A DNA stretch of 64,000 nt from Candidatus Krumholzibacteriota bacterium (GTDB lineage: Bacteria > Krumholzibacteriota > Krumholzibacteriia > JAJRXK01). The DNA is taken from assembly GCA_963764625.1 (NCBI GenBank), contig CAVXTH010000006.1, forward strand, positions 640,001 to 704,000, read 5' to 3'. The notes beneath the pieces were generated by a model. That model worked only from the letters and a program-made list of their open reading frames with translations. It did no database searches and was not told the DNA's origin. A program made the translations under genes and the position numbers. This document shows positions 1 to 64,000 of the stretch, one piece after another (the stretch's first letter is position 1; each line of letters begins with the position of its first letter).

Positions 1-283
1 CGCCCCGACTGTTTTCGGGGTGTTTCAGTGGTATTATCGAGGGAGGAATCCAGTCGAATCCTACTGGTGGTCCAAAGTGGATACCTCTCTCGCCGATGTT
101 ACGCGCCGCCTGGATCTCCTGGATCCCGGACGCAAGTTCGCCTGGTACGTTCGCTGCCGCCCCTGGCACGATGACCCCAACGGTTGGCTGCTCGGGGCGT
201 TCGAGGAAAACTGGCGCTACCGCGCCCTGTTTCAATTGCCCGGGGTCGAGGTCTATCTCTTCGAGCGCAGAGGAGCGCACTGA
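1..283 (+). CDS. 3' end of an upstream gene (partial, function unknown; possibly a membrane glycosyltransferase tail)
   Basis: Frame is open from position 2 to TGA at 281-283, which overlaps the next ATG (TGATG); Trp/Tyr-rich C-terminus. Confidence 0.6.
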   Translation, partial: APTVFGVFQWYYRGRNPVESYWWSKVDTSLADVTRRLDLLDPGRKFAWYVRCRPWHDDPNGWLLGAFEENWRYRALFQLPGVEVYLFERRGAH

Positions 284-927
284 TGGTGGCCCGCGCTCTC
301 GGCGCCGAGTTGGCCAAGACGCACTGGTTCTATGAACCGGTCAAACGGCTCTTCGACCTCGTTGCCGCCACCCTGGGCCTGATCTTTTTCCTGCCCCAAG
401 TTCCTTTCCTCGCTCTACTGGTGAAACTGGAATCACCGGGTCCCTTTCTGTTCCGGCAGGAGCGGGTGGGCAAGGGCGGCCGGCATTTCTTCTGCTTCAA
501 GATCCGTTCGATGGTGGTCAACGCCGAGGCGCTCAAGCAGAGTTTGTCGCATCTCAACGAGGCCGACGGGGCCGCATTCAAGATCCGTCAAGATCCGCGC
601 ATCACTCGCGTGGGACAGTTCGTACGGCGTTCGTCGCTCGACGAATTCCCCCAGCTTCTCAATGTCCTGCGCGGGGAGATGTCCATCGTGGGCCCGCGCC
701 CTCAGGTTCCCGAGGAAGTGGCCCAGTACCGCCCGGAGCATCGAGCGCGTCTGGAAGTAAAACCGGGCCTCACCTGTCTCTGGCAGGTCAGCGGACGCAA
801 CGATCTCGATTTTGAGGAGTGGATGCGCATGGACCGCGAATACGTGCGGAGGCGGGGACTGAAACTGGATCTGTGGATCCTCCTGCACACCCTTCCCGCC
901 GTGATCGCGCGCAAGGGCGCGTATTGA
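283..927 (+). CDS. Initiating sugar transferase (polyprenyl-phosphate phosphoglycosyl transferase, Bac_transf family)
   Basis: Motifs KRLFDL, FKIRSM, DPRITRVG, SLDEFPQLLNVLRGEMSIVGPRP, KPGLTCLWQVSGR; AGGAG RBS at 271-275; ATG at 283. Confidence 0.93.
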   Translation: MVARALGAELAKTHWFYEPVKRLFDLVAATLGLIFFLPQVPFLALLVKLESPGPFLFRQERVGKGGRHFFCFKIRSMVVNAEALKQSLSHLNEADGAAFKIRQDPRITRVGQFVRRSSLDEFPQLLNVLRGEMSIVGPRPQVPEEVAQYRPEHRARLEVKPGLTCLWQVSGRNDLDFEEWMRMDREYVRRRGLKLDLWILLHTLPAVIARKGAY

Positions 928-975
928 GATGGTTCGAGGGCAAGTTCTGAACTCACCACCAAGGCCGTCTCCCTC

Positions 976-1893
976 ATGAGCGATGCCACTTTCGCTTCCG
1001 GACGTCTCTCGACCTGGCTGCGCTTCACGCGGCCCTTCACCCTTTGGCCCCCGGGCCTGGGAATGATCAGCGGTGGATTGACCGCCATGGGCGCCTATCC
1101 GCGCGAGAGCTTCAGCGGGGACATTCTGGTCAAGCTCGTCCTGGGCGCCGTGATGGCCGCGGTCCTCAACGCGGCCAGCAACGGGATCAATCAGATCTAC
1201 GACCTCAAAGTCGACCGGGTGAACAAGCCGGAGAGAGCGCTGGTGACCGGAGCGATGAGCGTAGGGGAGGCCAAGATCCTCTCGGCCGTTCTGTACCTCG
1301 TGGCAATGATCCTGGCGGCGCTGATCAACATCGAGTGCTTGCTCTTGGCCGCGGTCGCGGCGGTGTTGACCTGGGTGTATTCCGCGCCTCCCTTGCGCAG
1401 CAAGCGACACGGCTGGTGGGCCAACCTGACCATCGCGGTTCCCCGTGGGCTCTTGCTCAAGGTGTGCGGTTGGGCCTCGGTGAAAACCTTCATGGCCTTC
1501 GAACCGTGGTACATAGGGTCTATCTTCTTTCTCTTTCTGCTGGGAGCCTCCAGTACAAAGGATTTCGCGGATATGGAAGGAGATCGCCTGGGCGGGTGCG
1601 AAACGCTTCCTCTTCGCTACGGAGTTCATCGCGCGGCCTGGATGATCGCACCTTCCTTCGTGCTTCCGTTCATCATGCTCCCGCTGGGCACCGAGCTTGG
1701 AATTCTTACCGGCAATCCCCTTCTGCTGAATCTGTTGGGACTGGGTCTGGCGGCCTGGGGCTGTTATACGGTGTATCTTCTAGTACGGCGTCCCGATGAG
1801 CTCGCGACCACCGAGAATCATCCTTCCTGGACCCACATGTACCTCATGATGATGGCGCTGCAGGTGGGCTTCGCCATCTCGTACCTGTTCTGA
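976..1893 (+). CDS. UbiA-family prenyltransferase (homogentisate phytyltransferase/DGGGP-synthase-like subgroup)
   Basis: Asp-rich motifs NQIYDLKVDRVNKPER and KDFADMEGD, plus RFTRPFTL and YSAPPLRSKR; multiple TM helices. Confidence 0.9.
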   Translation: MSDATFASGRLSTWLRFTRPFTLWPPGLGMISGGLTAMGAYPRESFSGDILVKLVLGAVMAAVLNAASNGINQIYDLKVDRVNKPERALVTGAMSVGEAKILSAVLYLVAMILAALINIECLLLAAVAAVLTWVYSAPPLRSKRHGWWANLTIAVPRGLLLKVCGWASVKTFMAFEPWYIGSIFFLFLLGASSTKDFADMEGDRLGGCETLPLRYGVHRAAWMIAPSFVLPFIMLPLGTELGILTGNPLLLNLLGLGLAAWGCYTVYLLVRRPDELATTENHPSWTHMYLMMMALQVGFAISYLF

Positions 1894-1907
1894 ACGAGGG
1901 GAGAGTC

Positions 1908-2291
1908 GTGATCGTCGGCCTGGGAATCGACCTCTGCGAAGTGAGACGCCTGCGCGATCTGGAAGAACGCTATGGCGAGCGATTCCTGCGCCGCATCTTC
2001 ACGGACAAAGAGCGGGACCGCTGCGCGGGACGGCGCCACCACGAATGCCTCGCCGGACGGTTCGCGGCCAAAGAAGCGGCGCTGAAGGCCCTGGGCACCG
2101 GACTCTCGCAGGGCATCGCCTGGCGTGACGTCGAGTTGACGCGGGGGGAATACCAAGCTCCCACCATCCTCTTTCATCGGCGGGCCCGCGAGATCTTCGA
2201 GCGTCTGGGGGGGAAGCGGGTGCAGGTTTCGATCACGCACGACGGAGGCAACGCGGCCGCAGTCGTGATTCTCGAAGGAGAGAGCTCATGA
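1908..2291 (+). CDS. acpS: Holo-[acyl-carrier-protein] synthase (4'-phosphopantetheinyl transferase)
   Basis: Motifs GLGIDL, LAGRFAAKEAALKALGTG, VSITHD; 127 aa; GTG start. Confidence 0.95.
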   Translation: MIVGLGIDLCEVRRLRDLEERYGERFLRRIFTDKERDRCAGRRHHECLAGRFAAKEAALKALGTGLSQGIAWRDVELTRGEYQAPTILFHRRAREIFERLGGKRVQVSITHDGGNAAAVVILEGESS

Positions 2292-2959
2292 ATCGAGACT
2301 CTCTGGCTCTCCTGGTCTCGGGGGCCTGGCTGCTGGTGGTCCTGGTCATCGCCGAGCTCGCGCGGCGGAGAGGCATGGCGCGGGTGGACACGCGGCGCCT
2401 GGTTCACGTGGCCATCGCGAGCTGGATCGTTCCCACCTTCTTGCTCTACGAGAGCTGGCCGTGGGCCGCTGCGCCGGCCTTCGCCTTCGTGATCGTCAAC
2501 GCCCTGAGTCTCCGCTTCGATCTCATCAAGAGCGTGGAAATCCGCGAGCGGAGCCTGGGGACGGTATTCTTTCCCCTCAGCGTGGGCATCCTGACCATCT
2601 TGGGCTGGCACGATCCCTGGCGGCCAGTGGCCGCGGCCGGAGTGTTGAGCATGGGGTGGGGAGACGCTTCGGCCTCGTTCGTGGGCCGCCGTTGGGGTCG
2701 TCGTCTCTACCATGTCGCCGGTCACCAAAGGAGCGTGGAGGGTTCTCTGACCATGCTCGTGATCAGTTGGCTGGCTGTGCTCGTGGCGGGCGCTCTCTTG
2801 GGGAGGGGAGTCGATCCCGGTTGGGCCGAGGCGGGCCTGCTCGCGGCCCTGGTGGCCACCGTGCTCGAAGGAATCTCGTTGTTCGGCGCGGACAATCTTC
2901 TGGTGCCCCTGTCCACCTCCGCCATGCTGGCCCTCATGCACGGGAGGCTGTGGGTGTGA
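2288..2959 (+). CDS. Phytol/farnesol/dolichol kinase-like CTP-dependent membrane kinase (VTE5/FOLK-like)
   Basis: Motifs TRRLVHV, SMGWGDASASFVGRRWG, RSVEGS, DNLLVP; ATGA overlap with acpS. Confidence 0.85.
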   Translation: MNRDSLALLVSGAWLLVVLVIAELARRRGMARVDTRRLVHVAIASWIVPTFLLYESWPWAAAPAFAFVIVNALSLRFDLIKSVEIRERSLGTVFFPLSVGILTILGWHDPWRPVAAAGVLSMGWGDASASFVGRRWGRRLYHVAGHQRSVEGSLTMLVISWLAVLVAGALLGRGVDPGWAEAGLLAALVATVLEGISLFGADNLLVPLSTSAMLALMHGRLWV

Positions 2960-4005
2960 TGGAGACCTCGAATTTCGCTCCGGTGGACCGGGTGTTTCTC
3001 ACCGGGGGCACGGGCTATTTGGGCAAGCACTTGGTGCGCGAGTTTCTCGAAGCCGGCTACGAACTGCTGTTACTCACGCGCGAGAATTCCGATCGCAGCG
3101 GCCTGCCGCTAAAGGGTGTCCGCTACGTGGAAGGTGACTTGCTCGATCCTGCTAGCTACGCGCACGTGCTGGGCGAAGTGGGAGCGGTGGTGCATTCGGC
3201 CGGCCTGGTCAGCCGCTGGGAGAAGGACAAAGACCGTTTCGATCGGGTGAATGTCGAAGGCCTCGACGGATTGCTACGCGCCTGTACCCAGGCCCAGGTG
3301 GCGCGCGTGGTGTACACCTCTTCGTTCTTCGTGCTGGGTCCGGGAGAGGACGCCGCGCCGCGCGACGAGACGCAGCGCATGCCGGTCGCTGGCTTCAACG
3401 ATTACGACCGAACCAAGATTCTGGCGGAAAAATGCGTGGGCGCGCACCGACGCCAAGGACTCGACGTCATCAGTGTGCTGCCCACCGTGATCTACGGTCC
3501 CGGTGCGAGAACCCAGGGGAACCACGTGGCGGAGATTCTGGAAGATCTGCTTGCGGGAAAGCTCCCGGGCGTGATCGGAAGTGGTGCGCAGGTCTGGAAC
3601 TACGTCTTCGTGCGCGACGCCGCGCGCGGACATCGGCTGGCTCTGGAGAAGGGGGAAGCCTGCGGCGACTATCTTCTGGGAGGAGAGAACGCGAGCATGC
3701 TGGAGTTTCTGGACCTCGCAGCCGAGATCGGTGAAGTCTCTGCCCCCAAGAGAAAGGTCCCCTTCAGGGTTCTGATGGCGGTGGCGCGTCTGCAGATGTT
3801 GAGAGCTCGTCTCACCGGCAAGGCTCCCGAACTCACCAGTGGCATGGTGCGAAGTTATCAGTACGATTGGGCGTTCAATGACGCGAAGGCGCGCCGCGAG
3901 CTGGGCTACGAGGGTAGAGACCTCCACGATGGTCTCAGTGAGACCATCGGATGGTTGCGCGCGGGCGGAGTCTCTCCGTTTCGCGAACGGTGGGAATTCC
4001 AGTGA
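2959..4005 (+). CDS. NAD(P)-dependent extended SDR, HpnA/farnesol dehydrogenase (FLDH)-like
   Basis: Rossmann motif TGGTGYLG, YTSSFFVLG, catalytic YxxxK (YDRTK), YLLGGENAS, KARRELGY; ATG at 2959 overlaps the upstream TGA. Confidence 0.85.
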   Translation: METSNFAPVDRVFLTGGTGYLGKHLVREFLEAGYELLLLTRENSDRSGLPLKGVRYVEGDLLDPASYAHVLGEVGAVVHSAGLVSRWEKDKDRFDRVNVEGLDGLLRACTQAQVARVVYTSSFFVLGPGEDAAPRDETQRMPVAGFNDYDRTKILAEKCVGAHRRQGLDVISVLPTVIYGPGARTQGNHVAEILEDLLAGKLPGVIGSGAQVWNYVFVRDAARGHRLALEKGEACGDYLLGGENASMLEFLDLAAEIGEVSAPKRKVPFRVLMAVARLQMLRARLTGKAPELTSGMVRSYQYDWAFNDAKARRELGYEGRDLHDGLSETIGWLRAGGVSPFRERWEFQ

Positions 4006-4748
4006 ATGCCCTCCCCGCCTTCAGCTATGGCTTCGATTGGCACGCGCTCGCTCTCCCTCTGCTGGGGAACCTGCTGCTGGCGGTCGTGGCCTGGCGCCGA
4101 TCGCTGGTCAGCCGCAGTGGCTTTTGGGGCGGAGCGCTGTTGGGAAGCTGGATCCTGATCCTGGGCGGCGGGGGAGCCTACCTGCTCCTGTGCGCATTCT
4201 TTGTCCTGGGGACCTCCGCGACTCGGCTGGGCTATCGGCGGAAGGCGGAGCGAGGACTGGCCCAGGAGGAGCAGGGACGCCGGGGGGCCCGTCACGTGCT
4301 CGCGAATTGCGGCGTCGGGTTGCTTCTGGTCACGCTCTATCCCCGTCATTTCTCGTTCGCCCTCGGCGCGGCGTATGTTGCCTCCTTCGCCACCGCGACC
4401 GCGGACACCCTGGGCAGCGAGGTCGGTCAGTTGTGGGGCCGGCGGACCTTCGACCTCTTGCGCTTCCGCCCAGTCCCGCGCGGCAGCGAGGGCGGAGTCT
4501 CGCTGGAGGGAACCCTCGCGGGGGCGCTGGGGGCCGTGATTCTGGCGCTGCTGGGCTCCTTTCTGCGATTCTATCCACTTTCGCTGTGCTGGATTCCCGC
4601 CCTGGCCGGGGTTCTCGGAAGCGCCCTGGAGAGCCTCCTGGGGAGTTCAGCGAGGCTGCGCGCGGGACTGGACAACGAGCTGCTGAACTTTCTGAACACG
4701 GTGTTTGGCGCCATTCTGGCCTGGACCGCGCTCCAGATGCTGTATTGA
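4002..4748 (+). CDS. DUF92/TMEM19 membrane protein (VTE6 phytyl-phosphate kinase-like)
   Basis: Motifs GRRGARHVLAN, ATATADTLGSEVG, VPRGSEGGVSLEGT, ESLLGS, NELLNFLNT; GTGA overlap at 4002-4005. Confidence 0.9.
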   Translation: MNALPAFSYGFDWHALALPLLGNLLLAVVAWRRSLVSRSGFWGGALLGSWILILGGGGAYLLLCAFFVLGTSATRLGYRRKAERGLAQEEQGRRGARHVLANCGVGLLLVTLYPRHFSFALGAAYVASFATATADTLGSEVGQLWGRRTFDLLRFRPVPRGSEGGVSLEGTLAGALGAVILALLGSFLRFYPLSLCWIPALAGVLGSALESLLGSSARLRAGLDNELLNFLNTVFGAILAWTALQMLY

Positions 4749-4770
4749 GGCATCCCGGCCGGCGGTTTGC

Positions 4771-4799
4771 TTGAGTTTTCCCCAAGGGAATGCTAGACT
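4771..4799 (+). promoter_or_regulatory. Sigma70-type promoter upstream of the wza operon
   Basis: TTGAGT (4771-4776), 17-bp spacer, TAGACT (4794-4799) with extended TG. Confidence 0.55.
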
Positions 4800-5145
4800 T
4801 GAACTTCGATCAAAGAGGGATCCGCGGCCGGTCCTACGCCAGACCCGCGTCGACTTCCGATCTCTCACATAGGAACGCAACTTTGCTTCCGCACCAAAGG
4901 AGTGCCCGTAGAGCTTGGTTAACGCGGTTCCCTCGTCGTGGGGAACGTTGACATCCGGGGGGGACGTAGCTAGCTACCGAAGGCAGGAATCCGTGAGGAG
5001 AATCTGCGCGGTCTGGTAGAACCCTTGGTGAGAGCTCCAGGTGCACGGTCTCAACGATCGTAAACCCGCTGTCATCTCGCTGAACTTTTGCCTCTTCAAG
5101 GCGAACCCTCGTGCCATGGTTGGGGCGGGGGAGGAGTGTAGTGTC

Positions 5146-5961
5146 ATGTCCCTCGAGGTTTACTCCGCGAAACGCTCGCTTCTCAGGCTCTGGCCGGTAC
5201 TCTTGCTATTCGGTTTGGGCGCCTGCGGTTCGAGTGCCTACACCGACGTCGATCTCCAGAAGGATCTCGACGTTCCCAGTGCGAGTCATCTGAGTCCGGA
5301 GGCTCAGACCTTCGCGGCCGCGCCGGATACCATGCAAGTGCCGCCGGTCTACCGCATCGGCAGCGGCGATGTGCTCGAAGTGGTCTTCTTCACCCATCCG
5401 GACCAGAACCGCTTCGTGACGGTACGGCCGGACGGGCGGATCACGCTGCCCTACGTGGGCGATTTGATGGCGCGGGGGAAGGAGCCCACGAAGCTTGCGA
5501 GCGAGATCCAGAACGACTACTCGAGAGTGCTGGTCGATCCCAAAGTCGATATCCTGGTGAACAAGATCGGCGGGAAGTACTACGTGCTGGGGGAAGTGAA
5601 GAACGCGAACGAGTTCAGTTACGAGCGGCCTCTCACTCTTCTACAGGCTATTGCCGGTGCTGGTGGGTACAGTAACGACGCACGGCTCTCCAATTTCGTT
5701 CTGATTCGGGTCGACGGGAAAGGCGGACGTTTCGCTGCTGTCTTCAACATGCGCGAGTACATGAGCCAACGAAAAAAACGAGGGGACATCTACATCCAGC
5801 CGGATGACATCGTCTGGGTGCCCAAGGACAACATCAGCCGCTGGGACAATGCAGCCCGAAAGTTGTTTGGCACCGTCGTGCACGCAGAGGATATGGTCTA
5901 CAAGGGGCTGCAGATAGTCAAATTCGACGAGGTCTACCCGGGCAGATATTACGCTCCTTGA
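5146..5961 (+). CDS. wza: Polysaccharide export outer-membrane lipoprotein (Wza/Poly_export + SLBB)
   Basis: Lipobox LGAC; motifs YRIGSGDVLEV, VRPDGRITLPYVG, YVLGEV, IQPDDIVWVP; GAGGAG RBS at 5131-5136. Confidence 0.9.
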   Translation: MSLEVYSAKRSLLRLWPVLLLFGLGACGSSAYTDVDLQKDLDVPSASHLSPEAQTFAAAPDTMQVPPVYRIGSGDVLEVVFFTHPDQNRFVTVRPDGRITLPYVGDLMARGKEPTKLASEIQNDYSRVLVDPKVDILVNKIGGKYYVLGEVKNANEFSYERPLTLLQAIAGAGGYSNDARLSNFVLIRVDGKGGRFAAVFNMREYMSQRKKRGDIYIQPDDIVWVPKDNISRWDNAARKLFGTVVHAEDMVYKGLQIVKFDEVYPGRYYAP

Positions 5962-5991
5962 GATCGCAACGCCGATTGGGAGAAGGAAGCC

Positions 5992-7437
5992 ATGTCAGGA
6001 CTCTACAGCCAAGGACCGGTACAGGGGGAGCGCGATACCACGATGCGCGACCTTCTGTCGGTCGTGTTCAAGCGCAAGTGGCTCATCATCATCTTTTTCC
6101 TGGGAACCTCGGTCCTGGTGGCCCTGAAGGTGGTCACCACTCCGGAGACCTGGTCGGCCGACGCCACCCTCATGTTACAGCGGCAGGGACGAACTAGTGT
6201 GATGGAGAACAGTTCCAGGGCCTTGCCTTGGGTGGAGGTGATGGAGTCGGAGGTCGAAATCGCCCGCAGTGTCCCGGTGCTGCAATTGGCGCGCGCCAAA
6301 CTCAAGGAACCCACGAAGGACTTTCCCGAGGGTATCGATCTGAGCATGGGCGCTCTGGGCGCACAAATCAAATCGGGAGGCGTCGGAGAGTCAAACGTGG
6401 TGTACATCACAAGCATCGGCGATCAGCCCAAGAGAGCCATCCGCATAGCCAACAAGGTTGCTGAAGCCTATGTCGAATACCATAAGAAGATGTTCGCGCT
6501 TCCCGATGCGGCAAGCGCAGTCAAGGCGCAGACGGATTCGACTCTCAAGGCTCTATCGGACTTGCAGAATGAGCGGCAGCGAATCTTGAATGAGGCGGGG
6601 TTCACCGATCTCAAAGCCGAAGAGACGAATCTCCACTCGTTGCGGCGCGAACAGCGCAGCAACCTCAGTCAGGCGGAACTGGAGATAAGTACTCTTCGTG
6701 AACAGGTAGCGGCCATACCAAAGGATGTTAATGGAATTGGCAGCGATCTTCCTTTCAATATACCGAGAGGATACGCGCAGCAGGAACTCATGATGAATGC
6801 GGTAGAAAGATACCGTAGGAGTCAACATGATCTTGAGGAACTGAAATCTCAGTATACGGAAGAGCATCCCAAGGTCAAATCCGCGGAACTCGAACTCCAA
6901 GAGCGTCGCAAGGCTCTGGAGAGTTCTATCCAGCAATTAGTTTCGCTCAAGACTGAGGAACTCAAGATCGCGGAGGCCAAGCGCGATGGAATTATGCACC
7001 AGATTCAGAAGATCGACGCGCAGCTGGCCAGGATGCCCGATTTTAATCGCAAGGTGAGCTTCCTCGATACCCAAATCGACAGCGCCGAGAAGCAGTACGC
7101 CAAGCTGAACTCGAAGTACGTGGACACCCAGCTGAGCCAGGTGAGCTACCAGGACTACGGCGTTTCGCTGCTCTCTCCGGCGGTGTCCGCCTACAAGAAC
7201 ACCCGCGGCGATCTGGTCCGCATGGCCCTGGCGCCCCTCCTGAGTCTGTTGGCCGGCATCGGTCTGGCCTTCTATCTGGAAAATCTGGATCACTCGATGA
7301 AGACGCGCGAGGACGTGGAGCATCATCTCGAGATTCCCGTCCTGGCCAGTTTCCCCGACGTGGACGAGGGGGAATCGGATCTCGAGCCCCGGACGAGGCG
7401 AACCCCCTTCTGGAAAGGCCGCCGGGGCGGCCGCTGA
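5992..7437 (+). CDS. Polysaccharide co-polymerase/chain-length determinant (Wzc N-terminal/GumC-like)
   Basis: Two TM segments flank a coiled coil; motifs YTEEHPKV and ENLDHSMKTREDVEHHLEIPVLAS. Confidence 0.9.
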   Translation: MSGLYSQGPVQGERDTTMRDLLSVVFKRKWLIIIFFLGTSVLVALKVVTTPETWSADATLMLQRQGRTSVMENSSRALPWVEVMESEVEIARSVPVLQLARAKLKEPTKDFPEGIDLSMGALGAQIKSGGVGESNVVYITSIGDQPKRAIRIANKVAEAYVEYHKKMFALPDAASAVKAQTDSTLKALSDLQNERQRILNEAGFTDLKAEETNLHSLRREQRSNLSQAELEISTLREQVAAIPKDVNGIGSDLPFNIPRGYAQQELMMNAVERYRRSQHDLEELKSQYTEEHPKVKSAELELQERRKALESSIQQLVSLKTEELKIAEAKRDGIMHQIQKIDAQLARMPDFNRKVSFLDTQIDSAEKQYAKLNSKYVDTQLSQVSYQDYGVSLLSPAVSAYKNTRGDLVRMALAPLLSLLAGIGLAFYLENLDHSMKTREDVEHHLEIPVLASFPDVDEGESDLEPRTRRTPFWKGRRGGR

Positions 7438-7487
7438 ACCGAGCACGCGATTTGGCCGGGGAAGTACCGGCCCGGGAACGGTAGACG

Positions 7488-9008
7488 ATGTATCGGCACC
7501 ATTTCGGCCTGCGGGAGAAGCCCTTTCAGATCGCTCCCAGTCCGAGGTTCCTTTTTCCCTCCGAGACGCACGACGAAAGTCGCGCGCGCATTCTCTATGG
7601 GATCGAGGACAACCGCGGGTTCGTCGTGGTCTACGGCAGGGTCGGCCTGGGAAAGACCACGGTGTTGCTCTCGGTGCTCGAGGAACTCGACGCCAAGACC
7701 CGAACTGCACTTCTCTATCAGCCCATTTCCAGCTTTCACGATCTGCTGCGCATGACTGCTCATGAGTTCGGTCTGGGCAGCGAGAACCGGGATGAGGTGA
7801 ATCTCATCTGGGATCTGAACGAGTTTTTCATCCAGAGGCTGTCCGAGAGTGAGAAATGCGTGCTCATCGTCGACGAGGCGCAGAATCTCAGCCTCGAGAT
7901 CCTGGAGAAGCTTCGGACGCTCAGCAATCTGCAAACCGAGAGCGCCTCGCTCCTGCAAATCGTTCTGGTGGGTCAACCCGAGCTGTACGACAAGCTCTCC
8001 GATCCCCGGTTATTGCAGCTGCGGCAGCGGGTGGGCGTGTGGCACGAAATCGAGTCCCTCAATCGCGAGGAAACCACGGACTATATCTTGCATCGCCTGC
8101 AGCGGGCCGGTGCGCGCCGCCCCAAGGAAATCTTCTCGGTGAGAGTGTGCGAGCGCGTTCATGAGTTGACCGGAGGCGTCCCCAGAGTCATCAACCAGGT
8201 ATGCGATACAGCGCTGATGATCGCTTACGGCAAGGAATCGCCGCAAGTCGAGGTGGAGGATGTGGTGGAGGCGGCCCACGAGTTACACCTGGTGGAGGAA
8301 GAGCCCAAGCCTCGCGAGACGCAGCTAGCGAAGGAACGTCCCACTGAGGAACTCAAGAAGAGTCCGGTGTGGGCTCGACTCAGCTTCGCCGCGGTCATCT
8401 TGCTCGTCGTTCTGGGAGCGATTTGGATATTCTTCGGGGGAAATTTGCGGCTCGCGCTCCGGGGCGACCGCATGGCTACCGGGAGCGGCATCGTGGACGC
8501 GGTGGCCGCTTCACCCGCGACCGATTCCACCGCCGCGGCGCAGAATCTCCCCGCGGTCCAGAAGGAGGAGATGCGGGTTCCGAAGGAGTCGGGCAAGGAG
8601 ACTCCGGCCACGAGTCCCGGCGACGAAATCTCTCCGGAGAGAATGGAGCGCATGAAGGCCCACCTGGAGAACGTTCGCAGTTTGCGCGCGGCCGGGAAAC
8701 CCGTCTATACGGTGCATTTGAATTCGTTCAAAGAGGTGGCGCGCGCGCAGGAATTCGCTAGTGATATCGCGAGGGAACAAAACTGGGAGCAGCCGGTATT
8801 CATGGAGCGGAGCGGGCGTAATCCGGTCTGGTACCGGGTGTTCGCCGGAGAGTTCGGGCGGAGCCGCGATGCCCTGGCCTGGATCGAACAACTCAAAGTT
8901 GAACGAAGAGTGGTCTACGCCAATCTCCAGCAGCTGAGCCGTGATGTCGAGGTGCTCGTGCCGACCGAACCGGATTCGCGCGTGTCCCTGAATGGAGTGG
9001 ACGGATGA
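7488..9008 (+). CDS. ExeA/GspA-family AAA ATPase with TM helix and C-terminal SPOR domain
   Basis: N-terminal MYRHHFGLREKPF; Walker A GRVGLGKT; Walker B LIVDEAQ; LVGQPEL; GGVPRVIN; C-terminal YTVHLNSF...WYRVFAGEF. Confidence 0.88.
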   Translation: MYRHHFGLREKPFQIAPSPRFLFPSETHDESRARILYGIEDNRGFVVVYGRVGLGKTTVLLSVLEELDAKTRTALLYQPISSFHDLLRMTAHEFGLGSENRDEVNLIWDLNEFFIQRLSESEKCVLIVDEAQNLSLEILEKLRTLSNLQTESASLLQIVLVGQPELYDKLSDPRLLQLRQRVGVWHEIESLNREETTDYILHRLQRAGARRPKEIFSVRVCERVHELTGGVPRVINQVCDTALMIAYGKESPQVEVEDVVEAAHELHLVEEEPKPRETQLAKERPTEELKKSPVWARLSFAAVILLVVLGAIWIFFGGNLRLALRGDRMATGSGIVDAVAASPATDSTAAAQNLPAVQKEEMRVPKESGKETPATSPGDEISPERMERMKAHLENVRSLRAAGKPVYTVHLNSFKEVARAQEFASDIAREQNWEQPVFMERSGRNPVWYRVFAGEFGRSRDALAWIEQLKVERRVVYANLQQLSRDVEVLVPTEPDSRVSLNGVDG

Positions 9009-9835
9009 GCAGCATTCGTGATGCCCTCAAGCGTGCCGAGCGGGAACGACTGCGGCGGCAGGAAGAGGCGAAAACATTGAGTGAAGCGCGTACCTCGCAG
9101 GAGGAGTCCGGGGCCTTGTCCACCGAGGCGGATGGCCAGCGCAGCGCTACCGACCCGCGCCGCGAGCTCAAGGTGGTCGACAGTCAGCGGATCTTCACGG
9201 TCGAAGTGCCGATGGGTTTCACGGAAGAATTGGCGCTGTTCCGTCAGGGAGTGGAAGCGGCGGTCCCCAAGCCCAGGCGTTCGTTTATCCTCAGCGGCGC
9301 CACCGCCGGCGAAGGAGTCACCACGCTGACCACCTTCCTGGGGACGAGTCTCGCGGTGCGCGACGGCAAGAAGACGGTAATCATCGACGCCAGTTTCAAG
9401 TCACCGCGATTCTCGCGCATCTTCGGCCTTCTCGGTCGTCCGGGCCTCTCCGACTACTGCAGCGGTTCAGCCGAGTTGGCGGAGGTCCTCGCCAAGACCG
9501 ATTGCGATCAACTCTTCCTCATGGGAGTGGGAACCGAGCTCTATAACCCTTCCCTCATTCTCAGTTCCGATCGTGCTCGCAGCCTCGCTTCAGAGCTCAC
9601 GCAACGCTTCGACTACGTGCTGTTCGACACCGGCGCCGTGCTGAACCACGCCGAGACCTCCATGCTCTCCTCCAGCGTCGACGGAGTGGTGTTGATCGTC
9701 CGCTCGGGCAAAACGAAACGCGAGGTTCTCCTCAAGGCGGAAAAACTCATTCGCTTCAGCGGTGGCCGGGTGATCGGCTCGGTCCTGAACCGTCGTCAGT
9801 ATCCCATACCCGATTCGATCTACAAGCGACTCTAG
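9005..9835 (+). CDS. CpsD/CapB-like tyrosine kinase domain protein with degenerate Walker motifs
   Basis: Motifs GEGVTT, IIDAS, PGLSDY, FDYVLFDT, DGVVLIVRSGKT, GSVLNRR; ATGA overlap. Confidence 0.85.
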   Translation: MSSIRDALKRAERERLRRQEEAKTLSEARTSQEESGALSTEADGQRSATDPRRELKVVDSQRIFTVEVPMGFTEELALFRQGVEAAVPKPRRSFILSGATAGEGVTTLTTFLGTSLAVRDGKKTVIIDASFKSPRFSRIFGLLGRPGLSDYCSGSAELAEVLAKTDCDQLFLMGVGTELYNPSLILSSDRARSLASELTQRFDYVLFDTGAVLNHAETSMLSSSVDGVVLIVRSGKTKREVLLKAEKLIRFSGGRVIGSVLNRRQYPIPDSIYKRL

Positions 9836-9851
9836 GCCGGCGAAAGAAGCG

Positions 9852-11063
9852 ATGTCCCTCGCCCTCGACGCCCCACTGCTGCCATCCGGTTGTCACGCCC
9901 AAGAGCATCGCGTCAGAGAATTCCTCGAGCGCCTGGTCGAGCAAGCCCACAAGGCGCTAGGTACACGACTGCGGGCCGTGGTGTTGGGGGGAAGTCTGGC
10001 ACGGGGAGAGGGAGTGGTCCTTTCCCGCGGCGGCGAGGGCAGATTGCTCTCCGACATCGATCTCTATTTGGTGGTGAACGATCCGGGGACGGAAGAGTGC
10101 CAGGCCCTAAAGGGCGCACTTCGAGCGCAGATGAGCGACTCGTTCTTCGCGGCGCCGTTAGACCTGGGGCTCGTGGACGAATCCTGGTTCGTTAGCCTGC
10201 GATCCACCATTCCCGCGCATCAACTGGCCCACGCAAACCGGGTGATCTACGCGCAATCTCGCGGGTTCGAAGTGAAGATTCCCGCCACCCAGAGCGCGGG
10301 CTTCCCTTGCATCGATCGAGACGATGCACTTCGCCTCTTGATGAACCGCTACGCGGAGCAGATTCTCCTGGACGCGAGGGATCCCGAGTCAGACTTCGCG
10401 CGGTACCACCGTTGGAAGCTCCTGCTGGACGCGCCCTTGGCATGGCTGGCCATGCAGGGCCGGTACCATCCGAAGCGCGAACGGCAGCGAGACCTTCTGG
10501 GTGAGCTGGCGGGCCGGGGTGAAGCGGAGTTCGAGGAGTGGCTGGGAGCCGGCATGGCACGCCTGGAGCAGATTCAGAGGGCGATCGAAGGAGGGCCCAT
10601 TCCAGAGGCGGCGTTCCTAGAATTTCAGGGCAGTGAACTCGCGTGGTCCTGGCCCTTCTTTCGAGCCGGGCTGAGAGTCGCGGCCAAAGAAGACCCAAGC
10701 AGGGGAGAGGAGTTCTTGCGCGAGGCAGTGGCTCTGGGGGCGCCGCGCGAGGAAGACCTGGAGCTCGGGATCCGGTGGCTGAAGCGACGCCCGGTTCTCT
10801 CCCGTTTGCGTGAAGCGAGACGATGGTCGCACGAGAGGCCGTCGGGCGGAAGCTCGTGGATGTCTCACGCCCGGGGAGGAGCAGGAAGGGACAGAGTTCA
10901 ACTCGCGTGCTCGCTCTTCTTCGCGGGCCTTTCCGATTGGGTGGAGGCGTTGCGCAATCTGGTGAAGGAGGACGAACTGACACGCAGAAGCCGGAGTACC
11001 GACTGTGGAGTGTGGCTCGGTGAGCTGTGGTCCGAGTGGGTGATGGGAGGGAGTCGCACGTGA
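9852..11063 (+). CDS. Pol-beta-superfamily nucleotidyltransferase-like protein
   Basis: LGGSLARGEG...LSDIDLYLV (GS plus DxD signature) followed by a helical region. Confidence 0.65.
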   Translation: MSLALDAPLLPSGCHAQEHRVREFLERLVEQAHKALGTRLRAVVLGGSLARGEGVVLSRGGEGRLLSDIDLYLVVNDPGTEECQALKGALRAQMSDSFFAAPLDLGLVDESWFVSLRSTIPAHQLAHANRVIYAQSRGFEVKIPATQSAGFPCIDRDDALRLLMNRYAEQILLDARDPESDFARYHRWKLLLDAPLAWLAMQGRYHPKRERQRDLLGELAGRGEAEFEEWLGAGMARLEQIQRAIEGGPIPEAAFLEFQGSELAWSWPFFRAGLRVAAKEDPSRGEEFLREAVALGAPREEDLELGIRWLKRRPVLSRLREARRWSHERPSGGSSWMSHARGGAGRDRVQLACSLFFAGLSDWVEALRNLVKEDELTRRSRSTDCGVWLGELWSEWVMGGSRT

Positions 11064-12214
11064 AACGCCGTAAGATCGCACTCATGGTCATGGTCGACGC
11101 GCTGGGGGGACGCTTCCTACGGGGACACAATTTTCTGCCCGAGATGCAATACCGCGCCTCGTTGCGAACCGTCCTGGGCTTTTCCTGCGCCTGTCAACCC
11201 ACTCTTCTCAGCGGCAAGCTGCCGGCGGAAAACGGGCACGGCGCCATGTACATCAGACGGGCTGAGGAGTCGGTTCTCGACGCGGCCCGGCCCTTCGACA
11301 GGCTTCCTACCTTCCTGGCGGAAAATCACCGGGTGCGGGCGAAGATCTACGGGCGAGTGGCCTCGCGCATCAACGGCTACTTCAGTCTCTACGACGTTCC
11401 CACGCGCCTGCTCCCGCATTTCGATCTCTCCGAGCAACGGCGGATTTTTTGGCCGGGTGGACTCAATCGCGCGATGAGCATCTTCGACCGGCTCGTCGAA
11501 TTGGGATTGGAGTTTCGCAGCTACGATTGGAGTACGCCGGAACTGGAGAATCTACAGGCCTGCGAACGGGATATCCGTAGCCAGCGGGTCGATTACATCT
11601 TCCTCTATCTTCCCGGTCTCGATGGACTCCTTCACGCCCACGGCCCCGGCGGCTCCGAAGTCCTGAAGCATCTCTCCTGGTACGAGTCGCGGCTCCGACG
11701 GCTTCTGCATCTGGCCGACGAATACGCCGATCACTGCGAGTTCTTCCTGTTCAGTGACCATGGGATGAGTCCCGTTCACGGAGGCATCGATCTCATCTCC
11801 AAGATCGAGCCCTCGATGGGACGCAACGGCAAGCGCTATCTGGCCTTCTACGACTCGACCATGGCGCGCTTCTGGTACGAGGACGAACGAGTGGGCAGCG
11901 AGTTGGTCTCGCTGCTCTCGCAAGTAGAAGGCGGACGCCTGATCCCAGAAGACGAACGCGCCGAACTCGGAGTACGATTCTCCGACCGAAGCCAGGGCGA
12001 CCTTCTCTTCGTGGTGCAAGAGGGCCTTTTGATTTTGCCCAGCTACATGGGAAAGCAAATGCTGGCGGGCATGCACGGCTACCATCCGGACGCACAGCAT
12101 GCCGACGCTTGCCTCCTGGGCTCTTACGCGCCGGATCTCGGCGTGAGTCACATCCGCGATCTTTACCGGCTCATGGATTCCATCGCGGTCAGCGTGAAGG
12201 ACTCGAAAGAATGA
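11060..12214 (+). CDS. Alkaline phosphatase superfamily (nucleotide pyrophosphatase/phosphodiesterase-like) protein
   Basis: Metal-ligand motifs VDALG, DGLLH, SDHGM, GMHGY; GTGA overlap; no signal peptide. Confidence 0.85.
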   Translation: MKRRKIALMVMVDALGGRFLRGHNFLPEMQYRASLRTVLGFSCACQPTLLSGKLPAENGHGAMYIRRAEESVLDAARPFDRLPTFLAENHRVRAKIYGRVASRINGYFSLYDVPTRLLPHFDLSEQRRIFWPGGLNRAMSIFDRLVELGLEFRSYDWSTPELENLQACERDIRSQRVDYIFLYLPGLDGLLHAHGPGGSEVLKHLSWYESRLRRLLHLADEYADHCEFFLFSDHGMSPVHGGIDLISKIEPSMGRNGKRYLAFYDSTMARFWYEDERVGSELVSLLSQVEGGRLIPEDERAELGVRFSDRSQGDLLFVVQEGLLILPSYMGKQMLAGMHGYHPDAQHADACLLGSYAPDLGVSHIRDLYRLMDSIAVSVKDSKE

Positions 12215-13761
12215 GCCGGGATCTCGCGCGCTATGCCCGCTCCGGGGCCTGGTCCACCCTGGCCTATGCGATTCAGGTGGTGGGGGCCCTGGCGGTGAGC
12301 ATCGTGGTGGTGCGCGCGTTGGGGGAGACGCAGTGGGGCGTACTGAGCGAGATTCGGCAGCTGGTTCAGCTTTGCACCATCCTGGGCGGTATGGCGCTCG
12401 AGCGCAGCATCCTGCGCTTTCTCCCCCAACTGATCAGCGAGAAGAACGAGAGCGGCGCGCGGTCTCTGTTCTGGAAGACCATGGCGGTGCGGACCTTGCT
12501 CTGGCTTCCCCTGTTTGCTCTGGCGCTTCTCTTCGGGGGGCAGCTCGACCATTTCTTCCACATTCCGGTCTACGAGCTGGTGCTGATCGGCGTCGCCAGT
12601 TCCTTGGTGTTCTCCGTCTCCAATCACGTTCGTGCCGGAGCTTCCGCGCGCTTTCAAACCCGTAGCGTGGCGGTGGGAACCGCGGTGGGGAGTTTAGCCA
12701 CGCTGGGGGCCACCGTCTGGGCACTGTGGAGCGGCAAGGGAGTGGCCGGCGTACTCATTGCCGCGGCGATCGGCATCGCAATCGCAACTGCCGTGCAGTT
12801 GCCGGCCGCGCTCGGCCCGGGGGCAAGCCGCAAAGCAGGGTCGACGGGATCGAGCGGTTTCTCGTTGCGCGACCGGAAGTTCATGTCCTATGCCTTCCCT
12901 TTCGCGGGGATCGCGGTCTTGAACTACGTAGTCCATTCGGCGACCGAGGTCTTTTTCCTGGGTCATTTCCACGGTCCCGCGCTCGCTGGTTTCTATGTCT
13001 TGGGTTTCAGTTTCGCCCAAAGGCTCATCGACTTCCTGCCTCTGGCGCTCTGGGAGGTTTCCATGGCGGGCTTCGCTGAAGTCGCGGTGCGCGACGCGGA
13101 GCGTCTCCCCGCCGCCCTTCTGAGCTACGTAAAGCTGCTCTATATCGTCCTTCTTCCTCTGGCCTGTGTGGGAGTGGCGTTCTCTCCCGCGCTGATTCGC
13201 GTGTTCTACGGAGAGGCGATGGTGCGCTCGGCCGTGGTGAGCCAGGGCTACTTCGCCATCGCGAGTGTCGCCGCGATGGGAGCTCCCATCGGAATGGTCG
13301 TGTACGCCCGCGATCGCACCGCTTCGGCTTTGAAAGCATACACCGTCTTCGCGGTGGCAAACGTCGGGCTCGACCTGGCCTTGATTCCCGCTCTCGGTCT
13401 GTGGGGCGCCATTCTGGGATTGGGACTCGCGAAGATTCTCTCGGTCCTTTTGATGTCGCGGATCGCCTGGCAGGAGAGTCCTCGACTTCAGATTCCCTGG
13501 ACCTTTCTCATCAAAGCACTGGTGGCCAGTGCTCCCGTCTTTCTGTGGTGGCTGGTGCCGTCCTCGCAGCATGCGGTGCTTCCGGTCCTACTCGGCTTGG
13601 TGGGATCGTTTCTCCTGTTGGTTCTCTCATTCAGGCTGGTGGGGGTCATTGGGAATGCAGAGGCTGCTCTCATTCGTGGCACCCAACTGCCGCTGCGTGA
13701 CGTTCTGTTGCGTTTACTCGGAGCTCCGGCCGAAGCGGTAGAGCCGCCGGCCGCGGCCTAG
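12211..13761 (+). CDS. wzx: Wzx-type oligosaccharide flippase (1)
   Basis: About 12-14 TM helices; MOP-family pattern VVVRALGETQWG, AGFYVLG, LIPALGLWGA; ATGA overlap. Confidence 0.85.
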   Translation: MSRDLARYARSGAWSTLAYAIQVVGALAVSIVVVRALGETQWGVLSEIRQLVQLCTILGGMALERSILRFLPQLISEKNESGARSLFWKTMAVRTLLWLPLFALALLFGGQLDHFFHIPVYELVLIGVASSLVFSVSNHVRAGASARFQTRSVAVGTAVGSLATLGATVWALWSGKGVAGVLIAAAIGIAIATAVQLPAALGPGASRKAGSTGSSGFSLRDRKFMSYAFPFAGIAVLNYVVHSATEVFFLGHFHGPALAGFYVLGFSFAQRLIDFLPLALWEVSMAGFAEVAVRDAERLPAALLSYVKLLYIVLLPLACVGVAFSPALIRVFYGEAMVRSAVVSQGYFAIASVAAMGAPIGMVVYARDRTASALKAYTVFAVANVGLDLALIPALGLWGAILGLGLAKILSVLLMSRIAWQESPRLQIPWTFLIKALVASAPVFLWWLVPSSQHAVLPVLLGLVGSFLLLVLSFRLVGVIGNAEAALIRGTQLPLRDVLLRLLGAPAEAVEPPAAA

Positions 13762-13773
13762 GAGGTTGATTCC

Positions 13774-14145
13774 ATGAGGAATGTCGTGGTCCTGCTAGCG
13801 TGCTTAGGGCTCATGGTGACCGCCCAGGTCTTCTGGAAGACCGCACTGGGAAGAGTGGGAGTGGTGGACGTCATGTCCAGCAGCCTTCCCGGAAGGGTGT
13901 TGTTGTTGGCAAAGTCGTGGCGGATCGTGGTGGGTTTGGTCATGTTCGGCCTGGCGACCCTCTTGTGGTTCGATCTGCTCAGCCGCATGGAACTCTCACT
14001 CCTGTATCCCTTCATGAGTCTGAGTTACGTCATCGCGTTCTTTGCCGGCTGGATGTTTCTCGGCGAGCATCCTCAGCCGCTACGGCTGGTGGGAATCGTC
14101 GTCATCATGGTGGGCATCGCTCTCGTCGCGCGGAGTAGTCCTTGA
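13774..14145 (+). CDS. SMR/EamA small transporter, ArnE/ArnF-like lipid-linked sugar flippase subunit
   Basis: 123 aa, 4 TM; motif LSRMELSLLYPFMSLSYV...FLGE; AGGAGG RBS. Confidence 0.8.
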   Translation: MRNVVVLLACLGLMVTAQVFWKTALGRVGVVDVMSSSLPGRVLLLAKSWRIVVGLVMFGLATLLWFDLLSRMELSLLYPFMSLSYVIAFFAGWMFLGEHPQPLRLVGIVVIMVGIALVARSSP

Positions 14146-14164
14146 GGTGAGTCTGGAAGCTCTC

Positions 14165-16618
14165 ATGAACGCGGGCCGAACCCGGCGCCTTCTCTTCGGA
14201 GCCGCATGTACTCTGCTGTTCCGGGGTCTCGTAGGTGCCAGCTTTCTTTCCCTGGCACTCCGTGTCTGGGGGGTATGGCTCATTCTGTTGTTCGCACCGG
14301 GAGTGACCGCGCGAGCTGACACGTGGTGGAAAGCGGGTGATCTTCCAGCGCGACTCGGGTCGCTGGTGCTGGTCTCCAGCGCCTGGGATCTCTCGTGTCT
14401 CTTCTTGATTCATCTGGCTGGAGGCGGGTTGCGCACGGGACTCGTACTCCTCAGCCTCACGTTTCCTCTGCTCACCCTGAGTCCCTGGCCAAGGCGGGTG
14501 TCATCGCCCGCTGCCGCAAAACGAGTGCTCATCCTGCTCGGCGTGGGCGCGATCGTACTTTTCATCCATCTTGGTAGGCAAACGCCGCAACTTCGTATAG
14601 ATAGTGATGTTCCAGCTCATTTGGGTGCGATTCACGATGCCTTGACGCAGAATCGCCTCCTCCCGCTCGACGGATCCTTTCCGGGGGCACCGACGGCGCG
14701 CGACCCACGCATGGGCATCCTCCACGGGGTGCACGCCGCCCTGGCGGAAGTTCTGACCGCCGATCCAGCACGCGTATGGGGACTGAGTGGGGGGATTCTG
14801 AGCCTCATGTTCTTGGTGTGCTTCACCTGGCTCTTCACCGAGTGGGGGCTCACGAATGGGGTGGCGATCCTCGCTTCCCTCTTTCTGGCACTTGGAGCCG
14901 GGGGAGGTTCACCCCTGGGAGTGTGGGGGGCCGTGTATCCGGCGCAATTCGCATTGGCACTTGCCGCTGCTTCGGGAGCCTGGTTGCTGCGTGGACGACG
15001 TGACCACGGTGGAGCAGGTCAGTGGTGGATAGGAGCCGCGGGGCTGGGGCTCTCCGTGTTGATTCATCCATTCGCCTGGTGGGGGATGTGCATCGTGCTG
15101 GGCCACCTCGTGATCCTGTCGTGGATCATGCGGCGACCCAGAGAGGAGAGCCTGGCGGTCCTGCGTTTTCTCGTCTTGAGTGGGGCGCTGGGAATCGTCC
15201 TCGTGCTTCCGCTAATGCTGCACGAACCAAAGCAATCCGGTCAATGGGAGCTTGCGGGGATTCTTCGATTCGGAGACATCGGCTTCACCATGGATCCGCT
15301 CCTTGTGTTGCGATGGAGCGGCGTTCTCGCACCCCTGGCGATCGTACTCGTGGTGTGGCGGTGGCGCCGCTGGAAGAACTCATTGCCCGGACTCTTCATG
15401 ATTGCCAGCGCCCTTCCGATTTGGACGATCACGTTTGATCCCTTCTTGCAACCCTTCGTATTCAAACACTGCGGGTACCTTTCCGAACGGCTTGGGCTCC
15501 TTGCAGGAGGCCCAGCCATCGTGCTGCTCGCTCTTCAGCCGCTGGGGAGCTCGGCATGGGGACCCGTCCGCCGAGGCGTGTTCGGGCTGGTGCTCCTGGG
15601 ATTGGGAGTGGGGGGCTGGATCCATCTCAAGAGTTCGCCGTACAGGCAATCCGACTCGGGTGAGTCGACGCTTGCCAAACTCAGCGCGACACTCAGTCAG
15701 ATGGGGGGCGTCGTTGTGGCCGACCCACTGACCTCCTACGCGCTCAGGGGTACGATGGGGGGGACTTTCGCGCTCTTGCCGGTATCGCATGCGAGCCCGT
15801 TGGATGGAAACATTGAAACAAGGATGGTCTGGTACCGGACGATGTTGGCGGAGGATGCGCCGCCTTCGGAGTTTCAGCAAGCTCTCCGAGCCCTGAGCCC
15901 TTCGCTTCTCGTTCTGAGGAACCAGGTGGAGGAAGAGTACGACGACTCGAAGGTGTACGGCTTCGTTGCATCGGATTCGAGACAGGCAGCGCTGCGGAAG
16001 AGGCTCGAGAGGTCGGGTACCCTACCGCTGGCGGAAGATCATGGGTGGGCACTCTACGATGCGGAGAAATTGAAGCCGGTTGCACAAAGGACCCATCCGT
16101 CTCCTGATAGTCACGCGAACGCCCTGAGCCTGGTCGAAACTGGAAAGTTGGAGCTTTTGAACTTTGATGTCTTGGAGAGCCGGACGAGTCCAGGAGACAG
16201 TGTGACGCTACGAGCCCGCTATCGCGAGATACTTGACTCGACGCAAACCCGGCAGTGGAAGAAACTGACAGTAAGATTCCTTGGTCCCCATGAACCTGTG
16301 CCAGAGCCTCTTCGCGGCGTGAGTAAAGTGTATCGAAAGCTCATCCAAGAGAAATCACTCAATTCAAAGGCTCGGTTTACGGTTTCCCTCGTTCCCAACG
16401 ATGGGTACCCTCGATTTGAGGCAGTGTGGGTAGAGCAGACAAGAGTGGCCGTTCCCGGCTGGCTTCAAGCCGGGAACTACCGTGTGTCCGCAAAGCTGGA
16501 GAACGATGTGTGGAGGCCAGTCCGGAGCGTCGCTGATTACCTTGACGATCGCAGTCGCTGGACCGGAGTTGCAATGGATACGCTCAAGATTGACCCCAAA
16601 GGCAGGACGGCGAGATGA
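14165..16618 (+). CDS. Large polytopic membrane protein with C-terminal soluble domain, putative GT-C-fold glycosyltransferase (paralog A)
   Basis: More than 12 TM segments; loop motifs DSDVPAH and RDPRMG; shares motifs with 40097..42541; start uncertain (14147 or 14165). Confidence 0.6.
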   Translation: MNAGRTRRLLFGAACTLLFRGLVGASFLSLALRVWGVWLILLFAPGVTARADTWWKAGDLPARLGSLVLVSSAWDLSCLFLIHLAGGGLRTGLVLLSLTFPLLTLSPWPRRVSSPAAAKRVLILLGVGAIVLFIHLGRQTPQLRIDSDVPAHLGAIHDALTQNRLLPLDGSFPGAPTARDPRMGILHGVHAALAEVLTADPARVWGLSGGILSLMFLVCFTWLFTEWGLTNGVAILASLFLALGAGGGSPLGVWGAVYPAQFALALAAASGAWLLRGRRDHGGAGQWWIGAAGLGLSVLIHPFAWWGMCIVLGHLVILSWIMRRPREESLAVLRFLVLSGALGIVLVLPLMLHEPKQSGQWELAGILRFGDIGFTMDPLLVLRWSGVLAPLAIVLVVWRWRRWKNSLPGLFMIASALPIWTITFDPFLQPFVFKHCGYLSERLGLLAGGPAIVLLALQPLGSSAWGPVRRGVFGLVLLGLGVGGWIHLKSSPYRQSDSGESTLAKLSATLSQMGGVVVADPLTSYALRGTMGGTFALLPVSHASPLDGNIETRMVWYRTMLAEDAPPSEFQQALRALSPSLLVLRNQVEEEYDDSKVYGFVASDSRQAALRKRLERSGTLPLAEDHGWALYDAEKLKPVAQRTHPSPDSHANALSLVETGKLELLNFDVLESRTSPGDSVTLRARYREILDSTQTRQWKKLTVRFLGPHEPVPEPLRGVSKVYRKLIQEKSLNSKARFTVSLVPNDGYPRFEAVWVEQTRVAVPGWLQAGNYRVSAKLENDVWRPVRSVADYLDDRSRWTGVAMDTLKIDPKGRTAR

Positions 16619-18078
16619 GGCTACCCGAGATTCGCCATGCGGCATCCAAGTTGGGTTTGGACATGGACCGTTCCTGGCAAATACTAGTCACACTCGTCTT
16701 GGGAGTGATTGGGGCATACTTGGTCACCAGCGTAGTGATCGATACTTCCAAGCGGAATGTCGAAATCTTGGCCGGCCTCATCTTCTTGGGCTTCGTCTTG
16801 GTGGCGCACCCTTATAAGGCTCTGCTTTTCACAGTAGTTGTTTTGTTCTTTCCGGCTTCGACCACGGTAGGTACGACGAGTACCCTTCTCATATTTGCAG
16901 TGGGTGGCTTGGTGATGATGAAGTCACGCCTATTGCACATTCCCACTCCATTCGTGAACAAGAATGCAGACATGGCCATCGTGGCCTTTCTCGTCACGAT
17001 GCTGCTCAGTCTGTACGCTCAGAATTTCTCAGATCCGAAAGCGGTTGCAAGGCCACTGACCGGTTTCGTTTCGGCAATCATCCTGTATTACATAGTGATT
17101 CAACTGGTTGTCACGAAGGAGAAGTTCTTCAGGATCGTTTCATTGTTTCAGACCATGGCAATCATCATGGGCCTCCTCGCGATCCTCCAGTATCTCTTTC
17201 CGCAAAAGCACTTTCTCCCCCAGTTCTTCGCATTCTCCAAAGAAATTGCCACGGCTGAAGAAATCCGTATGGGAGAAGTGAGAGCCTCTGCGACGTTCAG
17301 CGGTTTCGAGATTTTCGCAGAGTTTTGTGTGATTTCGATTTTCCTTCAGTACTTTCTTTTTCGGCGGACGCGAAGCATCAACAGTAAACTTTTCTGGCTC
17401 ACCGGCATCGCAATCATGCTCTTCGCGCTATTCGGAACTGGAACGCGAGCTGGTATCATCGTCCTGGGTTTTGGGGTCATGTATGCCATCATCACTTCAG
17501 GCTTGGCTCTGCCTCGGAAAGACTTACTGAGAGTCGTGTTCTTCGGAATGGTGGTGTTTTATCTCATTCTTCCCTTCGTGGGCAGCTACACCAGCATGAT
17601 GTTCTCACGGCTGTCTACACTTGGCACGAACGACAGTAGCGTTCACAGCCGCGAAATCGTTATGAAACAGGCCCTGGAGGCCATACCGGGCAGTCCGCTC
17701 ATTGGGCATGGTATCTACACACCGGAAGGCACTTTTCGAGGGGGAGCGAGCCAGAACATCCACTCTCTCTACGTATCTCTGGCCTACAAGATGGGCATTC
17801 CGAACCTGCTGGCGTTTCTGTGGCTAGCATCAATTCTCGTGCGGACTAGCTGGAAGCGTAGTCAAGACCGAACGGTGCCAAGAGAGTTGAGAGAATTCAT
17901 GTTCGTTCTTCACGTCATACTCGTGATGTTTCTGTTGGATGAGGTAAAGATCGAGTTCTTGCGTTCGGCACAGAGCTCTCACGTAGTATTCCTATACTTC
18001 GCCTTCATCATGAGTCTGAACCAGATCATTCAGCGCAGCCGCTACAGCGATCTACCGAGTTCCAACCGAGTTTACTAG
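16615..18078 (+). CDS. O-antigen ligase/Wzy polymerase family membrane protein
   Basis: Motifs RASATF, TGTRAG, PLIGHG, NIHSLY...MGI (Wzy_C pattern); many TM helices. Confidence 0.85.
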   Translation: MRLPEIRHAASKLGLDMDRSWQILVTLVLGVIGAYLVTSVVIDTSKRNVEILAGLIFLGFVLVAHPYKALLFTVVVLFFPASTTVGTTSTLLIFAVGGLVMMKSRLLHIPTPFVNKNADMAIVAFLVTMLLSLYAQNFSDPKAVARPLTGFVSAIILYYIVIQLVVTKEKFFRIVSLFQTMAIIMGLLAILQYLFPQKHFLPQFFAFSKEIATAEEIRMGEVRASATFSGFEIFAEFCVISIFLQYFLFRRTRSINSKLFWLTGIAIMLFALFGTGTRAGIIVLGFGVMYAIITSGLALPRKDLLRVVFFGMVVFYLILPFVGSYTSMMFSRLSTLGTNDSSVHSREIVMKQALEAIPGSPLIGHGIYTPEGTFRGGASQNIHSLYVSLAYKMGIPNLLAFLWLASILVRTSWKRSQDRTVPRELREFMFVLHVILVMFLLDEVKIEFLRSAQSSHVVFLYFAFIMSLNQIIQRSRYSDLPSSNRVY

Positions 18079-18614
18079 TGCTTGGATTTCTCTCGAATTG
18101 GCCGCAAGTTCTTGAAGAATTCGAAGACAGGGGTGCTTCGCCCCAGGACCACTCCGCACTTGGCAACCGGGTGAGCGGGGTTGCCCGAGGCCATCGTCAT
18201 GGGTGGAATGGATCGAGAGACCACGCTGCCAGCGGTAATCACTGCTCCTCTTCCGATCCTGACGTTTGGTAGGATCAGCGCCCCGGCTCCGATGACGACA
18301 TCATCTTCGATACGAACGGAGAAGTCGGTGGGCCGATATTCCTTGCGGTCCGCTTTGATTTGCCCTCTATAGTGCGCCAGGATTGTCGATCGAACTCCAA
18401 TGTCGACGCCATTGCCGATCGAAACGAGATACGGACGCGAGGTCTCTATCAAAGCTCCCGAGCTGATGAAACAGTTGCTGCCGATTCTCACACCACGGCT
18501 CCGATGGATCCAGACGCGGATAGTCTCGGCGCCGGGAGCCACTTGCAGGAAAATTTGCATGAGGTGGTTGTGGATGCCCCAAAGAAGGCCCCGCCTTCCG
18601 AAGATCCCTGCCAT
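18075..18614 (-). CDS. Hexapeptide-repeat (left-handed beta-helix) acyltransferase
   Basis: GVRIGSNCFI and VRIEDDVVIGAGALILPNVRIGRGAVITAGSVV...GNPA. Confidence 0.9.
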   Translation of the reverse strand: MAGIFGRRGLLWGIHNHLMQIFLQVAPGAETIRVWIHRSRGVRIGSNCFISSGALIETSRPYLVSIGNGVDIGVRSTILAHYRGQIKADRKEYRPTDFSVRIEDDVVIGAGALILPNVRIGRGAVITAGSVVSRSIPPMTMASGNPAHPVAKCGVVLGRSTPVFEFFKNLRPIREKSKH

Positions 18615-18637
18615 CTTCTTCTCCTAGGTGTGTCGAA

Positions 18638-18913
18638 TCATTCCGACCTGTCACCGTGCTTGGCGACAAAATCGGCGAAGGGTCCTATCCGCGTGAGGTC
18701 CTCCGGATCGATCGAATCCAGGTCGAGGTTGATCTGGAACTTCTCTTCCACCGCGGTAACCAATTCCAGAACTCCGAGAGAGTCGATGATTCCTTCAAGC
18801 ATGAGGTCGAAGGAATCGGGAACCTGCTCCTCGGTCATACCGATCGCTTCGAAGGAATCGGAGTAGAGTTCCATGAGGAAGATCTTGACCTCGCGGGGAT
18901 CGATCGTAGTCAT
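18638..18913 (-). CDS. Acyl/aminoacyl carrier protein (DltC-like)
   Basis: Acidic 91-aa protein with phosphopantetheine motif GIIDSLGVLELV; start ATG overlaps the upstream stop. Confidence 0.88.
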   Translation of the reverse strand: MTTIDPREVKIFLMELYSDSFEAIGMTEEQVPDSFDLMLEGIIDSLGVLELVTAVEEKFQINLDLDSIDPEDLTRIGPFADFVAKHGDRSE

Positions 18914-20550
18914 TGGGGCTTCTCCAAGAGGTTTAGGATCGCGGATCGATCGAGCTTCCCGTGTGTGCTTCTGGGCAAGCGTGGGATGAAATGCACGTTG
19001 CGGGGAATCATATACTCCGGAAGACGTCGAGCAATACCAGAAAGAACGTCGCGGGAATCGAGGGTCGTACCCTCGATAAACAACTCGATTCCGTCCGCTG
19101 TGCCGTCGTCCCTCTGCGGCCAAGCGAGGGCCACGATGGCATCGGTGCCACAGATCTCACGAGCCGCCGCTTCCACCTCTCCCAATTCGACTCGATGCCC
19201 GCGGATTTGAACTTGATAGTCGACGCGGCCAAAGTAAGTCATGGGGGTGGTGGGGTCTAGCGGTCTGCGGACCCTGTCTCCGGTTCGAAAGTGTATCCTA
19301 TCTTTTCCGGGTGGTGTGAAGAAAGACGCTCGAGTCCTTTCCGGGTCCTGCCAGTATCCACCCGCCAGCTGATCACCCGCGATGTACAAATCCCCGAGCG
19401 AGCCAGGGGACACTTCCTCCATGGAGGAATCGAGAACTGCATATTCCATTCCCGGATTGATGAAGCCCAGCGGAGTGATACCCTGTTCGCATTCACTGGG
19501 AGATCGATTTTGGTCCCAGCGGTAATGGAAGCACTCGACGGTGGCTTCGGTTGGGCCGTAGAGATTGTCGACACTCGAATTCGGCGCTGCGTACGTCCAC
19601 GCGGCCGCTAGCTCGCCGTGGAGAGCCTCCCCTCCGAACAAGCTCCAGCGCAAGGATGGAAAGACCCCAGGTTTCAGGACTCCGAAGCGCTTCATGAAGG
19701 AGGCGATCGAAGGAACCGAAAACCAGAAACTGAGCTCATGTTCGCGGATGAAACGGCTTGGCTGCATCAGCATCTTCTTGGTCGGAACGATGACGCTCGC
19801 ACCACGAGCCCACGGAAGAAACAGGTCGATCACGGATCCGTCGAAAGTAAGTTCATAACACTGCGAGCAACGATCACGGTCGTTCAGAGGATAGATCGTC
19901 TCCAGACAACTGAGGAGCGAGTGAGCGTTACGATGTTTGATTGCCACTCCTTTGGGGCTTCCAGTGCTGCCTGAAGTGAACAGCAGATAGGCATAGTCTT
20001 CGGAACGTGGGTGAGGGTCTTTCCATGACTCGGGAGAAGCCAGCCGGCTGGTTGCCGGATAGCGAGGATCGAGCTTGGAAGAGAGTTGAGCAGTTTCTGA
20101 TTCGAAACCTGCGACGATGATGTACGGCGGTTCGCTCATCTCCGCCAAGAGGTCGGGAAGGGCATTCAGTGCTCGAACGTCCACGATGAGGATCCTGGCC
20201 TTCGCGCGTTCGAGCAGAGCCCGGTTGCGGCCCGAAGGGAAATGGGGATTGAGGGGCAGGTAGCACTTTCCCGCGAGGAGCGTCCCGAGAATGCCTTGAT
20301 AGGCGCCAAGTTCTCGATAGCCGAGGATTCCGACCACGGTCGTGGCGCTCGTCTCAGACACAGCCTGAATTGTGCCCGCTAACGCCAAAGAACTCTCGAG
20401 CAGTTCCTCATAGGTCAGAGTCAGCCCACTCACCACGAGAGCTGGAGATTTCGCATAGCGTTGCGCCGCGCGCATGAAGTCCGTCGCCAGTCCCAAGGGC
20501 TTGCTCGAGTCATGATCGTCAAAGTGCGGTCCCGGACTACCGGTTGGCAT
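18910..20550 (-). CDS. Stand-alone amino-acid adenylation enzyme (DltA-like)
   Basis: Motifs YLLFTSGSTGSPKGV, FDGSV, NLYGPTEAT, FRTGD, GRVDYQVQIRGHRVELGEVE, LPEYMIP, GKLDR. Confidence 0.93.
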   Translation of the reverse strand: MPTGSPGPHFDDHDSSKPLGLATDFMRAAQRYAKSPALVVSGLTLTYEELLESSLALAGTIQAVSETSATTVVGILGYRELGAYQGILGTLLAGKCYLPLNPHFPSGRNRALLERAKARILIVDVRALNALPDLLAEMSEPPYIIVAGFESETAQLSSKLDPRYPATSRLASPESWKDPHPRSEDYAYLLFTSGSTGSPKGVAIKHRNAHSLLSCLETIYPLNDRDRCSQCYELTFDGSVIDLFLPWARGASVIVPTKKMLMQPSRFIREHELSFWFSVPSIASFMKRFGVLKPGVFPSLRWSLFGGEALHGELAAAWTYAAPNSSVDNLYGPTEATVECFHYRWDQNRSPSECEQGITPLGFINPGMEYAVLDSSMEEVSPGSLGDLYIAGDQLAGGYWQDPERTRASFFTPPGKDRIHFRTGDRVRRPLDPTTPMTYFGRVDYQVQIRGHRVELGEVEAAAREICGTDAIVALAWPQRDDGTADGIELFIEGTTLDSRDVLSGIARRLPEYMIPRNVHFIPRLPRSTHGKLDRSAILNLLEKPQ

Positions 20551-21817
20551 AGTCTTGCCCCTTTTTCATCCGTGCGGCCGTGAGGAAGTATTGAGGAACA
20601 AAAGCGAGAATTCGCATCGAATTCACGGGATGTTTCAGGTAATTCCACACGCCGAAGTAGAGAGGATGCATGACGGGCACGAATACCCCACCAACTCGAC
20701 TCGCCGCATCGAAGTGGGCGATGTATTCTGTGCTCAGATGGTCGGTGAAGTTACCCTCTTGGGGCACGGAAATGTCCGCGAAATGCTGCCCGATACTCAG
20801 AGTGCCGCGAGTCCGTTCGTCGAGGGGGATGTACAAGGGCAAGTAGTAGCGATTCCTGAAGAGGGTATCATATCGGAACCCGGCCGATTCGACGATATGG
20901 CGCGTTTCACTCGTGGTGTTACTTCTCAGCTCGCCTCCGTGCATGCAAACGCCTAGGACTTCTTGTCCAATCAGTTGCTCGAGACAGTTCTTTTCGTGCT
21001 TTGCTGCCTCCAGCTCGTCGCATCCCAGCCGTTCACTGGTCGATACGAATTCACCATGCAGGGCTAGTTCATGTCCAGTGTTGAGCGCCCTGAGCTGCTT
21101 GATTTCGGATTTGCCATAGAACATTCCGAGCGGCCTTAGGTACCAGGTACTACGAAGCGAAAAATTCTCCTCCAGAGCGCGAATGGCCGGGAGATTGACG
21201 ATCGCTTTGTCAACGTCGTACCGAACGGACAGTGCCATGCGATAGGGACGATCCCCACGCGCCGGCCAGTGCCACAGTCTGAGCTCTGGAAGGCCCTGGT
21301 CGTGGTGCGCCTGTGTGACGAACTCACGGAACGTTCTCAACAGATCTGGCTCGTAGCGCTGGTGCTGGAGCGCGTGCACATGGAGTGACTCGACACAGCG
21401 GACGAGATCTGGCGGAGGGGAGGCGGTGTCCGCGAGTCGCAAATGGGATGTTCCCAGATGCGCAAGTAGCTCACGAACGAAAGAGCCGAGTCGGTGCGCC
21501 GAAGGGAAAGGGAAGCTGAAATCGAGGCGGAAGTCAGAAGGGCACGAGATGGAGGTCGGAAGGACACGAAGGGTTCCACGATCGAGTTCGAGTACACTGT
21601 CTGAGAGAGAACAAGAGATGGAGAGCGATGAGTTTCCATCCGAGTTGAACTGCAGAGTCTTGGCATTGCGAGCGGTCCACCAAGCGGCGATTTCTCCTTG
21701 CGGGACGAGCCAGACATCCCCATGCGATGTTGCATGTTCCAAGAGCACGCGATACGCGATGCCGTCTTGCATGTGTCGATGACGATTCAAGGTCCGCCGA
21801 ATTGTTGCCAGATTCAT
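20537..21817 (-). CDS. Polysaccharide deacetylase-like (NodB/CE4-like barrel) protein
   Basis: Motifs VRYDVD, GHELALHG, GVCMHG, GFRYDT, GGVFVPVMHP. Confidence 0.7.
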   Translation of the reverse strand: MNLATIRRTLNRHRHMQDGIAYRVLLEHATSHGDVWLVPQGEIAAWWTARNAKTLQFNSDGNSSLSISCSLSDSVLELDRGTLRVLPTSISCPSDFRLDFSFPFPSAHRLGSFVRELLAHLGTSHLRLADTASPPPDLVRCVESLHVHALQHQRYEPDLLRTFREFVTQAHHDQGLPELRLWHWPARGDRPYRMALSVRYDVDKAIVNLPAIRALEENFSLRSTWYLRPLGMFYGKSEIKQLRALNTGHELALHGEFVSTSERLGCDELEAAKHEKNCLEQLIGQEVLGVCMHGGELRSNTTSETRHIVESAGFRYDTLFRNRYYLPLYIPLDERTRGTLSIGQHFADISVPQEGNFTDHLSTEYIAHFDAASRVGGVFVPVMHPLYFGVWNYLKHPVNSMRILAFVPQYFLTAARMKKGQDYANR

Positions 21818-22610
21818 GGCGAGAGGCTCTTTCTGTCGTGTCGTCCCGTCACGCTGGAAACACGCTCGCCGGCCGTCTTTTCGACTGTCCGTGGCGTCTA
21901 GGATAGAATCTTTAGAATAGCAGTAAAGACGCGTTGTTTCAAGTAGTTAGGAGTCAGGCAAGCTCGCTGCCGACACGCCCTTCGGGGCCAGCGGGCAGAG
22001 CCTGGAAGTTCGAGGCGTCTGCCTCGAGATGCCGGGTACCAGCGGAGTGAAGACGCGAAGGACCTGGGGCGTTGGGACCGTGCTTGGCGCGATTTCTGAG
22101 TTACCACCATCGTTCATCAAGAGCGGCTGCGCGCTCGGGTTGGCGGGGAAAGTACGGGTGCATGACGAAGGCGAGTAAACCGTGGTCTGAGCTGGTTACG
22201 TCCTTTCGATAACCAAGAGTAAGCACTTGACACGAGTCCAGAGTGATCACTAGTCTAGCCAACGTACCAGGGATTGGCGACACACCGGTTCTTGGAAGTG
22301 CTCCCAGCACAACGTATCGACAGTTCGATCCGCCTGTTGACGCGTCAGCGTTGGAAGTGTGCTATGGTCGCTCCCAAGGTGCAATATTACGCCTGCTCTT
22401 TCCCGCAGCCGCACTCGAGAGTCGTTTCCTCTAGTAGAGTTTCAACGCGTTCCAAGCCAATACCGGGCACGGTATCAAGCTCCAAATCTGGACTTGGTAC
22501 TGCGCCAAGGTATGTATGGTTCCATCAGCACGTGGTGCCATAGATGAGGTTGAACAGGACAAGAAAGAAGTGGTGTGAAGGTCATATTCAGTCTTGGAGG
22601 AGGCATCTCA

Positions 22611-25600
22611 ATGTCGAGGATATTCAGGTTCCTGGTCTTCATCGGTCTAGTCATAGTTACCAGCCTCGGAGGACCGAAAGTCGCCGCGGCCAATCCGGGT
22701 ATTTCGAGCATCAGCTATGGACGGTTCGCAGGTTGGCCGTTGCAGAAGGTCAATTGCGAGAGAGACACGCTCTTCTACGAAGGGGATCTGACAAAGCGTA
22801 TTGGACTCGATTACATCGAGCGCGACGGAAAGGACGTGCACGGCGTGCCCTGGAGGGTGTACTTCGGCTGGACCAGCGATAGCGTTACACCGGAAGCGTT
22901 TCCGAAAACTACAGGAGATGGGCATCGTGCACCGAATATGTCGGTCGAGACCACGGAAGCCTCGTGGATCCACAAGCGGTTCACGGTAACCAGAGATTTC
23001 AGCGGCGAATCCTACGTCGACACCGTCCGAGTAACGTCAGCGACTCTCGGGACTTGGATATCCAGTGACTTGAACCGCTTCTATCTAGACTACGCCGCCG
23101 CCGCTCCGACTCCTCTATCGATGACTCGCTTTACGCAGTATGCTGCCTTTGACAGCACGGGAACGATCGGCGCACATCCCATTCCAGCCTCTGGAACGAG
23201 AATTCCCATCACACCCCAGGTCGGCAGTGACAAGAATTGGATTCTCTTTTGGGGAAATCATAACGATGGACAGGGACCAATCATCCCGTTGATGGTCAGC
23301 TTCTCTGCCGGGTGTGATTCGATTGCGTTCACTGCATACTACTCAAGAGCCAACGAGAGATTCATCGAATTTCAGTTCGATGGGAATCAAGGCGGTTCCG
23401 TGAATCGGGTAGCTCTTAGCTTTCCATTCGGACTCTATGCCTTTTCGTACCCCTTGATTGCGGAAACCATATTTGGTGATGGCTCTTCGTTACCTTCGGC
23501 ATGTACGCAGGCACATCAGCTCGCGTGCAGTCCACCGAGAGTGCTGACGGAGGACTACGTGGATGATGGTACGACTGTTACGATCACCAATACGGTGACG
23601 AGTCGCGAGAAACTCGATCCGGCAACCCCGTCTCAATTCAGGTATGTTCCACTGCCTCCACTCGTCACCTATGCGGCCAGCCGGTCCGCCAATCTGGCGA
23701 CTGTACCAGCCGGCTTGCAGGGATTCGCTCGGACGAAGTACGGCACTCTAAAGTTTCTGGATGGGACGGATCAGGTCTCGTACTCGATCGCTTCCGCGCC
23801 ACCCCACGACATCCACTTCGTGCCCAATGATCGGCTGGGAAGAACCATCGATCAGGACATGGCGGATCGGATGATTAACACTTGGATCGATGGATCGCGG
23901 AGAACCAGAGATGACTTCTTCAGTCAGATGAACAATCGCGGCGCGCAGGCGGCGCTCATGCTTGCAACGCCGGAAACACAGAGGCGCTATCGGGATCGCG
24001 TCAATGACATCGTGGAGGACATGTTCGATCCCAATCTTGTGCCCGCCTCGGGATTGTGTTCCAATTTAGGAGGGATGAAACCGTTCACAGTGGATGAGCC
24101 TGCTGAAACCCTGGAGTTCACGAATTTGGTCTGGAGGGGCACTGCGTCTGGAAACGGAGAATATCCCTACGACCTCGATGCCAGCGCTGGCACTGCACTG
24201 GAGTTCCTCTACGAGTACCTACTCTGGGATTCTGATCGTGCTCATACTTTCATCGCAAACCACTTCGGCGGAAACGGTGATTACTCCAATACGATCTATG
24301 GTCTCTATCGTTCTCTAGAGATCTTTCAGGACTGGAGCTACATGTCCGCCAGCCATGACCTCTGGGGAGGAACTGGTGGGATCATGGACATGTTCGCCGC
24401 CGAATACGCAGCCTATCATTCGTTCGCGGAGATCGCCGATGACCTTGGGTATACCGAGGAGGCGAATCGTGCTCGGTATCTCCAGGCCAAAGCCCAAATT
24501 CCTTTCATGATGCGATGGGTCATGAAAGATTCATATCTATTGGACTACTACAAGTTCCTACCGTCGAGTTATGGAACCGCGGTTCTGTCCGGTTTCGGAG
24601 AGGATGAACCGTCCGGACCGTTGGGGCCAACAACCGTCTTTACGCAAGAAGACTGGGCAGATTGGACGATATCGGGAGAACGACTCCACCTGCTGGGAGA
24701 AGATGTCTATCAAGACCTCCTCGAACCGAATCTTCCCGGAAATTACTCCAGCTTCGTATCTCTCCAAGTGGGTACACCCTTGACCTACGGAGCAAAGGGC
24801 GCTCCGAGAGCGGGATTTCCCGAAGCAAAGGTGTGGGCAGCTCTGAAAAATGGAGATTTCGGAGTCGGGTCAGGCAGGGATCGGCAAAGCGCACTCGATC
24901 TCATCGATGCCGTGACTCGCCCCTTGGATGGAGAGGCGACGGACGTGCTGTTGAACGTAAAACCCATTTATCGCTCCTGGAAACCCGAGGGAGGAACGTG
25001 GTACGGATGGGACAACAGCGTCTTCAGCACGACTGAATCGGACACCTTGGGTTGGTTTGGACAAGCTCCCGAGCCATCTCCAGTCTACGCGGGTATTCTC
25101 GAGAGTTTTGCCTCTCCCGTCTTCGTCGGGGGCTGGACGGGAATGAACATCACGGGATTCAGCTACGATGAGCAGCTTCACCAGTTGACAGTGAATGTCG
25201 CTCCAACCAGTGCTTCGGGAACGGTGTACGTGAGCTCTCTCGATGGTCTGGGCGTACAGAATCGCTGGAACGTATTGCCCGTTACCTGCACTCCAGGGAC
25301 GAACGTCATCGATCTTCCCACGGTAGGCGGCTCCCTCTCGTCCGCTTTGATCAGCTCTCCGGGAGAACCGGGAGTGCTATGCACCGAAAACTTCGAGAAC
25401 ATGGGTGGCGGACGAAGCAACATCGAGAAAGGGTGGACGGGTGATCACGTCTCGGTGCGAGCCGATCCGCTGGATTCGTCGAATCGCGGCCTCTTCATGA
25501 AGAGCGAGTCGGGAAAACAGAGCTATGCGCTCACTTATGAGCCAAGTGATTCCACTGATGTGATGGTGAAGCTGAGTTTCCGTTATCGCGTTCCCACTGA

Positions 25601-28376
25601 CAACACCACGTTGAGGTACGGGATATCTGTTCGTGGCGACAACCACTGCTTCCAAGCGGGAACCGTCCAGGGGACGCAGAATAACTGCCCAGAGAACGGC
25701 TCTTCTGTAGCTGGCTCGGATTTTGTCAACAGCTACCCAGTACTGGGCAGCGGAAATTACATCTCCCAGGAACCTGGGGTCGTCGATGATTGGACTTACT
25801 TCGAGTGCCGTGGCCCCGTACCCGACGTGGGCGGATCAAGGGTGACTCTGCTACGTCTCCAAGCAACGCTCGACGCAGACGCCGGGGGCGCAACACGCGA
25901 GGCGTGGATCGACGACGTTCAGGTAGCCAGAGGCGCGAGTGTTGGCTATTCATCCGTTTACGAGCCTACTCAGGGCCAGGTCTTCCAGCGGGATGATGAC
26001 ATTCCGTTCGCTTGGTATCCGGACGCCCGTGTCGAAGGTATCGTGGATCAGCTCCACCCTCAAACCGCGAGCCCCGGCTCGCTCACCCTCAGCTTCTGGT
26101 GGGTGACACCCACCGACAGCGCCGAGATCACGATCTACCACATACCGGGCTACGCCGACGGTGCCAGCCTGCGGGCAGGCCGCAACATCTGGCAACCGGT
26201 GGTAAACCCTCCGAAGCCTGGTGATCTTACAGAAGATGGCGCGATGCGACTGAAGGCAGTCTATACGGATCACAACGGCAGTACTCACGCCGAGTATTCA
26301 CCGGAGTTCGTCGTGTTGTCCGCTCCACCCAGCTTCGAGACGAGAGCGGTGGGAGGTGGCACGGGCTCCTACAGCCTGGATGATCTGGTAGCAAAAGACG
26401 TCTACTCGACAATCACCGCGGACTACAATGACGACGATAAGGACGATCTCATCGTCAGCATCGTGGGTACCGATGAGGAGGTACTGGTTTACGAGAACGT
26501 AACTCTACCGGGCTCCAACTGGGCCACATTCCAGAGAGTATCGTCCCCGTTTGCGGCCGGGTCTGCACCCAGTAATGCTCGCGGGATGTCGTTTCATGAT
26601 TTCGATGCAGACGGAGTGGCAAACTTATTCGTAGGGATTCCCGGTACCACGGCCCAGATGCTGGAGTATACGGGAAGCTCACCGATCTTTGCCGAAATGT
26701 CGGGTCTCTTTCCCTCTGGAGTCACCCAGAACGTCTGGGCAGGGGACTTCGGCAACGTTGGCGCGGGTACGGAAGCTTCCGGTCTCTATCTTGCACGAGC
26801 GGGGGCCACAGATACGATCACCCCCGCTGCCTTCGACAACCTCGGGGTGCCCGACGTTCTGCTTCGTTGGAACAAAAAGTCTTCACAATTTGAGGACATC
26901 ACGGCGACTGCTCTCGGAGCAACCATCGCGACGACTGCAACTCCGACGATTGCAGTAGCGTGGAAAGATGTCAATGGCGACCGACTCCAAGATCTCTACG
27001 TCGCGTATTTCGGAAACTACAACGCTAGCTCTGCACTCGGTTGGTCGCCTCTGTTTATCCAACAAGCGGATAGCACGTTCGTAGATGCTGCAACCGCCAG
27101 CACCAGGGAAATGCTCGACCCCGCAGATACGCAATTCTCGGGACAGCCGGATGGAAGTGGGAGCACGCCGGAAATCCCACAAATTGCGACCGTTTCGGGC
27201 ATCCACTGGGTGGATATCGACAATCAATACGGACCCGACCTGTTGGTTACTCGCGAACACGACCAAACGGCTGGGCAAGAGTGGAACGCACTTCTGATCC
27301 TGAACAATGGTGGTGGTGAGTTCGCGTACCGCTACAGTGCTGGTATCGAGGGATTGAATCCCTCCGAGACCGTGGCAATCGGAGATCTTGACGGAAATCA
27401 CCTCACCGACTTCGTGGTGATTCCAACCAGCGCGAGCGGCAACCCGGATCTCGACATCTACATGGGTTACCCATCTTCCTCGGCGATTGGCCAGTTCTAC
27501 GCAAATCTGGGGCCATCGACTGGTATTCCGGCCCTTGATGCCAAGACGGCGGCGATAGCCGAGTTCAATCCGTCTAGCTCGGGAGACGGGATGGAGGACC
27601 TCTTCGTAGGGCAGACTACCTCCGCGCAGAGCGACTCGGGCCTGGTATACATGAACCGGTGCACCAGTCCTTCCGGGCAGGGGACATTCCAGGTCGTACT
27701 GTCAGATTCTTCGAGCGGCAACCCGGCGAATGGCCGGGATGCAGTTGTGCAGACCACGGTGGTCGCAAATGGTACGAGCCTTAGCCAAAGCCGCGCCGTG
27801 GGTGGAAGCTCGGGTCGCGGATCACAAAGCAACTTCAGTCCGATCTTCGCGAAAGGCGACGATGGAACGGCCACTGTAACCGTCACCTGGCCTGACGGGT
27901 ACGTTCAAAACCAGAGCGTATCAGCAGGAACCTCGGTGGTCGCCTTTGTCGACGATCATTACCCCACCGTCATTGACAGCACCGTGACTTATACCCGGTA
28001 CCTCGGCCCGAGTTCTGATGATTGGGAGTTCACCTGGGAGACCGAGCTCTCTTCCAGCCGGCACGAAGTCATCATCTGGGACGGAGCCAATTCGCCCCCG
28101 CCCTGTAGAGTGACAGAGGAGCCGGATCCTGAACCTGAACATCTAGGAGAGTACCGCACGGTACTCGATTCGAGCCGCTCCGATGTGGATTTCACCAGCG
28201 TGCTTCTGACAGGGGGAACCGGCGTCGGTCATTACCGTCAGACGTTCATCTGGCATAGCGTCTCCTGCAAGAAGAACTGTGAGTACAGCTACCAAATTCG
28301 TAGCCACAGTGGCGATCGAATCAGTTACTCAGGTGTCAAGACCTTCGATCTCCAATCCTGCGGTCAGGTCCACTAG
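22611..28376 (+). CDS. Very large secreted multidomain protein: unknown N-terminal region, CBM-like beta-sandwich, FG-GAP repeats, ASPIC/UnbV-like domain
   Basis: Signal peptide; GGAGGAGG RBS at 22596-22603; Ca-binding repeats DYNDDDKDDL, DFDADGVANL, DVNGDRLQDL, DLDGNHLTDF; ASPIC-like GGSSGRGSQ...VTVTWPDG. Confidence 0.85.
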   Translation: MSRIFRFLVFIGLVIVTSLGGPKVAAANPGISSISYGRFAGWPLQKVNCERDTLFYEGDLTKRIGLDYIERDGKDVHGVPWRVYFGWTSDSVTPEAFPKTTGDGHRAPNMSVETTEASWIHKRFTVTRDFSGESYVDTVRVTSATLGTWISSDLNRFYLDYAAAAPTPLSMTRFTQYAAFDSTGTIGAHPIPASGTRIPITPQVGSDKNWILFWGNHNDGQGPIIPLMVSFSAGCDSIAFTAYYSRANERFIEFQFDGNQGGSVNRVALSFPFGLYAFSYPLIAETIFGDGSSLPSACTQAHQLACSPPRVLTEDYVDDGTTVTITNTVTSREKLDPATPSQFRYVPLPPLVTYAASRSANLATVPAGLQGFARTKYGTLKFLDGTDQVSYSIASAPPHDIHFVPNDRLGRTIDQDMADRMINTWIDGSRRTRDDFFSQMNNRGAQAALMLATPETQRRYRDRVNDIVEDMFDPNLVPASGLCSNLGGMKPFTVDEPAETLEFTNLVWRGTASGNGEYPYDLDASAGTALEFLYEYLLWDSDRAHTFIANHFGGNGDYSNTIYGLYRSLEIFQDWSYMSASHDLWGGTGGIMDMFAAEYAAYHSFAEIADDLGYTEEANRARYLQAKAQIPFMMRWVMKDSYLLDYYKFLPSSYGTAVLSGFGEDEPSGPLGPTTVFTQEDWADWTISGERLHLLGEDVYQDLLEPNLPGNYSSFVSLQVGTPLTYGAKGAPRAGFPEAKVWAALKNGDFGVGSGRDRQSALDLIDAVTRPLDGEATDVLLNVKPIYRSWKPEGGTWYGWDNSVFSTTESDTLGWFGQAPEPSPVYAGILESFASPVFVGGWTGMNITGFSYDEQLHQLTVNVAPTSASGTVYVSSLDGLGVQNRWNVLPVTCTPGTNVIDLPTVGGSLSSALISSPGEPGVLCTENFENMGGGRSNIEKGWTGDHVSVRADPLDSSNRGLFMKSESGKQSYALTYEPSDSTDVMVKLSFRYRVPTDNTTLRYGISVRGDNHCFQAGTVQGTQNNCPENGSSVAGSDFVNSYPVLGSGNYISQEPGVVDDWTYFECRGPVPDVGGSRVTLLRLQATLDADAGGATREAWIDDVQVARGASVGYSSVYEPTQGQVFQRDDDIPFAWYPDARVEGIVDQLHPQTASPGSLTLSFWWVTPTDSAEITIYHIPGYADGASLRAGRNIWQPVVNPPKPGDLTEDGAMRLKAVYTDHNGSTHAEYSPEFVVLSAPPSFETRAVGGGTGSYSLDDLVAKDVYSTITADYNDDDKDDLIVSIVGTDEEVLVYENVTLPGSNWATFQRVSSPFAAGSAPSNARGMSFHDFDADGVANLFVGIPGTTAQMLEYTGSSPIFAEMSGLFPSGVTQNVWAGDFGNVGAGTEASGLYLARAGATDTITPAAFDNLGVPDVLLRWNKKSSQFEDITATALGATIATTATPTIAVAWKDVNGDRLQDLYVAYFGNYNASSALGWSPLFIQQADSTFVDAATASTREMLDPADTQFSGQPDGSGSTPEIPQIATVSGIHWVDIDNQYGPDLLVTREHDQTAGQEWNALLILNNGGGEFAYRYSAGIEGLNPSETVAIGDLDGNHLTDFVVIPTSASGNPDLDIYMGYPSSSAIGQFYANLGPSTGIPALDAKTAAIAEFNPSSSGDGMEDLFVGQTTSAQSDSGLVYMNRCTSPSGQGTFQVVLSDSSSGNPANGRDAVVQTTVVANGTSLSQSRAVGGSSGRGSQSNFSPIFAKGDDGTATVTVTWPDGYVQNQSVSAGTSVVAFVDDHYPTVIDSTVTYTRYLGPSSDDWEFTWETELSSSRHEVIIWDGANSPPPCRVTEEPDPEPEHLGEYRTVLDSSRSDVDFTSVLLTGGTGVGHYRQTFIWHSVSCKKNCEYSYQIRSHSGDRISYSGVKTFDLQSCGQVH

Positions 28377-28381
28377 GAGGA

Positions 28382-29284
28382 ATGACTATGAAAATCACTC
28401 GCGTTCTAGGGTTGAGCTTTCTTCTTCTCTTACTGTGTAGCATCGCCATGGCCGAGAACTCTCCGAGCGGAATTCTGAGCATTGATCCTCCTGGAGTTGA
28501 TAGCTGTGTCGCGTTCACTTTCGATTGTCCGGAGGGCCAGGCGCTCTCTGGTCTACGTTGGTTCAACAACGACCAGATGGCACCTTTCGATCACGTCGTG
28601 CTGATGGAGGCCACAAAGGGCAAGCTTCCCGATTTGCAGAACAGCGCATTGGTACTGAGACAGATTCCCGGTTCTTCCCTTTCGTGGGATCATTTGGACC
28701 TGGAGTTTCCAGTAGTCTCCTCTACCGGTAGGATCTGCGCTGTTTTCTTCTTCCCTTCCGGTATTCCCACGACGGATCGGGGGATTGGAGGCGGACCCGG
28801 AATGGGATACTACGAGCATGCTTCGAGAGCAGAGTCCTATCTGAGTCCGGACGGCGCAAAGTGGTTCCGGTGCAAGAAAGGAATCACACTGGCAATCGAG
28901 CCGATTCTGCAGGTACCGGAAAGTAGCAAACTGGGGACGGTGGCACTTTCCTCCTTGGTGAAGAATCATGGCATGCAGAAAGCGGAATCGACCAGTTCCG
29001 TGATTACACGAACGATGCTGTATCCCGCTGCACCAAATCCCTTCAATCCACGGACTTTGATTCAGTATGACCTGGCAGCGCCGGCTGAGGTGAGTCTCAG
29101 AATCTACAACGTTCGGGGGCGTCTCATGAACACGCTGGAGAAGGGGCCGCAAGTACGGGGGCGGCACGTAGTGATTTGGCTGGGAATCGACGACAGAGGG
29201 GCGAAGGTTGCCAGCGGAGTGTATTTCGTGAAATTCAAAGCCGCTGGTCAAGAATTCCGGCAGAAGGTAACTCTCGTGAGATGA
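28382..29284 (+). CDS. Secreted protein with C-terminal FlgD-Ig/T9SS-like sorting domain
   Basis: Signal peptide; C-terminus PNPFNPRTLIQYDL...IYNVRGRL...W.G.D..G..VASGVYF. Confidence 0.85.
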   Translation: MTMKITRVLGLSFLLLLLCSIAMAENSPSGILSIDPPGVDSCVAFTFDCPEGQALSGLRWFNNDQMAPFDHVVLMEATKGKLPDLQNSALVLRQIPGSSLSWDHLDLEFPVVSSTGRICAVFFFPSGIPTTDRGIGGGPGMGYYEHASRAESYLSPDGAKWFRCKKGITLAIEPILQVPESSKLGTVALSSLVKNHGMQKAESTSSVITRTMLYPAAPNPFNPRTLIQYDLAAPAEVSLRIYNVRGRLMNTLEKGPQVRGRHVVIWLGIDDRGAKVASGVYFVKFKAAGQEFRQKVTLVR

Positions 29285-29294
29285 TTCACGTGGC

Positions 29295-30455
29295 ATGAAG
29301 AAATTCGCCGCAGTAATCCTCCTAATTCTCTCCCTGGCTCTGCTGAGTCTGGGAGAGAGCCGTTCTGCAACTTGGGTTGTGGCAAGGAACGGGAGTGGAG
29401 ACTACTCCAGAATCCAGAACGCCCTGGATGTATGCGCAGCTGGAGATACCATCCAGATTAGGCCTGGGCGATACGACGAATTCCAGGTTCACGCCTTCGG
29501 GCTGGGTGGAAGCGCGGCCGTCGTCATGATTCCGAAAGTTGCACCTCTCACCATCCAAGGCGCCGGAAGGGATAGTGTCTTCATCGGCCCTGAAGTGATG
29601 TCGGCCAGCTACCATGGACAACAAACGGCAATCATGACAGCAGACGGCGTGAAGAGTGGTCGGATCAGCGTTTCCGGCGTGACGATGGCAAACGGAGAAT
29701 GGCTCGCTACGCTGCGATCGCCCTTCACTTTTCTGGACTGCAGATTTGGGACAGCTCGTCAGGCTGAGATTGCCCTGGATACGGCTCGAGATGTATTGCT
29801 ACAGAATTGCGTGTTTGAGGGGAGTGGGTCGACGGATGGAATCGTGAGTTTCACGGGCGGTGAGAACCCGCGACTGAGAGTGGCGAATTGTACCTTTGAG
29901 AATCTGGCTAACGCCATTGTCTTGAGAGGTTCAGAGGGTTTCGAACTCTCCCGGTTGAACTTCAGCGATGTGGGAACGGCGATCGGCATTCAATACGGCT
30001 CCACGGGAGACGTTTCGGAGTGTGATATTGGGAAGAGTCCACTACCTGTGGGCCGGATCGTACTCAGCGGTGGCTGCCGGGTAACGATGAGCCGGGTAGA
30101 TGTTGCCGCGTCCTCGCTGGCACTCAAGATGGTTGATGCGGAGACCATTCTTGACGCATCGCATCTCCGATTGGCTGGCGGATCGTACTTCACGGTTTAC
30201 GTTGCGACTGGCGCCTCCCTGATTCTGCATGATTCCGATATTTTGAACGGGGGAGGTGTCTCCGTCATGGCCCGCGATCTCCTAGACAGCAGCGGGCGCG
30301 TGGACCTGAGGCACTGCTACTGGGGAACCACGAATTCACTTCAAGTGGAGAAATGGCTCTTCGACGGCAAAGACGATCCAAGGTACAAACACGCATTGGT
30401 CCAGCCAATCGAGAGCGTGCCACTTGCCAGGGATCCGAAACGTGTAGCCGATTGA
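29295..30455 (+). CDS. Secreted right-handed beta-helix (pectin lyase-fold) protein
   Basis: Signal peptide; GSGDYSRIQNALD...GDTIQIRPGRY; repeated NCVF/NCTF turns; VDLRHCYWG. Confidence 0.75.
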   Translation: MKKFAAVILLILSLALLSLGESRSATWVVARNGSGDYSRIQNALDVCAAGDTIQIRPGRYDEFQVHAFGLGGSAAVVMIPKVAPLTIQGAGRDSVFIGPEVMSASYHGQQTAIMTADGVKSGRISVSGVTMANGEWLATLRSPFTFLDCRFGTARQAEIALDTARDVLLQNCVFEGSGSTDGIVSFTGGENPRLRVANCTFENLANAIVLRGSEGFELSRLNFSDVGTAIGIQYGSTGDVSECDIGKSPLPVGRIVLSGGCRVTMSRVDVAASSLALKMVDAETILDASHLRLAGGSYFTVYVATGASLILHDSDILNGGGVSVMARDLLDSSGRVDLRHCYWGTTNSLQVEKWLFDGKDDPRYKHALVQPIESVPLARDPKRVAD

Positions 30456-30691
30456 TTGGACATCCCGTTATTCATATTCCCGCCGTGTCGGCCCACCTGC
30501 AGATGCGAGAAGAGTCGATCCTCAGAGGAACCGGAAGCTTCATTTCTGGTAGCTACCCGACCACAGAACCGGCATAATATCTGAACGCGACAAACGACGC
30601 GTCAGCAGACGACTCACCGGAGTGAGTGCTGGCGGCGTTTTGGATATGGCCAGTCGTTCTTCACAAGCGAATCGAATCGCCGGCGGGGACC

Positions 30692-31864
30692 ATGAAAGCT
30701 GCTCAGGAAGAAAGAGCTCGGATTGGACTCTTTCTGTGGTGGTTCGAGATCGGCGGGACTGAGCGACACGCCTTGCGGCTCCTCGAGAGAATCGATCGAA
30801 CGCGCTTCGAGGTGGAAATAATCTGCTTCAAGGCCCAGGGACAACTTGCGGAAGCATTCGCGGCAACCGGATGGCCGATTCACACTCTTCGTGGAACAAA
30901 TCGATACTCGTCTCTTCTCTTTCCGCTCAGACTTTGGCGGCTTCTTCGGGCGCTTCATCTCGATGTATTGCACAGTCTGATCGCCCATACGCTGCTCATC
31001 GGTCCCATAACCGGACGATTTGCAGGGGTTCGCTCCATAGTCACCAGCGAGAGAAACCGGTTCGACTGGAAATTGGGCTGGCCGTCGAAAGTCCTGGCGC
31101 GCTGGGTGAATCGGCATCTGGTGGACGCGATTATCGTGAATAGCAGGGAAATAGGGAACGAGTTGGCGCTTCGAGAAGACTTGCCTGAAGGCCTCATACA
31201 CACGATTCACAACGGGGTGAGCAGGGATGGCTTGCCAAGTTCGATGGCGGATTTGCGGTCATGGCGGTCGCGCTGTCGCGTGGCTTTGTGCTCAGAACTG
31301 GACTTGCCCTCTGCGTCTGTACCTCTTTGTGGAATGGTGGCATCCCTCTCTTCCCTGAAGGACCACGTAACGGGCCTGCGCGCCTGCGCCCTCTTGCAAA
31401 GACGCATTCCTGATCTGCAGGTCGTTCTTGCGGGTGATGGTCCAGAGCGCGAGAACCTGCAAAAGCTCGCGATCACGCTGGGGATTTCCGAGAGACTTCA
31501 CTGGCTCGGACGACGCACGGACGTATCGGAAATCATGGCGTCGATCGACTTGCTCCTGCTCTCCAGCAAGACGGAGGGATTCCCCAACGTGGCACTCGAA
31601 GCTCTCGTAGTGGGAACGCCCGTCGTGAGTTCACGGCTTCCCTACCTCGCAGACCTCGGAGAATTTCGGAACACGATCGGAGAGTTCCCCATAGGGGACT
31701 TCGAATCCGGTGCCGAATGTATGTTGGGAGTTCTCATGGACCCCAGTTTGCGGGAGCACGTTCTCGAGTGGGCGCCACGGTTTGTCCAGGAGAACTTCTC
31801 GCTGGAAGTGGAATGTGAGAAGCACGAAAGACTGTATCAAGGACTGCTCACTCAGCGATCATGA
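30692..31864 (+). CDS. Glycosyltransferase family 4
   Basis: Motifs IGGTERH, IHNGV, LAGDGPER, SKTEGFPNVALEA (E-x7-E). Confidence 0.92.
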   Translation: MKAAQEERARIGLFLWWFEIGGTERHALRLLERIDRTRFEVEIICFKAQGQLAEAFAATGWPIHTLRGTNRYSSLLFPLRLWRLLRALHLDVLHSLIAHTLLIGPITGRFAGVRSIVTSERNRFDWKLGWPSKVLARWVNRHLVDAIIVNSREIGNELALREDLPEGLIHTIHNGVSRDGLPSSMADLRSWRSRCRVALCSELDLPSASVPLCGMVASLSSLKDHVTGLRACALLQRRIPDLQVVLAGDGPERENLQKLAITLGISERLHWLGRRTDVSEIMASIDLLLLSSKTEGFPNVALEALVVGTPVVSSRLPYLADLGEFRNTIGEFPIGDFESGAECMLGVLMDPSLREHVLEWAPRFVQENFSLEVECEKHERLYQGLLTQRS

Positions 31865-33741
31865 CCGGTCGCATAGTACTTGCACCATTCGCTAAACATG
31901 AGAATCGCCCATAGGCGCCTGCCGAAATCACGGGATCCCGTGCGATGGGCATGCAGGATGTCCAGGACTCGGGCCGGATCGACGAACTCCCGGGCCTGCC
32001 AGCCCGTCGAGCGGACCTCAATCTCGAAGCGATCACCAAGTTCCTTTCTGAACCAGAGGCCGATCGGCATCACGAATCCCTGTTTGCGTTCGGTCAAGAC
32101 GGATTCGGGCAGCCACTTTCGAGCCGCGGCACGCAGCAGTTCCTTTCGACGCCCACCCATCATCCGTTGCTCCAGAGGAACACGAAAGGCGGCCTCGAGG
32201 AGTTCATGGTCCAGTAGCGGTACCCTGGTTTCTAGGGACACCTGCATGCTGGCCCGATCTACTTTCTGAAGAATATCATCTGGCAGGTAGGTCTCGACGT
32301 CGAGCCGGAGAAGTCTCTCGACCGGATCGCCCGGTGCTTCTTGGTAGATCTTTCGGTATAGATCGTAAGGCCTGAAGTCCTCGAGAGCGTGCTGAATCTC
32401 CGGGCGCAGGATGCCACGCCATTCGTCAGAAGGGAATACGGAGACCATGTCGAGGTAGCGGTCGATGAAGGACAGAGCTGCTCTTTGGAGCATTCCCTTG
32501 CCGAGCCGATTGGAGGGCCAGGATCTCGCGAGATATCCGAACGCGGGTCTTCTAAGAAGCGTGGGAATCCGGTCGAAGATACGCGAGCGCTCCATGCGAG
32601 TGTAACGGGTGTATCCACCGAATCCCTCATCTCCACCGTCTCCACTCAAAGTGACTTTCACGGCGCTGCGCGCCATCTTGCTCACGTAGTAAGTTGGAAT
32701 GATGGAATTGTCTGCCAGGAAATCATCCAGATTCGGGCATATCTGATCGACGGAGGAGATCGCGGAGAGTTCAACCACCTGCTCATGATGCCTTGTGTGA
32801 ACGTGATCGGCGACAGCCCTGGCATACGCCCGCTCGTCGCTTCCATGCTCCTGGAAACCGATCGTAAAGGTGTCGAGAGCCGTCTCGATGCACTCGGAGA
32901 GAGCTCCCACGACGAGGCTCGAATCGAGTCCGCCGCTGAGGAAGGCCCCAAGGGGGGCGTCGCTCATCTTTCGATATCGAACGGAGGTGTGAATGCGATC
33001 GCGGATGAGATCGACGCTGTCTGCGAAAGTGTGCGTGCTGCCCTCCGAGCTGTAATCATTCAGAGTCCAGTAGCGCTGAATCTCAGGGGTTGGATGCTTC
33101 TCGGCCAGTCTGAATCGGAGGAAATGGCCTGGAAGGAGTCGCCGAATGCCGGTAAACGGCGTGTAGTCGCGCGGCGTGTAGCCCATGCAAAAGTAGTAGC
33201 CCAGACTCTCGAGATCGATCTGACCACCGATTGAGGGAACACAGAGGAGCGCTTTGATCTCACTGGCAAAAGCCAGTCCTCCTGGAAGGACCGCATAGTA
33301 CAAGGGCTTGATGCCTACCCGGTCACGAGCGAGGAAGAGCTCTTGGCGCGAATGGTCCCAGATGCCGAAGGCAAACATCCCGTTCAGCCGCTCGAGCATC
33401 GCGGGGCCGTGCGATTCCCAAAGATGGAGCAGGACCTCGGTATCGGTTTTCGAGCGAAACCGGCTGCCCGTAGTCTCGAGGACCGAGCGAAGTTCTGCAT
33501 GGTTGTACACTTCGCCGTTGTAGGTGATCCAAGTCCTCTCATCGGTACCGTTCATCGGCTGATGCCCGGCCTTGCTGAGATCGATGATGCTGAGGCGACA
33601 ATGGCCGAGTCCGACCCCGGCGTCGGTCCAAACTCCATCGTCATCTGGACCACGGTGCTTGATTCGGTCGATCATGCCAGCAACTAGATCCCTGGAGACC
33701 TCCCGCCTGTCCGTATAGACCACGCCGGCAATGCCACACAT
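31852..33741 (-). CDS. asnB: Asparagine synthase (glutamine-hydrolysing)-like amidotransferase, copy 1
   Basis: Motifs MCGIAG, HRGPD, RLSIID, NGEVYN, FLSGGLDSS, SGDGGDE, RVPLLD. Confidence 0.92.
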   Translation of the reverse strand: MCGIAGVVYTDRREVSRDLVAGMIDRIKHRGPDDDGVWTDAGVGLGHCRLSIIDLSKAGHQPMNGTDERTWITYNGEVYNHAELRSVLETTGSRFRSKTDTEVLLHLWESHGPAMLERLNGMFAFGIWDHSRQELFLARDRVGIKPLYYAVLPGGLAFASEIKALLCVPSIGGQIDLESLGYYFCMGYTPRDYTPFTGIRRLLPGHFLRFRLAEKHPTPEIQRYWTLNDYSSEGSTHTFADSVDLIRDRIHTSVRYRKMSDAPLGAFLSGGLDSSLVVGALSECIETALDTFTIGFQEHGSDERAYARAVADHVHTRHHEQVVELSAISSVDQICPNLDDFLADNSIIPTYYVSKMARSAVKVTLSGDGGDEGFGGYTRYTRMERSRIFDRIPTLLRRPAFGYLARSWPSNRLGKGMLQRAALSFIDRYLDMVSVFPSDEWRGILRPEIQHALEDFRPYDLYRKIYQEAPGDPVERLLRLDVETYLPDDILQKVDRASMQVSLETRVPLLDHELLEAAFRVPLEQRMMGGRRKELLRAAARKWLPESVLTERKQGFVMPIGLWFRKELGDRFEIEVRSTGWQAREFVDPARVLDILHAHRTGSRDFGRRLWAILMFSEWCKYYATGHDR

Positions 33742-33977
33742 AATTCGGGAACGCTCCTCGTTCTGGTCCTGTCCAACTCCGTTGAGCCCAATGGCACGGG
33801 GGATGGCGAGGAACCTAACACAGTCGCTTCTCCCGGGGAACCACACAGAGCGTCCTAGGGGTCTGGAAATGTGGGGTGTACGGCCTCTGACGGTGTGGTA
33901 AAGTAATACATTCCTGGGCTCAGAAGCGTGGCACGGGCTCGAGTCTCTCTCACTCTGACTTTTGGATTCGTCACTCC

Positions 33978-35843
33978 ATGTGCGGAATTGCTGGGCGCTA
34001 TCTGACAGCCTCTGTCGAGCGAGATCCCGGAGCGGAAGAGACTCTTCTTCAGAAGATGTCCCAAGCCCTCAAACATCGTGGACCGGACGATTCTGGAGTC
34101 GCGTGGAACAGGGGAGTGGGACTTGCGTTCGCGCGGCTCTCCATCATCGATCTGAGTGGTGGCCATCAGCCGATGGAGTATGCAGATGGCCGCTATGCGA
34201 TCGTATTCAACGGTGAGATCTACAATTTCGAGCAGCTGAGGCGAGAACTCGAGGGCATGGGCTTCAGGTTTGCGACGAACAGCGACACCGAAGTACTTCT
34301 GGCTCTCTATGCAAAGCACGGTCGACAACTCTTGGACCGGCTCAACGGGATGTTCGCATTCGCAATTCACGATCGCGGCACCGGAGAGATCTTCCTGGCT
34401 CGTGATCGCCTGGGAATCAAGCCTCTGTACTACTCCCTGGGCCCGGCGGGCCTCTTCTTTTCCAGCGAAGTGAAGGCCCTGAGACTCTGTCCAGAAATCT
34501 CCCTGGAGCTGGATCCTCAAGCCCTGAGGGAGTATCTGAGCTACGGTCACATTCCTGCCCCCGGAACGGTTTATCGTTCCGTCCGAACTCTCCCGCCCGG
34601 TCACTGGCTGGTCTTCGACGGAAGTAGCTTCAAGATGGAGCGGTATTGGAGAGTCACTGCCAAGAGTTCACCCCATCGTTCACTTGCCGAGGCATCGGAG
34701 AGCCTATTCGAGCTACTCAAGGACTCAGTTCGACTCAGAATGATCTCCGATGTTCCGCTTGGAGCGTTTCTGAGTGGGGGCATAGATTCTGGATTGATCT
34801 CCAGTGTCATGAGTTTGCTCTCCGAGCGTCCGGTGCGAACCTTCAGCGTCGGCTTTGCGGAGGCAGATTTCGACGAAAGGGAAGCCGCGAGGAGAGTCGC
34901 GAGCAAGTATGGGACGGACCATCAGGAAATCGTCTGCACCGACGACATGCGAGACTTGGTGCCCATGATCGCGACCGCGTTTGATCAACCCTTCGCCGAC
35001 TCGTCTGCCCTGCCAACGTACCTCGTATGCCGTGAAGCTCGAAAATACGCGACGGTCGTTCTCTCGGGGGACGGCGGTGATGAGTGTTTCGCCGGATACA
35101 ATCGCCACAGCGTGTTCGCAGAGGGGGCAGGGGAACACGGTTTCAATCCGCTGCTGAAATGGGGCGCAGGGAAGTTGGCGGCACTGGTAGATCCCCTGAG
35201 TCGGGGTGCGCAGAGGCTTAACCGGGCGAGTCTCAACACTTCAGAATTACAACTCGATGGATTGACGCTCATCGATGGGCGGGTGAGGAATCGCCTTGCA
35301 GGTGATCGCCTGAGGAGAATCGGTCGTAGCAAAGAGTTTAGGGACCGATGGCTGGAGGAACAAGGTCGAGGGAATGCGGATCGTCTGCAAGCGATGCAGC
35401 TTCTCGAGTTCGAACTCTACCTGCCTGGTGACATTCTCGAGAAGGTTGACAAGATGAGCATGCTCAATTCTCTCGAGGTGCGAGTACCCTTCCTCGACCA
35501 TCGGATCGTGGAGTTCGGCCTATCCTTGTCCAGTGGCTTGAAGAACGATGGTCAGCGGGGAAAACTGATTCTGCGGGAGCTGGGGAAGACGCTTCTCCCC
35601 GCGGGGCATCTGGAGCGTCCCAAGGTGGGCTTTGCCATCCCCATCGACGAATGGATGCGCTCTGGATTGAGAGAATTGGTACAGGACAACTTGAGGCCTT
35701 CCCGCGTAGCCGAGGATGGATGGTTGAATCAGAGGATCGTCGACAAGATCATCGACCTGCAGAGGAGAGGCCGCCCTTGGGGTCCAGTGGTATGGACTCT
35801 GCTAGTCTTGGAGCTTTGGTATCGTTCGGTATCGAGCAATTAG
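33978..35843 (+). CDS. asnB: Asparagine synthase (glutamine-hydrolysing)-like amidotransferase, copy 2
   Basis: Motifs MCGIAG, HRGPD, NGEIYN, FLSGGIDS, SGDGGDE, RVPFLD. Confidence 0.92.
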   Translation: MCGIAGRYLTASVERDPGAEETLLQKMSQALKHRGPDDSGVAWNRGVGLAFARLSIIDLSGGHQPMEYADGRYAIVFNGEIYNFEQLRRELEGMGFRFATNSDTEVLLALYAKHGRQLLDRLNGMFAFAIHDRGTGEIFLARDRLGIKPLYYSLGPAGLFFSSEVKALRLCPEISLELDPQALREYLSYGHIPAPGTVYRSVRTLPPGHWLVFDGSSFKMERYWRVTAKSSPHRSLAEASESLFELLKDSVRLRMISDVPLGAFLSGGIDSGLISSVMSLLSERPVRTFSVGFAEADFDEREAARRVASKYGTDHQEIVCTDDMRDLVPMIATAFDQPFADSSALPTYLVCREARKYATVVLSGDGGDECFAGYNRHSVFAEGAGEHGFNPLLKWGAGKLAALVDPLSRGAQRLNRASLNTSELQLDGLTLIDGRVRNRLAGDRLRRIGRSKEFRDRWLEEQGRGNADRLQAMQLLEFELYLPGDILEKVDKMSMLNSLEVRVPFLDHRIVEFGLSLSSGLKNDGQRGKLILRELGKTLLPAGHLERPKVGFAIPIDEWMRSGLRELVQDNLRPSRVAEDGWLNQRIVDKIIDLQRRGRPWGPVVWTLLVLELWYRSVSSN

Positions 35844-35861
35844 AGTCATCAGGCGAGGACG

Positions 35862-36437
35862 ATGATGGGATTCAGAGATTGTTTCACGTTGGATCTCATG
35901 GCGAGGCAACCCAGATCGTATGGCTTCCGGGAATTGCTCCGGCGTCTGATCTACGAGCCGGGTTACCGGGTTGTGGTCTACTATCGCCTGTCTCAATGGT
36001 TTCTCTGCCTGCGGTGGCTGGGCCACCTGGGAAAGATGGCCTCTCAACTCATTCTGGTGCGAATCTCTAGAGTTCCAGGCGTGGAGATCAGAACTCCCGT
36101 ACCGATTGGTGAGGGGCTGCTCATTTACCACCCGCATGACGTCGTCATCGGTTCTGGGGCAAGGGTCGGTCGCAACGCAACGATCTACAACGGGGTTACT
36201 CTAGGCGCCAGGACTCGCATCGCCTTGGACGAAAACAAGGACGTTTCGAGTCGGTATCCGACGCTCGAGGACGACGTCACCGTATTTCCCGGGGCGAAAC
36301 TCGTAGGGCCAATCGTGATTGGAAAGGGCTCCATTGTCGCAGCGAATGCCGTCGTGACAGAGAGCTTTCCTCCGGGCAGTATCATCGGGGGAATACCCGC
36401 GAGGCTCCTCAAATCACTTGACCCGGAAGAGACGTAG
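35862..36437 (+). CDS. Serine O-acetyltransferase-like (CysE/WcaB-type) hexapeptide acetyltransferase
   Basis: IGEGLLIYHPHDVVIG, GVTLGA, YPTLEDDV, VAANAVV, GGIPAR. Confidence 0.85.
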   Translation: MMGFRDCFTLDLMARQPRSYGFRELLRRLIYEPGYRVVVYYRLSQWFLCLRWLGHLGKMASQLILVRISRVPGVEIRTPVPIGEGLLIYHPHDVVIGSGARVGRNATIYNGVTLGARTRIALDENKDVSSRYPTLEDDVTVFPGAKLVGPIVIGKGSIVAANAVVTESFPPGSIIGGIPARLLKSLDPEET

Positions 36438-36534
36438 TCGCACGTCCGGCCAACTCCATTCACGCTGCACATTTCCTTGACCAGGGGGACGCAGGGAATA
36501 TGCTACAATTTGGTATCCATCGAGGTACAAGAGC

Positions 36535-37461
36535 ATGCAGCGGTCAGAGCTAGAACTTCCGGGTGGTCAGACGATTCGTCAAGGTCAGCCGTTGGCGCCA
36601 TATACCACCTTTGGCATTGGCGGGCCGGCCGAGTGCCTCGTAGTCCCGGAAACGCTAGAGCAGTTTGCGGAGGCCTTGGCGTGGTCCAGAGAGCGAGGAA
36701 TATCTCTCACTCTGCTGGGTGGTGGCAGCAACGTTCTGATTGCGGATGAGGGTATCCCGGGGTTGACCATCCTGACCCGTCGTTTCAAAGCAATTCACCA
36801 GGTGTCCGAGGATACTCTTGACTGCGAGTGTGGTTGCTTTCTTCCCCATCTATCGCGCTTCGCGGAACGACTTGGCAGAGCTGGTTGGGAATTCATGGCT
36901 GCGATTCCCGGCACCGTAGGGGCAGCGGTACGGATCAACGCAGGATTGGGAAGTGGGGGCGAAATGGCCGACTGGCTCATCGGTGTCGAAGCGTTAGATC
37001 GCTCTGGAAGCAGACATGAGTTTTCCAAAGAGGATCTCGAATATGGCTACCGCCATTCGCTGCTACTTGGTCGAAGCGACCTCTTCGTCGTACAGGCCAG
37101 GCTGAAGTTGGGAAAAGAGGATTCTCCGGAGGGCATCGAGAAGAGGACAGTGGAACTACTGGCCCGGCGAAAGAGAAAAGCCCCGAAAAACCCCAGAAAT
37201 TGTGGAAGTGTCTTTCGAAAGACCGAAGATGGCATCCCCGCGGGACTCTTAATCGAGAAAGCGGGTTACAAGGGGCATCGAATGGGCCGGTGCCAGGTAT
37301 CCTCCGAGCACGCAAACTGGGTCGTGAACTTGGGGGGAGCAACCGCCGATGAAGTCAAGGCGTTGATTGCCGAGGTATCACGTGCGGTGGAGGAGGAACA
37401 CGGCGTTAGACTCCGTCGCGAAGTCGTGTACCTTCCAGAGGATCGCAAAGGAGACTCATGA
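36535..37461 (+). CDS. murB: UDP-N-acetylenolpyruvoylglucosamine reductase-like (MurB homolog)
   Basis: Motifs YTTFGIGGPA, GGGSNVL, IPGTVG...NAG, YGYRHS, GSVF, HAN, REV. Confidence 0.9.
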   Translation: MQRSELELPGGQTIRQGQPLAPYTTFGIGGPAECLVVPETLEQFAEALAWSRERGISLTLLGGGSNVLIADEGIPGLTILTRRFKAIHQVSEDTLDCECGCFLPHLSRFAERLGRAGWEFMAAIPGTVGAAVRINAGLGSGGEMADWLIGVEALDRSGSRHEFSKEDLEYGYRHSLLLGRSDLFVVQARLKLGKEDSPEGIEKRTVELLARRKRKAPKNPRNCGSVFRKTEDGIPAGLLIEKAGYKGHRMGRCQVSSEHANWVVNLGGATADEVKALIAEVSRAVEEEHGVRLRREVVYLPEDRKGDS

Positions 37462-38753
37462 GCGAAGCGTCGCCAGACTACCAAATCGTCGTCGAGCCCT
37501 CGCGCTTGGAAGGCGTGGTCGAACTCAGCGGTGCCAAGAACAGCGCGCTGAAATTGGTCGCCGCCTCGATCCTTACCGATGAGGCGCTTCATCTCGAGGG
37601 TTTCCCGTCCAAGCTTACCGACGTGAATGTGATGCTCGACATGGTCGGCACGCTCGGTAAGGAGGTGGCGAGAGGCGAGAAGACAGTGGGAATCCACGGA
37701 GTCTGCTCGAGTACTTCCATCGAGCCTCAGGCCAGATCTGTCCGCACGAGTTTGCTGCTTCTTGCTGCCCTCATTGCCCGCTACGGAGAGGGCGCGGTCC
37801 CCGTACCGGGAGGATGTCAGATCGGGGAACGAAAGTACGATCTCCATCAATTGGTGCTGGAGAGTCTTGGGGCCCGAATCTGGGAGGAGAATGGGCTGCT
37901 CTTGGGTTCCTCGAAGGGCCGCTTGAAAGGGGAGTCGATTCGTCTGCCGATACGTTCGACGGGCGCGACTGAAAGCGCATTGCTTGCCGGCTCCATCGCA
38001 GAGGGCACGACGACGATCTGGAACCCACATGTACGTCCCGAGGTCCTCGATCTCGTCTCTCTGCTCGAGAAGATGGGAGCACACATTCGTGTTTACGGCC
38101 AAGAGAGAATCGAGATTGAGGGCGTGGAGGGCCTTTACGGGGCTCGGCATCGCGTCATCGTCGACAACATGGAGGCGTTCACCTTCTTGGTAGCGGCAGC
38201 GGTGACCGATGGACACGTCGAAATCCTGGGATTTCCGACCCGTGACCTGGAAGTTCCTCTCATTTTCGCACGTGCCGCCGGGGTTCATCTCTACCAAGGT
38301 CGTGCGTCGCTCATCGTCAGCGGTGGTGAGCACTGGCCGGTGGAGATCAGTACCGGCCCCTATCCGGGGATCAATAGCGACATGCAGCCTCTTTTCGCCG
38401 TTCTTGGCTCGTGCGCCGTAGGGGAGAGCCGGATCACAGACCTTCGCTTTCCGGATCGCTTCGGATACGTTGCCGAACTCAAGCGCTTCGGTGGAGAGTA
38501 CAAAGTCGAAGGAAACCTCCTCACGATCAAAGGTGGAGCGGCACGAACTGGCGCTACGGTACGCGCTCTCGATCTGCGGTGTGGAGCGGCTCTGCTCACT
38601 GCGGGGATGGCCGCCAAAGGTGTCACACGGATACTGAATGCCCAGCAGATCGACCGTGGCTACGAGTATATCGTTGGAAAACTGCAAGGTCTCGGAGGAA
38701 TACTCCGCCGAGAGGATAGTACCAGCGAAGATCCGATGATCCTTCGTGACTGA
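37458..38753 (+). CDS. murA: UDP-N-acetylglucosamine 1-carboxyvinyltransferase-like (divergent MurA homolog)
   Basis: Motifs SGAKNSAL, PGGCQIGER, GATE, YPGINSDMQ, DLRCGAAL, IDRGYE; ATGA overlap with murB. Confidence 0.9.
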   Translation: MSEASPDYQIVVEPSRLEGVVELSGAKNSALKLVAASILTDEALHLEGFPSKLTDVNVMLDMVGTLGKEVARGEKTVGIHGVCSSTSIEPQARSVRTSLLLLAALIARYGEGAVPVPGGCQIGERKYDLHQLVLESLGARIWEENGLLLGSSKGRLKGESIRLPIRSTGATESALLAGSIAEGTTTIWNPHVRPEVLDLVSLLEKMGAHIRVYGQERIEIEGVEGLYGARHRVIVDNMEAFTFLVAAAVTDGHVEILGFPTRDLEVPLIFARAAGVHLYQGRASLIVSGGEHWPVEISTGPYPGINSDMQPLFAVLGSCAVGESRITDLRFPDRFGYVAELKRFGGEYKVEGNLLTIKGGAARTGATVRALDLRCGAALLTAGMAAKGVTRILNAQQIDRGYEYIVGKLQGLGGILRREDSTSEDPMILRD

Positions 38754-38768
38754 TGCCATGAGGGATTA

Positions 38769-40100
38769 ATGGTGTCGCGAATTCAGCCTTCAGCACTTCG
38801 CCACATTCTCGAGACCCTTGGTACCCAAATAGCGGTACTCGCGCTGGGTGTGGTGAGTGGAGTGATCGTAGCGCGTGTCCTGGGACCGGCTGGCCGAGGG
38901 CGATATGCTCTTCTCATGATGATACCGAGCCTCGCTTTCACGTTCGGCAATCTGGGGTTCGGAAGCGCAGGTACCTATTACCTGAATCGCGGAACCATTC
39001 CTCGGGGCCGCGTGGTCGGGTCCCTCTATTCAGTTGGCGTAGCTCTGGCGTTGGTCAGCGTGACTACGATTCTGGTCCTTCATCCATGGCGGATTTCGAT
39101 TTGGCAGGATATTCCGAGGAGTCAGGTTGTTCTGGCAGTCCTCGTGACGCCGTTTCTCTTCGTCCTGAATTTTTCGAGTCGTATCCTTCTCGGCATCGGA
39201 CGAATCCGCCAGATGAACCTGCTCAAACTGGTGCAGGCGGCATGTGGCGTCGCAGCGGTCGTCATCCTCGTCGGATTACTGAGGCGTGGCGTCACCGGAG
39301 CGGTCATCGCGTTTGCGGCCTCGGGCGTCATCGGCGCCGCATGGGGGCTGACGGCAGGATTGTCGTCGGTGAAGGGGGACCGTTCACCCTCACGTAAGTT
39401 CATCGTGAGGGGGCTGGGATATGGTCTACCGTCGTTCCTGATCCTTTTGGCCAACTATCTCAATCACAACTTCGACGTCCTGCTGGTGAAGCACTATTTG
39501 GACAACTCGAGTGTCGGTCTCTACACCCTCGTAGTCGCCTGGGTCGAGCGGCTCCTCTACTTGCCACAGTCAGTGGGCACGGTTCTGTTTCAACGGGTCG
39601 CCTCGGACGAGAGTAGTGGCGAGCGTCAGCTTGTTCTGAGGAGCGGGCGTCATTCCGTTGCAGTCGTCGCTTTCGGCTCGATCGTTCTCGGTGTGGTGGC
39701 GCATGTCTTGATCGCCGGGCTGTATGGATCTGAATACATCGGCTCCGTCCCTGCGCTCTACAGCTTGCTCCCTGGCGTGGTGATGCTCTCTCTGTTTCAG
39801 ATCTACGCTGTTGCCTTGGCTGCGGATGGATACCCAAAGATCGGGGCGATCGGTTCGGCCGTTTCGTTTGGCGTTAACTATGGCCTGGATACGATCATGA
39901 TTCCGCGCATGGGCATTCTCGGCGCGGGAATCGCGACCTCGGTTTCCTATTCTCTGATGGCCTTCATCGTCCTGTTCGCGTACAAGAAAAGGTACGGTGT
40001 TACTTTCGGGGAAATGGTGTTTCTCCGAAAGACGGAGGCTCAGGAGTCCTTCCGGCGTTTGGTCGCCCATGTCAAAACTCCTGGGCGAGGCAGAAAATGA
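38769..40100 (+). CDS. wzx: Wzx-type oligosaccharide flippase (2)
   Basis: ARVLGPAGRGRY, DVLLV...VGLY, IPRMGILGAGIATSVSY; about 12 TM. Confidence 0.9.
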   Translation: MVSRIQPSALRHILETLGTQIAVLALGVVSGVIVARVLGPAGRGRYALLMMIPSLAFTFGNLGFGSAGTYYLNRGTIPRGRVVGSLYSVGVALALVSVTTILVLHPWRISIWQDIPRSQVVLAVLVTPFLFVLNFSSRILLGIGRIRQMNLLKLVQAACGVAAVVILVGLLRRGVTGAVIAFAASGVIGAAWGLTAGLSSVKGDRSPSRKFIVRGLGYGLPSFLILLANYLNHNFDVLLVKHYLDNSSVGLYTLVVAWVERLLYLPQSVGTVLFQRVASDESSGERQLVLRSGRHSVAVVAFGSIVLGVVAHVLIAGLYGSEYIGSVPALYSLLPGVVMLSLFQIYAVALAADGYPKIGAIGSAVSFGVNYGLDTIMIPRMGILGAGIATSVSYSLMAFIVLFAYKKRYGVTFGEMVFLRKTEAQESFRRLVAHVKTPGRGRK

Positions 40101-42541
40101 GAGCGCCTAAAGACGTCCTCAGTCGGGCGCTGTTGCTCGCCCCGCTGGCAGTGGCAGTAGCTCTACCTCAGACGGTCGGCGTTCTGTCTGTTTCCGCTGG
40201 CTGGCTTCTTCTGGTAGTACTGCCCGGGAATGGCTTCCTCCGCCTTTTCCCCATCACATTGCTTCGAGATGGTGACAACCTGGGGTTGCTCGATGCGTGG
40301 TTCGAATCGACCGTCGTGGGGGTCATGTGTCTGTCGCTTTGGCTCAGCCTTGCCGACATGGCGAGCATTCCCTTGGTCTATGCCGTGACCGTATTTGGTG
40401 GATTGGGCGTGGCCCTCTGGCTGACCAAAGGAACGTTTGGAACTCTGGTCCCTTCGCGGATCGGTTGGGAATACGTGCTCGTGGTGTCGCTGATTGCGCT
40501 CGGCACGGTGCGTGCCGTTCTTCTTTCCCGTGCGAATCCAGGTGGTACCGACGTGCTGGCGCACCTCGACGGCGTGCGGCAAGTGGTTGCGACGGGAGAG
40601 GTCTTCCCACACATGCCGAGAATCGATGGAATGGCGGGACTCAGACCCGACCCTCGGTTTGGAACGTGGCACGGGATGCTCGCCGGCATCTGGAAGCTAG
40701 CCGGGGGACCACTCTGGAGCACATGGGCATGGGTGGGAATTTGGATGATTGGGCCGATTCTAATCGCGATGGAGAGAGTCGCGCGGGCCATCTTTCGAAG
40801 CGCCGCTGCCGGCGCCGTCTGCTTGTTTGTGTATCTCCTGCTGATGCCAAGAGTGGAAGCGGACCTATTCTCAATCGCCGCGCTACCATCAGTAGTGGCA
40901 CGGAGCGTTGTCGGTTTCATCGTGCTTTGGCTCTGGCGCGGCCTCGACGAAAGCAAGTCGTTCCAGTGGAATTGGGGTCTCGTTGTACTCGCTGCGGGTC
41001 TTTCACTGTTCCGTTTGGACTACTACATGATGGTGGGCGGCGTGATCGGGATTCTCGCCTGTGTGGGCGCGTGCGGACTGGGGGGAGAGATTCGGTGGCT
41101 CTGGAGCAGGAGACTTGGCATCTGGGTTCTGAGTGGGCTTCCCTTTCTGATCTACAAGTACTGGCTGTCCCTTCCTACACCTCCTGGCTACATGTCACGG
41201 CATCTTGCGGGAGCATTGCTCCTCGGGGGCAAATGGTGGATGACCGATGTCTTCCAGGTTGGTCCTCTCGTCGGCGTTTTGTGGCTCTTGGGCATCATCT
41301 GGCTGGCCAAGGAGCGGGCAGCCCTGGACCAAAAAACGTGGCTTCTGCTCAGCGTCCTCTGCCTGGGAGCCGTTCAGGCATTCAATCCGCTGTTCTGCCG
41401 CGTACTCGAACCACTCGTGAGTGCCCCGTATATAATGCGGCTCGTGAAGCTGTTTCCGATCTACCTCCTCGTCACGGGAATGGTACTCGGCCTCACTCGA
41501 AGAACGGTGGGAGGGGAGAGAACCCACGGCGGCGTTCTGATGGGCTTCCTAACTCTGATCCTGGTTCTGCTCGCCAGCAACAGTAGCCTGAGGAATTGGA
41601 GCGCTTCGTTTCACGATCGGAAAGCAGACCATAGTTACGGAGTTGAACCTGGGATTCTCGAGTGGCTGCGAGCGCATGGAAATTCTGGAGTGATTGTCCT
41701 GGCCCACCCAAGCGTGGGCTATGCAATCGCCGGTTTGACGGATCTGTCGATCGTAGCCGCGCCGCCCAGCCATGCTTCACCGTGGGTGATTGATGCGCGT
41801 CAGCGAGAACGGGACGCAGATCGGACGCTCAGCCAGTGTACTTCCCTGCAGGAGCGGCGAAGAATACTCGAGAAATATCAGGCACAGTGGGTTTGCTTCA
41901 AGGAGGAGAAGGGAACGGCAGAGGACTGGGGTAGCGCGAGAGTACTGCATGAAGAGAACGGCTGGAAGCTGCTCGATGTTCCCCCCAAGCGGGAGAACCT
42001 TGAGAGCCCGGAGGATGACTGCAGCGTCGAGTTTCCCTCGAACCCATCGCATGGGCGGATCCTGTCGGTCGGAGATGAGATAGATGCTCTCATTGACTGG
42101 CCGGACACCGTGAGAGTCACCCAAGGTTCGACCACGACGCTTCCCCTCATATGGAAAGCAGAGGCACCCATTCCCGATCGCAAGATATGGGTGCTCAGGT
42201 TCGATCAGGACTATCCGCACGGGTTGCTGTATTGGAAGAGTTGGAGCAAGCCGTATCGCAAGTTGCAGGAGAACTTGAGTGGAGGTCGATATCGCTTTCG
42301 TGTCGAGGGGAGGCCTTGCAATGACCGACCCTCCGTCTTTTCCTGGGTGCCAAGCCAAGGGTACAGAGATGAGCTCGAGGTAACCGTTCCACATGACGTT
42401 CACAGAGGAATCTATCGCGTCGAACTGCGAATCCGTCCTTTCCAGTTCATGCAGAGCTACCACCCCGGTGATTACTTGAGTGATCACGATCTGTGGAGCG
42501 GTGTAGATTGCGGTACCGTCCTTCTGGTGGGAGGGCCTTGA
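40097..42541 (+). CDS. Large polytopic membrane protein, putative GT-C-fold glycosyltransferase (paralog B)
   Basis: More than 12 TM; motifs TDVLAH, PDPRFG, SHASP, SKPYRKL, DYLSD shared with 14165..16618; ATGA overlap with wzx. Confidence 0.6.
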   Translation: MRAPKDVLSRALLLAPLAVAVALPQTVGVLSVSAGWLLLVVLPGNGFLRLFPITLLRDGDNLGLLDAWFESTVVGVMCLSLWLSLADMASIPLVYAVTVFGGLGVALWLTKGTFGTLVPSRIGWEYVLVVSLIALGTVRAVLLSRANPGGTDVLAHLDGVRQVVATGEVFPHMPRIDGMAGLRPDPRFGTWHGMLAGIWKLAGGPLWSTWAWVGIWMIGPILIAMERVARAIFRSAAAGAVCLFVYLLLMPRVEADLFSIAALPSVVARSVVGFIVLWLWRGLDESKSFQWNWGLVVLAAGLSLFRLDYYMMVGGVIGILACVGACGLGGEIRWLWSRRLGIWVLSGLPFLIYKYWLSLPTPPGYMSRHLAGALLLGGKWWMTDVFQVGPLVGVLWLLGIIWLAKERAALDQKTWLLLSVLCLGAVQAFNPLFCRVLEPLVSAPYIMRLVKLFPIYLLVTGMVLGLTRRTVGGERTHGGVLMGFLTLILVLLASNSSLRNWSASFHDRKADHSYGVEPGILEWLRAHGNSGVIVLAHPSVGYAIAGLTDLSIVAAPPSHASPWVIDARQRERDADRTLSQCTSLQERRRILEKYQAQWVCFKEEKGTAEDWGSARVLHEENGWKLLDVPPKRENLESPEDDCSVEFPSNPSHGRILSVGDEIDALIDWPDTVRVTQGSTTTLPLIWKAEAPIPDRKIWVLRFDQDYPHGLLYWKSWSKPYRKLQENLSGGRYRFRVEGRPCNDRPSVFSWVPSQGYRDELEVTVPHDVHRGIYRVELRIRPFQFMQSYHPGDYLSDHDLWSGVDCGTVLLVGGP

Positions 42542-42542
42542 C

Positions 42543-43826
42543 GTGAGCGGGTCGCTTAGGATCCTCATCCATTTGGATTTCCTGGGACTTGGCGGACACA
42601 TGCTTTCCACCATCAGTCTCGCCAGTGCACTCCAGCGGCGAGGGCATGAAGTGCTCGTGGCAGGAGAGCTCGGACCCCTGCGCCAGAAACTCGAAGACTC
42701 ACATCTCCGTTTCGTGCGCCTCCCACTCGGGCTGGATCCCATCCCTTCGATGCCGGTGTTCGACCCGCCAAATGGGGAGAGCATTGCTTCAGGATTGTCG
42801 GAGTTGGCAGTCAGCTGGAAGGCCAACGTCGTCCATGCGTTCCATCCTTATAACTTGCCCGCGGCACGGAGGGCTGCGCTTGCCGCGGACATTCCTTCCT
42901 TTCTTACCATCTGTGGGGGCAGACCGCAGTTCTCCCTTCCTGAAGGCCAGAGTGAGACGATCGTGTTCAGCGAGGAGTTGCGTGATGCCTATGTGCAAGC
43001 CGGCATCGTTGCCGAGGACAGAATTCATGTAGTGGAAAATCGCCTTCCGATTGCCGAATTGACGAGGGGACCCTGGAACCTCGAACCAGATCTCGAGGAA
43101 CGAATGCTACCGAATAGCCGAAGGATTCTCATGATCGGCCGTCTTGAAGAGGCGAAGATGAGCGGGACGTTACACGTCGTAGAGGCGATCTCGCGACTGC
43201 GAGAGAAGGTGGCCAATGTGCAGCTGCTCCTTGTGGGAGTAGGACCCGGCAGCCGTTCCGTGAGGGCTCGCGCGGCGGAACTCGGTCTCAGCGCGGAAAG
43301 CGGCGGATTCGTGGAGTATGGAAGAGTCTACGATGCCTACCGTCTGATCCCGCATGCCGACGTCTGCGCCGGCGTGGGAAGGAGTATTTTCGAGGCAATG
43401 GCGATCGGTCGGCCGTGCGTAATCGTGGGTGCGAACGGTTTCGCCGGCGTCGTTTCACCGGAGTGGATCGAACAAATCTCCTATTTCAACTTCTCAGGAC
43501 GAAATGCCACCAGTCCATCTACGGTACAGGCCCTTACAGACGCATTTGAAGAGCTACTTTCCAGAAAGCAGCTGTCAGAAGAACTGGTAGCCTTTGGACG
43601 TGATTACGCCGCGAAACGGCTGGATGTAGAAGTGGGTGCCGCGAAGTACGAGAAAACATACATGAACGCGCTGCGACAATGGGAGGAGGGAACGATACCG
43701 CGGGACAGAGTTCAGGCCATAGCGGACTACCGTAGGCAGCTACGCAAAAAGAGAGATGCCGCCCGCCGCGGAATGATCTTGAGACGAGCCTACCATGGCA
43801 TCACAAAGCTCCTGCACATTCGCTAG
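42543..43826 (+). CDS. Glycosyltransferase family 4-like (atypical acidic motif)
   Basis: LGGH...RRGHEV, IGRLE, LVGVG, GVGRSIFEAMAIGRP. Confidence 0.82.
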   Translation: MSGSLRILIHLDFLGLGGHMLSTISLASALQRRGHEVLVAGELGPLRQKLEDSHLRFVRLPLGLDPIPSMPVFDPPNGESIASGLSELAVSWKANVVHAFHPYNLPAARRAALAADIPSFLTICGGRPQFSLPEGQSETIVFSEELRDAYVQAGIVAEDRIHVVENRLPIAELTRGPWNLEPDLEERMLPNSRRILMIGRLEEAKMSGTLHVVEAISRLREKVANVQLLLVGVGPGSRSVRARAAELGLSAESGGFVEYGRVYDAYRLIPHADVCAGVGRSIFEAMAIGRPCVIVGANGFAGVVSPEWIEQISYFNFSGRNATSPSTVQALTDAFEELLSRKQLSEELVAFGRDYAAKRLDVEVGAAKYEKTYMNALRQWEEGTIPRDRVQAIADYRRQLRKKRDAARRGMILRRAYHGITKLLHIR

Positions 43827-43872
43827 CGAGCAGAAGTACGAGTTTCGTGGGGCGATTCGCACAAGGAACGAC

Positions 43873-44544
43873 TCAGGCCTTCGGCATGAGGCGACGCAGC
43901 ACGAGCTTGGCGAGAGTTTTCAAGCCCACAGCAAAACTCTGTCCCTTGGAGAGGGAATACTCAGTGTAAATGGCCTTGATCGGAATCTCGACCAGCTTCA
44001 GCTTGTGCCGGCGCGATTCTGCAATGATCTCCGAAGAAACCTCCATTCGATTAGTTCTGATCTCGATCTTCTGTAGGGCTTCACGGCGAAACCCGCGGTA
44101 CCCCGATTGTGAGTCCGTTACCCAGGCACCGAAGAGAACAAGGGTGACCAGGTTTCCCACCCAGTTCGCGATCTGTCGCTTCTTGGGCATCCCGCGTGGA
44201 TCGAGCAGTCTGGAGCCGATGACGACATCCGCTCCTTCGCGGATAGCCGCCACGAAACGGGGGATGTCTTCTGGATCGTGCTGTCCGTCGGCATCGAGAC
44301 AGATGATCGCTTCGCCTCCGCGAGCCAGGGCCGCGGCGAAGCCCGTGCCCAGCGTGGCTCCGAGTCCTCGATTGATGACGTGCCGAACGAGAATCGCGTG
44401 TCCCGCGAGCGCGACCTGACTGGTCCCATCCTTGGAGCCGTCGTCGACGACCACGACCTCGTCGACCATGGGCGTGACGCGTTCCAGGACTTCCGGGAGA
44501 GTAGATTCTTCATTGAAGGCGGGGATCACCGCAATGGTCCTCAT
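43873..44544 (-). CDS. GT2 polyprenol-phosphate glycosyltransferase (DPM synthase-like)
   Basis: Motifs IPAFNEE, VVDDGSKDGT, NRGLG, DADGQH, VIGSR, DSQSGYR. Confidence 0.92.
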   Translation of the reverse strand: MRTIAVIPAFNEESTLPEVLERVTPMVDEVVVVDDGSKDGTSQVALAGHAILVRHVINRGLGATLGTGFAAALARGGEAIICLDADGQHDPEDIPRFVAAIREGADVVIGSRLLDPRGMPKKRQIANWVGNLVTLVLFGAWVTDSQSGYRGFRREALQKIEIRTNRMEVSSEIIAESRRHKLKLVEIPIKAIYTEYSLSKGQSFAVGLKTLAKLVLRRLMPKA

Positions 44545-44550
44545 GCATCG

Positions 44551-44579
44551 ATTGTAGACGGGCTGTGGAGGCGAAGCAA
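44551..44579 (-). promoter_or_regulatory. Sigma70-type promoter for a probably leaderless GT2 mRNA
   Basis: Minus strand: TTGCTT, 17 bp, TACAAT, 6 nt, then ATG at 44544. Confidence 0.5.
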
Positions 44580-44807
44580 GCGGCGGCCTGGAACCAGCGA
44601 TTCGGGGCACGAACGCATCGTCCAAGGACGCGCCTTTCACGGACTTGCGGCGGGCGGGTCGAGGGGGGCCTCATACTTTCTTGTGCTTCCTCGAGGGGCC
44701 TTCTCCCGAAGCGAATCCGCCTACCTCCGGGCCGAGCGGGTGTGCTAGTCTCCAGCCCGTTTCGGGGGCCGTGCGAGTCCGCTGGCGAGAAAGGACGAGA
44801 GCCGGGG

Positions 44808-45851
44808 ATGAGAGTCCTGCTGATTTCCGAGCGCTGGGAGAGCGTAATTGACGAAGGCATGCTAGTCTTCCTCGATCGATTCGCCCGATTCCTCAAGACC
44901 AGATTTCCTCTCCTGATCGTCCACGAGAGGGGAAGTGGGGCCGACGATCTGCCTCTGCGCCGTTTGCGTTTGGGGAAGGCACTCGTTACCCCCGCGCTCC
45001 AGGAATGCCTTGAGAGCTTCCGCCCCGAGTTGGTCCTCTACTGTCCCACGGCCTGCGCGACTTTCAATGCGCTGGTGAGGCATTCCCGACTCAGTCGGGC
45101 GTACCGGGGAGTTCCCTGTGCGCTCTTGAGTCTCCAGAGCCGGGAGTACACTTGGTGGCAGCGGCCTCTTCTGCGTTACGTGCGGCCGTGGCGACTGGTG
45201 GTGCTTTCGCGAGCGCAGGAACTCGCTGCCCGGGATCATGGGTTTCCAACGCTCGCGATGCGCGCGGGAGTCGACCTCGACCGCTTTCGGCCGACACCAG
45301 ACGACGAGCGAGTTCGGCTCCGTCAGAAGTTTGGTTGGCCACAGGAGAAGAGAGTGATCCTGCACGTGGGTCATCTGTGTTCCGGCCGCGGTCTGCGGGC
45401 GCTGAAAAGTTTGGCTGGACAGCAAGGGCTTCACCTCGTCCTGGCGGCGAGCACGGCGAATCCGGCCAACGAATCTCTGAAGAGAGAGTTGGAGCAGGCG
45501 GGCGTCGAGGTTCACCATGAATACCTTCCCCGCATCGAGGATTTGTATCGGGCCGCCGACCTCTATCTGTTTCCAGTGAGGGAAGGGAGCGGGAGCATCG
45601 AGTTCCCCCTGTCGGTGCTGGAAGCGATGGCCTGCAATCTTCCGGTAGTGACCACTCCGTTCGGCGCGTTGGCGGAGAACTTCCTCGCTGGCGACGGGCT
45701 GCAGTATTTTCAGACGCCGGAAAAAATCCCGGCCGCAATGGACGCGGTGCTGTCGGCGCGAACCGACACTCGGGCGAAGGTGGAGGGCTTCAGCTGGGAG
45801 GCTGGTATGGAGACGCTGATGTCCGCATTGCGTGAGGCGATGAACTCGTGA
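44808..45851 (+). CDS. Glycosyltransferase family 4
   Basis: GVDLDRF, ILHVGH, EFPLSVLEAMACNLPVV. Confidence 0.88.
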   Translation: MRVLLISERWESVIDEGMLVFLDRFARFLKTRFPLLIVHERGSGADDLPLRRLRLGKALVTPALQECLESFRPELVLYCPTACATFNALVRHSRLSRAYRGVPCALLSLQSREYTWWQRPLLRYVRPWRLVVLSRAQELAARDHGFPTLAMRAGVDLDRFRPTPDDERVRLRQKFGWPQEKRVILHVGHLCSGRGLRALKSLAGQQGLHLVLAASTANPANESLKRELEQAGVEVHHEYLPRIEDLYRAADLYLFPVREGSGSIEFPLSVLEAMACNLPVVTTPFGALAENFLAGDGLQYFQTPEKIPAAMDAVLSARTDTRAKVEGFSWEAGMETLMSALREAMNS

Positions 45852-46528
45852 GTTCTACGCTGGTGTATCTTGCCGGTCTTGACGGCTCGGGAAAGAGCAC
45901 GCAGGCGCAGCTCTACGCATCCCAGGCGCGGAAACGGGGGGAAGTCTGGGATTATCGCTGGGCTCGCTGGGAGCCTTTCATCACCTCTCCCTTGATGCGT
46001 CTGGCCCGCTGGATCCTCGGACGTGGGGCCAAACGCGGATCCAGTCGGCCGCGAGACGATGCGGGATACGAGGATTTCACCCAGGGAAAGCAGCGTGTTT
46101 TCCGCAGCGCTTGGAGGCGAAAGGTGTGGACGACGGTGGTTCTGTTGGAATACCTCCCGCAGGCATGGTGGAGACTGGGGGGAAGCCGCCTTAGCGGGGA
46201 GCGGATTCTCTGCGACCGCTACCTCCCGGATCTCTGGGTCGATCTGGCGGTGAACTTCGCCAGCGGACCGGCAGGGATCGAGGCGCTGGCGCACCATCCC
46301 CTCTGTCGGCTCTTTCCCAGGATCGACAGAATGATCTTTCTGGATGTCGATCCACGAATCGGCTTCGAGCGCAAGAATGATGGAACTCCGCTTGCCTACC
46401 TGGAGGAGCGTAGGCCACTGTACCTGGCACTCGAGACCGTCTTGCCCTTTCAGCGCGTGAACGCGAATGGAAGTGTGGAAGAGGTAGCAAAAGGCCTCAG
46501 AGAAGCGATGGAACACAGGCCCGGCTGA
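45848..46528 (+). CDS. Thymidylate-kinase-like P-loop kinase
   Basis: Walker A GLDGSGKST, LCDRY, IFLDVDP; GTGA overlap. Confidence 0.8.
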   Translation: MSSTLVYLAGLDGSGKSTQAQLYASQARKRGEVWDYRWARWEPFITSPLMRLARWILGRGAKRGSSRPRDDAGYEDFTQGKQRVFRSAWRRKVWTTVVLLEYLPQAWWRLGGSRLSGERILCDRYLPDLWVDLAVNFASGPAGIEALAHHPLCRLFPRIDRMIFLDVDPRIGFERKNDGTPLAYLEERRPLYLALETVLPFQRVNANGSVEEVAKGLREAMEHRPG

Positions 46529-46593
46529 GTCGATGGCAATGTGCTAAACTCATACGACGCCTAGGCTCCCCGAAACCCCACTTCAGGTCGTAC

Positions 46594-48111
46594 ATGAAAC
46601 GCCTCATCATCATCGGAATCGACGGGATGGACGCGGACTTCGTCGCCGCCCACCCCGAGGACATGCCCAACTTCCATCGCCTTGGCGAGAGGGGATATGG
46701 GGGTGGGCTCTACACGGTGTTTCCCTCGGATTCGATTCCCTCCTGGATCACCATCTTCACCGGGATCCCACCGGTGGATCACGGCATTCTGGATGCCATC
46801 GACTACTTCAAGAAGAACTGCACCGATTTTTCGGTCGATACTTCGGTGTTCAAGGGACGCACTTTTTGGGACGTCGCTTCCGATGCCGGCAAGAGCGTGT
46901 GCATCATCAATCCCTTCATGGCGTATCCTCCCTGGCGCGTGAACGGCTGCATGGTGAGCGGGCCGGTCTTCGTGACTGATGGTAAGGAGGCCGCGTGGCC
47001 TAAGGATCTCGGAGCGGAGTTCCCGATTCCCTCCATGGGAGGAATCGTCGACTTTCCCTCCAAGGAAACCCTCCATCAGTTTCGTCGGGAAAGCATCGAG
47101 TACACCGAAACGCAGCATCGTTTCTCCTTGAAGCTGTTGCGCAAGAAGGGTCCTTTCGATCTGTTCTTCTCCACCTATCTCACGCTCGATCGAGTCCAGC
47201 ATTTCTACTGGCGCTACCACGACCAAGAGGATCCCACCTACCCTGGACCTACCGAGCACGAGGGTGTAGTTCTGGAATTCTATCGGCTCTTCGATCGTTT
47301 GGTGGGGGAGTACATGGAGGCCGCGGGAGACGAGTACGAGATCATGGTGGTGAGCGATCACGGACACGGTCGCCGCTGCACGAAAGTGGCGAACGTCAAC
47401 GAATATCTGCGACGTAAAGGCTGGCTCGAGGCGCGCGGCGGCAGCAAGAATCCGCTGAACCCGCGGCGCCTGGTGCAAAAGCTGAAGACCTCGACCTTGA
47501 ACATGCTCGATCGCCTTGATATGGCCGACGTGGCACATCGCATCGTGAAGACGGTGCCGAAGGTGCGTGAACTGAAGAAGACCTCGTTTCTGGTGGACGA
47601 GGAGAGCAACCTCGTCTTCACTCCGCGCTTCGCCGGAACCAATCCCTGTGGCGGGGTGTCCATTAACCGCGCGGTGTGCGCGGCGCGAGCGATCGATTAC
47701 GAGGAGCTGCGCGCCGAGCTGAAACGCGACCTCTTGGCCATGCGCGACGAGGGGACGGGGGAGAGCCTTTTCCAGTGGGTCTTGACGCGGGAAGAGTACG
47801 TGGGCAACGGCCAGGCCATCTCCAAGTTCCCCGATCTGGTCTTTCTGCTGAAAATGGAATACGGCACGGGATGGGATCTCTTTGGGGACATCGTGTCGAC
47901 GAACCCGACGCACCGAAAGATCTCCGGGGGCCACAAACTGCGAGGCGTGCTGTACACGAGCCTCGATCCTCACGCTGCTGAAGGGGATATCGAAGAGACA
48001 CCCGCCGTGCATGACATAGCCCCGCTGGTGCTCCACACTCTCGGCTTACCGCGCCAGCCCTGGATGCGACGAGTGGGCCACGCAAAGCCCGAGGTGGCAT
48101 GCGAATCTTGA
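46594..48111 (+). CDS. Alkaline phosphatase superfamily (type I phosphodiesterase/NPP-like) protein
   Basis: IGIDGMD, PSDSIPSWITIFTG (Ser nucleophile region), DRVQH, SDHGH, SGGH. Confidence 0.87.
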   Translation: MKRLIIIGIDGMDADFVAAHPEDMPNFHRLGERGYGGGLYTVFPSDSIPSWITIFTGIPPVDHGILDAIDYFKKNCTDFSVDTSVFKGRTFWDVASDAGKSVCIINPFMAYPPWRVNGCMVSGPVFVTDGKEAAWPKDLGAEFPIPSMGGIVDFPSKETLHQFRRESIEYTETQHRFSLKLLRKKGPFDLFFSTYLTLDRVQHFYWRYHDQEDPTYPGPTEHEGVVLEFYRLFDRLVGEYMEAAGDEYEIMVVSDHGHGRRCTKVANVNEYLRRKGWLEARGGSKNPLNPRRLVQKLKTSTLNMLDRLDMADVAHRIVKTVPKVRELKKTSFLVDEESNLVFTPRFAGTNPCGGVSINRAVCAARAIDYEELRAELKRDLLAMRDEGTGESLFQWVLTREEYVGNGQAISKFPDLVFLLKMEYGTGWDLFGDIVSTNPTHRKISGGHKLRGVLYTSLDPHAAEGDIEETPAVHDIAPLVLHTLGLPRQPWMRRVGHAKPEVACES

Positions 48112-49340
48112 TGGCGAACACCTACCACTATCTCCGAGGTGGAGATAGCGCGTACGCGTTGGGAATTTCCTCCGCATTGGAGGAGGCGGGGCATGAGGTG
48201 ATACCCTTCGCGATGCAAGGGGATGCCAATCTTTCCTCCGACGCCGCGAGTTACTTCGCACCCGAGCTGGACTATCCCGCCTTGCAAGAGGAGGGGGGAC
48301 TCGCGAATTCGTGGAAAGTTGTCAGCAACTCGATCTACAATCGTCAGGCGAGGCGCAATCTCCAGAGGCTTCTCGATGAGAGGCGCGTGGACATAGTCCA
48401 TCTCCACTCGATCATGCATCATCTCACCGCCTCGATCGTCCTGGAGTGTCGCCAGCGCGACCTGCCCGTGGTGTGGACGCTCCACGATGCAAAGGCGTGT
48501 TGCCCCACCACGAGATTCATGCGCAAAGGGAAGATCTGTCACGATTGCGCTCAGGGACGGTTTTATCGCGCGGTGACCACTCGCTGTAAGCGCGGCAGTC
48601 TGGCGGCGTCGGCAATCGTCGCTCTCGAGCTCTACCTCCATCGCTGGTGGAAGATCTACGAGAAGGCAGACCTCCTCTTGGCTCCCAGTCGATTTCTACG
48701 CGATCTCCTGGTGGCCACCGGGCTTCGCCCACGACGCTTCGAGGTCCTGCCAAACTTCGTCGAGGTCGGGAAGTTCGATCCGGCACCCCCCGACGGCAGC
48801 TATGCGCTCTACCTGGGTCGACTCTCCCCGGAGAAAGGTCTGGAAACGCTCTTGCAGGCCGCGGCCCTCGAACCGCGGGTTCCCCTGCGAATCGTGGGCA
48901 CGGGGGAGATGGAACCGTATCTCAGGGGCCAGTGCGAAGCGCTCGGCCTGGACCACCTGCGGTTCGAGGGACACCTCGACGGCCCCGCTGTCCGCGAGTT
49001 GCTGTACGGGGCCAAATGTCTCGTCCTCCCTAGCATATGCGATGAGAATTGCCCTCTGTCGGTGCTCGAATCCTTCGCGGCCGGCCGGCCGGTACTTGCA
49101 AGCCGATGCGGGGGAATCCCCGAGCTGGTGGAAGAGGGAGTGACCGGTCGTCTCGTCGAACCGGGCAGCGCCGAGGCAATCGCCCGCGGTCTGAAGGATC
49201 TGGTGGAACGGCCGGAGGAATGGCGGGCCATGGGACAGAGAGCGAGAGCAGTTGCAGATCGCAGTTATGACAAGGGACAACACATCGAAACGCTGACTGA
49301 GCTCTATCGCTCAGTTTTGGTTCAGCGGAACCACGGCTGA
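48099..49340 (+). CDS. Glycosyltransferase family 4
   Basis: YLRGG, WTLHD, Cys-containing insert, GRLSPEKG, ENCPLSVLES. Confidence 0.92.
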   Translation: MRILMANTYHYLRGGDSAYALGISSALEEAGHEVIPFAMQGDANLSSDAASYFAPELDYPALQEEGGLANSWKVVSNSIYNRQARRNLQRLLDERRVDIVHLHSIMHHLTASIVLECRQRDLPVVWTLHDAKACCPTTRFMRKGKICHDCAQGRFYRAVTTRCKRGSLAASAIVALELYLHRWWKIYEKADLLLAPSRFLRDLLVATGLRPRRFEVLPNFVEVGKFDPAPPDGSYALYLGRLSPEKGLETLLQAAALEPRVPLRIVGTGEMEPYLRGQCEALGLDHLRFEGHLDGPAVRELLYGAKCLVLPSICDENCPLSVLESFAAGRPVLASRCGGIPELVEEGVTGRLVEPGSAEAIARGLKDLVERPEEWRAMGQRARAVADRSYDKGQHIETLTELYRSVLVQRNHG

Positions 49341-49349
49341 GGTTGCAAC

Positions 49350-50462
49350 GTGCGCGTTACTTTCGTTTCCCCTCCTCTGTACGCTATGCACACCCGCCCC
49401 GACCTGCATTTTGCGGGTGGAGCGGAATTCCAGCAACTCTCGCTTGCACGTTGGATGCGCGACAATGGGCATGAGGTGTCCTTCGTGGTTGGAGACTTTG
49501 GGCAGAATGAAGTCGAGACGGTGGAGGGCTTTCATTTCTACCGTGCATTTGAGATTGGGGTGGGGAACCGCAAGTTGCGATTCATCCCCGATATGCTCAA
49601 GTTGAGAGACGCGATTCGACAAAGTCGCCCCCAGCTCGTAAATCAACGTTCAACCTCGTTCTACACGGGCCAGTGCTGTTGGTTCAGCCACCAGTGCGAT
49701 GCCGCATTCACCTTCTCCTTGGGAATCGACTACAACTGCTGGCCCGATCTCCAAGGCCGCGCGCCGAAGATCATACAGCACATGTATCGTTGGGGCGTGG
49801 AACACGCCGAACTCGTGTTGGCACAGACGAAGAACCAATGCACACTGATGGAGCAGAATTTTCGCTGTCACCCTGAGGTTCTACCCAATGTGCTTGCCAT
49901 CCCGGAGCCCCGGGTACCTGACGAGGAGAGAGACTACGTCCTGTGGGTGGGCAGCCTGGCGAAGCGCAAACGACCTGAGATCTTTCTCGAGCTCGCCCGC
50001 TCGCTCGCCCAACAGACTTTTGTCCTGGTTGGTGGACCGGGGGAAGATGAGGGCTACGACGAGCAGATGAGACTGATCGCCCAGAAAATCCCCAACCTCG
50101 AATGGCGTGGCTTCGTACCACCACAGGAAATGGACACGATCTACCGTCACGCGCGTTTGCTCGTGGGAACTTCGAGATTGGAGGGGCTCCCGAACACCTA
50201 TCTACAGAGCTGGTCCCATGGAGTGCCCGTCATTTCGGTGAGCGTGGATCCGGATCAGGTCATCGTCCAGAAGGAACTGGGAGAATTGGTAGGGGAAGAG
50301 GGTGACCTGGAATCTGTCGTTCGCATTTGGCTAGACGACTCGAGTCGGCGGCACCGAGCTGGCCAGCGCGGGTATGAACACGTGCGCGAGATCCATGACA
50401 TCGAGCGCGTCGCGCCCAGAGCGGTCGAGTTCTTCGAGCAAGCGATGGCGCAGCATGACTGA
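49350..50462 (+). CDS. Glycosyltransferase family 4
   Basis: GGAEFQ, WVGSLAKRKRPE, EGLPNTYLQSW. Confidence 0.9.
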   Translation: MRVTFVSPPLYAMHTRPDLHFAGGAEFQQLSLARWMRDNGHEVSFVVGDFGQNEVETVEGFHFYRAFEIGVGNRKLRFIPDMLKLRDAIRQSRPQLVNQRSTSFYTGQCCWFSHQCDAAFTFSLGIDYNCWPDLQGRAPKIIQHMYRWGVEHAELVLAQTKNQCTLMEQNFRCHPEVLPNVLAIPEPRVPDEERDYVLWVGSLAKRKRPEIFLELARSLAQQTFVLVGGPGEDEGYDEQMRLIAQKIPNLEWRGFVPPQEMDTIYRHARLLVGTSRLEGLPNTYLQSWSHGVPVISVSVDPDQVIVQKELGELVGEEGDLESVVRIWLDDSSRRHRAGQRGYEHVREIHDIERVAPRAVEFFEQAMAQHD

Positions 50463-51591
50463 GGGACCTTTGCGCATCGCAATTCTCGGCACGCGAGGGC
50501 TTCCGCCTCGGTACGGCGGGCGAGAGACTGCCGCGGACGAGATCGGGCGGCGCTTGGTAGCGCGCGGCCACGAAGTGCTCGTTTACTCTCGGAACTACAA
50601 CGCTCCGTCACCTCGACCTCGAGAGTACGGTGGAATCCGCCTGGTTTACCTGCCTTCGATTCGAACCAAGAACTTCGATACACCGTTCCACCTCGCGCTG
50701 TCCCTCGTACACCTCCTCTTGCGGGAAAGGTCAGAGGTCGTGGTCCTGAGTGGATCAGGAACCTCCTTTGCGATTCCGATACTTCATCTGTTTGGCAAGA
50801 AGACGGTCATGTGGGTGGATGGGAAGGCGTGGACCCGCGGGAAGTGGGGGCGCATTGCACAATGGTATCTGAAGCGCTCTGCGCGCTATGGGGTCGCGCA
50901 CAGCGACGCCATCATTACGGACACCCCGCTTGCTCATCGCTTCTATTTGGAGGAAATGGGCATAGAAACCAACTGCATCCCCTATGGGGCGCAGGTGGAA
51001 CCAGTTGGGGGCACGGAGACTCTCGAACGATTTGGGCTGGTCCCGGGTGAGTACGTACTTTTCGTGGGACGGCTCGTGCCGGAGAAAGGCGTTCAGTATC
51101 TCATCGAGGCGTATGAGAAAATCGACACTCCCAGGAAACTGGTGATCGTCGGTGACGATCCCTATCAGCCCGAGTTCATCTGCGAACTCAAGAGTACCAT
51201 GGACCCACGCATCCTTTTCACCGGGTATGTCTTCGGAAGCGGGTTCCACCAGCTCATGCGCAATTGCCGAGTCTACGTACAGCCGAGCGAGGTCGAGGGG
51301 ACAAGCCCTGTCCTCCTCAGTGCGATGGCCTACGGCCGTGCTGTAGTGGTCAACGGGATTCCCGAAAATCTCAATACGATCGGTGAGGCAGGAATCTCCT
51401 TCGAACCGAGCAACTCGCGTGATCTGCAAGCGAAGTTAGAAGATATTCTCGAGGATGACGCTCGACTGCAAGATTTGGGAAAACAAGCTGTCAATCGAGT
51501 GCGCTTGCACTACGACTGGGAGCCGATCACCGATAGCTTCGAGGAACTCTTGCTCTCTCTCCACAGGAGCGTGCGGCGTGAAGCGGACTGA
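50455..51591 (+). CDS. Glycosyltransferase family 4 (DUF1972-type)
   Basis: ILGTRGLPPRYGG, IPYG, VGRLVPEKG, EGTSPVLLSAM. Confidence 0.9.
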   Translation: MTEGPLRIAILGTRGLPPRYGGRETAADEIGRRLVARGHEVLVYSRNYNAPSPRPREYGGIRLVYLPSIRTKNFDTPFHLALSLVHLLLRERSEVVVLSGSGTSFAIPILHLFGKKTVMWVDGKAWTRGKWGRIAQWYLKRSARYGVAHSDAIITDTPLAHRFYLEEMGIETNCIPYGAQVEPVGGTETLERFGLVPGEYVLFVGRLVPEKGVQYLIEAYEKIDTPRKLVIVGDDPYQPEFICELKSTMDPRILFTGYVFGSGFHQLMRNCRVYVQPSEVEGTSPVLLSAMAYGRAVVVNGIPENLNTIGEAGISFEPSNSRDLQAKLEDILEDDARLQDLGKQAVNRVRLHYDWEPITDSFEELLLSLHRSVRREAD

Positions 51592-51694
51592 CGATCGGCC
51601 GAACTCGCGGAACCGGCGGGGAAGACTCGAAGGCACACCTCACGGTGGAGAATACTATTGCCCTCACAGCCACGCTTCAGGTAGCATCGTAAGT

Positions 51695-52411
51695 GTGCTA
51701 AAGGAACATCAGAAGCTTCAAGAAACGGTCGACTCCGTACTGCTTGGAAAGCCACGGCCACGGGTGCTCGAGGCTGGCTGCGGTTCGTTGAGCCACGTGC
51801 GGTTTCCGGCCGACACCCAGCTGGTTGGGATCGACATCTCGCAAGGTCAACTGGATAGAAATAAGGGCCTCCACGAGAGAATCTTGGGGGATGTGCAAAC
51901 CTATCAGCTCGAGCCCGAGAGTTTCGATGGAATTGTCTGTTGGGACGTTCTCGAGCACCTCGAGGCACCGGAAAAAGCGCTGGAGAGATTCTCCGAGGGA
52001 ATTCGAGCTGGCGGTGTTATCATCCTCTCCGCTCCAAATCCGCTCTCCACCAAGGGCCTGGTGACCAAACTTACGCCCTACGTGTTTCACCTGTGGTTTT
52101 ACCGCAAGATCCGTGGATGGAAGCAGGCGGGAACGGCGGGCAATCCGCCTTTTCCCACCTACTTGAGGCTCTCGATGGCTCCGAAATCCATCGAAAGATT
52201 CGCCGCACGCCAGGGTCTCCACGTGCTGTATCGAAGCGTGGCCGGATATGGGGACTCGAGGGACGTGATGGGTCGGAAAAGCCGGAAAGTGGATATGGTG
52301 ATGGTCGTGCTCAACTCCCTGCTACGAGTTCTCAGTTTGGGTACGATCCAGCCAGAGGCGACACAGCTGTATTTCGTGCTTCAGAAGCCTCCCGCGGCAT
52401 CGAGCGCCTGA
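51695..52411 (+). CDS. Class I SAM-dependent methyltransferase
   Basis: VLEAGCG, GIDIS, FDGIVCWDVLEHL, GGVIILSAPN; start uncertain (GTG 51578 or 51695). Confidence 0.85.
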   Translation: MLKEHQKLQETVDSVLLGKPRPRVLEAGCGSLSHVRFPADTQLVGIDISQGQLDRNKGLHERILGDVQTYQLEPESFDGIVCWDVLEHLEAPEKALERFSEGIRAGGVIILSAPNPLSTKGLVTKLTPYVFHLWFYRKIRGWKQAGTAGNPPFPTYLRLSMAPKSIERFAARQGLHVLYRSVAGYGDSRDVMGRKSRKVDMVMVVLNSLLRVLSLGTIQPEATQLYFVLQKPPAASSA

Positions 52412-52429
52412 ACTCAAGTCTGTCTGTCC

Positions 52430-52990
52430 TCACAGCAGATTGCTCGGCTGCCAACCCATACGCCTCGCGGTCTCGGTGAAGGCGCGGGTCAGCTTGGTGT
52501 TCAGGCGCCGGTAGAACGGCCGCGCCAACAACCACAGCATGACCGCGTAGATCAGGTACACAGTACCCAGATTGATATAGTTCGGACGCGCCTTCGACTG
52601 GAGGTACCCGATGGGCATGTCGAAGCTCCAGTAGGTGAGGCCGCTCCAGGCCACGGCAAGGGGGTGAAGCCAGTTTATATTGATCGCCCACAGCGCGTTC
52701 ACCGCCAACATTAGACTCGTAATGGAGAGCAGCTTGGCGAGGAAGGGGCGTCGGCACAGGCCCACGAGACCCAGAAAGATGGCCAGGAGCAACGCGCCGT
52801 GTTGTGCCAGCTTTTGTAGCTCCCATACCCAGAAGCCCAGGTAGATCTTGTACCACACATAGTCCGGCGTGGTCGGTAAGAGCCAAAAAACTCGAACCAT
52901 CAAAACCAGCAAGACGGAGTAGACCGGCAGCAACCGGTAGCGGTCACAATCCGCAATGTGGGAAGCGGCACGTTGCAACCAGTGTCGCAT
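52430..52990 (-). CDS. Hypothetical membrane protein (about 4 TM)
   Basis: Hydrophobic 186-aa ORF that fills the gap between two plus-strand genes; AGGTGAG RBS-like sequence upstream. Confidence 0.6.
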   Translation of the reverse strand: MRHWLQRAASHIADCDRYRLLPVYSVLLVLMVRVFWLLPTTPDYVWYKIYLGFWVWELQKLAQHGALLLAIFLGLVGLCRRPFLAKLLSITSLMLAVNALWAININWLHPLAVAWSGLTYWSFDMPIGYLQSKARPNYINLGTVYLIYAVMLWLLARPFYRRLNTKLTRAFTETARRMGWQPSNLL

Positions 52991-53176
52991 GACAACTCAC
53001 CTTTCTCAGGAGCGGCATGGGCTCCTCGGGTACCATGAGAAAGGGATGAACTCGGCAAGAGGGTGAAACCGCAAGATCCGTACGCCACCGATCCACGCTG
53101 GCAATGCGGAGCTTGCATGCTATGCTCGTTGCCCTTTCGCCTTCGATACGGCTTTCCCTCTTGAGGAGATCTTCGG

Positions 53177-55585
53177 GTGTCTCGACGCCTTCGGCGCAGC
53201 GTTCTGGGTATCGTACTGGCTCTGGTCGGACTCCTGATCGTGACTTTCTCCACCGGGACCTTTCTCCTGCGCGCCAGTCTGCCGCTCCTTCAGGGCGAGG
53301 AACCGGTGAAAGGCCTGCAGCAGACCGTCACGGTGGAGCGCGATTCCCTAGGGGTGCCCACGATCAAGGCTCGCGACCGTCTCGACGCGGCACGTGCCCT
53401 CGGATTCCTCCACGCTCAGGACCGCTTCTTCCAGATGGACCTGCTGCGTCGCAGAGCCGCCGGGGAGTTGGCCGCACTCTTTGGCCCCGCTCTCTTTGCG
53501 ACCGATCGCGAGGTGCGGCGCCACCGCTTCCGAGAACGGGCAGAGCGGCAAGCCGCGGCTACTTACGGGCGCAACCGAGAAATTCTTTTGGCCTACACTG
53601 AAGGGGTGAACGAAGGACTGGCCGCGTTACACGCTCGCCCCTTCGAATACTTCGTGTTGCGTCAGAGACCCCAGCCCTGGCGCCCCGCTGACACTTTCCT
53701 CACTCTCTATGCCATGTTTCTGGATCTCGACCTCTCCACCGCCACCACCGAAGCAAGCTGGGCCTGCGTGCACGACGTCCTTCCACCTGGGCTTGCGGAG
53801 CTGCTCTTGCCGCGCGGGAACCGCTGGGAGGCGCCGCTGCAAGAGGGGGAGGTAGGCGGCGTTGTCCTTCCCGATTCCTCCCAGGTCGACCTGCGTGAGT
53901 CGTCGGATTGGATTCCCGATGCTAACCCCACCGAAGTCAAAGGTTCCGAAAGCTCTGGCCGCGAGCCCGCCGGGTCGAACAACTGGGCCATCGCAGGAGC
54001 TCTGAGTGGCCATGGTGGCGCTCTTCTCGCCAACGACATGCACCTGGGTCACGCCCTGCCCAACATCTGGTACCGCGCACGCATGAGTTGGCCCGAGGAC
54101 GAGGGAACTCGCTCCATGGTGGGAGTCACGCTGCCCGGCGCCCCGGCGTTGGTCGCGGGGAGCAACGGTCAAGTGGCCTGGGGTTTCACCAACAGCCAAG
54201 GCGATTGGTGTGATCTGGTCCGGCTCGAGTGCGCACCGGGCGATTCCACTCTCTACCGCACTCCGGTCGGCTGGAAACACTTCACGCACGCGCCGCTTCC
54301 GATCGAAGTCGCGGGCGCGAAACCTGACACCCTCTGGGCCGACGAAACGATTTGGGGTCCGGTGTACGGCCACGCTGCGAACGGAGAGCCTCTGGCCCTG
54401 CGCTGGACCGCCTACGATTCCACCGCGGTGAATCTGAATCTGCTCGAACTCGAGTCGACCGGCGATGTAGATGCGGTCGTCGCCCTGGCGGCCAGCCTGG
54501 GGATTCCCGAACAGAACTTGGTATGCGTCGACCAGTCGGGAAGGATCGCCTGGACAGTGGCGGGCGCAATCCCCCGGCGAGTCGGCTTCGACGGACGGCT
54601 TCCGGTCTCGTGGGCCGATGGTAGCCGTCGATGGGACGGGTACTACGACGCTTCCTCGCAACCCAGACTCGTCGATCCCCAAGAGGGTCGCCTGTGGAGC
54701 GCGAACAATCGCGTGACGGCGGGGGAGGATCTTGGGCGAATCGGAGACGGGGGTTACGCGCTAGGCGCGAGGGCGCGACAGATTCGGGACGCTTTGCGCG
54801 CGTTGGACCACCCGGTGGAGAAGGACATGTTGGCGGTGCAGCTCGACGATCGGGCTCTCTTCATGGGGGAGTGGCGTACGCTCTTGCTCACGGTCCTGAG
54901 GCGCACACCACCAACGCCGAACACGGCTCGCGCGGAATTCCAACGAATCGTGCGCGATGAGTGGTCGGGCCACGCCAGCGTGGAATCGGTGGCGTACCGG
55001 CTGGTGCGTGAGGCGACCCATAACTGCGTACAGAGAATCTACGAGATGCTGACCGCGCCCTGTCGCCGCGCCGACCCGCGCTTCCGCTCGATCTGGCTGC
55101 CCTATCGTCACGCCGTGAGCTGGGAACTCTTGAGCAAGCAACCGCGAAATCTCCTGAGTTCCCGCTACCCCGACTGGGACGCGCTGGTGCTTCAGGCAAT
55201 CGACGAGACGGTGGCCGCGGCGACCGCCGAGGGAGCCGAGCTAAAGGACCATACCTGGGGCGCCCGCAATACGGTGGACATCGCACACCCCCTCTGCCGG
55301 CTCTTTCCCTGGTTGAGTCGGTGGCTGGCAGTGCCCCCGCTTCCTTTGCCCGGAGACTCCTGGATGCCCCGCGTGCAGCACCCTCGCCGAGGCGCCAGCG
55401 AGAGGTTCGTGATCTCGCCTGGACGCGAAGCGGAGGGAATCTTCGAGATGCCGGGAGGGGAGAGTGGCCACCCCCTTTCCCGCTTTTTCACCGCGGGAAC
55501 CGGGGCTTGGGCGAAAGGTGAGCCGACGCCACTTCTACCCGGACCCGCGAAGTACCGGCTCACATTGACCCCTCAGGGGACATAG
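53177..55585 (+). CDS. Penicillin acylase family Ntn-hydrolase
   Basis: N-terminal anchor; HAQDRFFQMDL; beta-subunit start GSNNWA; LANDMHL; SANN; PGGESGHPLS. Confidence 0.93.
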   Translation: MSRRLRRSVLGIVLALVGLLIVTFSTGTFLLRASLPLLQGEEPVKGLQQTVTVERDSLGVPTIKARDRLDAARALGFLHAQDRFFQMDLLRRRAAGELAALFGPALFATDREVRRHRFRERAERQAAATYGRNREILLAYTEGVNEGLAALHARPFEYFVLRQRPQPWRPADTFLTLYAMFLDLDLSTATTEASWACVHDVLPPGLAELLLPRGNRWEAPLQEGEVGGVVLPDSSQVDLRESSDWIPDANPTEVKGSESSGREPAGSNNWAIAGALSGHGGALLANDMHLGHALPNIWYRARMSWPEDEGTRSMVGVTLPGAPALVAGSNGQVAWGFTNSQGDWCDLVRLECAPGDSTLYRTPVGWKHFTHAPLPIEVAGAKPDTLWADETIWGPVYGHAANGEPLALRWTAYDSTAVNLNLLELESTGDVDAVVALAASLGIPEQNLVCVDQSGRIAWTVAGAIPRRVGFDGRLPVSWADGSRRWDGYYDASSQPRLVDPQEGRLWSANNRVTAGEDLGRIGDGGYALGARARQIRDALRALDHPVEKDMLAVQLDDRALFMGEWRTLLLTVLRRTPPTPNTARAEFQRIVRDEWSGHASVESVAYRLVREATHNCVQRIYEMLTAPCRRADPRFRSIWLPYRHAVSWELLSKQPRNLLSSRYPDWDALVLQAIDETVAAATAEGAELKDHTWGARNTVDIAHPLCRLFPWLSRWLAVPPLPLPGDSWMPRVQHPRRGASERFVISPGREAEGIFEMPGGESGHPLSRFFTAGTGAWAKGEPTPLLPGPAKYRLTLTPQGT

Positions 55586-55586
55586 A

Positions 55587-55616
55587 TTGATTGTGGTTGG
55601 GCAGGAGTGCTATACT
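55587..55616 (+). promoter_or_regulatory. Sigma70-type promoter of the radical SAM operon
   Basis: TTGATT, 18 bp, TATACT with extended TG. Confidence 0.55.
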
Positions 55617-55687
55617 CGACTTTCTGGCGGAGCTCCCATCCTCTCCGATCGTTGCGCAGCGTTCCTTTCGAATCTTCGAGGTGATCC

Positions 55688-56821
55688 ATGGATCTGTCCG
55701 TGATCCTCACTTATCGCTGTGACTCGCGCTGCTCGATGTGCAACATCTGGCAGAATCCGACGAAAACCAACAGCGAAGTGACCCTCGAGACGCTGGCCAA
55801 GCTCCCAGGAGGCTTCGATCATCTGAATCTCACCGGCGGCGAACCCACCCTCAGGAAGGATCTAGGCGAAATCGTCGATGCCCTCGCTCCCAAGGCGTGC
55901 ACCATCGAGATTTCCACCAACGGCCTTCATCCGGACAAACTGGTTCCCATCGTGAAGCGCCATCCCAGCATCAAGATCCGCATCAGCGTGGAGGGCTTCG
56001 AAGCGACGAACAACTGCATCCGCGGCGAGAAAGAGGGCTTCTCCAAGAAGATGGAATGCATGGATGCGTTGATCGAAGCGGGAGGGACGGACCTCGGTTT
56101 CGCGACGACCTTCCAGGACGAAAACGTGGATGAGATCGTCGACCTCTACGTGATGAGCCGTGACAAGGGAGTGGAGTTCGCCACCTCGGCTCTTCACAAC
56201 GGCTTCCAGTTCCACAAGGACGACAACGTCCCCTACGACCGTCGAGCCATCGCGAGCCGGGTGGAAGACCTGGTGGCGGAGATGATGAAGGCCTGGGATG
56301 CCAAGACTCTATTCCGTGCCTACCTGAACCTGGGTCTCATCGCCAAAGTATTGGGACACGATCGCCTCATTCCGTGTACCGCCGGCAGCATGTTCGGCTT
56401 CATTGATCCGTGGAGTGACGTCTACGCCTGCAACGTCCGGCCGGATCTCAAAATGGGGAACCTCTTGGAAGCGAGCTGGCGGGAGATCATGACCTCGCCG
56501 GTGGCGGACGAGCAGCGCAAGAAGGTCAGCGCTTGCACGCAGAATTGCTGGATGGTGGCCTCGGCGAAGACCGCGATGCGGAACGAGCACTACGCCAAGC
56601 TCCCGCGGATGAAACCTCTGCTCTGGGTGATCCAGAACAAGCTGCGGACCATGCTGGGGATCCGTATTCCTTTCGAGAAGTACGTCGATTATTCCATCGT
56701 GCATCAGGACGAGAACATCGTGCGGCGCGAAACCTATCTGGGGAAACGTCAGAAAGCGGTCATGCAGCCGGACGAAAGCCGGCAGTACGGCCAGTTCAAG
56801 AACGGATTCTTCAATCGCTAG
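55688..56821 (+). CDS. Radical SAM protein with SPASM/Twitch-like C-terminal domain
   Basis: CDSRCSMC (CxxxCxxC), TGGEP, STNG, PCTAG...YACN...CTQNCW. Confidence 0.92.
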   Translation: MDLSVILTYRCDSRCSMCNIWQNPTKTNSEVTLETLAKLPGGFDHLNLTGGEPTLRKDLGEIVDALAPKACTIEISTNGLHPDKLVPIVKRHPSIKIRISVEGFEATNNCIRGEKEGFSKKMECMDALIEAGGTDLGFATTFQDENVDEIVDLYVMSRDKGVEFATSALHNGFQFHKDDNVPYDRRAIASRVEDLVAEMMKAWDAKTLFRAYLNLGLIAKVLGHDRLIPCTAGSMFGFIDPWSDVYACNVRPDLKMGNLLEASWREIMTSPVADEQRKKVSACTQNCWMVASAKTAMRNEHYAKLPRMKPLLWVIQNKLRTMLGIRIPFEKYVDYSIVHQDENIVRRETYLGKRQKAVMQPDESRQYGQFKNGFFNR

Positions 56822-56832
56822 AGGCGTCGCGG

Positions 56833-57993
56833 ATGAATGTGGCCATCCTGGGGATCAAGACCCTGCCCGCGGTGGCGGGTGCGGACCGCGTCGTAGAGAA
56901 GCTTCTGGAAAACTTCTCTACGGAGCACGACTATTGGGTCTACCTTCGCAAGGACTCCTCCTCGGTAAGCTGTCACGACAACCTGCATTTCATCCACGTT
57001 CCGGCTCTGCGCGGAAAGCATCTGGGTTCATTCAGCTATTTCTTCCTCTGTTGCGTGCACTACCTGCTCAAGGGCCGCTACGATCTCGCCCACGTTCACA
57101 ATTCGGATTTCGGACTCTTCGTTCCCCTGCTCCGGCTCAAGCTCGGGGTTCCCGTGTTGGGCACCTTCCATGGTGACCCCTACTCGCGGGAGAAGTGGGG
57201 GAGCTTCGCCAAGCTCTACCTGAGGCTCTCGGAATGTTTCTTCGTTCAGTTCTGTCAAAGAGTGAGCTCGGTTTCCCGCTTCAAAGATCAGGTTCGGGGG
57301 CTGTGGACTAGGAAGGCCGTTACCTACATTCCCAACGGCGTCGATCCCTACTTTCAGGAGAGCCATCCGGAAAGTCTCGACCTGGCGGATTTCGGACTCG
57401 AGCCGCGAGCCTACCTTCTCTTTGCCTGTGGTCGGCTCGATTCAACCAAGGGGCTACATCACTTGCTTGCCGCCTGGGGATCGGTGGACACGACCCACCG
57501 GCTTTGCGTCGTGGGCGACTTCAGCCACGACGCGACGTACAGTGCGCGCGTCGACGCCATCATCGAGGCGGACCCCTCGATTCACGCCCACCGCCGTCTC
57601 CTGGGGAGAGAAGCGCTTCTCGAGCTGGTGAGGAATTGCGTGCTCTTCGTCTTCCCGTCGGAATACGAGGCGATGTCGATGATGCTGCTGGAGGCGATCT
57701 CCTGCATGCGACCGGTCCTCTGCTCGGACATCCCACCGAACCTGGAGCTTCTCGTCCCCGGCTATCCCTACGTGTACCGGACCGGAGATGACCGGTCGTT
57801 GGCCGAACGACTCGAAGCCGCCCTCGCCGATCCTGAGCTCGAACGCTGGAGTGAGAAACTCTACGAACGTTGCATGCGCGACTACGCGTGGGGACCCATC
57901 GCCGCCGAGTACGAGGAACTGTATCGTGAGGCGAGCGGAGGATCAATCGCCCCGGCATCGGCGAGCATGCAGGCGCACAATGGGAGCACCTAG
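56833..57993 (+). CDS. Glycosyltransferase family 4
   Basis: IPNGVD, GRLDSTKG, EAMSMMLLEA. Confidence 0.9.
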   Translation: MNVAILGIKTLPAVAGADRVVEKLLENFSTEHDYWVYLRKDSSSVSCHDNLHFIHVPALRGKHLGSFSYFFLCCVHYLLKGRYDLAHVHNSDFGLFVPLLRLKLGVPVLGTFHGDPYSREKWGSFAKLYLRLSECFFVQFCQRVSSVSRFKDQVRGLWTRKAVTYIPNGVDPYFQESHPESLDLADFGLEPRAYLLFACGRLDSTKGLHHLLAAWGSVDTTHRLCVVGDFSHDATYSARVDAIIEADPSIHAHRRLLGREALLELVRNCVLFVFPSEYEAMSMMLLEAISCMRPVLCSDIPPNLELLVPGYPYVYRTGDDRSLAERLEAALADPELERWSEKLYERCMRDYAWGPIAAEYEELYREASGGSIAPASASMQAHNGST

Positions 57994-57994
57994 C

Positions 57995-60103
57995 ATGAGG
58001 CAGAAACTGAAACTCGGTCTGCTTCTGGAGATCGGACTGCTTGCATGCCTGCCCGCACTCGCATGGAGCAATTCCTTTCTGGTACTGGGGGGTCACATGT
58101 ACGGACTGACCCCGGATAAGAAACCCTGCCCCGGATTTCAGGCCATCGTCGACAGCTTGCCGCACTACGGTCCCGACGCCTACATCGCCGCGGGCGATTG
58201 CACATTCTCCGGTGCTGCTGCCGAGTGGGATAGCCTGCAAGCCACCTACGCGGGCAAGTGGAGCTTCCCCTTCGTTCCCGTCCTGGGGAATCACGACAGC
58301 GAGAACATGGTGGAGTGGTATTCGCGCTGGGGAGATGACACCTGGCGGAGCGACTACGACTCGACGCGTGTCCTCTTCCTCTGGTCATCGCAATCTCCCA
58401 ACGGAAACCCCGACCAAGAGCACTTCAATTTCATCGTGAACGAACTGGCGCAGGCCGCCAGCGATCCCAGCGTCAGCGACCTTCTGATCGTCCAACATCA
58501 CCTGGCTTGGGTGAAGACGAATCCGCGTTACGAAGTGATCCGCGAAATGGGGAACGCCTGGTACGACGAGTTCTCCACCCGTGGATACGACGTGAACGCG
58601 TTCTTCGACGAGCTCTGGCCCCACATCAAGGCGGTGGCACAGGTCAAACCGGTGACGATGTACTGCGGCGATACCGGCTACACCGATCTGGTACCGGGCA
58701 TCTTCTACGACGTGCTCGACGGAGTGACCCTGATCGCGACCGGCTATCACGCCGCAGGAGCTGCGAATAACGATGCGGTGGTGTTCTATCGATCCAGCGG
58801 AGGGAATGTCTCTCTCGAACTGTACTCACCCTGGGGCACGGTCTTCAATCCGCTGCAGAGCTACAATCTGGCGTACTGGACGGCGCAGCTCGCCGCTCCC
58901 GCAGATCCCGTTCCCACCGTCACGCCGGGTCCGCAGCCACCCTTCGTCAGCGATCTCCCTTCGGGAGTCTTCGACATGGGCGACCATGTCGACCCTCGCT
59001 ATGAAACCTACCAGGCTTCGACGGGCTATACCGTGACTCTCTCGCCCTTCGTGATGTCGGTCACCGAAATTACCGTCGCCCAGTACCTGGCTTTTTTGAA
59101 CGATACGGGTTCGAATCTCTACCAGGGATTCTCCTGCGTCGACCTCACCGATGCGCAGTGTCAGATCGAGTATTCGGCCGGAGTCTACTCGGTCAGGGAT
59201 TCGGTGGATTCACGGCTGCCCATCGTCGAGGTGAGCTGGTACGGGGCCCTCGCGTACTGCAACTGGCGCAGCCAACTCGACGGGAAGGATCCGGCCTACG
59301 ACGGCGTGAGCCCGGTGGGGGGGAGCAACGGCTGGCGGCTTCCCACCGACGCCGAGTTCGAGTACGCCATGCGCGGCGGATACGGATCGTCGCCGACCAC
59401 CCCGGGATACTCTCGCTTCTGGTGGGGGGACGATTCGCCCGATTACGTGCACGATTACGCGAACTACTACGGGACCGGGGGAGCGGACGTCTGGGGAGGC
59501 CTGGCGCCGGTGGGATCGTTTCCACCCAACCTCTTCGGACTGAGAGATATGGCGGGCAACGCTTTCGAATGGTGCGCCGACCCCTGGACCTGGTCCGGCG
59601 AACTCTCGGGGAGCGTGAACGATCCCCTCGAAAGCGGTTCGATCGGATACACCCAGTACCGCGTGATCCGCGGCGGTGGATACAACTTCGACTGGGCGGG
59701 CTGCCGCAACGGCTATCGCAGCGGCGAGCTCGCCAACGAGAGTCAGAGCTACATCGGGTTTCGCATCGCACGCTCGGGAAGCGACGTCGTCACCAGTGGT
59801 CCGGCCGTGACTCGGATTCCGGTCAGCGTCGCGCTCAATCCTGCGGTGCCCAACCCCTTCAATCCGCGCACCACGCTGCGCTTCGAGCTGCCCCCGGGCA
59901 TCCACCGCGCGGAGCTCTCCATCTACGATGCGCGAGGTCGTCTGGTGCGCCACCTGAAATCCGGTGACGGTTGGCCTTCGGACGGGCAAGTCATCTGGGA
60001 TGGAATGAACGATCGCGGAAGCGAGAGTGCCTCGGGCAGCTACTTCGCGGTTCTCAAAGCCGGGACCCAGCAGAGTTCGCAGAAGTTGAGTTTGATCCGC
60101 TGA
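57995..60103 (+). CDS. Secreted fusion: metallophosphoesterase-like + FGE-sulfatase (SUMF1-like) + FlgD-Ig domain
   Basis: Signal peptide; AGD, GNHD, QHH; EITVAQY, RLPTDAEFEYA, DMAGNAFEW, RGG...IGFR; C-terminal PNPFNP. Confidence 0.85.
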   Translation: MRQKLKLGLLLEIGLLACLPALAWSNSFLVLGGHMYGLTPDKKPCPGFQAIVDSLPHYGPDAYIAAGDCTFSGAAAEWDSLQATYAGKWSFPFVPVLGNHDSENMVEWYSRWGDDTWRSDYDSTRVLFLWSSQSPNGNPDQEHFNFIVNELAQAASDPSVSDLLIVQHHLAWVKTNPRYEVIREMGNAWYDEFSTRGYDVNAFFDELWPHIKAVAQVKPVTMYCGDTGYTDLVPGIFYDVLDGVTLIATGYHAAGAANNDAVVFYRSSGGNVSLELYSPWGTVFNPLQSYNLAYWTAQLAAPADPVPTVTPGPQPPFVSDLPSGVFDMGDHVDPRYETYQASTGYTVTLSPFVMSVTEITVAQYLAFLNDTGSNLYQGFSCVDLTDAQCQIEYSAGVYSVRDSVDSRLPIVEVSWYGALAYCNWRSQLDGKDPAYDGVSPVGGSNGWRLPTDAEFEYAMRGGYGSSPTTPGYSRFWWGDDSPDYVHDYANYYGTGGADVWGGLAPVGSFPPNLFGLRDMAGNAFEWCADPWTWSGELSGSVNDPLESGSIGYTQYRVIRGGGYNFDWAGCRNGYRSGELANESQSYIGFRIARSGSDVVTSGPAVTRIPVSVALNPAVPNPFNPRTTLRFELPPGIHRAELSIYDARGRLVRHLKSGDGWPSDGQVIWDGMNDRGSESASGSYFAVLKAGTQQSSQKLSLIR

Positions 60104-60121
60104 ACGATAGGGGCGCCCGCC

Positions 60122-61000
60122 TCAACGAAACGTGGTCTCCACATACTCGCTCAGGGCTTCGCGCCAACCCCGCATGGGCGGAAGTCCGATGAGCCGCGCG
60201 CGCAGTCCCTCCAGTGCTTCCGAGGAAGGTCGAAACGCGGCCAGAGGAAACTCAGCCGAGGAACAGGGCTCGACCCGGCAACGCTTGATGCCAGCGGCCT
60301 TCAAAATCACTTCCGCCATTTCGAAGCGCGTGCAGGCGCCTTCGTTCGCCCCGTGATAGGTGCCGAATCTCTCAGTCGAGAGAAGTTCGAGACAGCGCGC
60401 GGCGATATCGGCGGTATAGGTGGGAGAGCCCGTCTTGTCATTGACCGCGAGCAAAAGCTCACTCGTGCGCGCGCGTTCGATCATCTTGGCCACGAACTTC
60501 TTGTCCTCGGGTCCACCTCCGAACATCCATCCGGCCCGGACGATGTAGTGCTTGGCGACCAGCCGCCGCACCGACTCCTCACCGGCAAACTTGCTGCGGG
60601 CATACACGCTGACCGGGGCAGGAGAATCGAATTCGTGATAGGGGGTGATCTTGTCGCCGGGGAAGACGCTGCCGGTGGAGACGTAGAGCAGGCCGCAGCC
60701 ACGCTCGTGACAGAGCGTCGCCAGGCTCTCGGTGCCCATGGCGTTTACCTGCCACGCGTCCGCAGGGTTCCGCTCGCACCCGTCCACATCGGTCAACGCA
60801 GCCAGATGGAGAACCCAGTCGGGCTGAAATCGCCGGATTCCCTCGACCAGATTCTGGTACTGGGTGACGTCGAGCCGGTTTTCCGGATCCCGCTCCAGCT
60901 TGGCGATGTCGGTGGCCCAGACTTCCTGTCCCGCCGCCTCCGCCGCGGTGCGCAAGTCTCTTCCCATCATGCCCCGCGCGCCGGTGATCAGCAGCCTCAT
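60122..61000 (-). CDS. rfbD: dTDP-4-dehydrorhamnose reductase (RmlD/RfbD)
   Basis: TGARGMMG, HLAALTDVDGCE, YARSKFAGE, GSPTY. Confidence 0.88.
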   Translation of the reverse strand: MRLLITGARGMMGRDLRTAAEAAGQEVWATDIAKLERDPENRLDVTQYQNLVEGIRRFQPDWVLHLAALTDVDGCERNPADAWQVNAMGTESLATLCHERGCGLLYVSTGSVFPGDKITPYHEFDSPAPVSVYARSKFAGEESVRRLVAKHYIVRAGWMFGGGPEDKKFVAKMIERARTSELLLAVNDKTGSPTYTADIAARCLELLSTERFGTYHGANEGACTRFEMAEVILKAAGIKRCRVEPCSSAEFPLAAFRPSSEALEGLRARLIGLPPMRGWREALSEYVETTFR

Positions 61001-61247
61001 GGAATCCTCCCCGAAAGTGCCCGGTTTCACGCCCGGAGGCCAAGGCTAGCAGAGCCCGGGCCAGCTGGCGAGGGAGAGCTGGAGCCTGAGCCGCCGGTCC
61101 GGCGCCGTGAAGCCCGCCCTGGGGGCCTCGGGGAGGGGGCAGCGGGCAGGGGCGGTAATTTCTTATTGGAAAGGAACTTGCATGGAAAAAAGAGCGGCAT
61201 TGAGCCCCTTGGAATCCTTCAATTTTCTATGCTATACTGCGTGGGTC

Positions 61248-62360
61248 ATGCGAACCGATATCCAACAGGTACCGTTCCTGGACCTGATGGCCCAAAACGG
61301 CCCCCTTCGTGACGAGATCAACGCAGCGATGGCTCGTGTCATCGATCAGAATGCTTTCATTCTGGGTCCCTCACTGTTTTCCTTCGAGGCGGCATTCGGG
61401 GACTATTGCGAAGCTGCGCTTTGTGTGGGACTCAGCTCGGGCTGCATGGCCTTGCAGCTGATGATGCAGGCGGCGGGGATCAAAGCGGGGGACGAGGTGA
61501 TCACCGTACCCAATACTTTCGTGGCTACGGTCGAGGCAATCCTGGCGGTGGGGGCAACCCCCGTACTCAGTGATGTCGATCCTACGACCTGGCTCATGGA
61601 CGTACATGCGGTGGAAGAGAAGATCACCCCGCGCACGAAGGCAATTCTGGCCGTTCACCTCTATGGGATACCTTGCGATCTCGACGCGCTACGGGCGCTC
61701 GCACAGAAGCACGGTATCCTGCTCCTGGAGGACGCGGCTCAGGCGCACGGCGCCCGTTGGAAATCCTCTCGCATTGGCAGCAGCAGCACCGCCGCGGCCT
61801 TTTCGTTCTACCCTGGCAAGAACTTGGGTGCGATGGGCGACGGTGGCGCCGTGGTGACGGACGATCCCGATCTGGCGGAAACGGTGGCGGCTCTGCGCCA
61901 CCACGGTCAGTTCGAGAAGAACATCCATGCCCTCGCAGGAACCACCGGCAGACTCGACTCTCTGCAGGCGGCGGTCCTGGAGGTGAAGCTAGCACACCTG
62001 GACGACTGGAACGATGGGCGCCGTCGCGTGGCCAAGCGGTATCGAGAACGACTCGCCGGTACTCGGTATCGGATGCCGCAACCCACCGAGGGAGCGGAGC
62101 CTGTCTATCATCTGTTCGTAGTCAACCACCCAGAGGTGGACCGAGTGAAGGAAGTGCTGAGGGAGCACCGAATCGGCCATGGGGTACATTATCCCCTGGC
62201 GGTGCATCTGCATCCTGCTTTCTCTGGCTTGGGTCGCGAAGGGGACTTCCCGGTCGCCGAAGCGATTTGTCGTCAAATCGTCTCGCTTCCGATGTACGCG
62301 GAGCTGGATGACGACACGGTAGACTACGTCAGCGAGGTGTTGCTGAGGCTCGAGTCCTGA
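61248..62360 (+). CDS. DegT/DnrJ/EryC1/StrS PLP-dependent sugar aminotransferase
   Basis: VPFLDL, EDAAQAHGA, SFYPGKNLGAMGDGG, RLDSLQAA, VSLPM. Confidence 0.94.
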   Translation: MRTDIQQVPFLDLMAQNGPLRDEINAAMARVIDQNAFILGPSLFSFEAAFGDYCEAALCVGLSSGCMALQLMMQAAGIKAGDEVITVPNTFVATVEAILAVGATPVLSDVDPTTWLMDVHAVEEKITPRTKAILAVHLYGIPCDLDALRALAQKHGILLLEDAAQAHGARWKSSRIGSSSTAAAFSFYPGKNLGAMGDGGAVVTDDPDLAETVAALRHHGQFEKNIHALAGTTGRLDSLQAAVLEVKLAHLDDWNDGRRRVAKRYRERLAGTRYRMPQPTEGAEPVYHLFVVNHPEVDRVKEVLREHRIGHGVHYPLAVHLHPAFSGLGREGDFPVAEAICRQIVSLPMYAELDDDTVDYVSEVLLRLES

Positions 62361-62461
62361 GACGGAGGGCCGTCCCGGGATTCGAATGGAGCGTGTGAAA
62401 TCTGACACCTGGTTTGAAGGGGCCGGGTGTACGATCAGGGTCGGCCATCGATCACCGTGTA

Positions 62462-63217
62462 ATGCAGCTCAGCACAGGGACGGCTCCTCAGATGAAGAAA
62501 GACGCGACAGCTTTGAATCTCGCAACGCTGGAAAAACAGTTGGAAGCGGCCGAGGCATTCAGTCTGCGCATCGGTAGACTGGAACAGTCGCAGCTCCAAT
62601 TGGGTGTGAAGCGCGCGATGGATCTTTTGATCTCCGCCGCGATCTTGGTGGTGGGTTCCCCGCTCTTTCTCTTGATCGCCCTCGCGGTGAAAGGCACTTC
62701 TCGCGGCCCCGTGTTCTTCCGCCAGACGCGCCTCGGTATGAATGGTATCCCGTTTACTTTCTATAAGTTCCGGACGATGCGTCACAATAACGATGAATCG
62801 CTTCATCGCAGCTTCGCCCAGAGCTTCATCAACGGAAGGATGGAGAGTCGCCAAGGAAGGCGGGTCTTCAAGATGATCAGCGATCCGCGGGTCACCCGGA
62901 TCGGCACTTTTCTCAGACAGAGCAGCCTCGATGAGCTGCCTCAGTTTTGGAACATTTTCAAGGGAGAGATGAGTCTCGTTGGGCCGCGCCCGCCCATCCA
63001 CTACGAGTTGGATCACTATCAGGATTGGCACAAGGATCGCTTGAAGGCCAAGCCGGGTCTTACCGGCCTCTGGCAGGTCAGTGGCCGTAGCCGGGTACCT
63101 TTCGACGAGATGGTAATGCTGGATCTGCACTACATCACGCACTGGAGCCTCGCGCTGGACCTACGGATCATCTTCAAGACGATTCCGGTGCTCCTGAAGG
63201 GAGATGGGGCCTACTGA
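62462..63217 (+). CDS. Initiating sugar transferase (phosphoglycosyl transferase), second copy
   Basis: KRAMDL, KFRTM, DPRVTRIG, SLDELPQFWNIFKGEMSLVGPRP, GLTGLWQVSGR; start uncertain (62462 or 62492). Confidence 0.92.
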   Translation: MQLSTGTAPQMKKDATALNLATLEKQLEAAEAFSLRIGRLEQSQLQLGVKRAMDLLISAAILVVGSPLFLLIALAVKGTSRGPVFFRQTRLGMNGIPFTFYKFRTMRHNNDESLHRSFAQSFINGRMESRQGRRVFKMISDPRVTRIGTFLRQSSLDELPQFWNIFKGEMSLVGPRPPIHYELDHYQDWHKDRLKAKPGLTGLWQVSGRSRVPFDEMVMLDLHYITHWSLALDLRIIFKTIPVLLKGDGAY

Positions 63218-63269
63218 GCGACCCCTAATTCCTAATGACAAAGGCCAGACCTTCAAGCGAGGACCACCA

Positions 63270-64000
63270 ATGAGCGCTCCCATTCGCGTTGGTGTGATCG
63301 GGGTTGGGTACTGGGGCCCAAACCTGGTTCGAAATTTTGCTTCTCTACCGAATACCCAGTGCGTCTGGGCGGTCGACCTGGACGAAGAGCGACTGAATCA
63401 CGTTCAGAGTCTGTACCCGTCCCTCGAAGTGAGCCGCAAGGCCTCCGACGCGATCGACGATCCCAAAGTGGATGCCATCGTGCTGGCTACGCCGGTGGAC
63501 AAGCACGAGGAGATCGCGGTCAGCGCGCTCGAACACGGAAAGCACGTCTTCGTGGAGAAGCCCATGGCGGCCACCGTGAACGAGTGTCATCGGATGATCG
63601 AGGCGGCGGAGCGGAACAAGAAAGTCCTGATGGTCGGCCACACCTTTCTCTACAACTCGGTGGTGAGACGCATTCGCCAACTGATCGAGGAGGGCGAGCT
63701 CGGCGAGATCTTCTACATCAACATGACGCGCGTGAATCTCGGGCTGTTTCGGGAAGATGTGAACGTCGTGTGGGACCTTGCCCCGCACGACATCTCCATC
63801 CTCGACTACCTGCTCGATTCGCACCCGATCAAAGTGCACGCGACGGGAAACGCCTTCGTGCAGCCTGGAATCGAAGACGTAGCGTTCGTCGATCTGGAAT
63901 ACCCGGGAAGCATCCGGGCCCATCTCCACGTGAGCTGGCTCGATCCCAACAAGATCCGCCGGGTTACGGTGGTGGGTAGCAAGAAGATGTTGGTGTACGA
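63270..64000 (+). CDS. Gfo/Idh/MocA-family oxidoreductase (partial, runs off the window; absent from the ORF track)
   Basis: ATG at 63270 after GAGG; MSAPIRVGVIGVGYWGPN, HVFVEKP, MVGHTFLY, WDLAPHDIS. Confidence 0.9.
   Translation, partial: MSAPIRVGVIGVGYWGPNLVRNFASLPNTQCVWAVDLDEERLNHVQSLYPSLEVSRKASDAIDDPKVDAIVLATPVDKHEEIAVSALEHGKHVFVEKPMAATVNECHRMIEAAERNKKVLMVGHTFLYNSVVRRIRQLIEEGELGEIFYINMTRVNLGLFREDVNVVWDLAPHDISILDYLLDSHPIKVHATGNAFVQPGIEDVAFVDLEYPGSIRAHLHVSWLDPNKIRRVTVVGSKKMLVY

Follow-up and report, generated by a model that had tools for sequence, protein, structure and literature searches.

The closest described counterparts of the locus reported here belong to isoprenoid alcohol salvage and to archaeal isoprenoid metabolism. 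In the parts of two papers that bear on it, VTE5 is given as a characterised phytol kinase and VTE6 as a phytyl-phosphate kinase (PMC9782597, PMC13415981), and the second of these also has FLDH converting farnesal to farnesol in plants (PMC13415981). A section of a third paper describes a COG0170-COG1836 fusion in Methanosarcina (arCOG02245, with an N-terminal Sec59-like domain, e.g. Mbar_A3310) and predicts that a kinase acts in isoprenoid metabolism (PMC5898192).

The window, meaning the whole 64,000-nucleotide stretch of DNA analysed here, comes from an uncultured salt-marsh bacterium. At 976-4748, the sequence-only reading had placed five co-directional genes with stop-on-start overlaps among the last four, and the open reading frames and junction sequences confirm this arrangement (Table 1). 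Profile matches also recover the families it had named, a UbiA prenyltransferase, AcpS, a phytol/dolichol-kinase-like protein (below the Pfam cut-off), an extended SDR and a DUF92 (VTE6-family) protein, and the motifs it had quoted from the SDR (YTSSFFVLG, GKLPGVIGSG, GENAS) and the UbiA protein (RFTRP, NQIYDLKVDRVNKP, YSAPPLR, KDFADMEGD) are all present in the translations. A 14-nt spacer with a GAGGGGAG stretch separates UbiA from AcpS. The AcpS and kinase-like genes overlap by ATGA (2288-2291), the TGA stop of the kinase-like gene (2957-2959) falls within the SDR start region, and the SDR stop (4003-4005) forms a GTGA overlap with the DUF92 start, for which an in-frame ATG at 3951 is an alternative. 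DUF92 is followed by a 292-nt gap, the next gene starting at 5041. The upstream Bac_transf gene probably starts later than the listed TTG, and a promoter and terminator scan of the locus gave no signal exceeding shuffles.

Table 1. Features of the locus, with positions in the window.
Feature	Position	Strand	Best profile evidence
Bac_transf (PglC/WbaP C-terminal type), small polyprenyl-phosphate sugar-phosphate transferase	184..927	+	PF02397 215.7 bits
UbiA-superfamily prenyltransferase, orphan, 305 aa	976..1893	+	PF01040 137.6 bits
AcpS holo-ACP synthase, 127 aa, GTG start 1908	1908..2291	+	TIGR00516 99.4 bits
Phytol/dolichol-kinase-like membrane protein, 223 aa, ATG 2288	2288..2959	+	PF01148 18.5 bits
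Extended SDR, 348-349 aa, GTG 2956 or ATG 2959	2956..4005	+	PF01370 137.2 bits
DUF92 / COG1836 (VTE6-family) membrane protein, 248 aa from GTG 4002	4002..4748	+	PF01940 170.2 bits

The kinase-like gene, DUF92 and this clade of UbiA form a real module. The coupling of a VTE5-like and VTE6-like pair to a UbiA prenyltransferase, proposed from the sequence alone, is borne out by synteny, gene fusion and co-occurrence. Gene order and flanks are repeated in five other loci (L001-L004 and L006, labelled Krumholzibacteriota/-ia or unlabelled), L008 has the same order without the SDR, and the SDR, a kinase-like/DUF92 fusion and UbiA stand together in dozens of Acidobacteriota loci; because gene order recurs in other loci, the arrangement is more than chance. 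Outside the Krumholzibacteria 39 loci are informative, having 150 or more open codons ahead of DUF92; in 38 of them one reading frame encodes both DUF92 and the kinase-like domain, and fusion is detected in 35 of the 39 even with a profile from the seven unfused sequences alone. DUF92 is in the fetched locus beside UbiA in 50 of 80 loci and was found in all ten UbiA-bearing genomes that were searched individually. Across 151 Acidobacteriota genomes it is present in 53 of the 54 with UbiA (DUF92 alone in 17, neither in 80); across 151 Planctomycetota genomes both are present in 34, UbiA only in 5, DUF92 only in 6 and neither in 106. An Eisenbacteria genome has the kinase-like, SDR and DUF92 genes clustered, with UbiA about 0.8 Mb away. 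A lack of co-occurrence in other genomes had been named as evidence that would count against the grouping; the genes do co-occur.

The DUF92 protein clears the PF01940 cut-off of 27.5 bits and scores below that of TIGR00297 (159.4 bits against 205.85). To our knowledge, plant and cyanobacterial VTE6 is the sole characterised member of this family. The kinase-like protein falls short of the PF01148 (CTP_transf_1) cut-off of 24 bits (E 0.002), and 5 of 33 relatives match this profile at E 0.01. In the Atlas it falls nearest to clusters labelled 'diacylglycerol/polyprenol kinase family' (0.97) and 'phytol kinase family' (0.95), its neighbours there being cyanobacterial polyprenol-kinase clusters, and its relatives are named phytol kinase or dolichol kinase at source. 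R36, N71, G125, D126, G133, E194, D202 and N203 are invariant. The two membrane proteins are distantly homologous to each other (hhalign probability 61%, E 7.9e-5).

The UbiA protein is an orphan, in a clade near DGGGPS, ChlG and HPT. It scores 121 bits against PRK12884, 115 against ChlG, 98 against DGGGPS and 97 against HPT, all far below the cut-offs, and every NCBIfam equivalog stays below its own. The specifically HPT-like character claimed for it did not hold, the HPT score being no better than those for DGGGPS and ChlG and all three curated cut-offs being missed. Both Asp-rich motifs are present. Beyond residue 275 the protein does not align to DGGGPS; its clade is marked by an invariant Cys208 and by a C-terminal motif, ENHPSWTHMYLMM, with ENHPSW.HMY invariant (alignment A3). 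A search of genome contigs returned 182 stretches related to it. Since the other three UbiA paralogs of the genome resemble MqnP (339 bits, below cut-off), heme O synthase (204 bits against 210) and DPPR synthase (C6:306877-307764, NF008977, 272 bits, above the cut-off of 234), this one has a job of its own.

A radical-SAM gene elsewhere in the same genome (contig C9, 544832-546100) shares the patchy distribution of UbiA in samples of three phyla, an association that is new here. Both genes are present in 43 Acidobacteriota genomes, UbiA only in 11, the radical-SAM gene only in 2 and neither in 95, and the corresponding Planctomycetota counts are 34, 5, 3 and 109, these, like the DUF92 counts above, being non-independent because genomes within a phylum are kin. 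In the phylum of the host, the same 7 of 121 genomes have both, and a genome of the same genus (G207) has neither. A control with another UbiA paralog gave 15 with both, 24 with UbiA only, 31 with the second only and 81 with neither, corresponding to an odds ratio of about 1.6 as against about 250 for the radical-SAM gene; the control thus shows some association, though a much weaker one. An ortholog (42-65% identity) was found in 10 of 10 individually searched UbiA-bearing genomes, and at the thresholds used none was found in 11 of 54 Acidobacteriota and 5 of 39 Planctomycetota genomes with UbiA. A cultured carrier, Sulfidibacter corallicola M133, has the fusion gene, UbiA and the radical-SAM gene together. 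The radical-SAM gene is adjacent or near-adjacent to UbiA in five loci (L007, L031, L032, L033, L041) and about 0.8 to 2.5 kb from it in three genomes (G286, G323, G421); apart from these eight near-adjacent cases its neighbourhood is not conserved. The sequence-only reading had overlooked this fifth partner.

The radical-SAM protein carries the cluster motif Cx10CxxC and matches NF045502 ('variant_rSAM') at 195 bits (cut-off 125) and the MSMEG_0568 equivalog at 86 bits, under the cut-off of 303.7. We know of no reaction assigned to the NF045502 family. Three more invariant cysteines (C18, C238, C317) suggest an auxiliary cluster. A fold search returned generic radical-SAM matches alone (LipA, PFL-AE, HydG, MqnE, BioB), at TM ~0.4.

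The remaining two genes are not core members. An SDR of at least 36% identity sits beside the module in 42 of 80 loci, and five UbiA-bearing genomes without an adjacent copy have no clear ortholog (hits at 30-35% identity in three, none in two), so it is an accessory member and not part of the core. By its scores it belongs to the extended, lipid-acting HpnA / 3beta-HSD / OleD-like group: HpnA (TIGR03466) 212.4 bits (cut-off 367.65), SdmB 136, OleD 109, and 143.6 bits against PDB 3wj7. Grouping with sugar epimerases, which had been singled out as an outcome that would count against the proposal, is not what was found (GalE 61 bits). The invariant residues G16/G19/G22, R41, S121/S122, Y149 and K153 mark it as catalytically intact and probably NADP(H)-linked. 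AcpS (ACPS profile 68.4 bits; TIGR00516 cut-off 59.8) is not a module member, being in the cluster in 6 of 80 loci, all of Krumholzibacteria type. The genome has no second AcpS match, which marks this one as a housekeeping gene and, here, a lineage-specific passenger.

We favour, somewhat on the positive side of even, a module of prenol kinase, DUF92 and orphan UbiA with the SDR as helper and the radical-SAM enzyme as partner, directed to an envelope lipid. The kinase-like enzyme, a putative CTP-dependent prenol kinase, would convert a free isoprenoid alcohol to its monophosphate, and the DUF92 enzyme, a putative prenyl-phosphate kinase, would add the second phosphate to give an allylic prenyl diphosphate. 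UbiA would then move the prenyl group from the diphosphate to an acceptor. The donor chain is probably short (C15-C20), because the nearest relatives of UbiA (DGGGPS, ChlG) use C20 prenyl diphosphates. The optional SDR would most likely act as a reductase on a lipid with an aldehyde or ketone group; it might provide the alcohol in this way, or work on the acceptor or the product. The radical-SAM enzyme probably acts before or after UbiA, by making the acceptor or by modifying the prenylated product. The complete route from prenal to prenylated product and the scavenging of environmental alcohols such as phytol, both put forward in the sequence-only reading, are conjectural. Because the gene set, with its orphan UbiA, travels with an uncharacterised radical-SAM enzyme, its product is probably a hitherto undescribed membrane lipid or cofactor. 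The genome also has two FPPS/GGPPS-type synthases; short prenyl diphosphates could thus be made de novo, and the model gives no reason why a free-alcohol route should be needed.

An unlikely, though not negligible, alternative is an archaeal-style ether-lipid branch, where a DGGGPS-like UbiA would alkylate a glycerol-phosphate-based acceptor (candidates are glycerol phosphate, a lyso-lipid and prenyl-glycerol phosphate) and both CTP_transf_1-superfamily proteins would, instead of being kinases, be CarS/CdsA-like cytidylyltransferases acting to activate the product. Among solved structures, M. jannaschii DGGGPS (6m31) is nearest to UbiA by sequence, at 82.6 bits, ahead of ChlG (9sau, 64.9 bits), and passages of two papers discuss DGGGPS homologs in FCB-group bacteria (PMC7852524, PMC6431249). 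Both membrane proteins weakly match PF01148 (E 2e-3 and 3e-3), and the model of the kinase-like protein matches CdsA (Z 7.7) and, over 102 residues of its C-terminal half at 20% identity, CarS (5guf, Z 7.2), values within the range reached by unrelated helical bundles. CdsA and CarS are cytidylyltransferases, not kinases, and a CDP-forming reaction is therefore possible for this protein. A type-I phosphodiesterase/NPP gene after UbiA in L034 would fit a phosphate-bearing product. However, UbiA reaches 98 bits (cut-off 296) and 80 bits (cut-off 353) on DGGGPS equivalogs, and the 96%-complete genome has no PcrB/GGGPS match and none to Fe-ADH_2 (the G1PDH family). Five other carriers gave no convincing PcrB, one 52-residue fragment scoring 27.7 bits; the Cloacimonadota UbiA (L033) has a radical-SAM gene beside it in place of a GGGPS gene; and DUF92 activity, where characterised, is that of a kinase.

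The genomic surroundings bear on the destination of the product. Upstream lie an MsbA-like gene, three GT9 heptosyltransferases, a GT-C and a PglC-like gene, and LptD adjoins the module in 36 of 80 loci. As the module sits among LPS/envelope genes in two phyla, an envelope lipid is the likeliest end product; the LptD/LPS context could, alternatively, be inherited synteny of no functional meaning. The same surroundings allow a quite improbable reading, where the kinase-like enzyme recharges a polyprenol carrier for the PglC-like and GT-C enzymes, in the manner of dolichol/undecaprenol kinase, and UbiA builds a lipid-linked sugar donor on the model of decaprenyl-phosphate phosphoribosyltransferase. 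It would suit the Bac_transf gene directly upstream of UbiA (TIGR03025 281 bits, below the cut-off of 295.55), the GT-C gene preceding that (PMT_2, 35 bits), the EPS export genes downstream, a PMT_2 gene near UbiA in Wallbacteria (L031) and the source name 'dolichol kinase' of some kinase-like relatives. Yet the Bac_transf, GT-C and EPS neighbours are kept in Krumholzibacteria-type loci only, Bac_transf lying upstream of UbiA in L001-L006 and L008 alone among the 80 loci. Decaprenyl-phosphate phosphoribosyltransferase models are absent among the best 25 of 32 families matching UbiA, and it is the separate DPPR synthase paralog that passes NF008977. A carrier cycle requires the monophosphate alone, so the near-obligatory DUF92 partner would go unexplained.

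Least probable is a version of the original proposal in which an HPT-like aromatic prenyltransferase uses scavenged phytol to make a product of tocochromanol or prenylquinone type: although UbiA matches the HPT model NF009525 at 97.1 bits and, in the relevant part of PMC9782597, VTE5 and VTE6 feed HPT in plants and cyanobacteria, the score is far under the cut-off of 226 and lower than the ChlG- and DGGGPS-type scores, the genome has no tocopherol-cyclase match (a weak test, as control genomes have none above cut-off either) and no geranylgeranyl-reductase match above cut-off, so that it cannot make phytol itself, and menaquinone prenylation is plausibly done by the MqnP-like paralog.

Returning to the favoured module of paired kinases and orphan UbiA, each component can be set against its known relatives. 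The radical-SAM partner shares its cluster motif with NF045502 / MSMEG_0568-type proteins, passing the former model and failing the latter equivalog. The SDR, set beside the hopanoid-associated HpnA, the sterol 3beta-HSD/decarboxylase SDRs and FLDH, is of the extended type with intact GxxGxxG and Ser-Tyr-Lys, and it scores highest with lipid-acting families; it differs from HpnA in scoring below that family's cut-off and in being inconstant in the module. UbiA has both Asp-rich motifs in common with DGGGPS and ChlG, but misses their equivalog cut-offs, has no GGGPS partner that we could find and has its own C-terminal motif and Cys208. The archaeal fusions, as presented in the section of PMC5898192 concerned, have a domain pair and order identical to the 38 bacterial fusions, whereas in the window the pair is split by the SDR; their conserved neighbour is uppS, in place of the orphan UbiA, SDR and radical-SAM enzyme of the bacteria. 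Plant and cyanobacterial salvage (VTE5/FOLK and VTE6 leading to HPT, ChlG and MenA) has the same two membrane-protein families in series, coupled to a UbiA-family transferase, and DUF92 membership is clear here (170 bits). The host, however, is not known as phototrophic, and genes that are separate in plants are operonic here and fused in other phyla. The UbiA protein lies outside the known consumer families, and the lipid-type SDR and the radical-SAM enzyme are additional partners.

Inspection of the ORF calls and junction sequences places six tightly packed genes, all on the forward strand, between positions 184 and 4748 of the window (coordinates are collected in the table below). UbiA and AcpS are separated by 14 nt, and the junctions that follow read ATGA (2288-2291, AcpS/kinase-like protein), GTGATG (2956-2961, kinase-like protein/SDR, spanning the stop codon at 2957-2959), and GTGA (4002-4005, SDR/DUF92), with a 292-nt gap 3' of DUF92. 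A scan for promoters and terminators gave a signal not above that of shuffled sequences. Pfam and NCBIfam confirm the families that an earlier sequence-only reading had named in this cluster, with the 223-aa protein falling below the PF01148 cut-off, and all of the motifs quoted there are found in the translated proteins. AcpS (TIGR00516, 99.4 bits against a cut-off of 59.8) adjoins UbiA in 6 of the 80 loci compared, all Krumholzibacteria-type; no second AcpS was matched in the genome, and we therefore regard it as a housekeeping passenger.

The genome itself spans 3.57 Mb in nine contigs and is 96% complete; the window corresponds to C6:640001-704000. The closest public loci in the search for UbiA relatives carry the label Candidatus Krumholzibacteriota. 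Three DNA sequencing runs contain at least half of the words sampled from the sequence, and all three come from salt-marsh metagenomes; no RNA run among those listed contains it.

Coordinates of the features discussed, in the window (plain numbers) or on contigs C6 and C9 of the same genome
Feature	Position	Strand	Family or setting
Small Bac_transf sugar-phosphate transferase	184-927	+	
UbiA-family prenyltransferase	976-1893	+	PF01040
AcpS	1908-2291	+	TIGR00516
223-aa polytopic membrane protein (kinase-like)	2288-2959	+	PF01148, below cut-off
Extended SDR	2956/2959-4005	+	PF01370
DUF92 protein	4002-4748	+	PF01940
Wza-like exporter	5041-5961		exopolysaccharide locus
Chain-length determinant	5992-7437		exopolysaccharide locus
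PEP-CTERM-system ATPase with SPOR domain	7488-9008		exopolysaccharide locus
Type-I phosphodiesterase-like gene	11027-12214		exopolysaccharide locus
Wzy_C / O-antigen-ligase-like gene	16615-18078		exopolysaccharide locus
FPPS/GGPPS-type synthase (L086)	C6:705406-706353		1.4 kb beyond the window
FPPS/GGPPS-type synthase (L085)	C6:724607-725785		20.6 kb beyond the window
Radical-SAM gene	C9:544832-546100 (L088:7832-9103)		NF045502
Second small Bac_transf + UbiA pair (L083 and the ORF upstream)	C6:306294-307764		

Membership of the prenyltransferase in the UbiA superfamily is clear (PF01040, 137.6 bits against a gathering cut-off of 34.2), and its Asp-rich motifs, NxxxDxxxD and DxxxD, are intact, with N72, D76, D80, D196, D199, and D203 invariant in 19 sequences. 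The clade formed by these sequences is very conserved (62% mean column identity) and has invariant features of its own, a C-terminal ENHPSW.HMY and Cys208. Its best NCBIfam model, PRK12884, scores 121 bits, far below cut-off, and among solved structures its sequence is closest to M. jannaschii DGGGPS (82.6 bits) and chlorophyll a synthase (64.9 bits). The sequence-only reading had called this enzyme HPT-like, but it misses the cut-offs for HPT/VTE2 (NF009525, 97.1 bits against 226), for ChlG/BchG (NF005742, 115.1 against 313; TIGR02056, 71.5 against 436.45; TIGR01476, 99.5 against 212.3), and for DGGGPS (NF009521, 97.8 against 296; NF009522, 80.1 against 353) alike. Known members of the DGGGPS/ChlG/HPT-type branch use C20 prenyl diphosphates. 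Judged by its sequence, UbiA is an orphan clade within this branch, and the preference of the known members is the sole basis for guessing the chain length of its donor. Three more UbiA paralogs are encoded in the genome; one is most like MqnP (339 bits, below cut-off), one like heme O synthase (204 bits against 210), and one like decaprenyl-phosphate phosphoribosyltransferase (272 bits against 234). The UbiA of the module must have another job.

Several further arrangements around UbiA genes were observed. The last of these paralogs lies directly downstream of a transferase that is 42% identical to the one at the head of the cluster; this second pair suggests that the bacterium has a DPA-like route to a lipid-linked pentose. 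In eight loci (L011, at 7950-8705, and L007, L009, L010, L012, L035, L050, and L056), four of which carry an Eisenbacteria label, UbiA is directly followed by a membrane protein about 251 aa long; in L007 this protein lies between UbiA and a radical-SAM gene. It matches no Pfam or NCBIfam family and has no homolog in the window's genome. At an Acidobacteria locus (L034:7965-9242), a type-I phosphodiesterase/nucleotide pyrophosphatase (PF01663, 186 bits) lies directly 3' of UbiA, overlapping its end, and might trim a phosphate-bearing product.

Two genes of the cluster are candidates for enzymes that activate free prenols. DUF92 belongs to its family (PF01940, 170.2 bits against 27.5) and falls short of the narrower TIGR00297 (159.4 against 205.85). 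PMC9782597, PMC13415981, and PMC3223725 assign to this family VTE6, the kinase that in plants and cyanobacteria phosphorylates phytyl phosphate once the phytol kinase VTE5 has acted, and the first of these gives plant and cyanobacterial VTE6 as the only members of known function. The kinase-like protein is more divergent, scoring 18.5 bits against a cut-off of 24 for PF01148 (CTP_transf_1) and matching no NCBIfam model; 5 of 33 relatives match PF01148 at E ≤1e-2. Its neighbors in the Atlas are clusters named "diacylglycerol/polyprenol kinase family" (0.97, most frequent in Cyanobacteriota) and one cluster named "phytol kinase family" (0.95), and close as well as distant relatives are named "phytol kinase" or "dolichol kinase" by a source. 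The predicted structure (pLDDT 94.3) aligns with CdsA (Z 7.7 over 168 residues) and with CarS (Z 7.2 over 102 residues, 20% identity), values that lie within the background of helical proteins. Foldseek returned nothing for this model at E ≤0.001, nor did the family profile find anything among PDB sequences at E ≤10. Comparison with DUF92 indicates distant homology (hhalign probability 61%, E 7.9e-5), a kinship in agreement with PMC5898192; that paper also describes these two domains as a fusion in Methanosarcina and predicts a kinase step.

The SDR is an extended SDR (PF01370, 137.2 bits) with an intact GxxGxxG motif and catalytic Ser/YxxxK (G16, G19, G22, S121/S122, Y149, and K153 invariant in 24 sequences). 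Because Arg41, after the second strand, is also invariant in these sequences, there is a hint that the enzyme may use NADP(H). Its best family scores are to lipid-type SDRs (HpnA, 212 bits; SdmB; OleD), with GalE at only 61 bits, and a grouping with sugar epimerases, which would have spoken against the sequence-only reading, is not what was found. Assignment as HpnA itself (TIGR03466) fails, at 212.4 bits against 367.65.

Searching one-genome-per-species contigs yielded 182 confirmed relatives of UbiA, and the best 80 of these, labeled as Krumholzibacteriota, Eisenbacteria, Acidobacteriota (several classes), Wallbacteria, Cloacimonadota, and Planctomycetota, were used for locus comparison. Among these 80 loci, tblastn of the window's proteins found the complete nine-gene arrangement in five (L001-L004 and L006) and the same arrangement minus the SDR in L008. 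DUF92 adjoins UbiA in 50 of the 80, and an SDR of at least 36% identity does so in 42. The 223-aa protein is apparently missing outside Krumholzibacteria-type loci, but it is actually fused to DUF92: of 39 loci in which the frame 5' of DUF92 is open far enough, 38 carry a homologous kinase-like domain that is in frame with DUF92 and ends at its beginning, and a profile built from seven unfused sequences alone already detects 35 of 39. Acidobacteriota loci usually run from LptD through a sugar-nucleotide SDR, the module's SDR, the kinase::DUF92 fusion, and UbiA to heat-shock genes. In an Eisenbacteria genome the kinase-like protein, SDR, and DUF92 cluster about 0.8 Mb away from UbiA, and Sulfidibacter corallicola and a Wallbacteria genome each have the fusion gene on its own.

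Co-occurrence was also counted across whole genomes. In the Acidobacteriota sample, a UbiA ortholog (called at E ≤1e-50) is present in 54 of 151 genomes, 53 of which also have DUF92; 17 have DUF92 alone, and 80 have neither. These counts include two unpublished genomes (G028 and G151), both positive for UbiA and DUF92 and negative for the radical-SAM gene described below, without which UbiA is found in 52 of 149 and DUF92 in 51 of the 52, with the radical-SAM gene accompanying UbiA in 43 and UbiA standing without it in 9. The 151 Planctomycetota genomes divide into 34 with UbiA and DUF92, 5 with UbiA only, 6 with DUF92 only, and 106 with neither. Within the 121 genomes of the bacterium's own phylum, UbiA is confined to one family, occurring in this genome and in six of the family's seven others and in none of 113 genomes from the other eight families. 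DUF92 is over the cut-off in six of these seven carriers, the UbiA of the seventh lying at a contig end, and in one further genome elsewhere in the phylum. All 10 UbiA-bearing genomes examined individually have DUF92. The SDR is a non-constant member; of five carriers without an adjacent SDR three have matches of only 30-35% identity and two have none at E 1e-25.

A further, probable partner lies outside the cluster. A gene for a 400-aa radical-SAM protein is found 3' of UbiA in 5 of the 80 loci, three from Wallbacteria, one from Cloacimonadota, and L007, from a genome included in the Planctomycetota sample. The bacterium's own ortholog, 57-59% identical, is on a different contig from the window and belongs to NF045502 ("variant_rSAM", 195 bits against 125). 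Its motif, C131-x10-C142-x2-C145, is invariant in 17 sequences, as are three further cysteines. The predicted structure (pLDDT 90.1) matches only generic folds (LipA, PFL-AE, HydG, MqnE, and BioB, TM about 0.4); HydG is the sole match among PDB sequences (E 0.047), the Atlas offers only unnamed radical-SAM clusters, and a literature search on COG2516/MSMEG_0568/TIGR04043 found nothing related.

Genomes with UbiA, with a second gene, with both, or with neither; kinship among genomes inflates counts of this type
Second gene	Sample (genomes)	Both	UbiA only	Second gene only	Neither
Radical-SAM	Acidobacteriota (151)	43	11	2	95
Radical-SAM	Own phylum (121)	7	0	0	114
Radical-SAM	Planctomycetota (151)	34	5	3	109
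DPPR-synthase-like paralog (control)	Planctomycetota (151)	15	24	31	81

In the own phylum, UbiA and the radical-SAM gene occupy exactly the same seven genomes, and a genome of the same genus (G207, 93% complete) lacks both. The control paralog overlaps with UbiA in 15 genomes where 11.9 are expected by chance; its odds ratio is about 1.6, that of the radical-SAM gene about 250. An ortholog was found in 10 of 10 individually examined UbiA-bearing genomes, and DUF92 is present in all three Planctomycetota with the radical-SAM gene only. In three more Planctomycetota genomes (G286, G323, and G421) the distance to UbiA is about 0.8 to 2.5 kb, bringing to eight the genomes in which the two genes are adjacent or within about 2.5 kb. 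Across 22 radical-SAM loci, no conserved neighbor was seen beyond UbiA (five loci) and an M28 peptidase (four loci). The repeat in three phyla, the double absence within a genus, the control, and the cases of adjacency together make a functional link between UbiA and the radical-SAM protein likely, though not proven. A predicted complex of the two (score 0.00; mark 0.32) weighs neither way.

The module lies in an LPS/envelope region, flanked by LPS-type genes upstream and by polysaccharide export genes of the XrtA/PEP-CTERM type downstream. The upstream flank (L087, C6:630001-640000, and window 2-283) encodes an MsbA-like ABC transporter, three GT9 heptosyltransferases, a GT2-DUF3108 fusion, a DAO-type FAD oxidoreductase, an aldo/keto reductase, and a GT-C (PMT_2/STT3-like) glycosyltransferase extending into the window; it is an LPS-core-type region, parallel to the module's LptD neighborhood in Acidobacteriota. 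Positions 5041-18078 form an XrtA/PEP-CTERM-type exopolysaccharide locus, in which several large ORFs have no Pfam family.

Taken together, these genes could be joined in a single scheme, whose chances we put slightly above even. The kinase-like enzyme would perform the first phosphorylation of a free prenol and DUF92 the second, giving an allylic diphosphate whose prenyl group the orphan UbiA would transfer to an acceptor. The radical-SAM enzyme would either make this acceptor or modify the UbiA product, and the SDR, where present, would reduce a lipid carbonyl within the same pathway. Two FPPS/GGPPS-type synthase genes lie close together past the window's end, both just below the FPP-synthase subfamily cut-off, and the cell can probably make short prenyl diphosphates de novo, which leaves pure salvage with a less obvious rationale. 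A more tentative reading joins the two kinases, the orphan UbiA, and the variant radical-SAM enzyme in a single pathway not described before, often assisted by the SDR. Its product may be a prenylated envelope lipid or cofactor of a new class, on which radical chemistry then acts further. The free prenol would then not be scavenged but regenerated in a cycle, or would be a modified alcohol not obtainable from the de novo diphosphate pool; in either case the kinases would be obligatory despite the FPP/GGPP synthases.

Of the alternatives, a DGGGPS/CarS-like ether-lipid branch is the best placed, and we consider it unlikely. DGGGPS is the nearest solved structure to UbiA and CarS is among the structural matches of the kinase-like protein; against this branch, UbiA falls under both DGGGPS cut-offs, and the partner enzymes PcrB/GGGPS (PF01884) and the G1PDH family (Fe-ADH_2, PF13685) have no match in the 96%-complete genome. 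Four of five other UbiA carriers likewise have no PcrB match, the fifth yielding a 52-residue fragment just over the cut-off. Because GGGPS and G1PDH went unmatched here and no convincing PcrB was found in these carriers, the canonical archaeal ether-lipid route is regarded as absent. No geranylgeranyl reductase in the genome scores above its cut-off. That the module, amid its LPS and exopolysaccharide genes, serves a glycan-carrier route is improbable. The HPT/tocochromanol function proposed in the sequence-only reading is more improbable still, with UbiA scoring less than half the HPT cut-off; no tocopherol cyclase was found, in a weak test in which the control genomes all fell below the cut-off too.

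A joint scheme of prenol activation, prenyl transfer, and radical chemistry, if true, would imply a widespread bacterial lipid or cofactor not yet named by lipidomics; the dedicated UbiA was found in 54 of the 151 Acidobacteriota genomes sampled and in 39 of the 151 from Planctomycetota. Biochemists and engineers would also gain compact prenol-kinase genes of bacterial origin, and the orphan radical-SAM family NF045502 gains a first functional handle. The question can be tested directly in a cultured carrier, Sulfidibacter corallicola M133, which has UbiA (L058), the fusion (L089), and the radical-SAM gene (L098). The literature searches turned up no paper that links DUF92 to UbiA, nor any on isoprenoids in Krumholzibacteriota, and for COG1836 they yielded nothing beyond the archaeal fusion and the prediction for plant VTE6. 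The supplements of PMC5898192, PMC6431249, and PMC7852524 (arCOG neighborhoods and UbiA/DGGGPS trees) may already include members of this UbiA clade.

The activity proposed here, VTE5/VTE6-type prenol activation feeding a UbiA enzyme, is of a known kind; what is new is the host range, the transferase clade, and the partners. A 2022 review (PMC9782597) states that, beyond plants and cyanobacteria, hardly any genes have been assigned to the phosphorylation of free isoprenoid alcohols in two steps. The module described here has a patchy distribution across many phyla, mostly uncultured and non-phototrophic (Acidobacteriota, Planctomycetota, one Krumholzibacteriota family, Eisenbacteria, Wallbacteria, and Cloacimonadota). 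In it, VTE5-like and VTE6-family proteins are encoded in one operon, or as a fusion, together with a prenyltransferase that is dedicated and very conserved.
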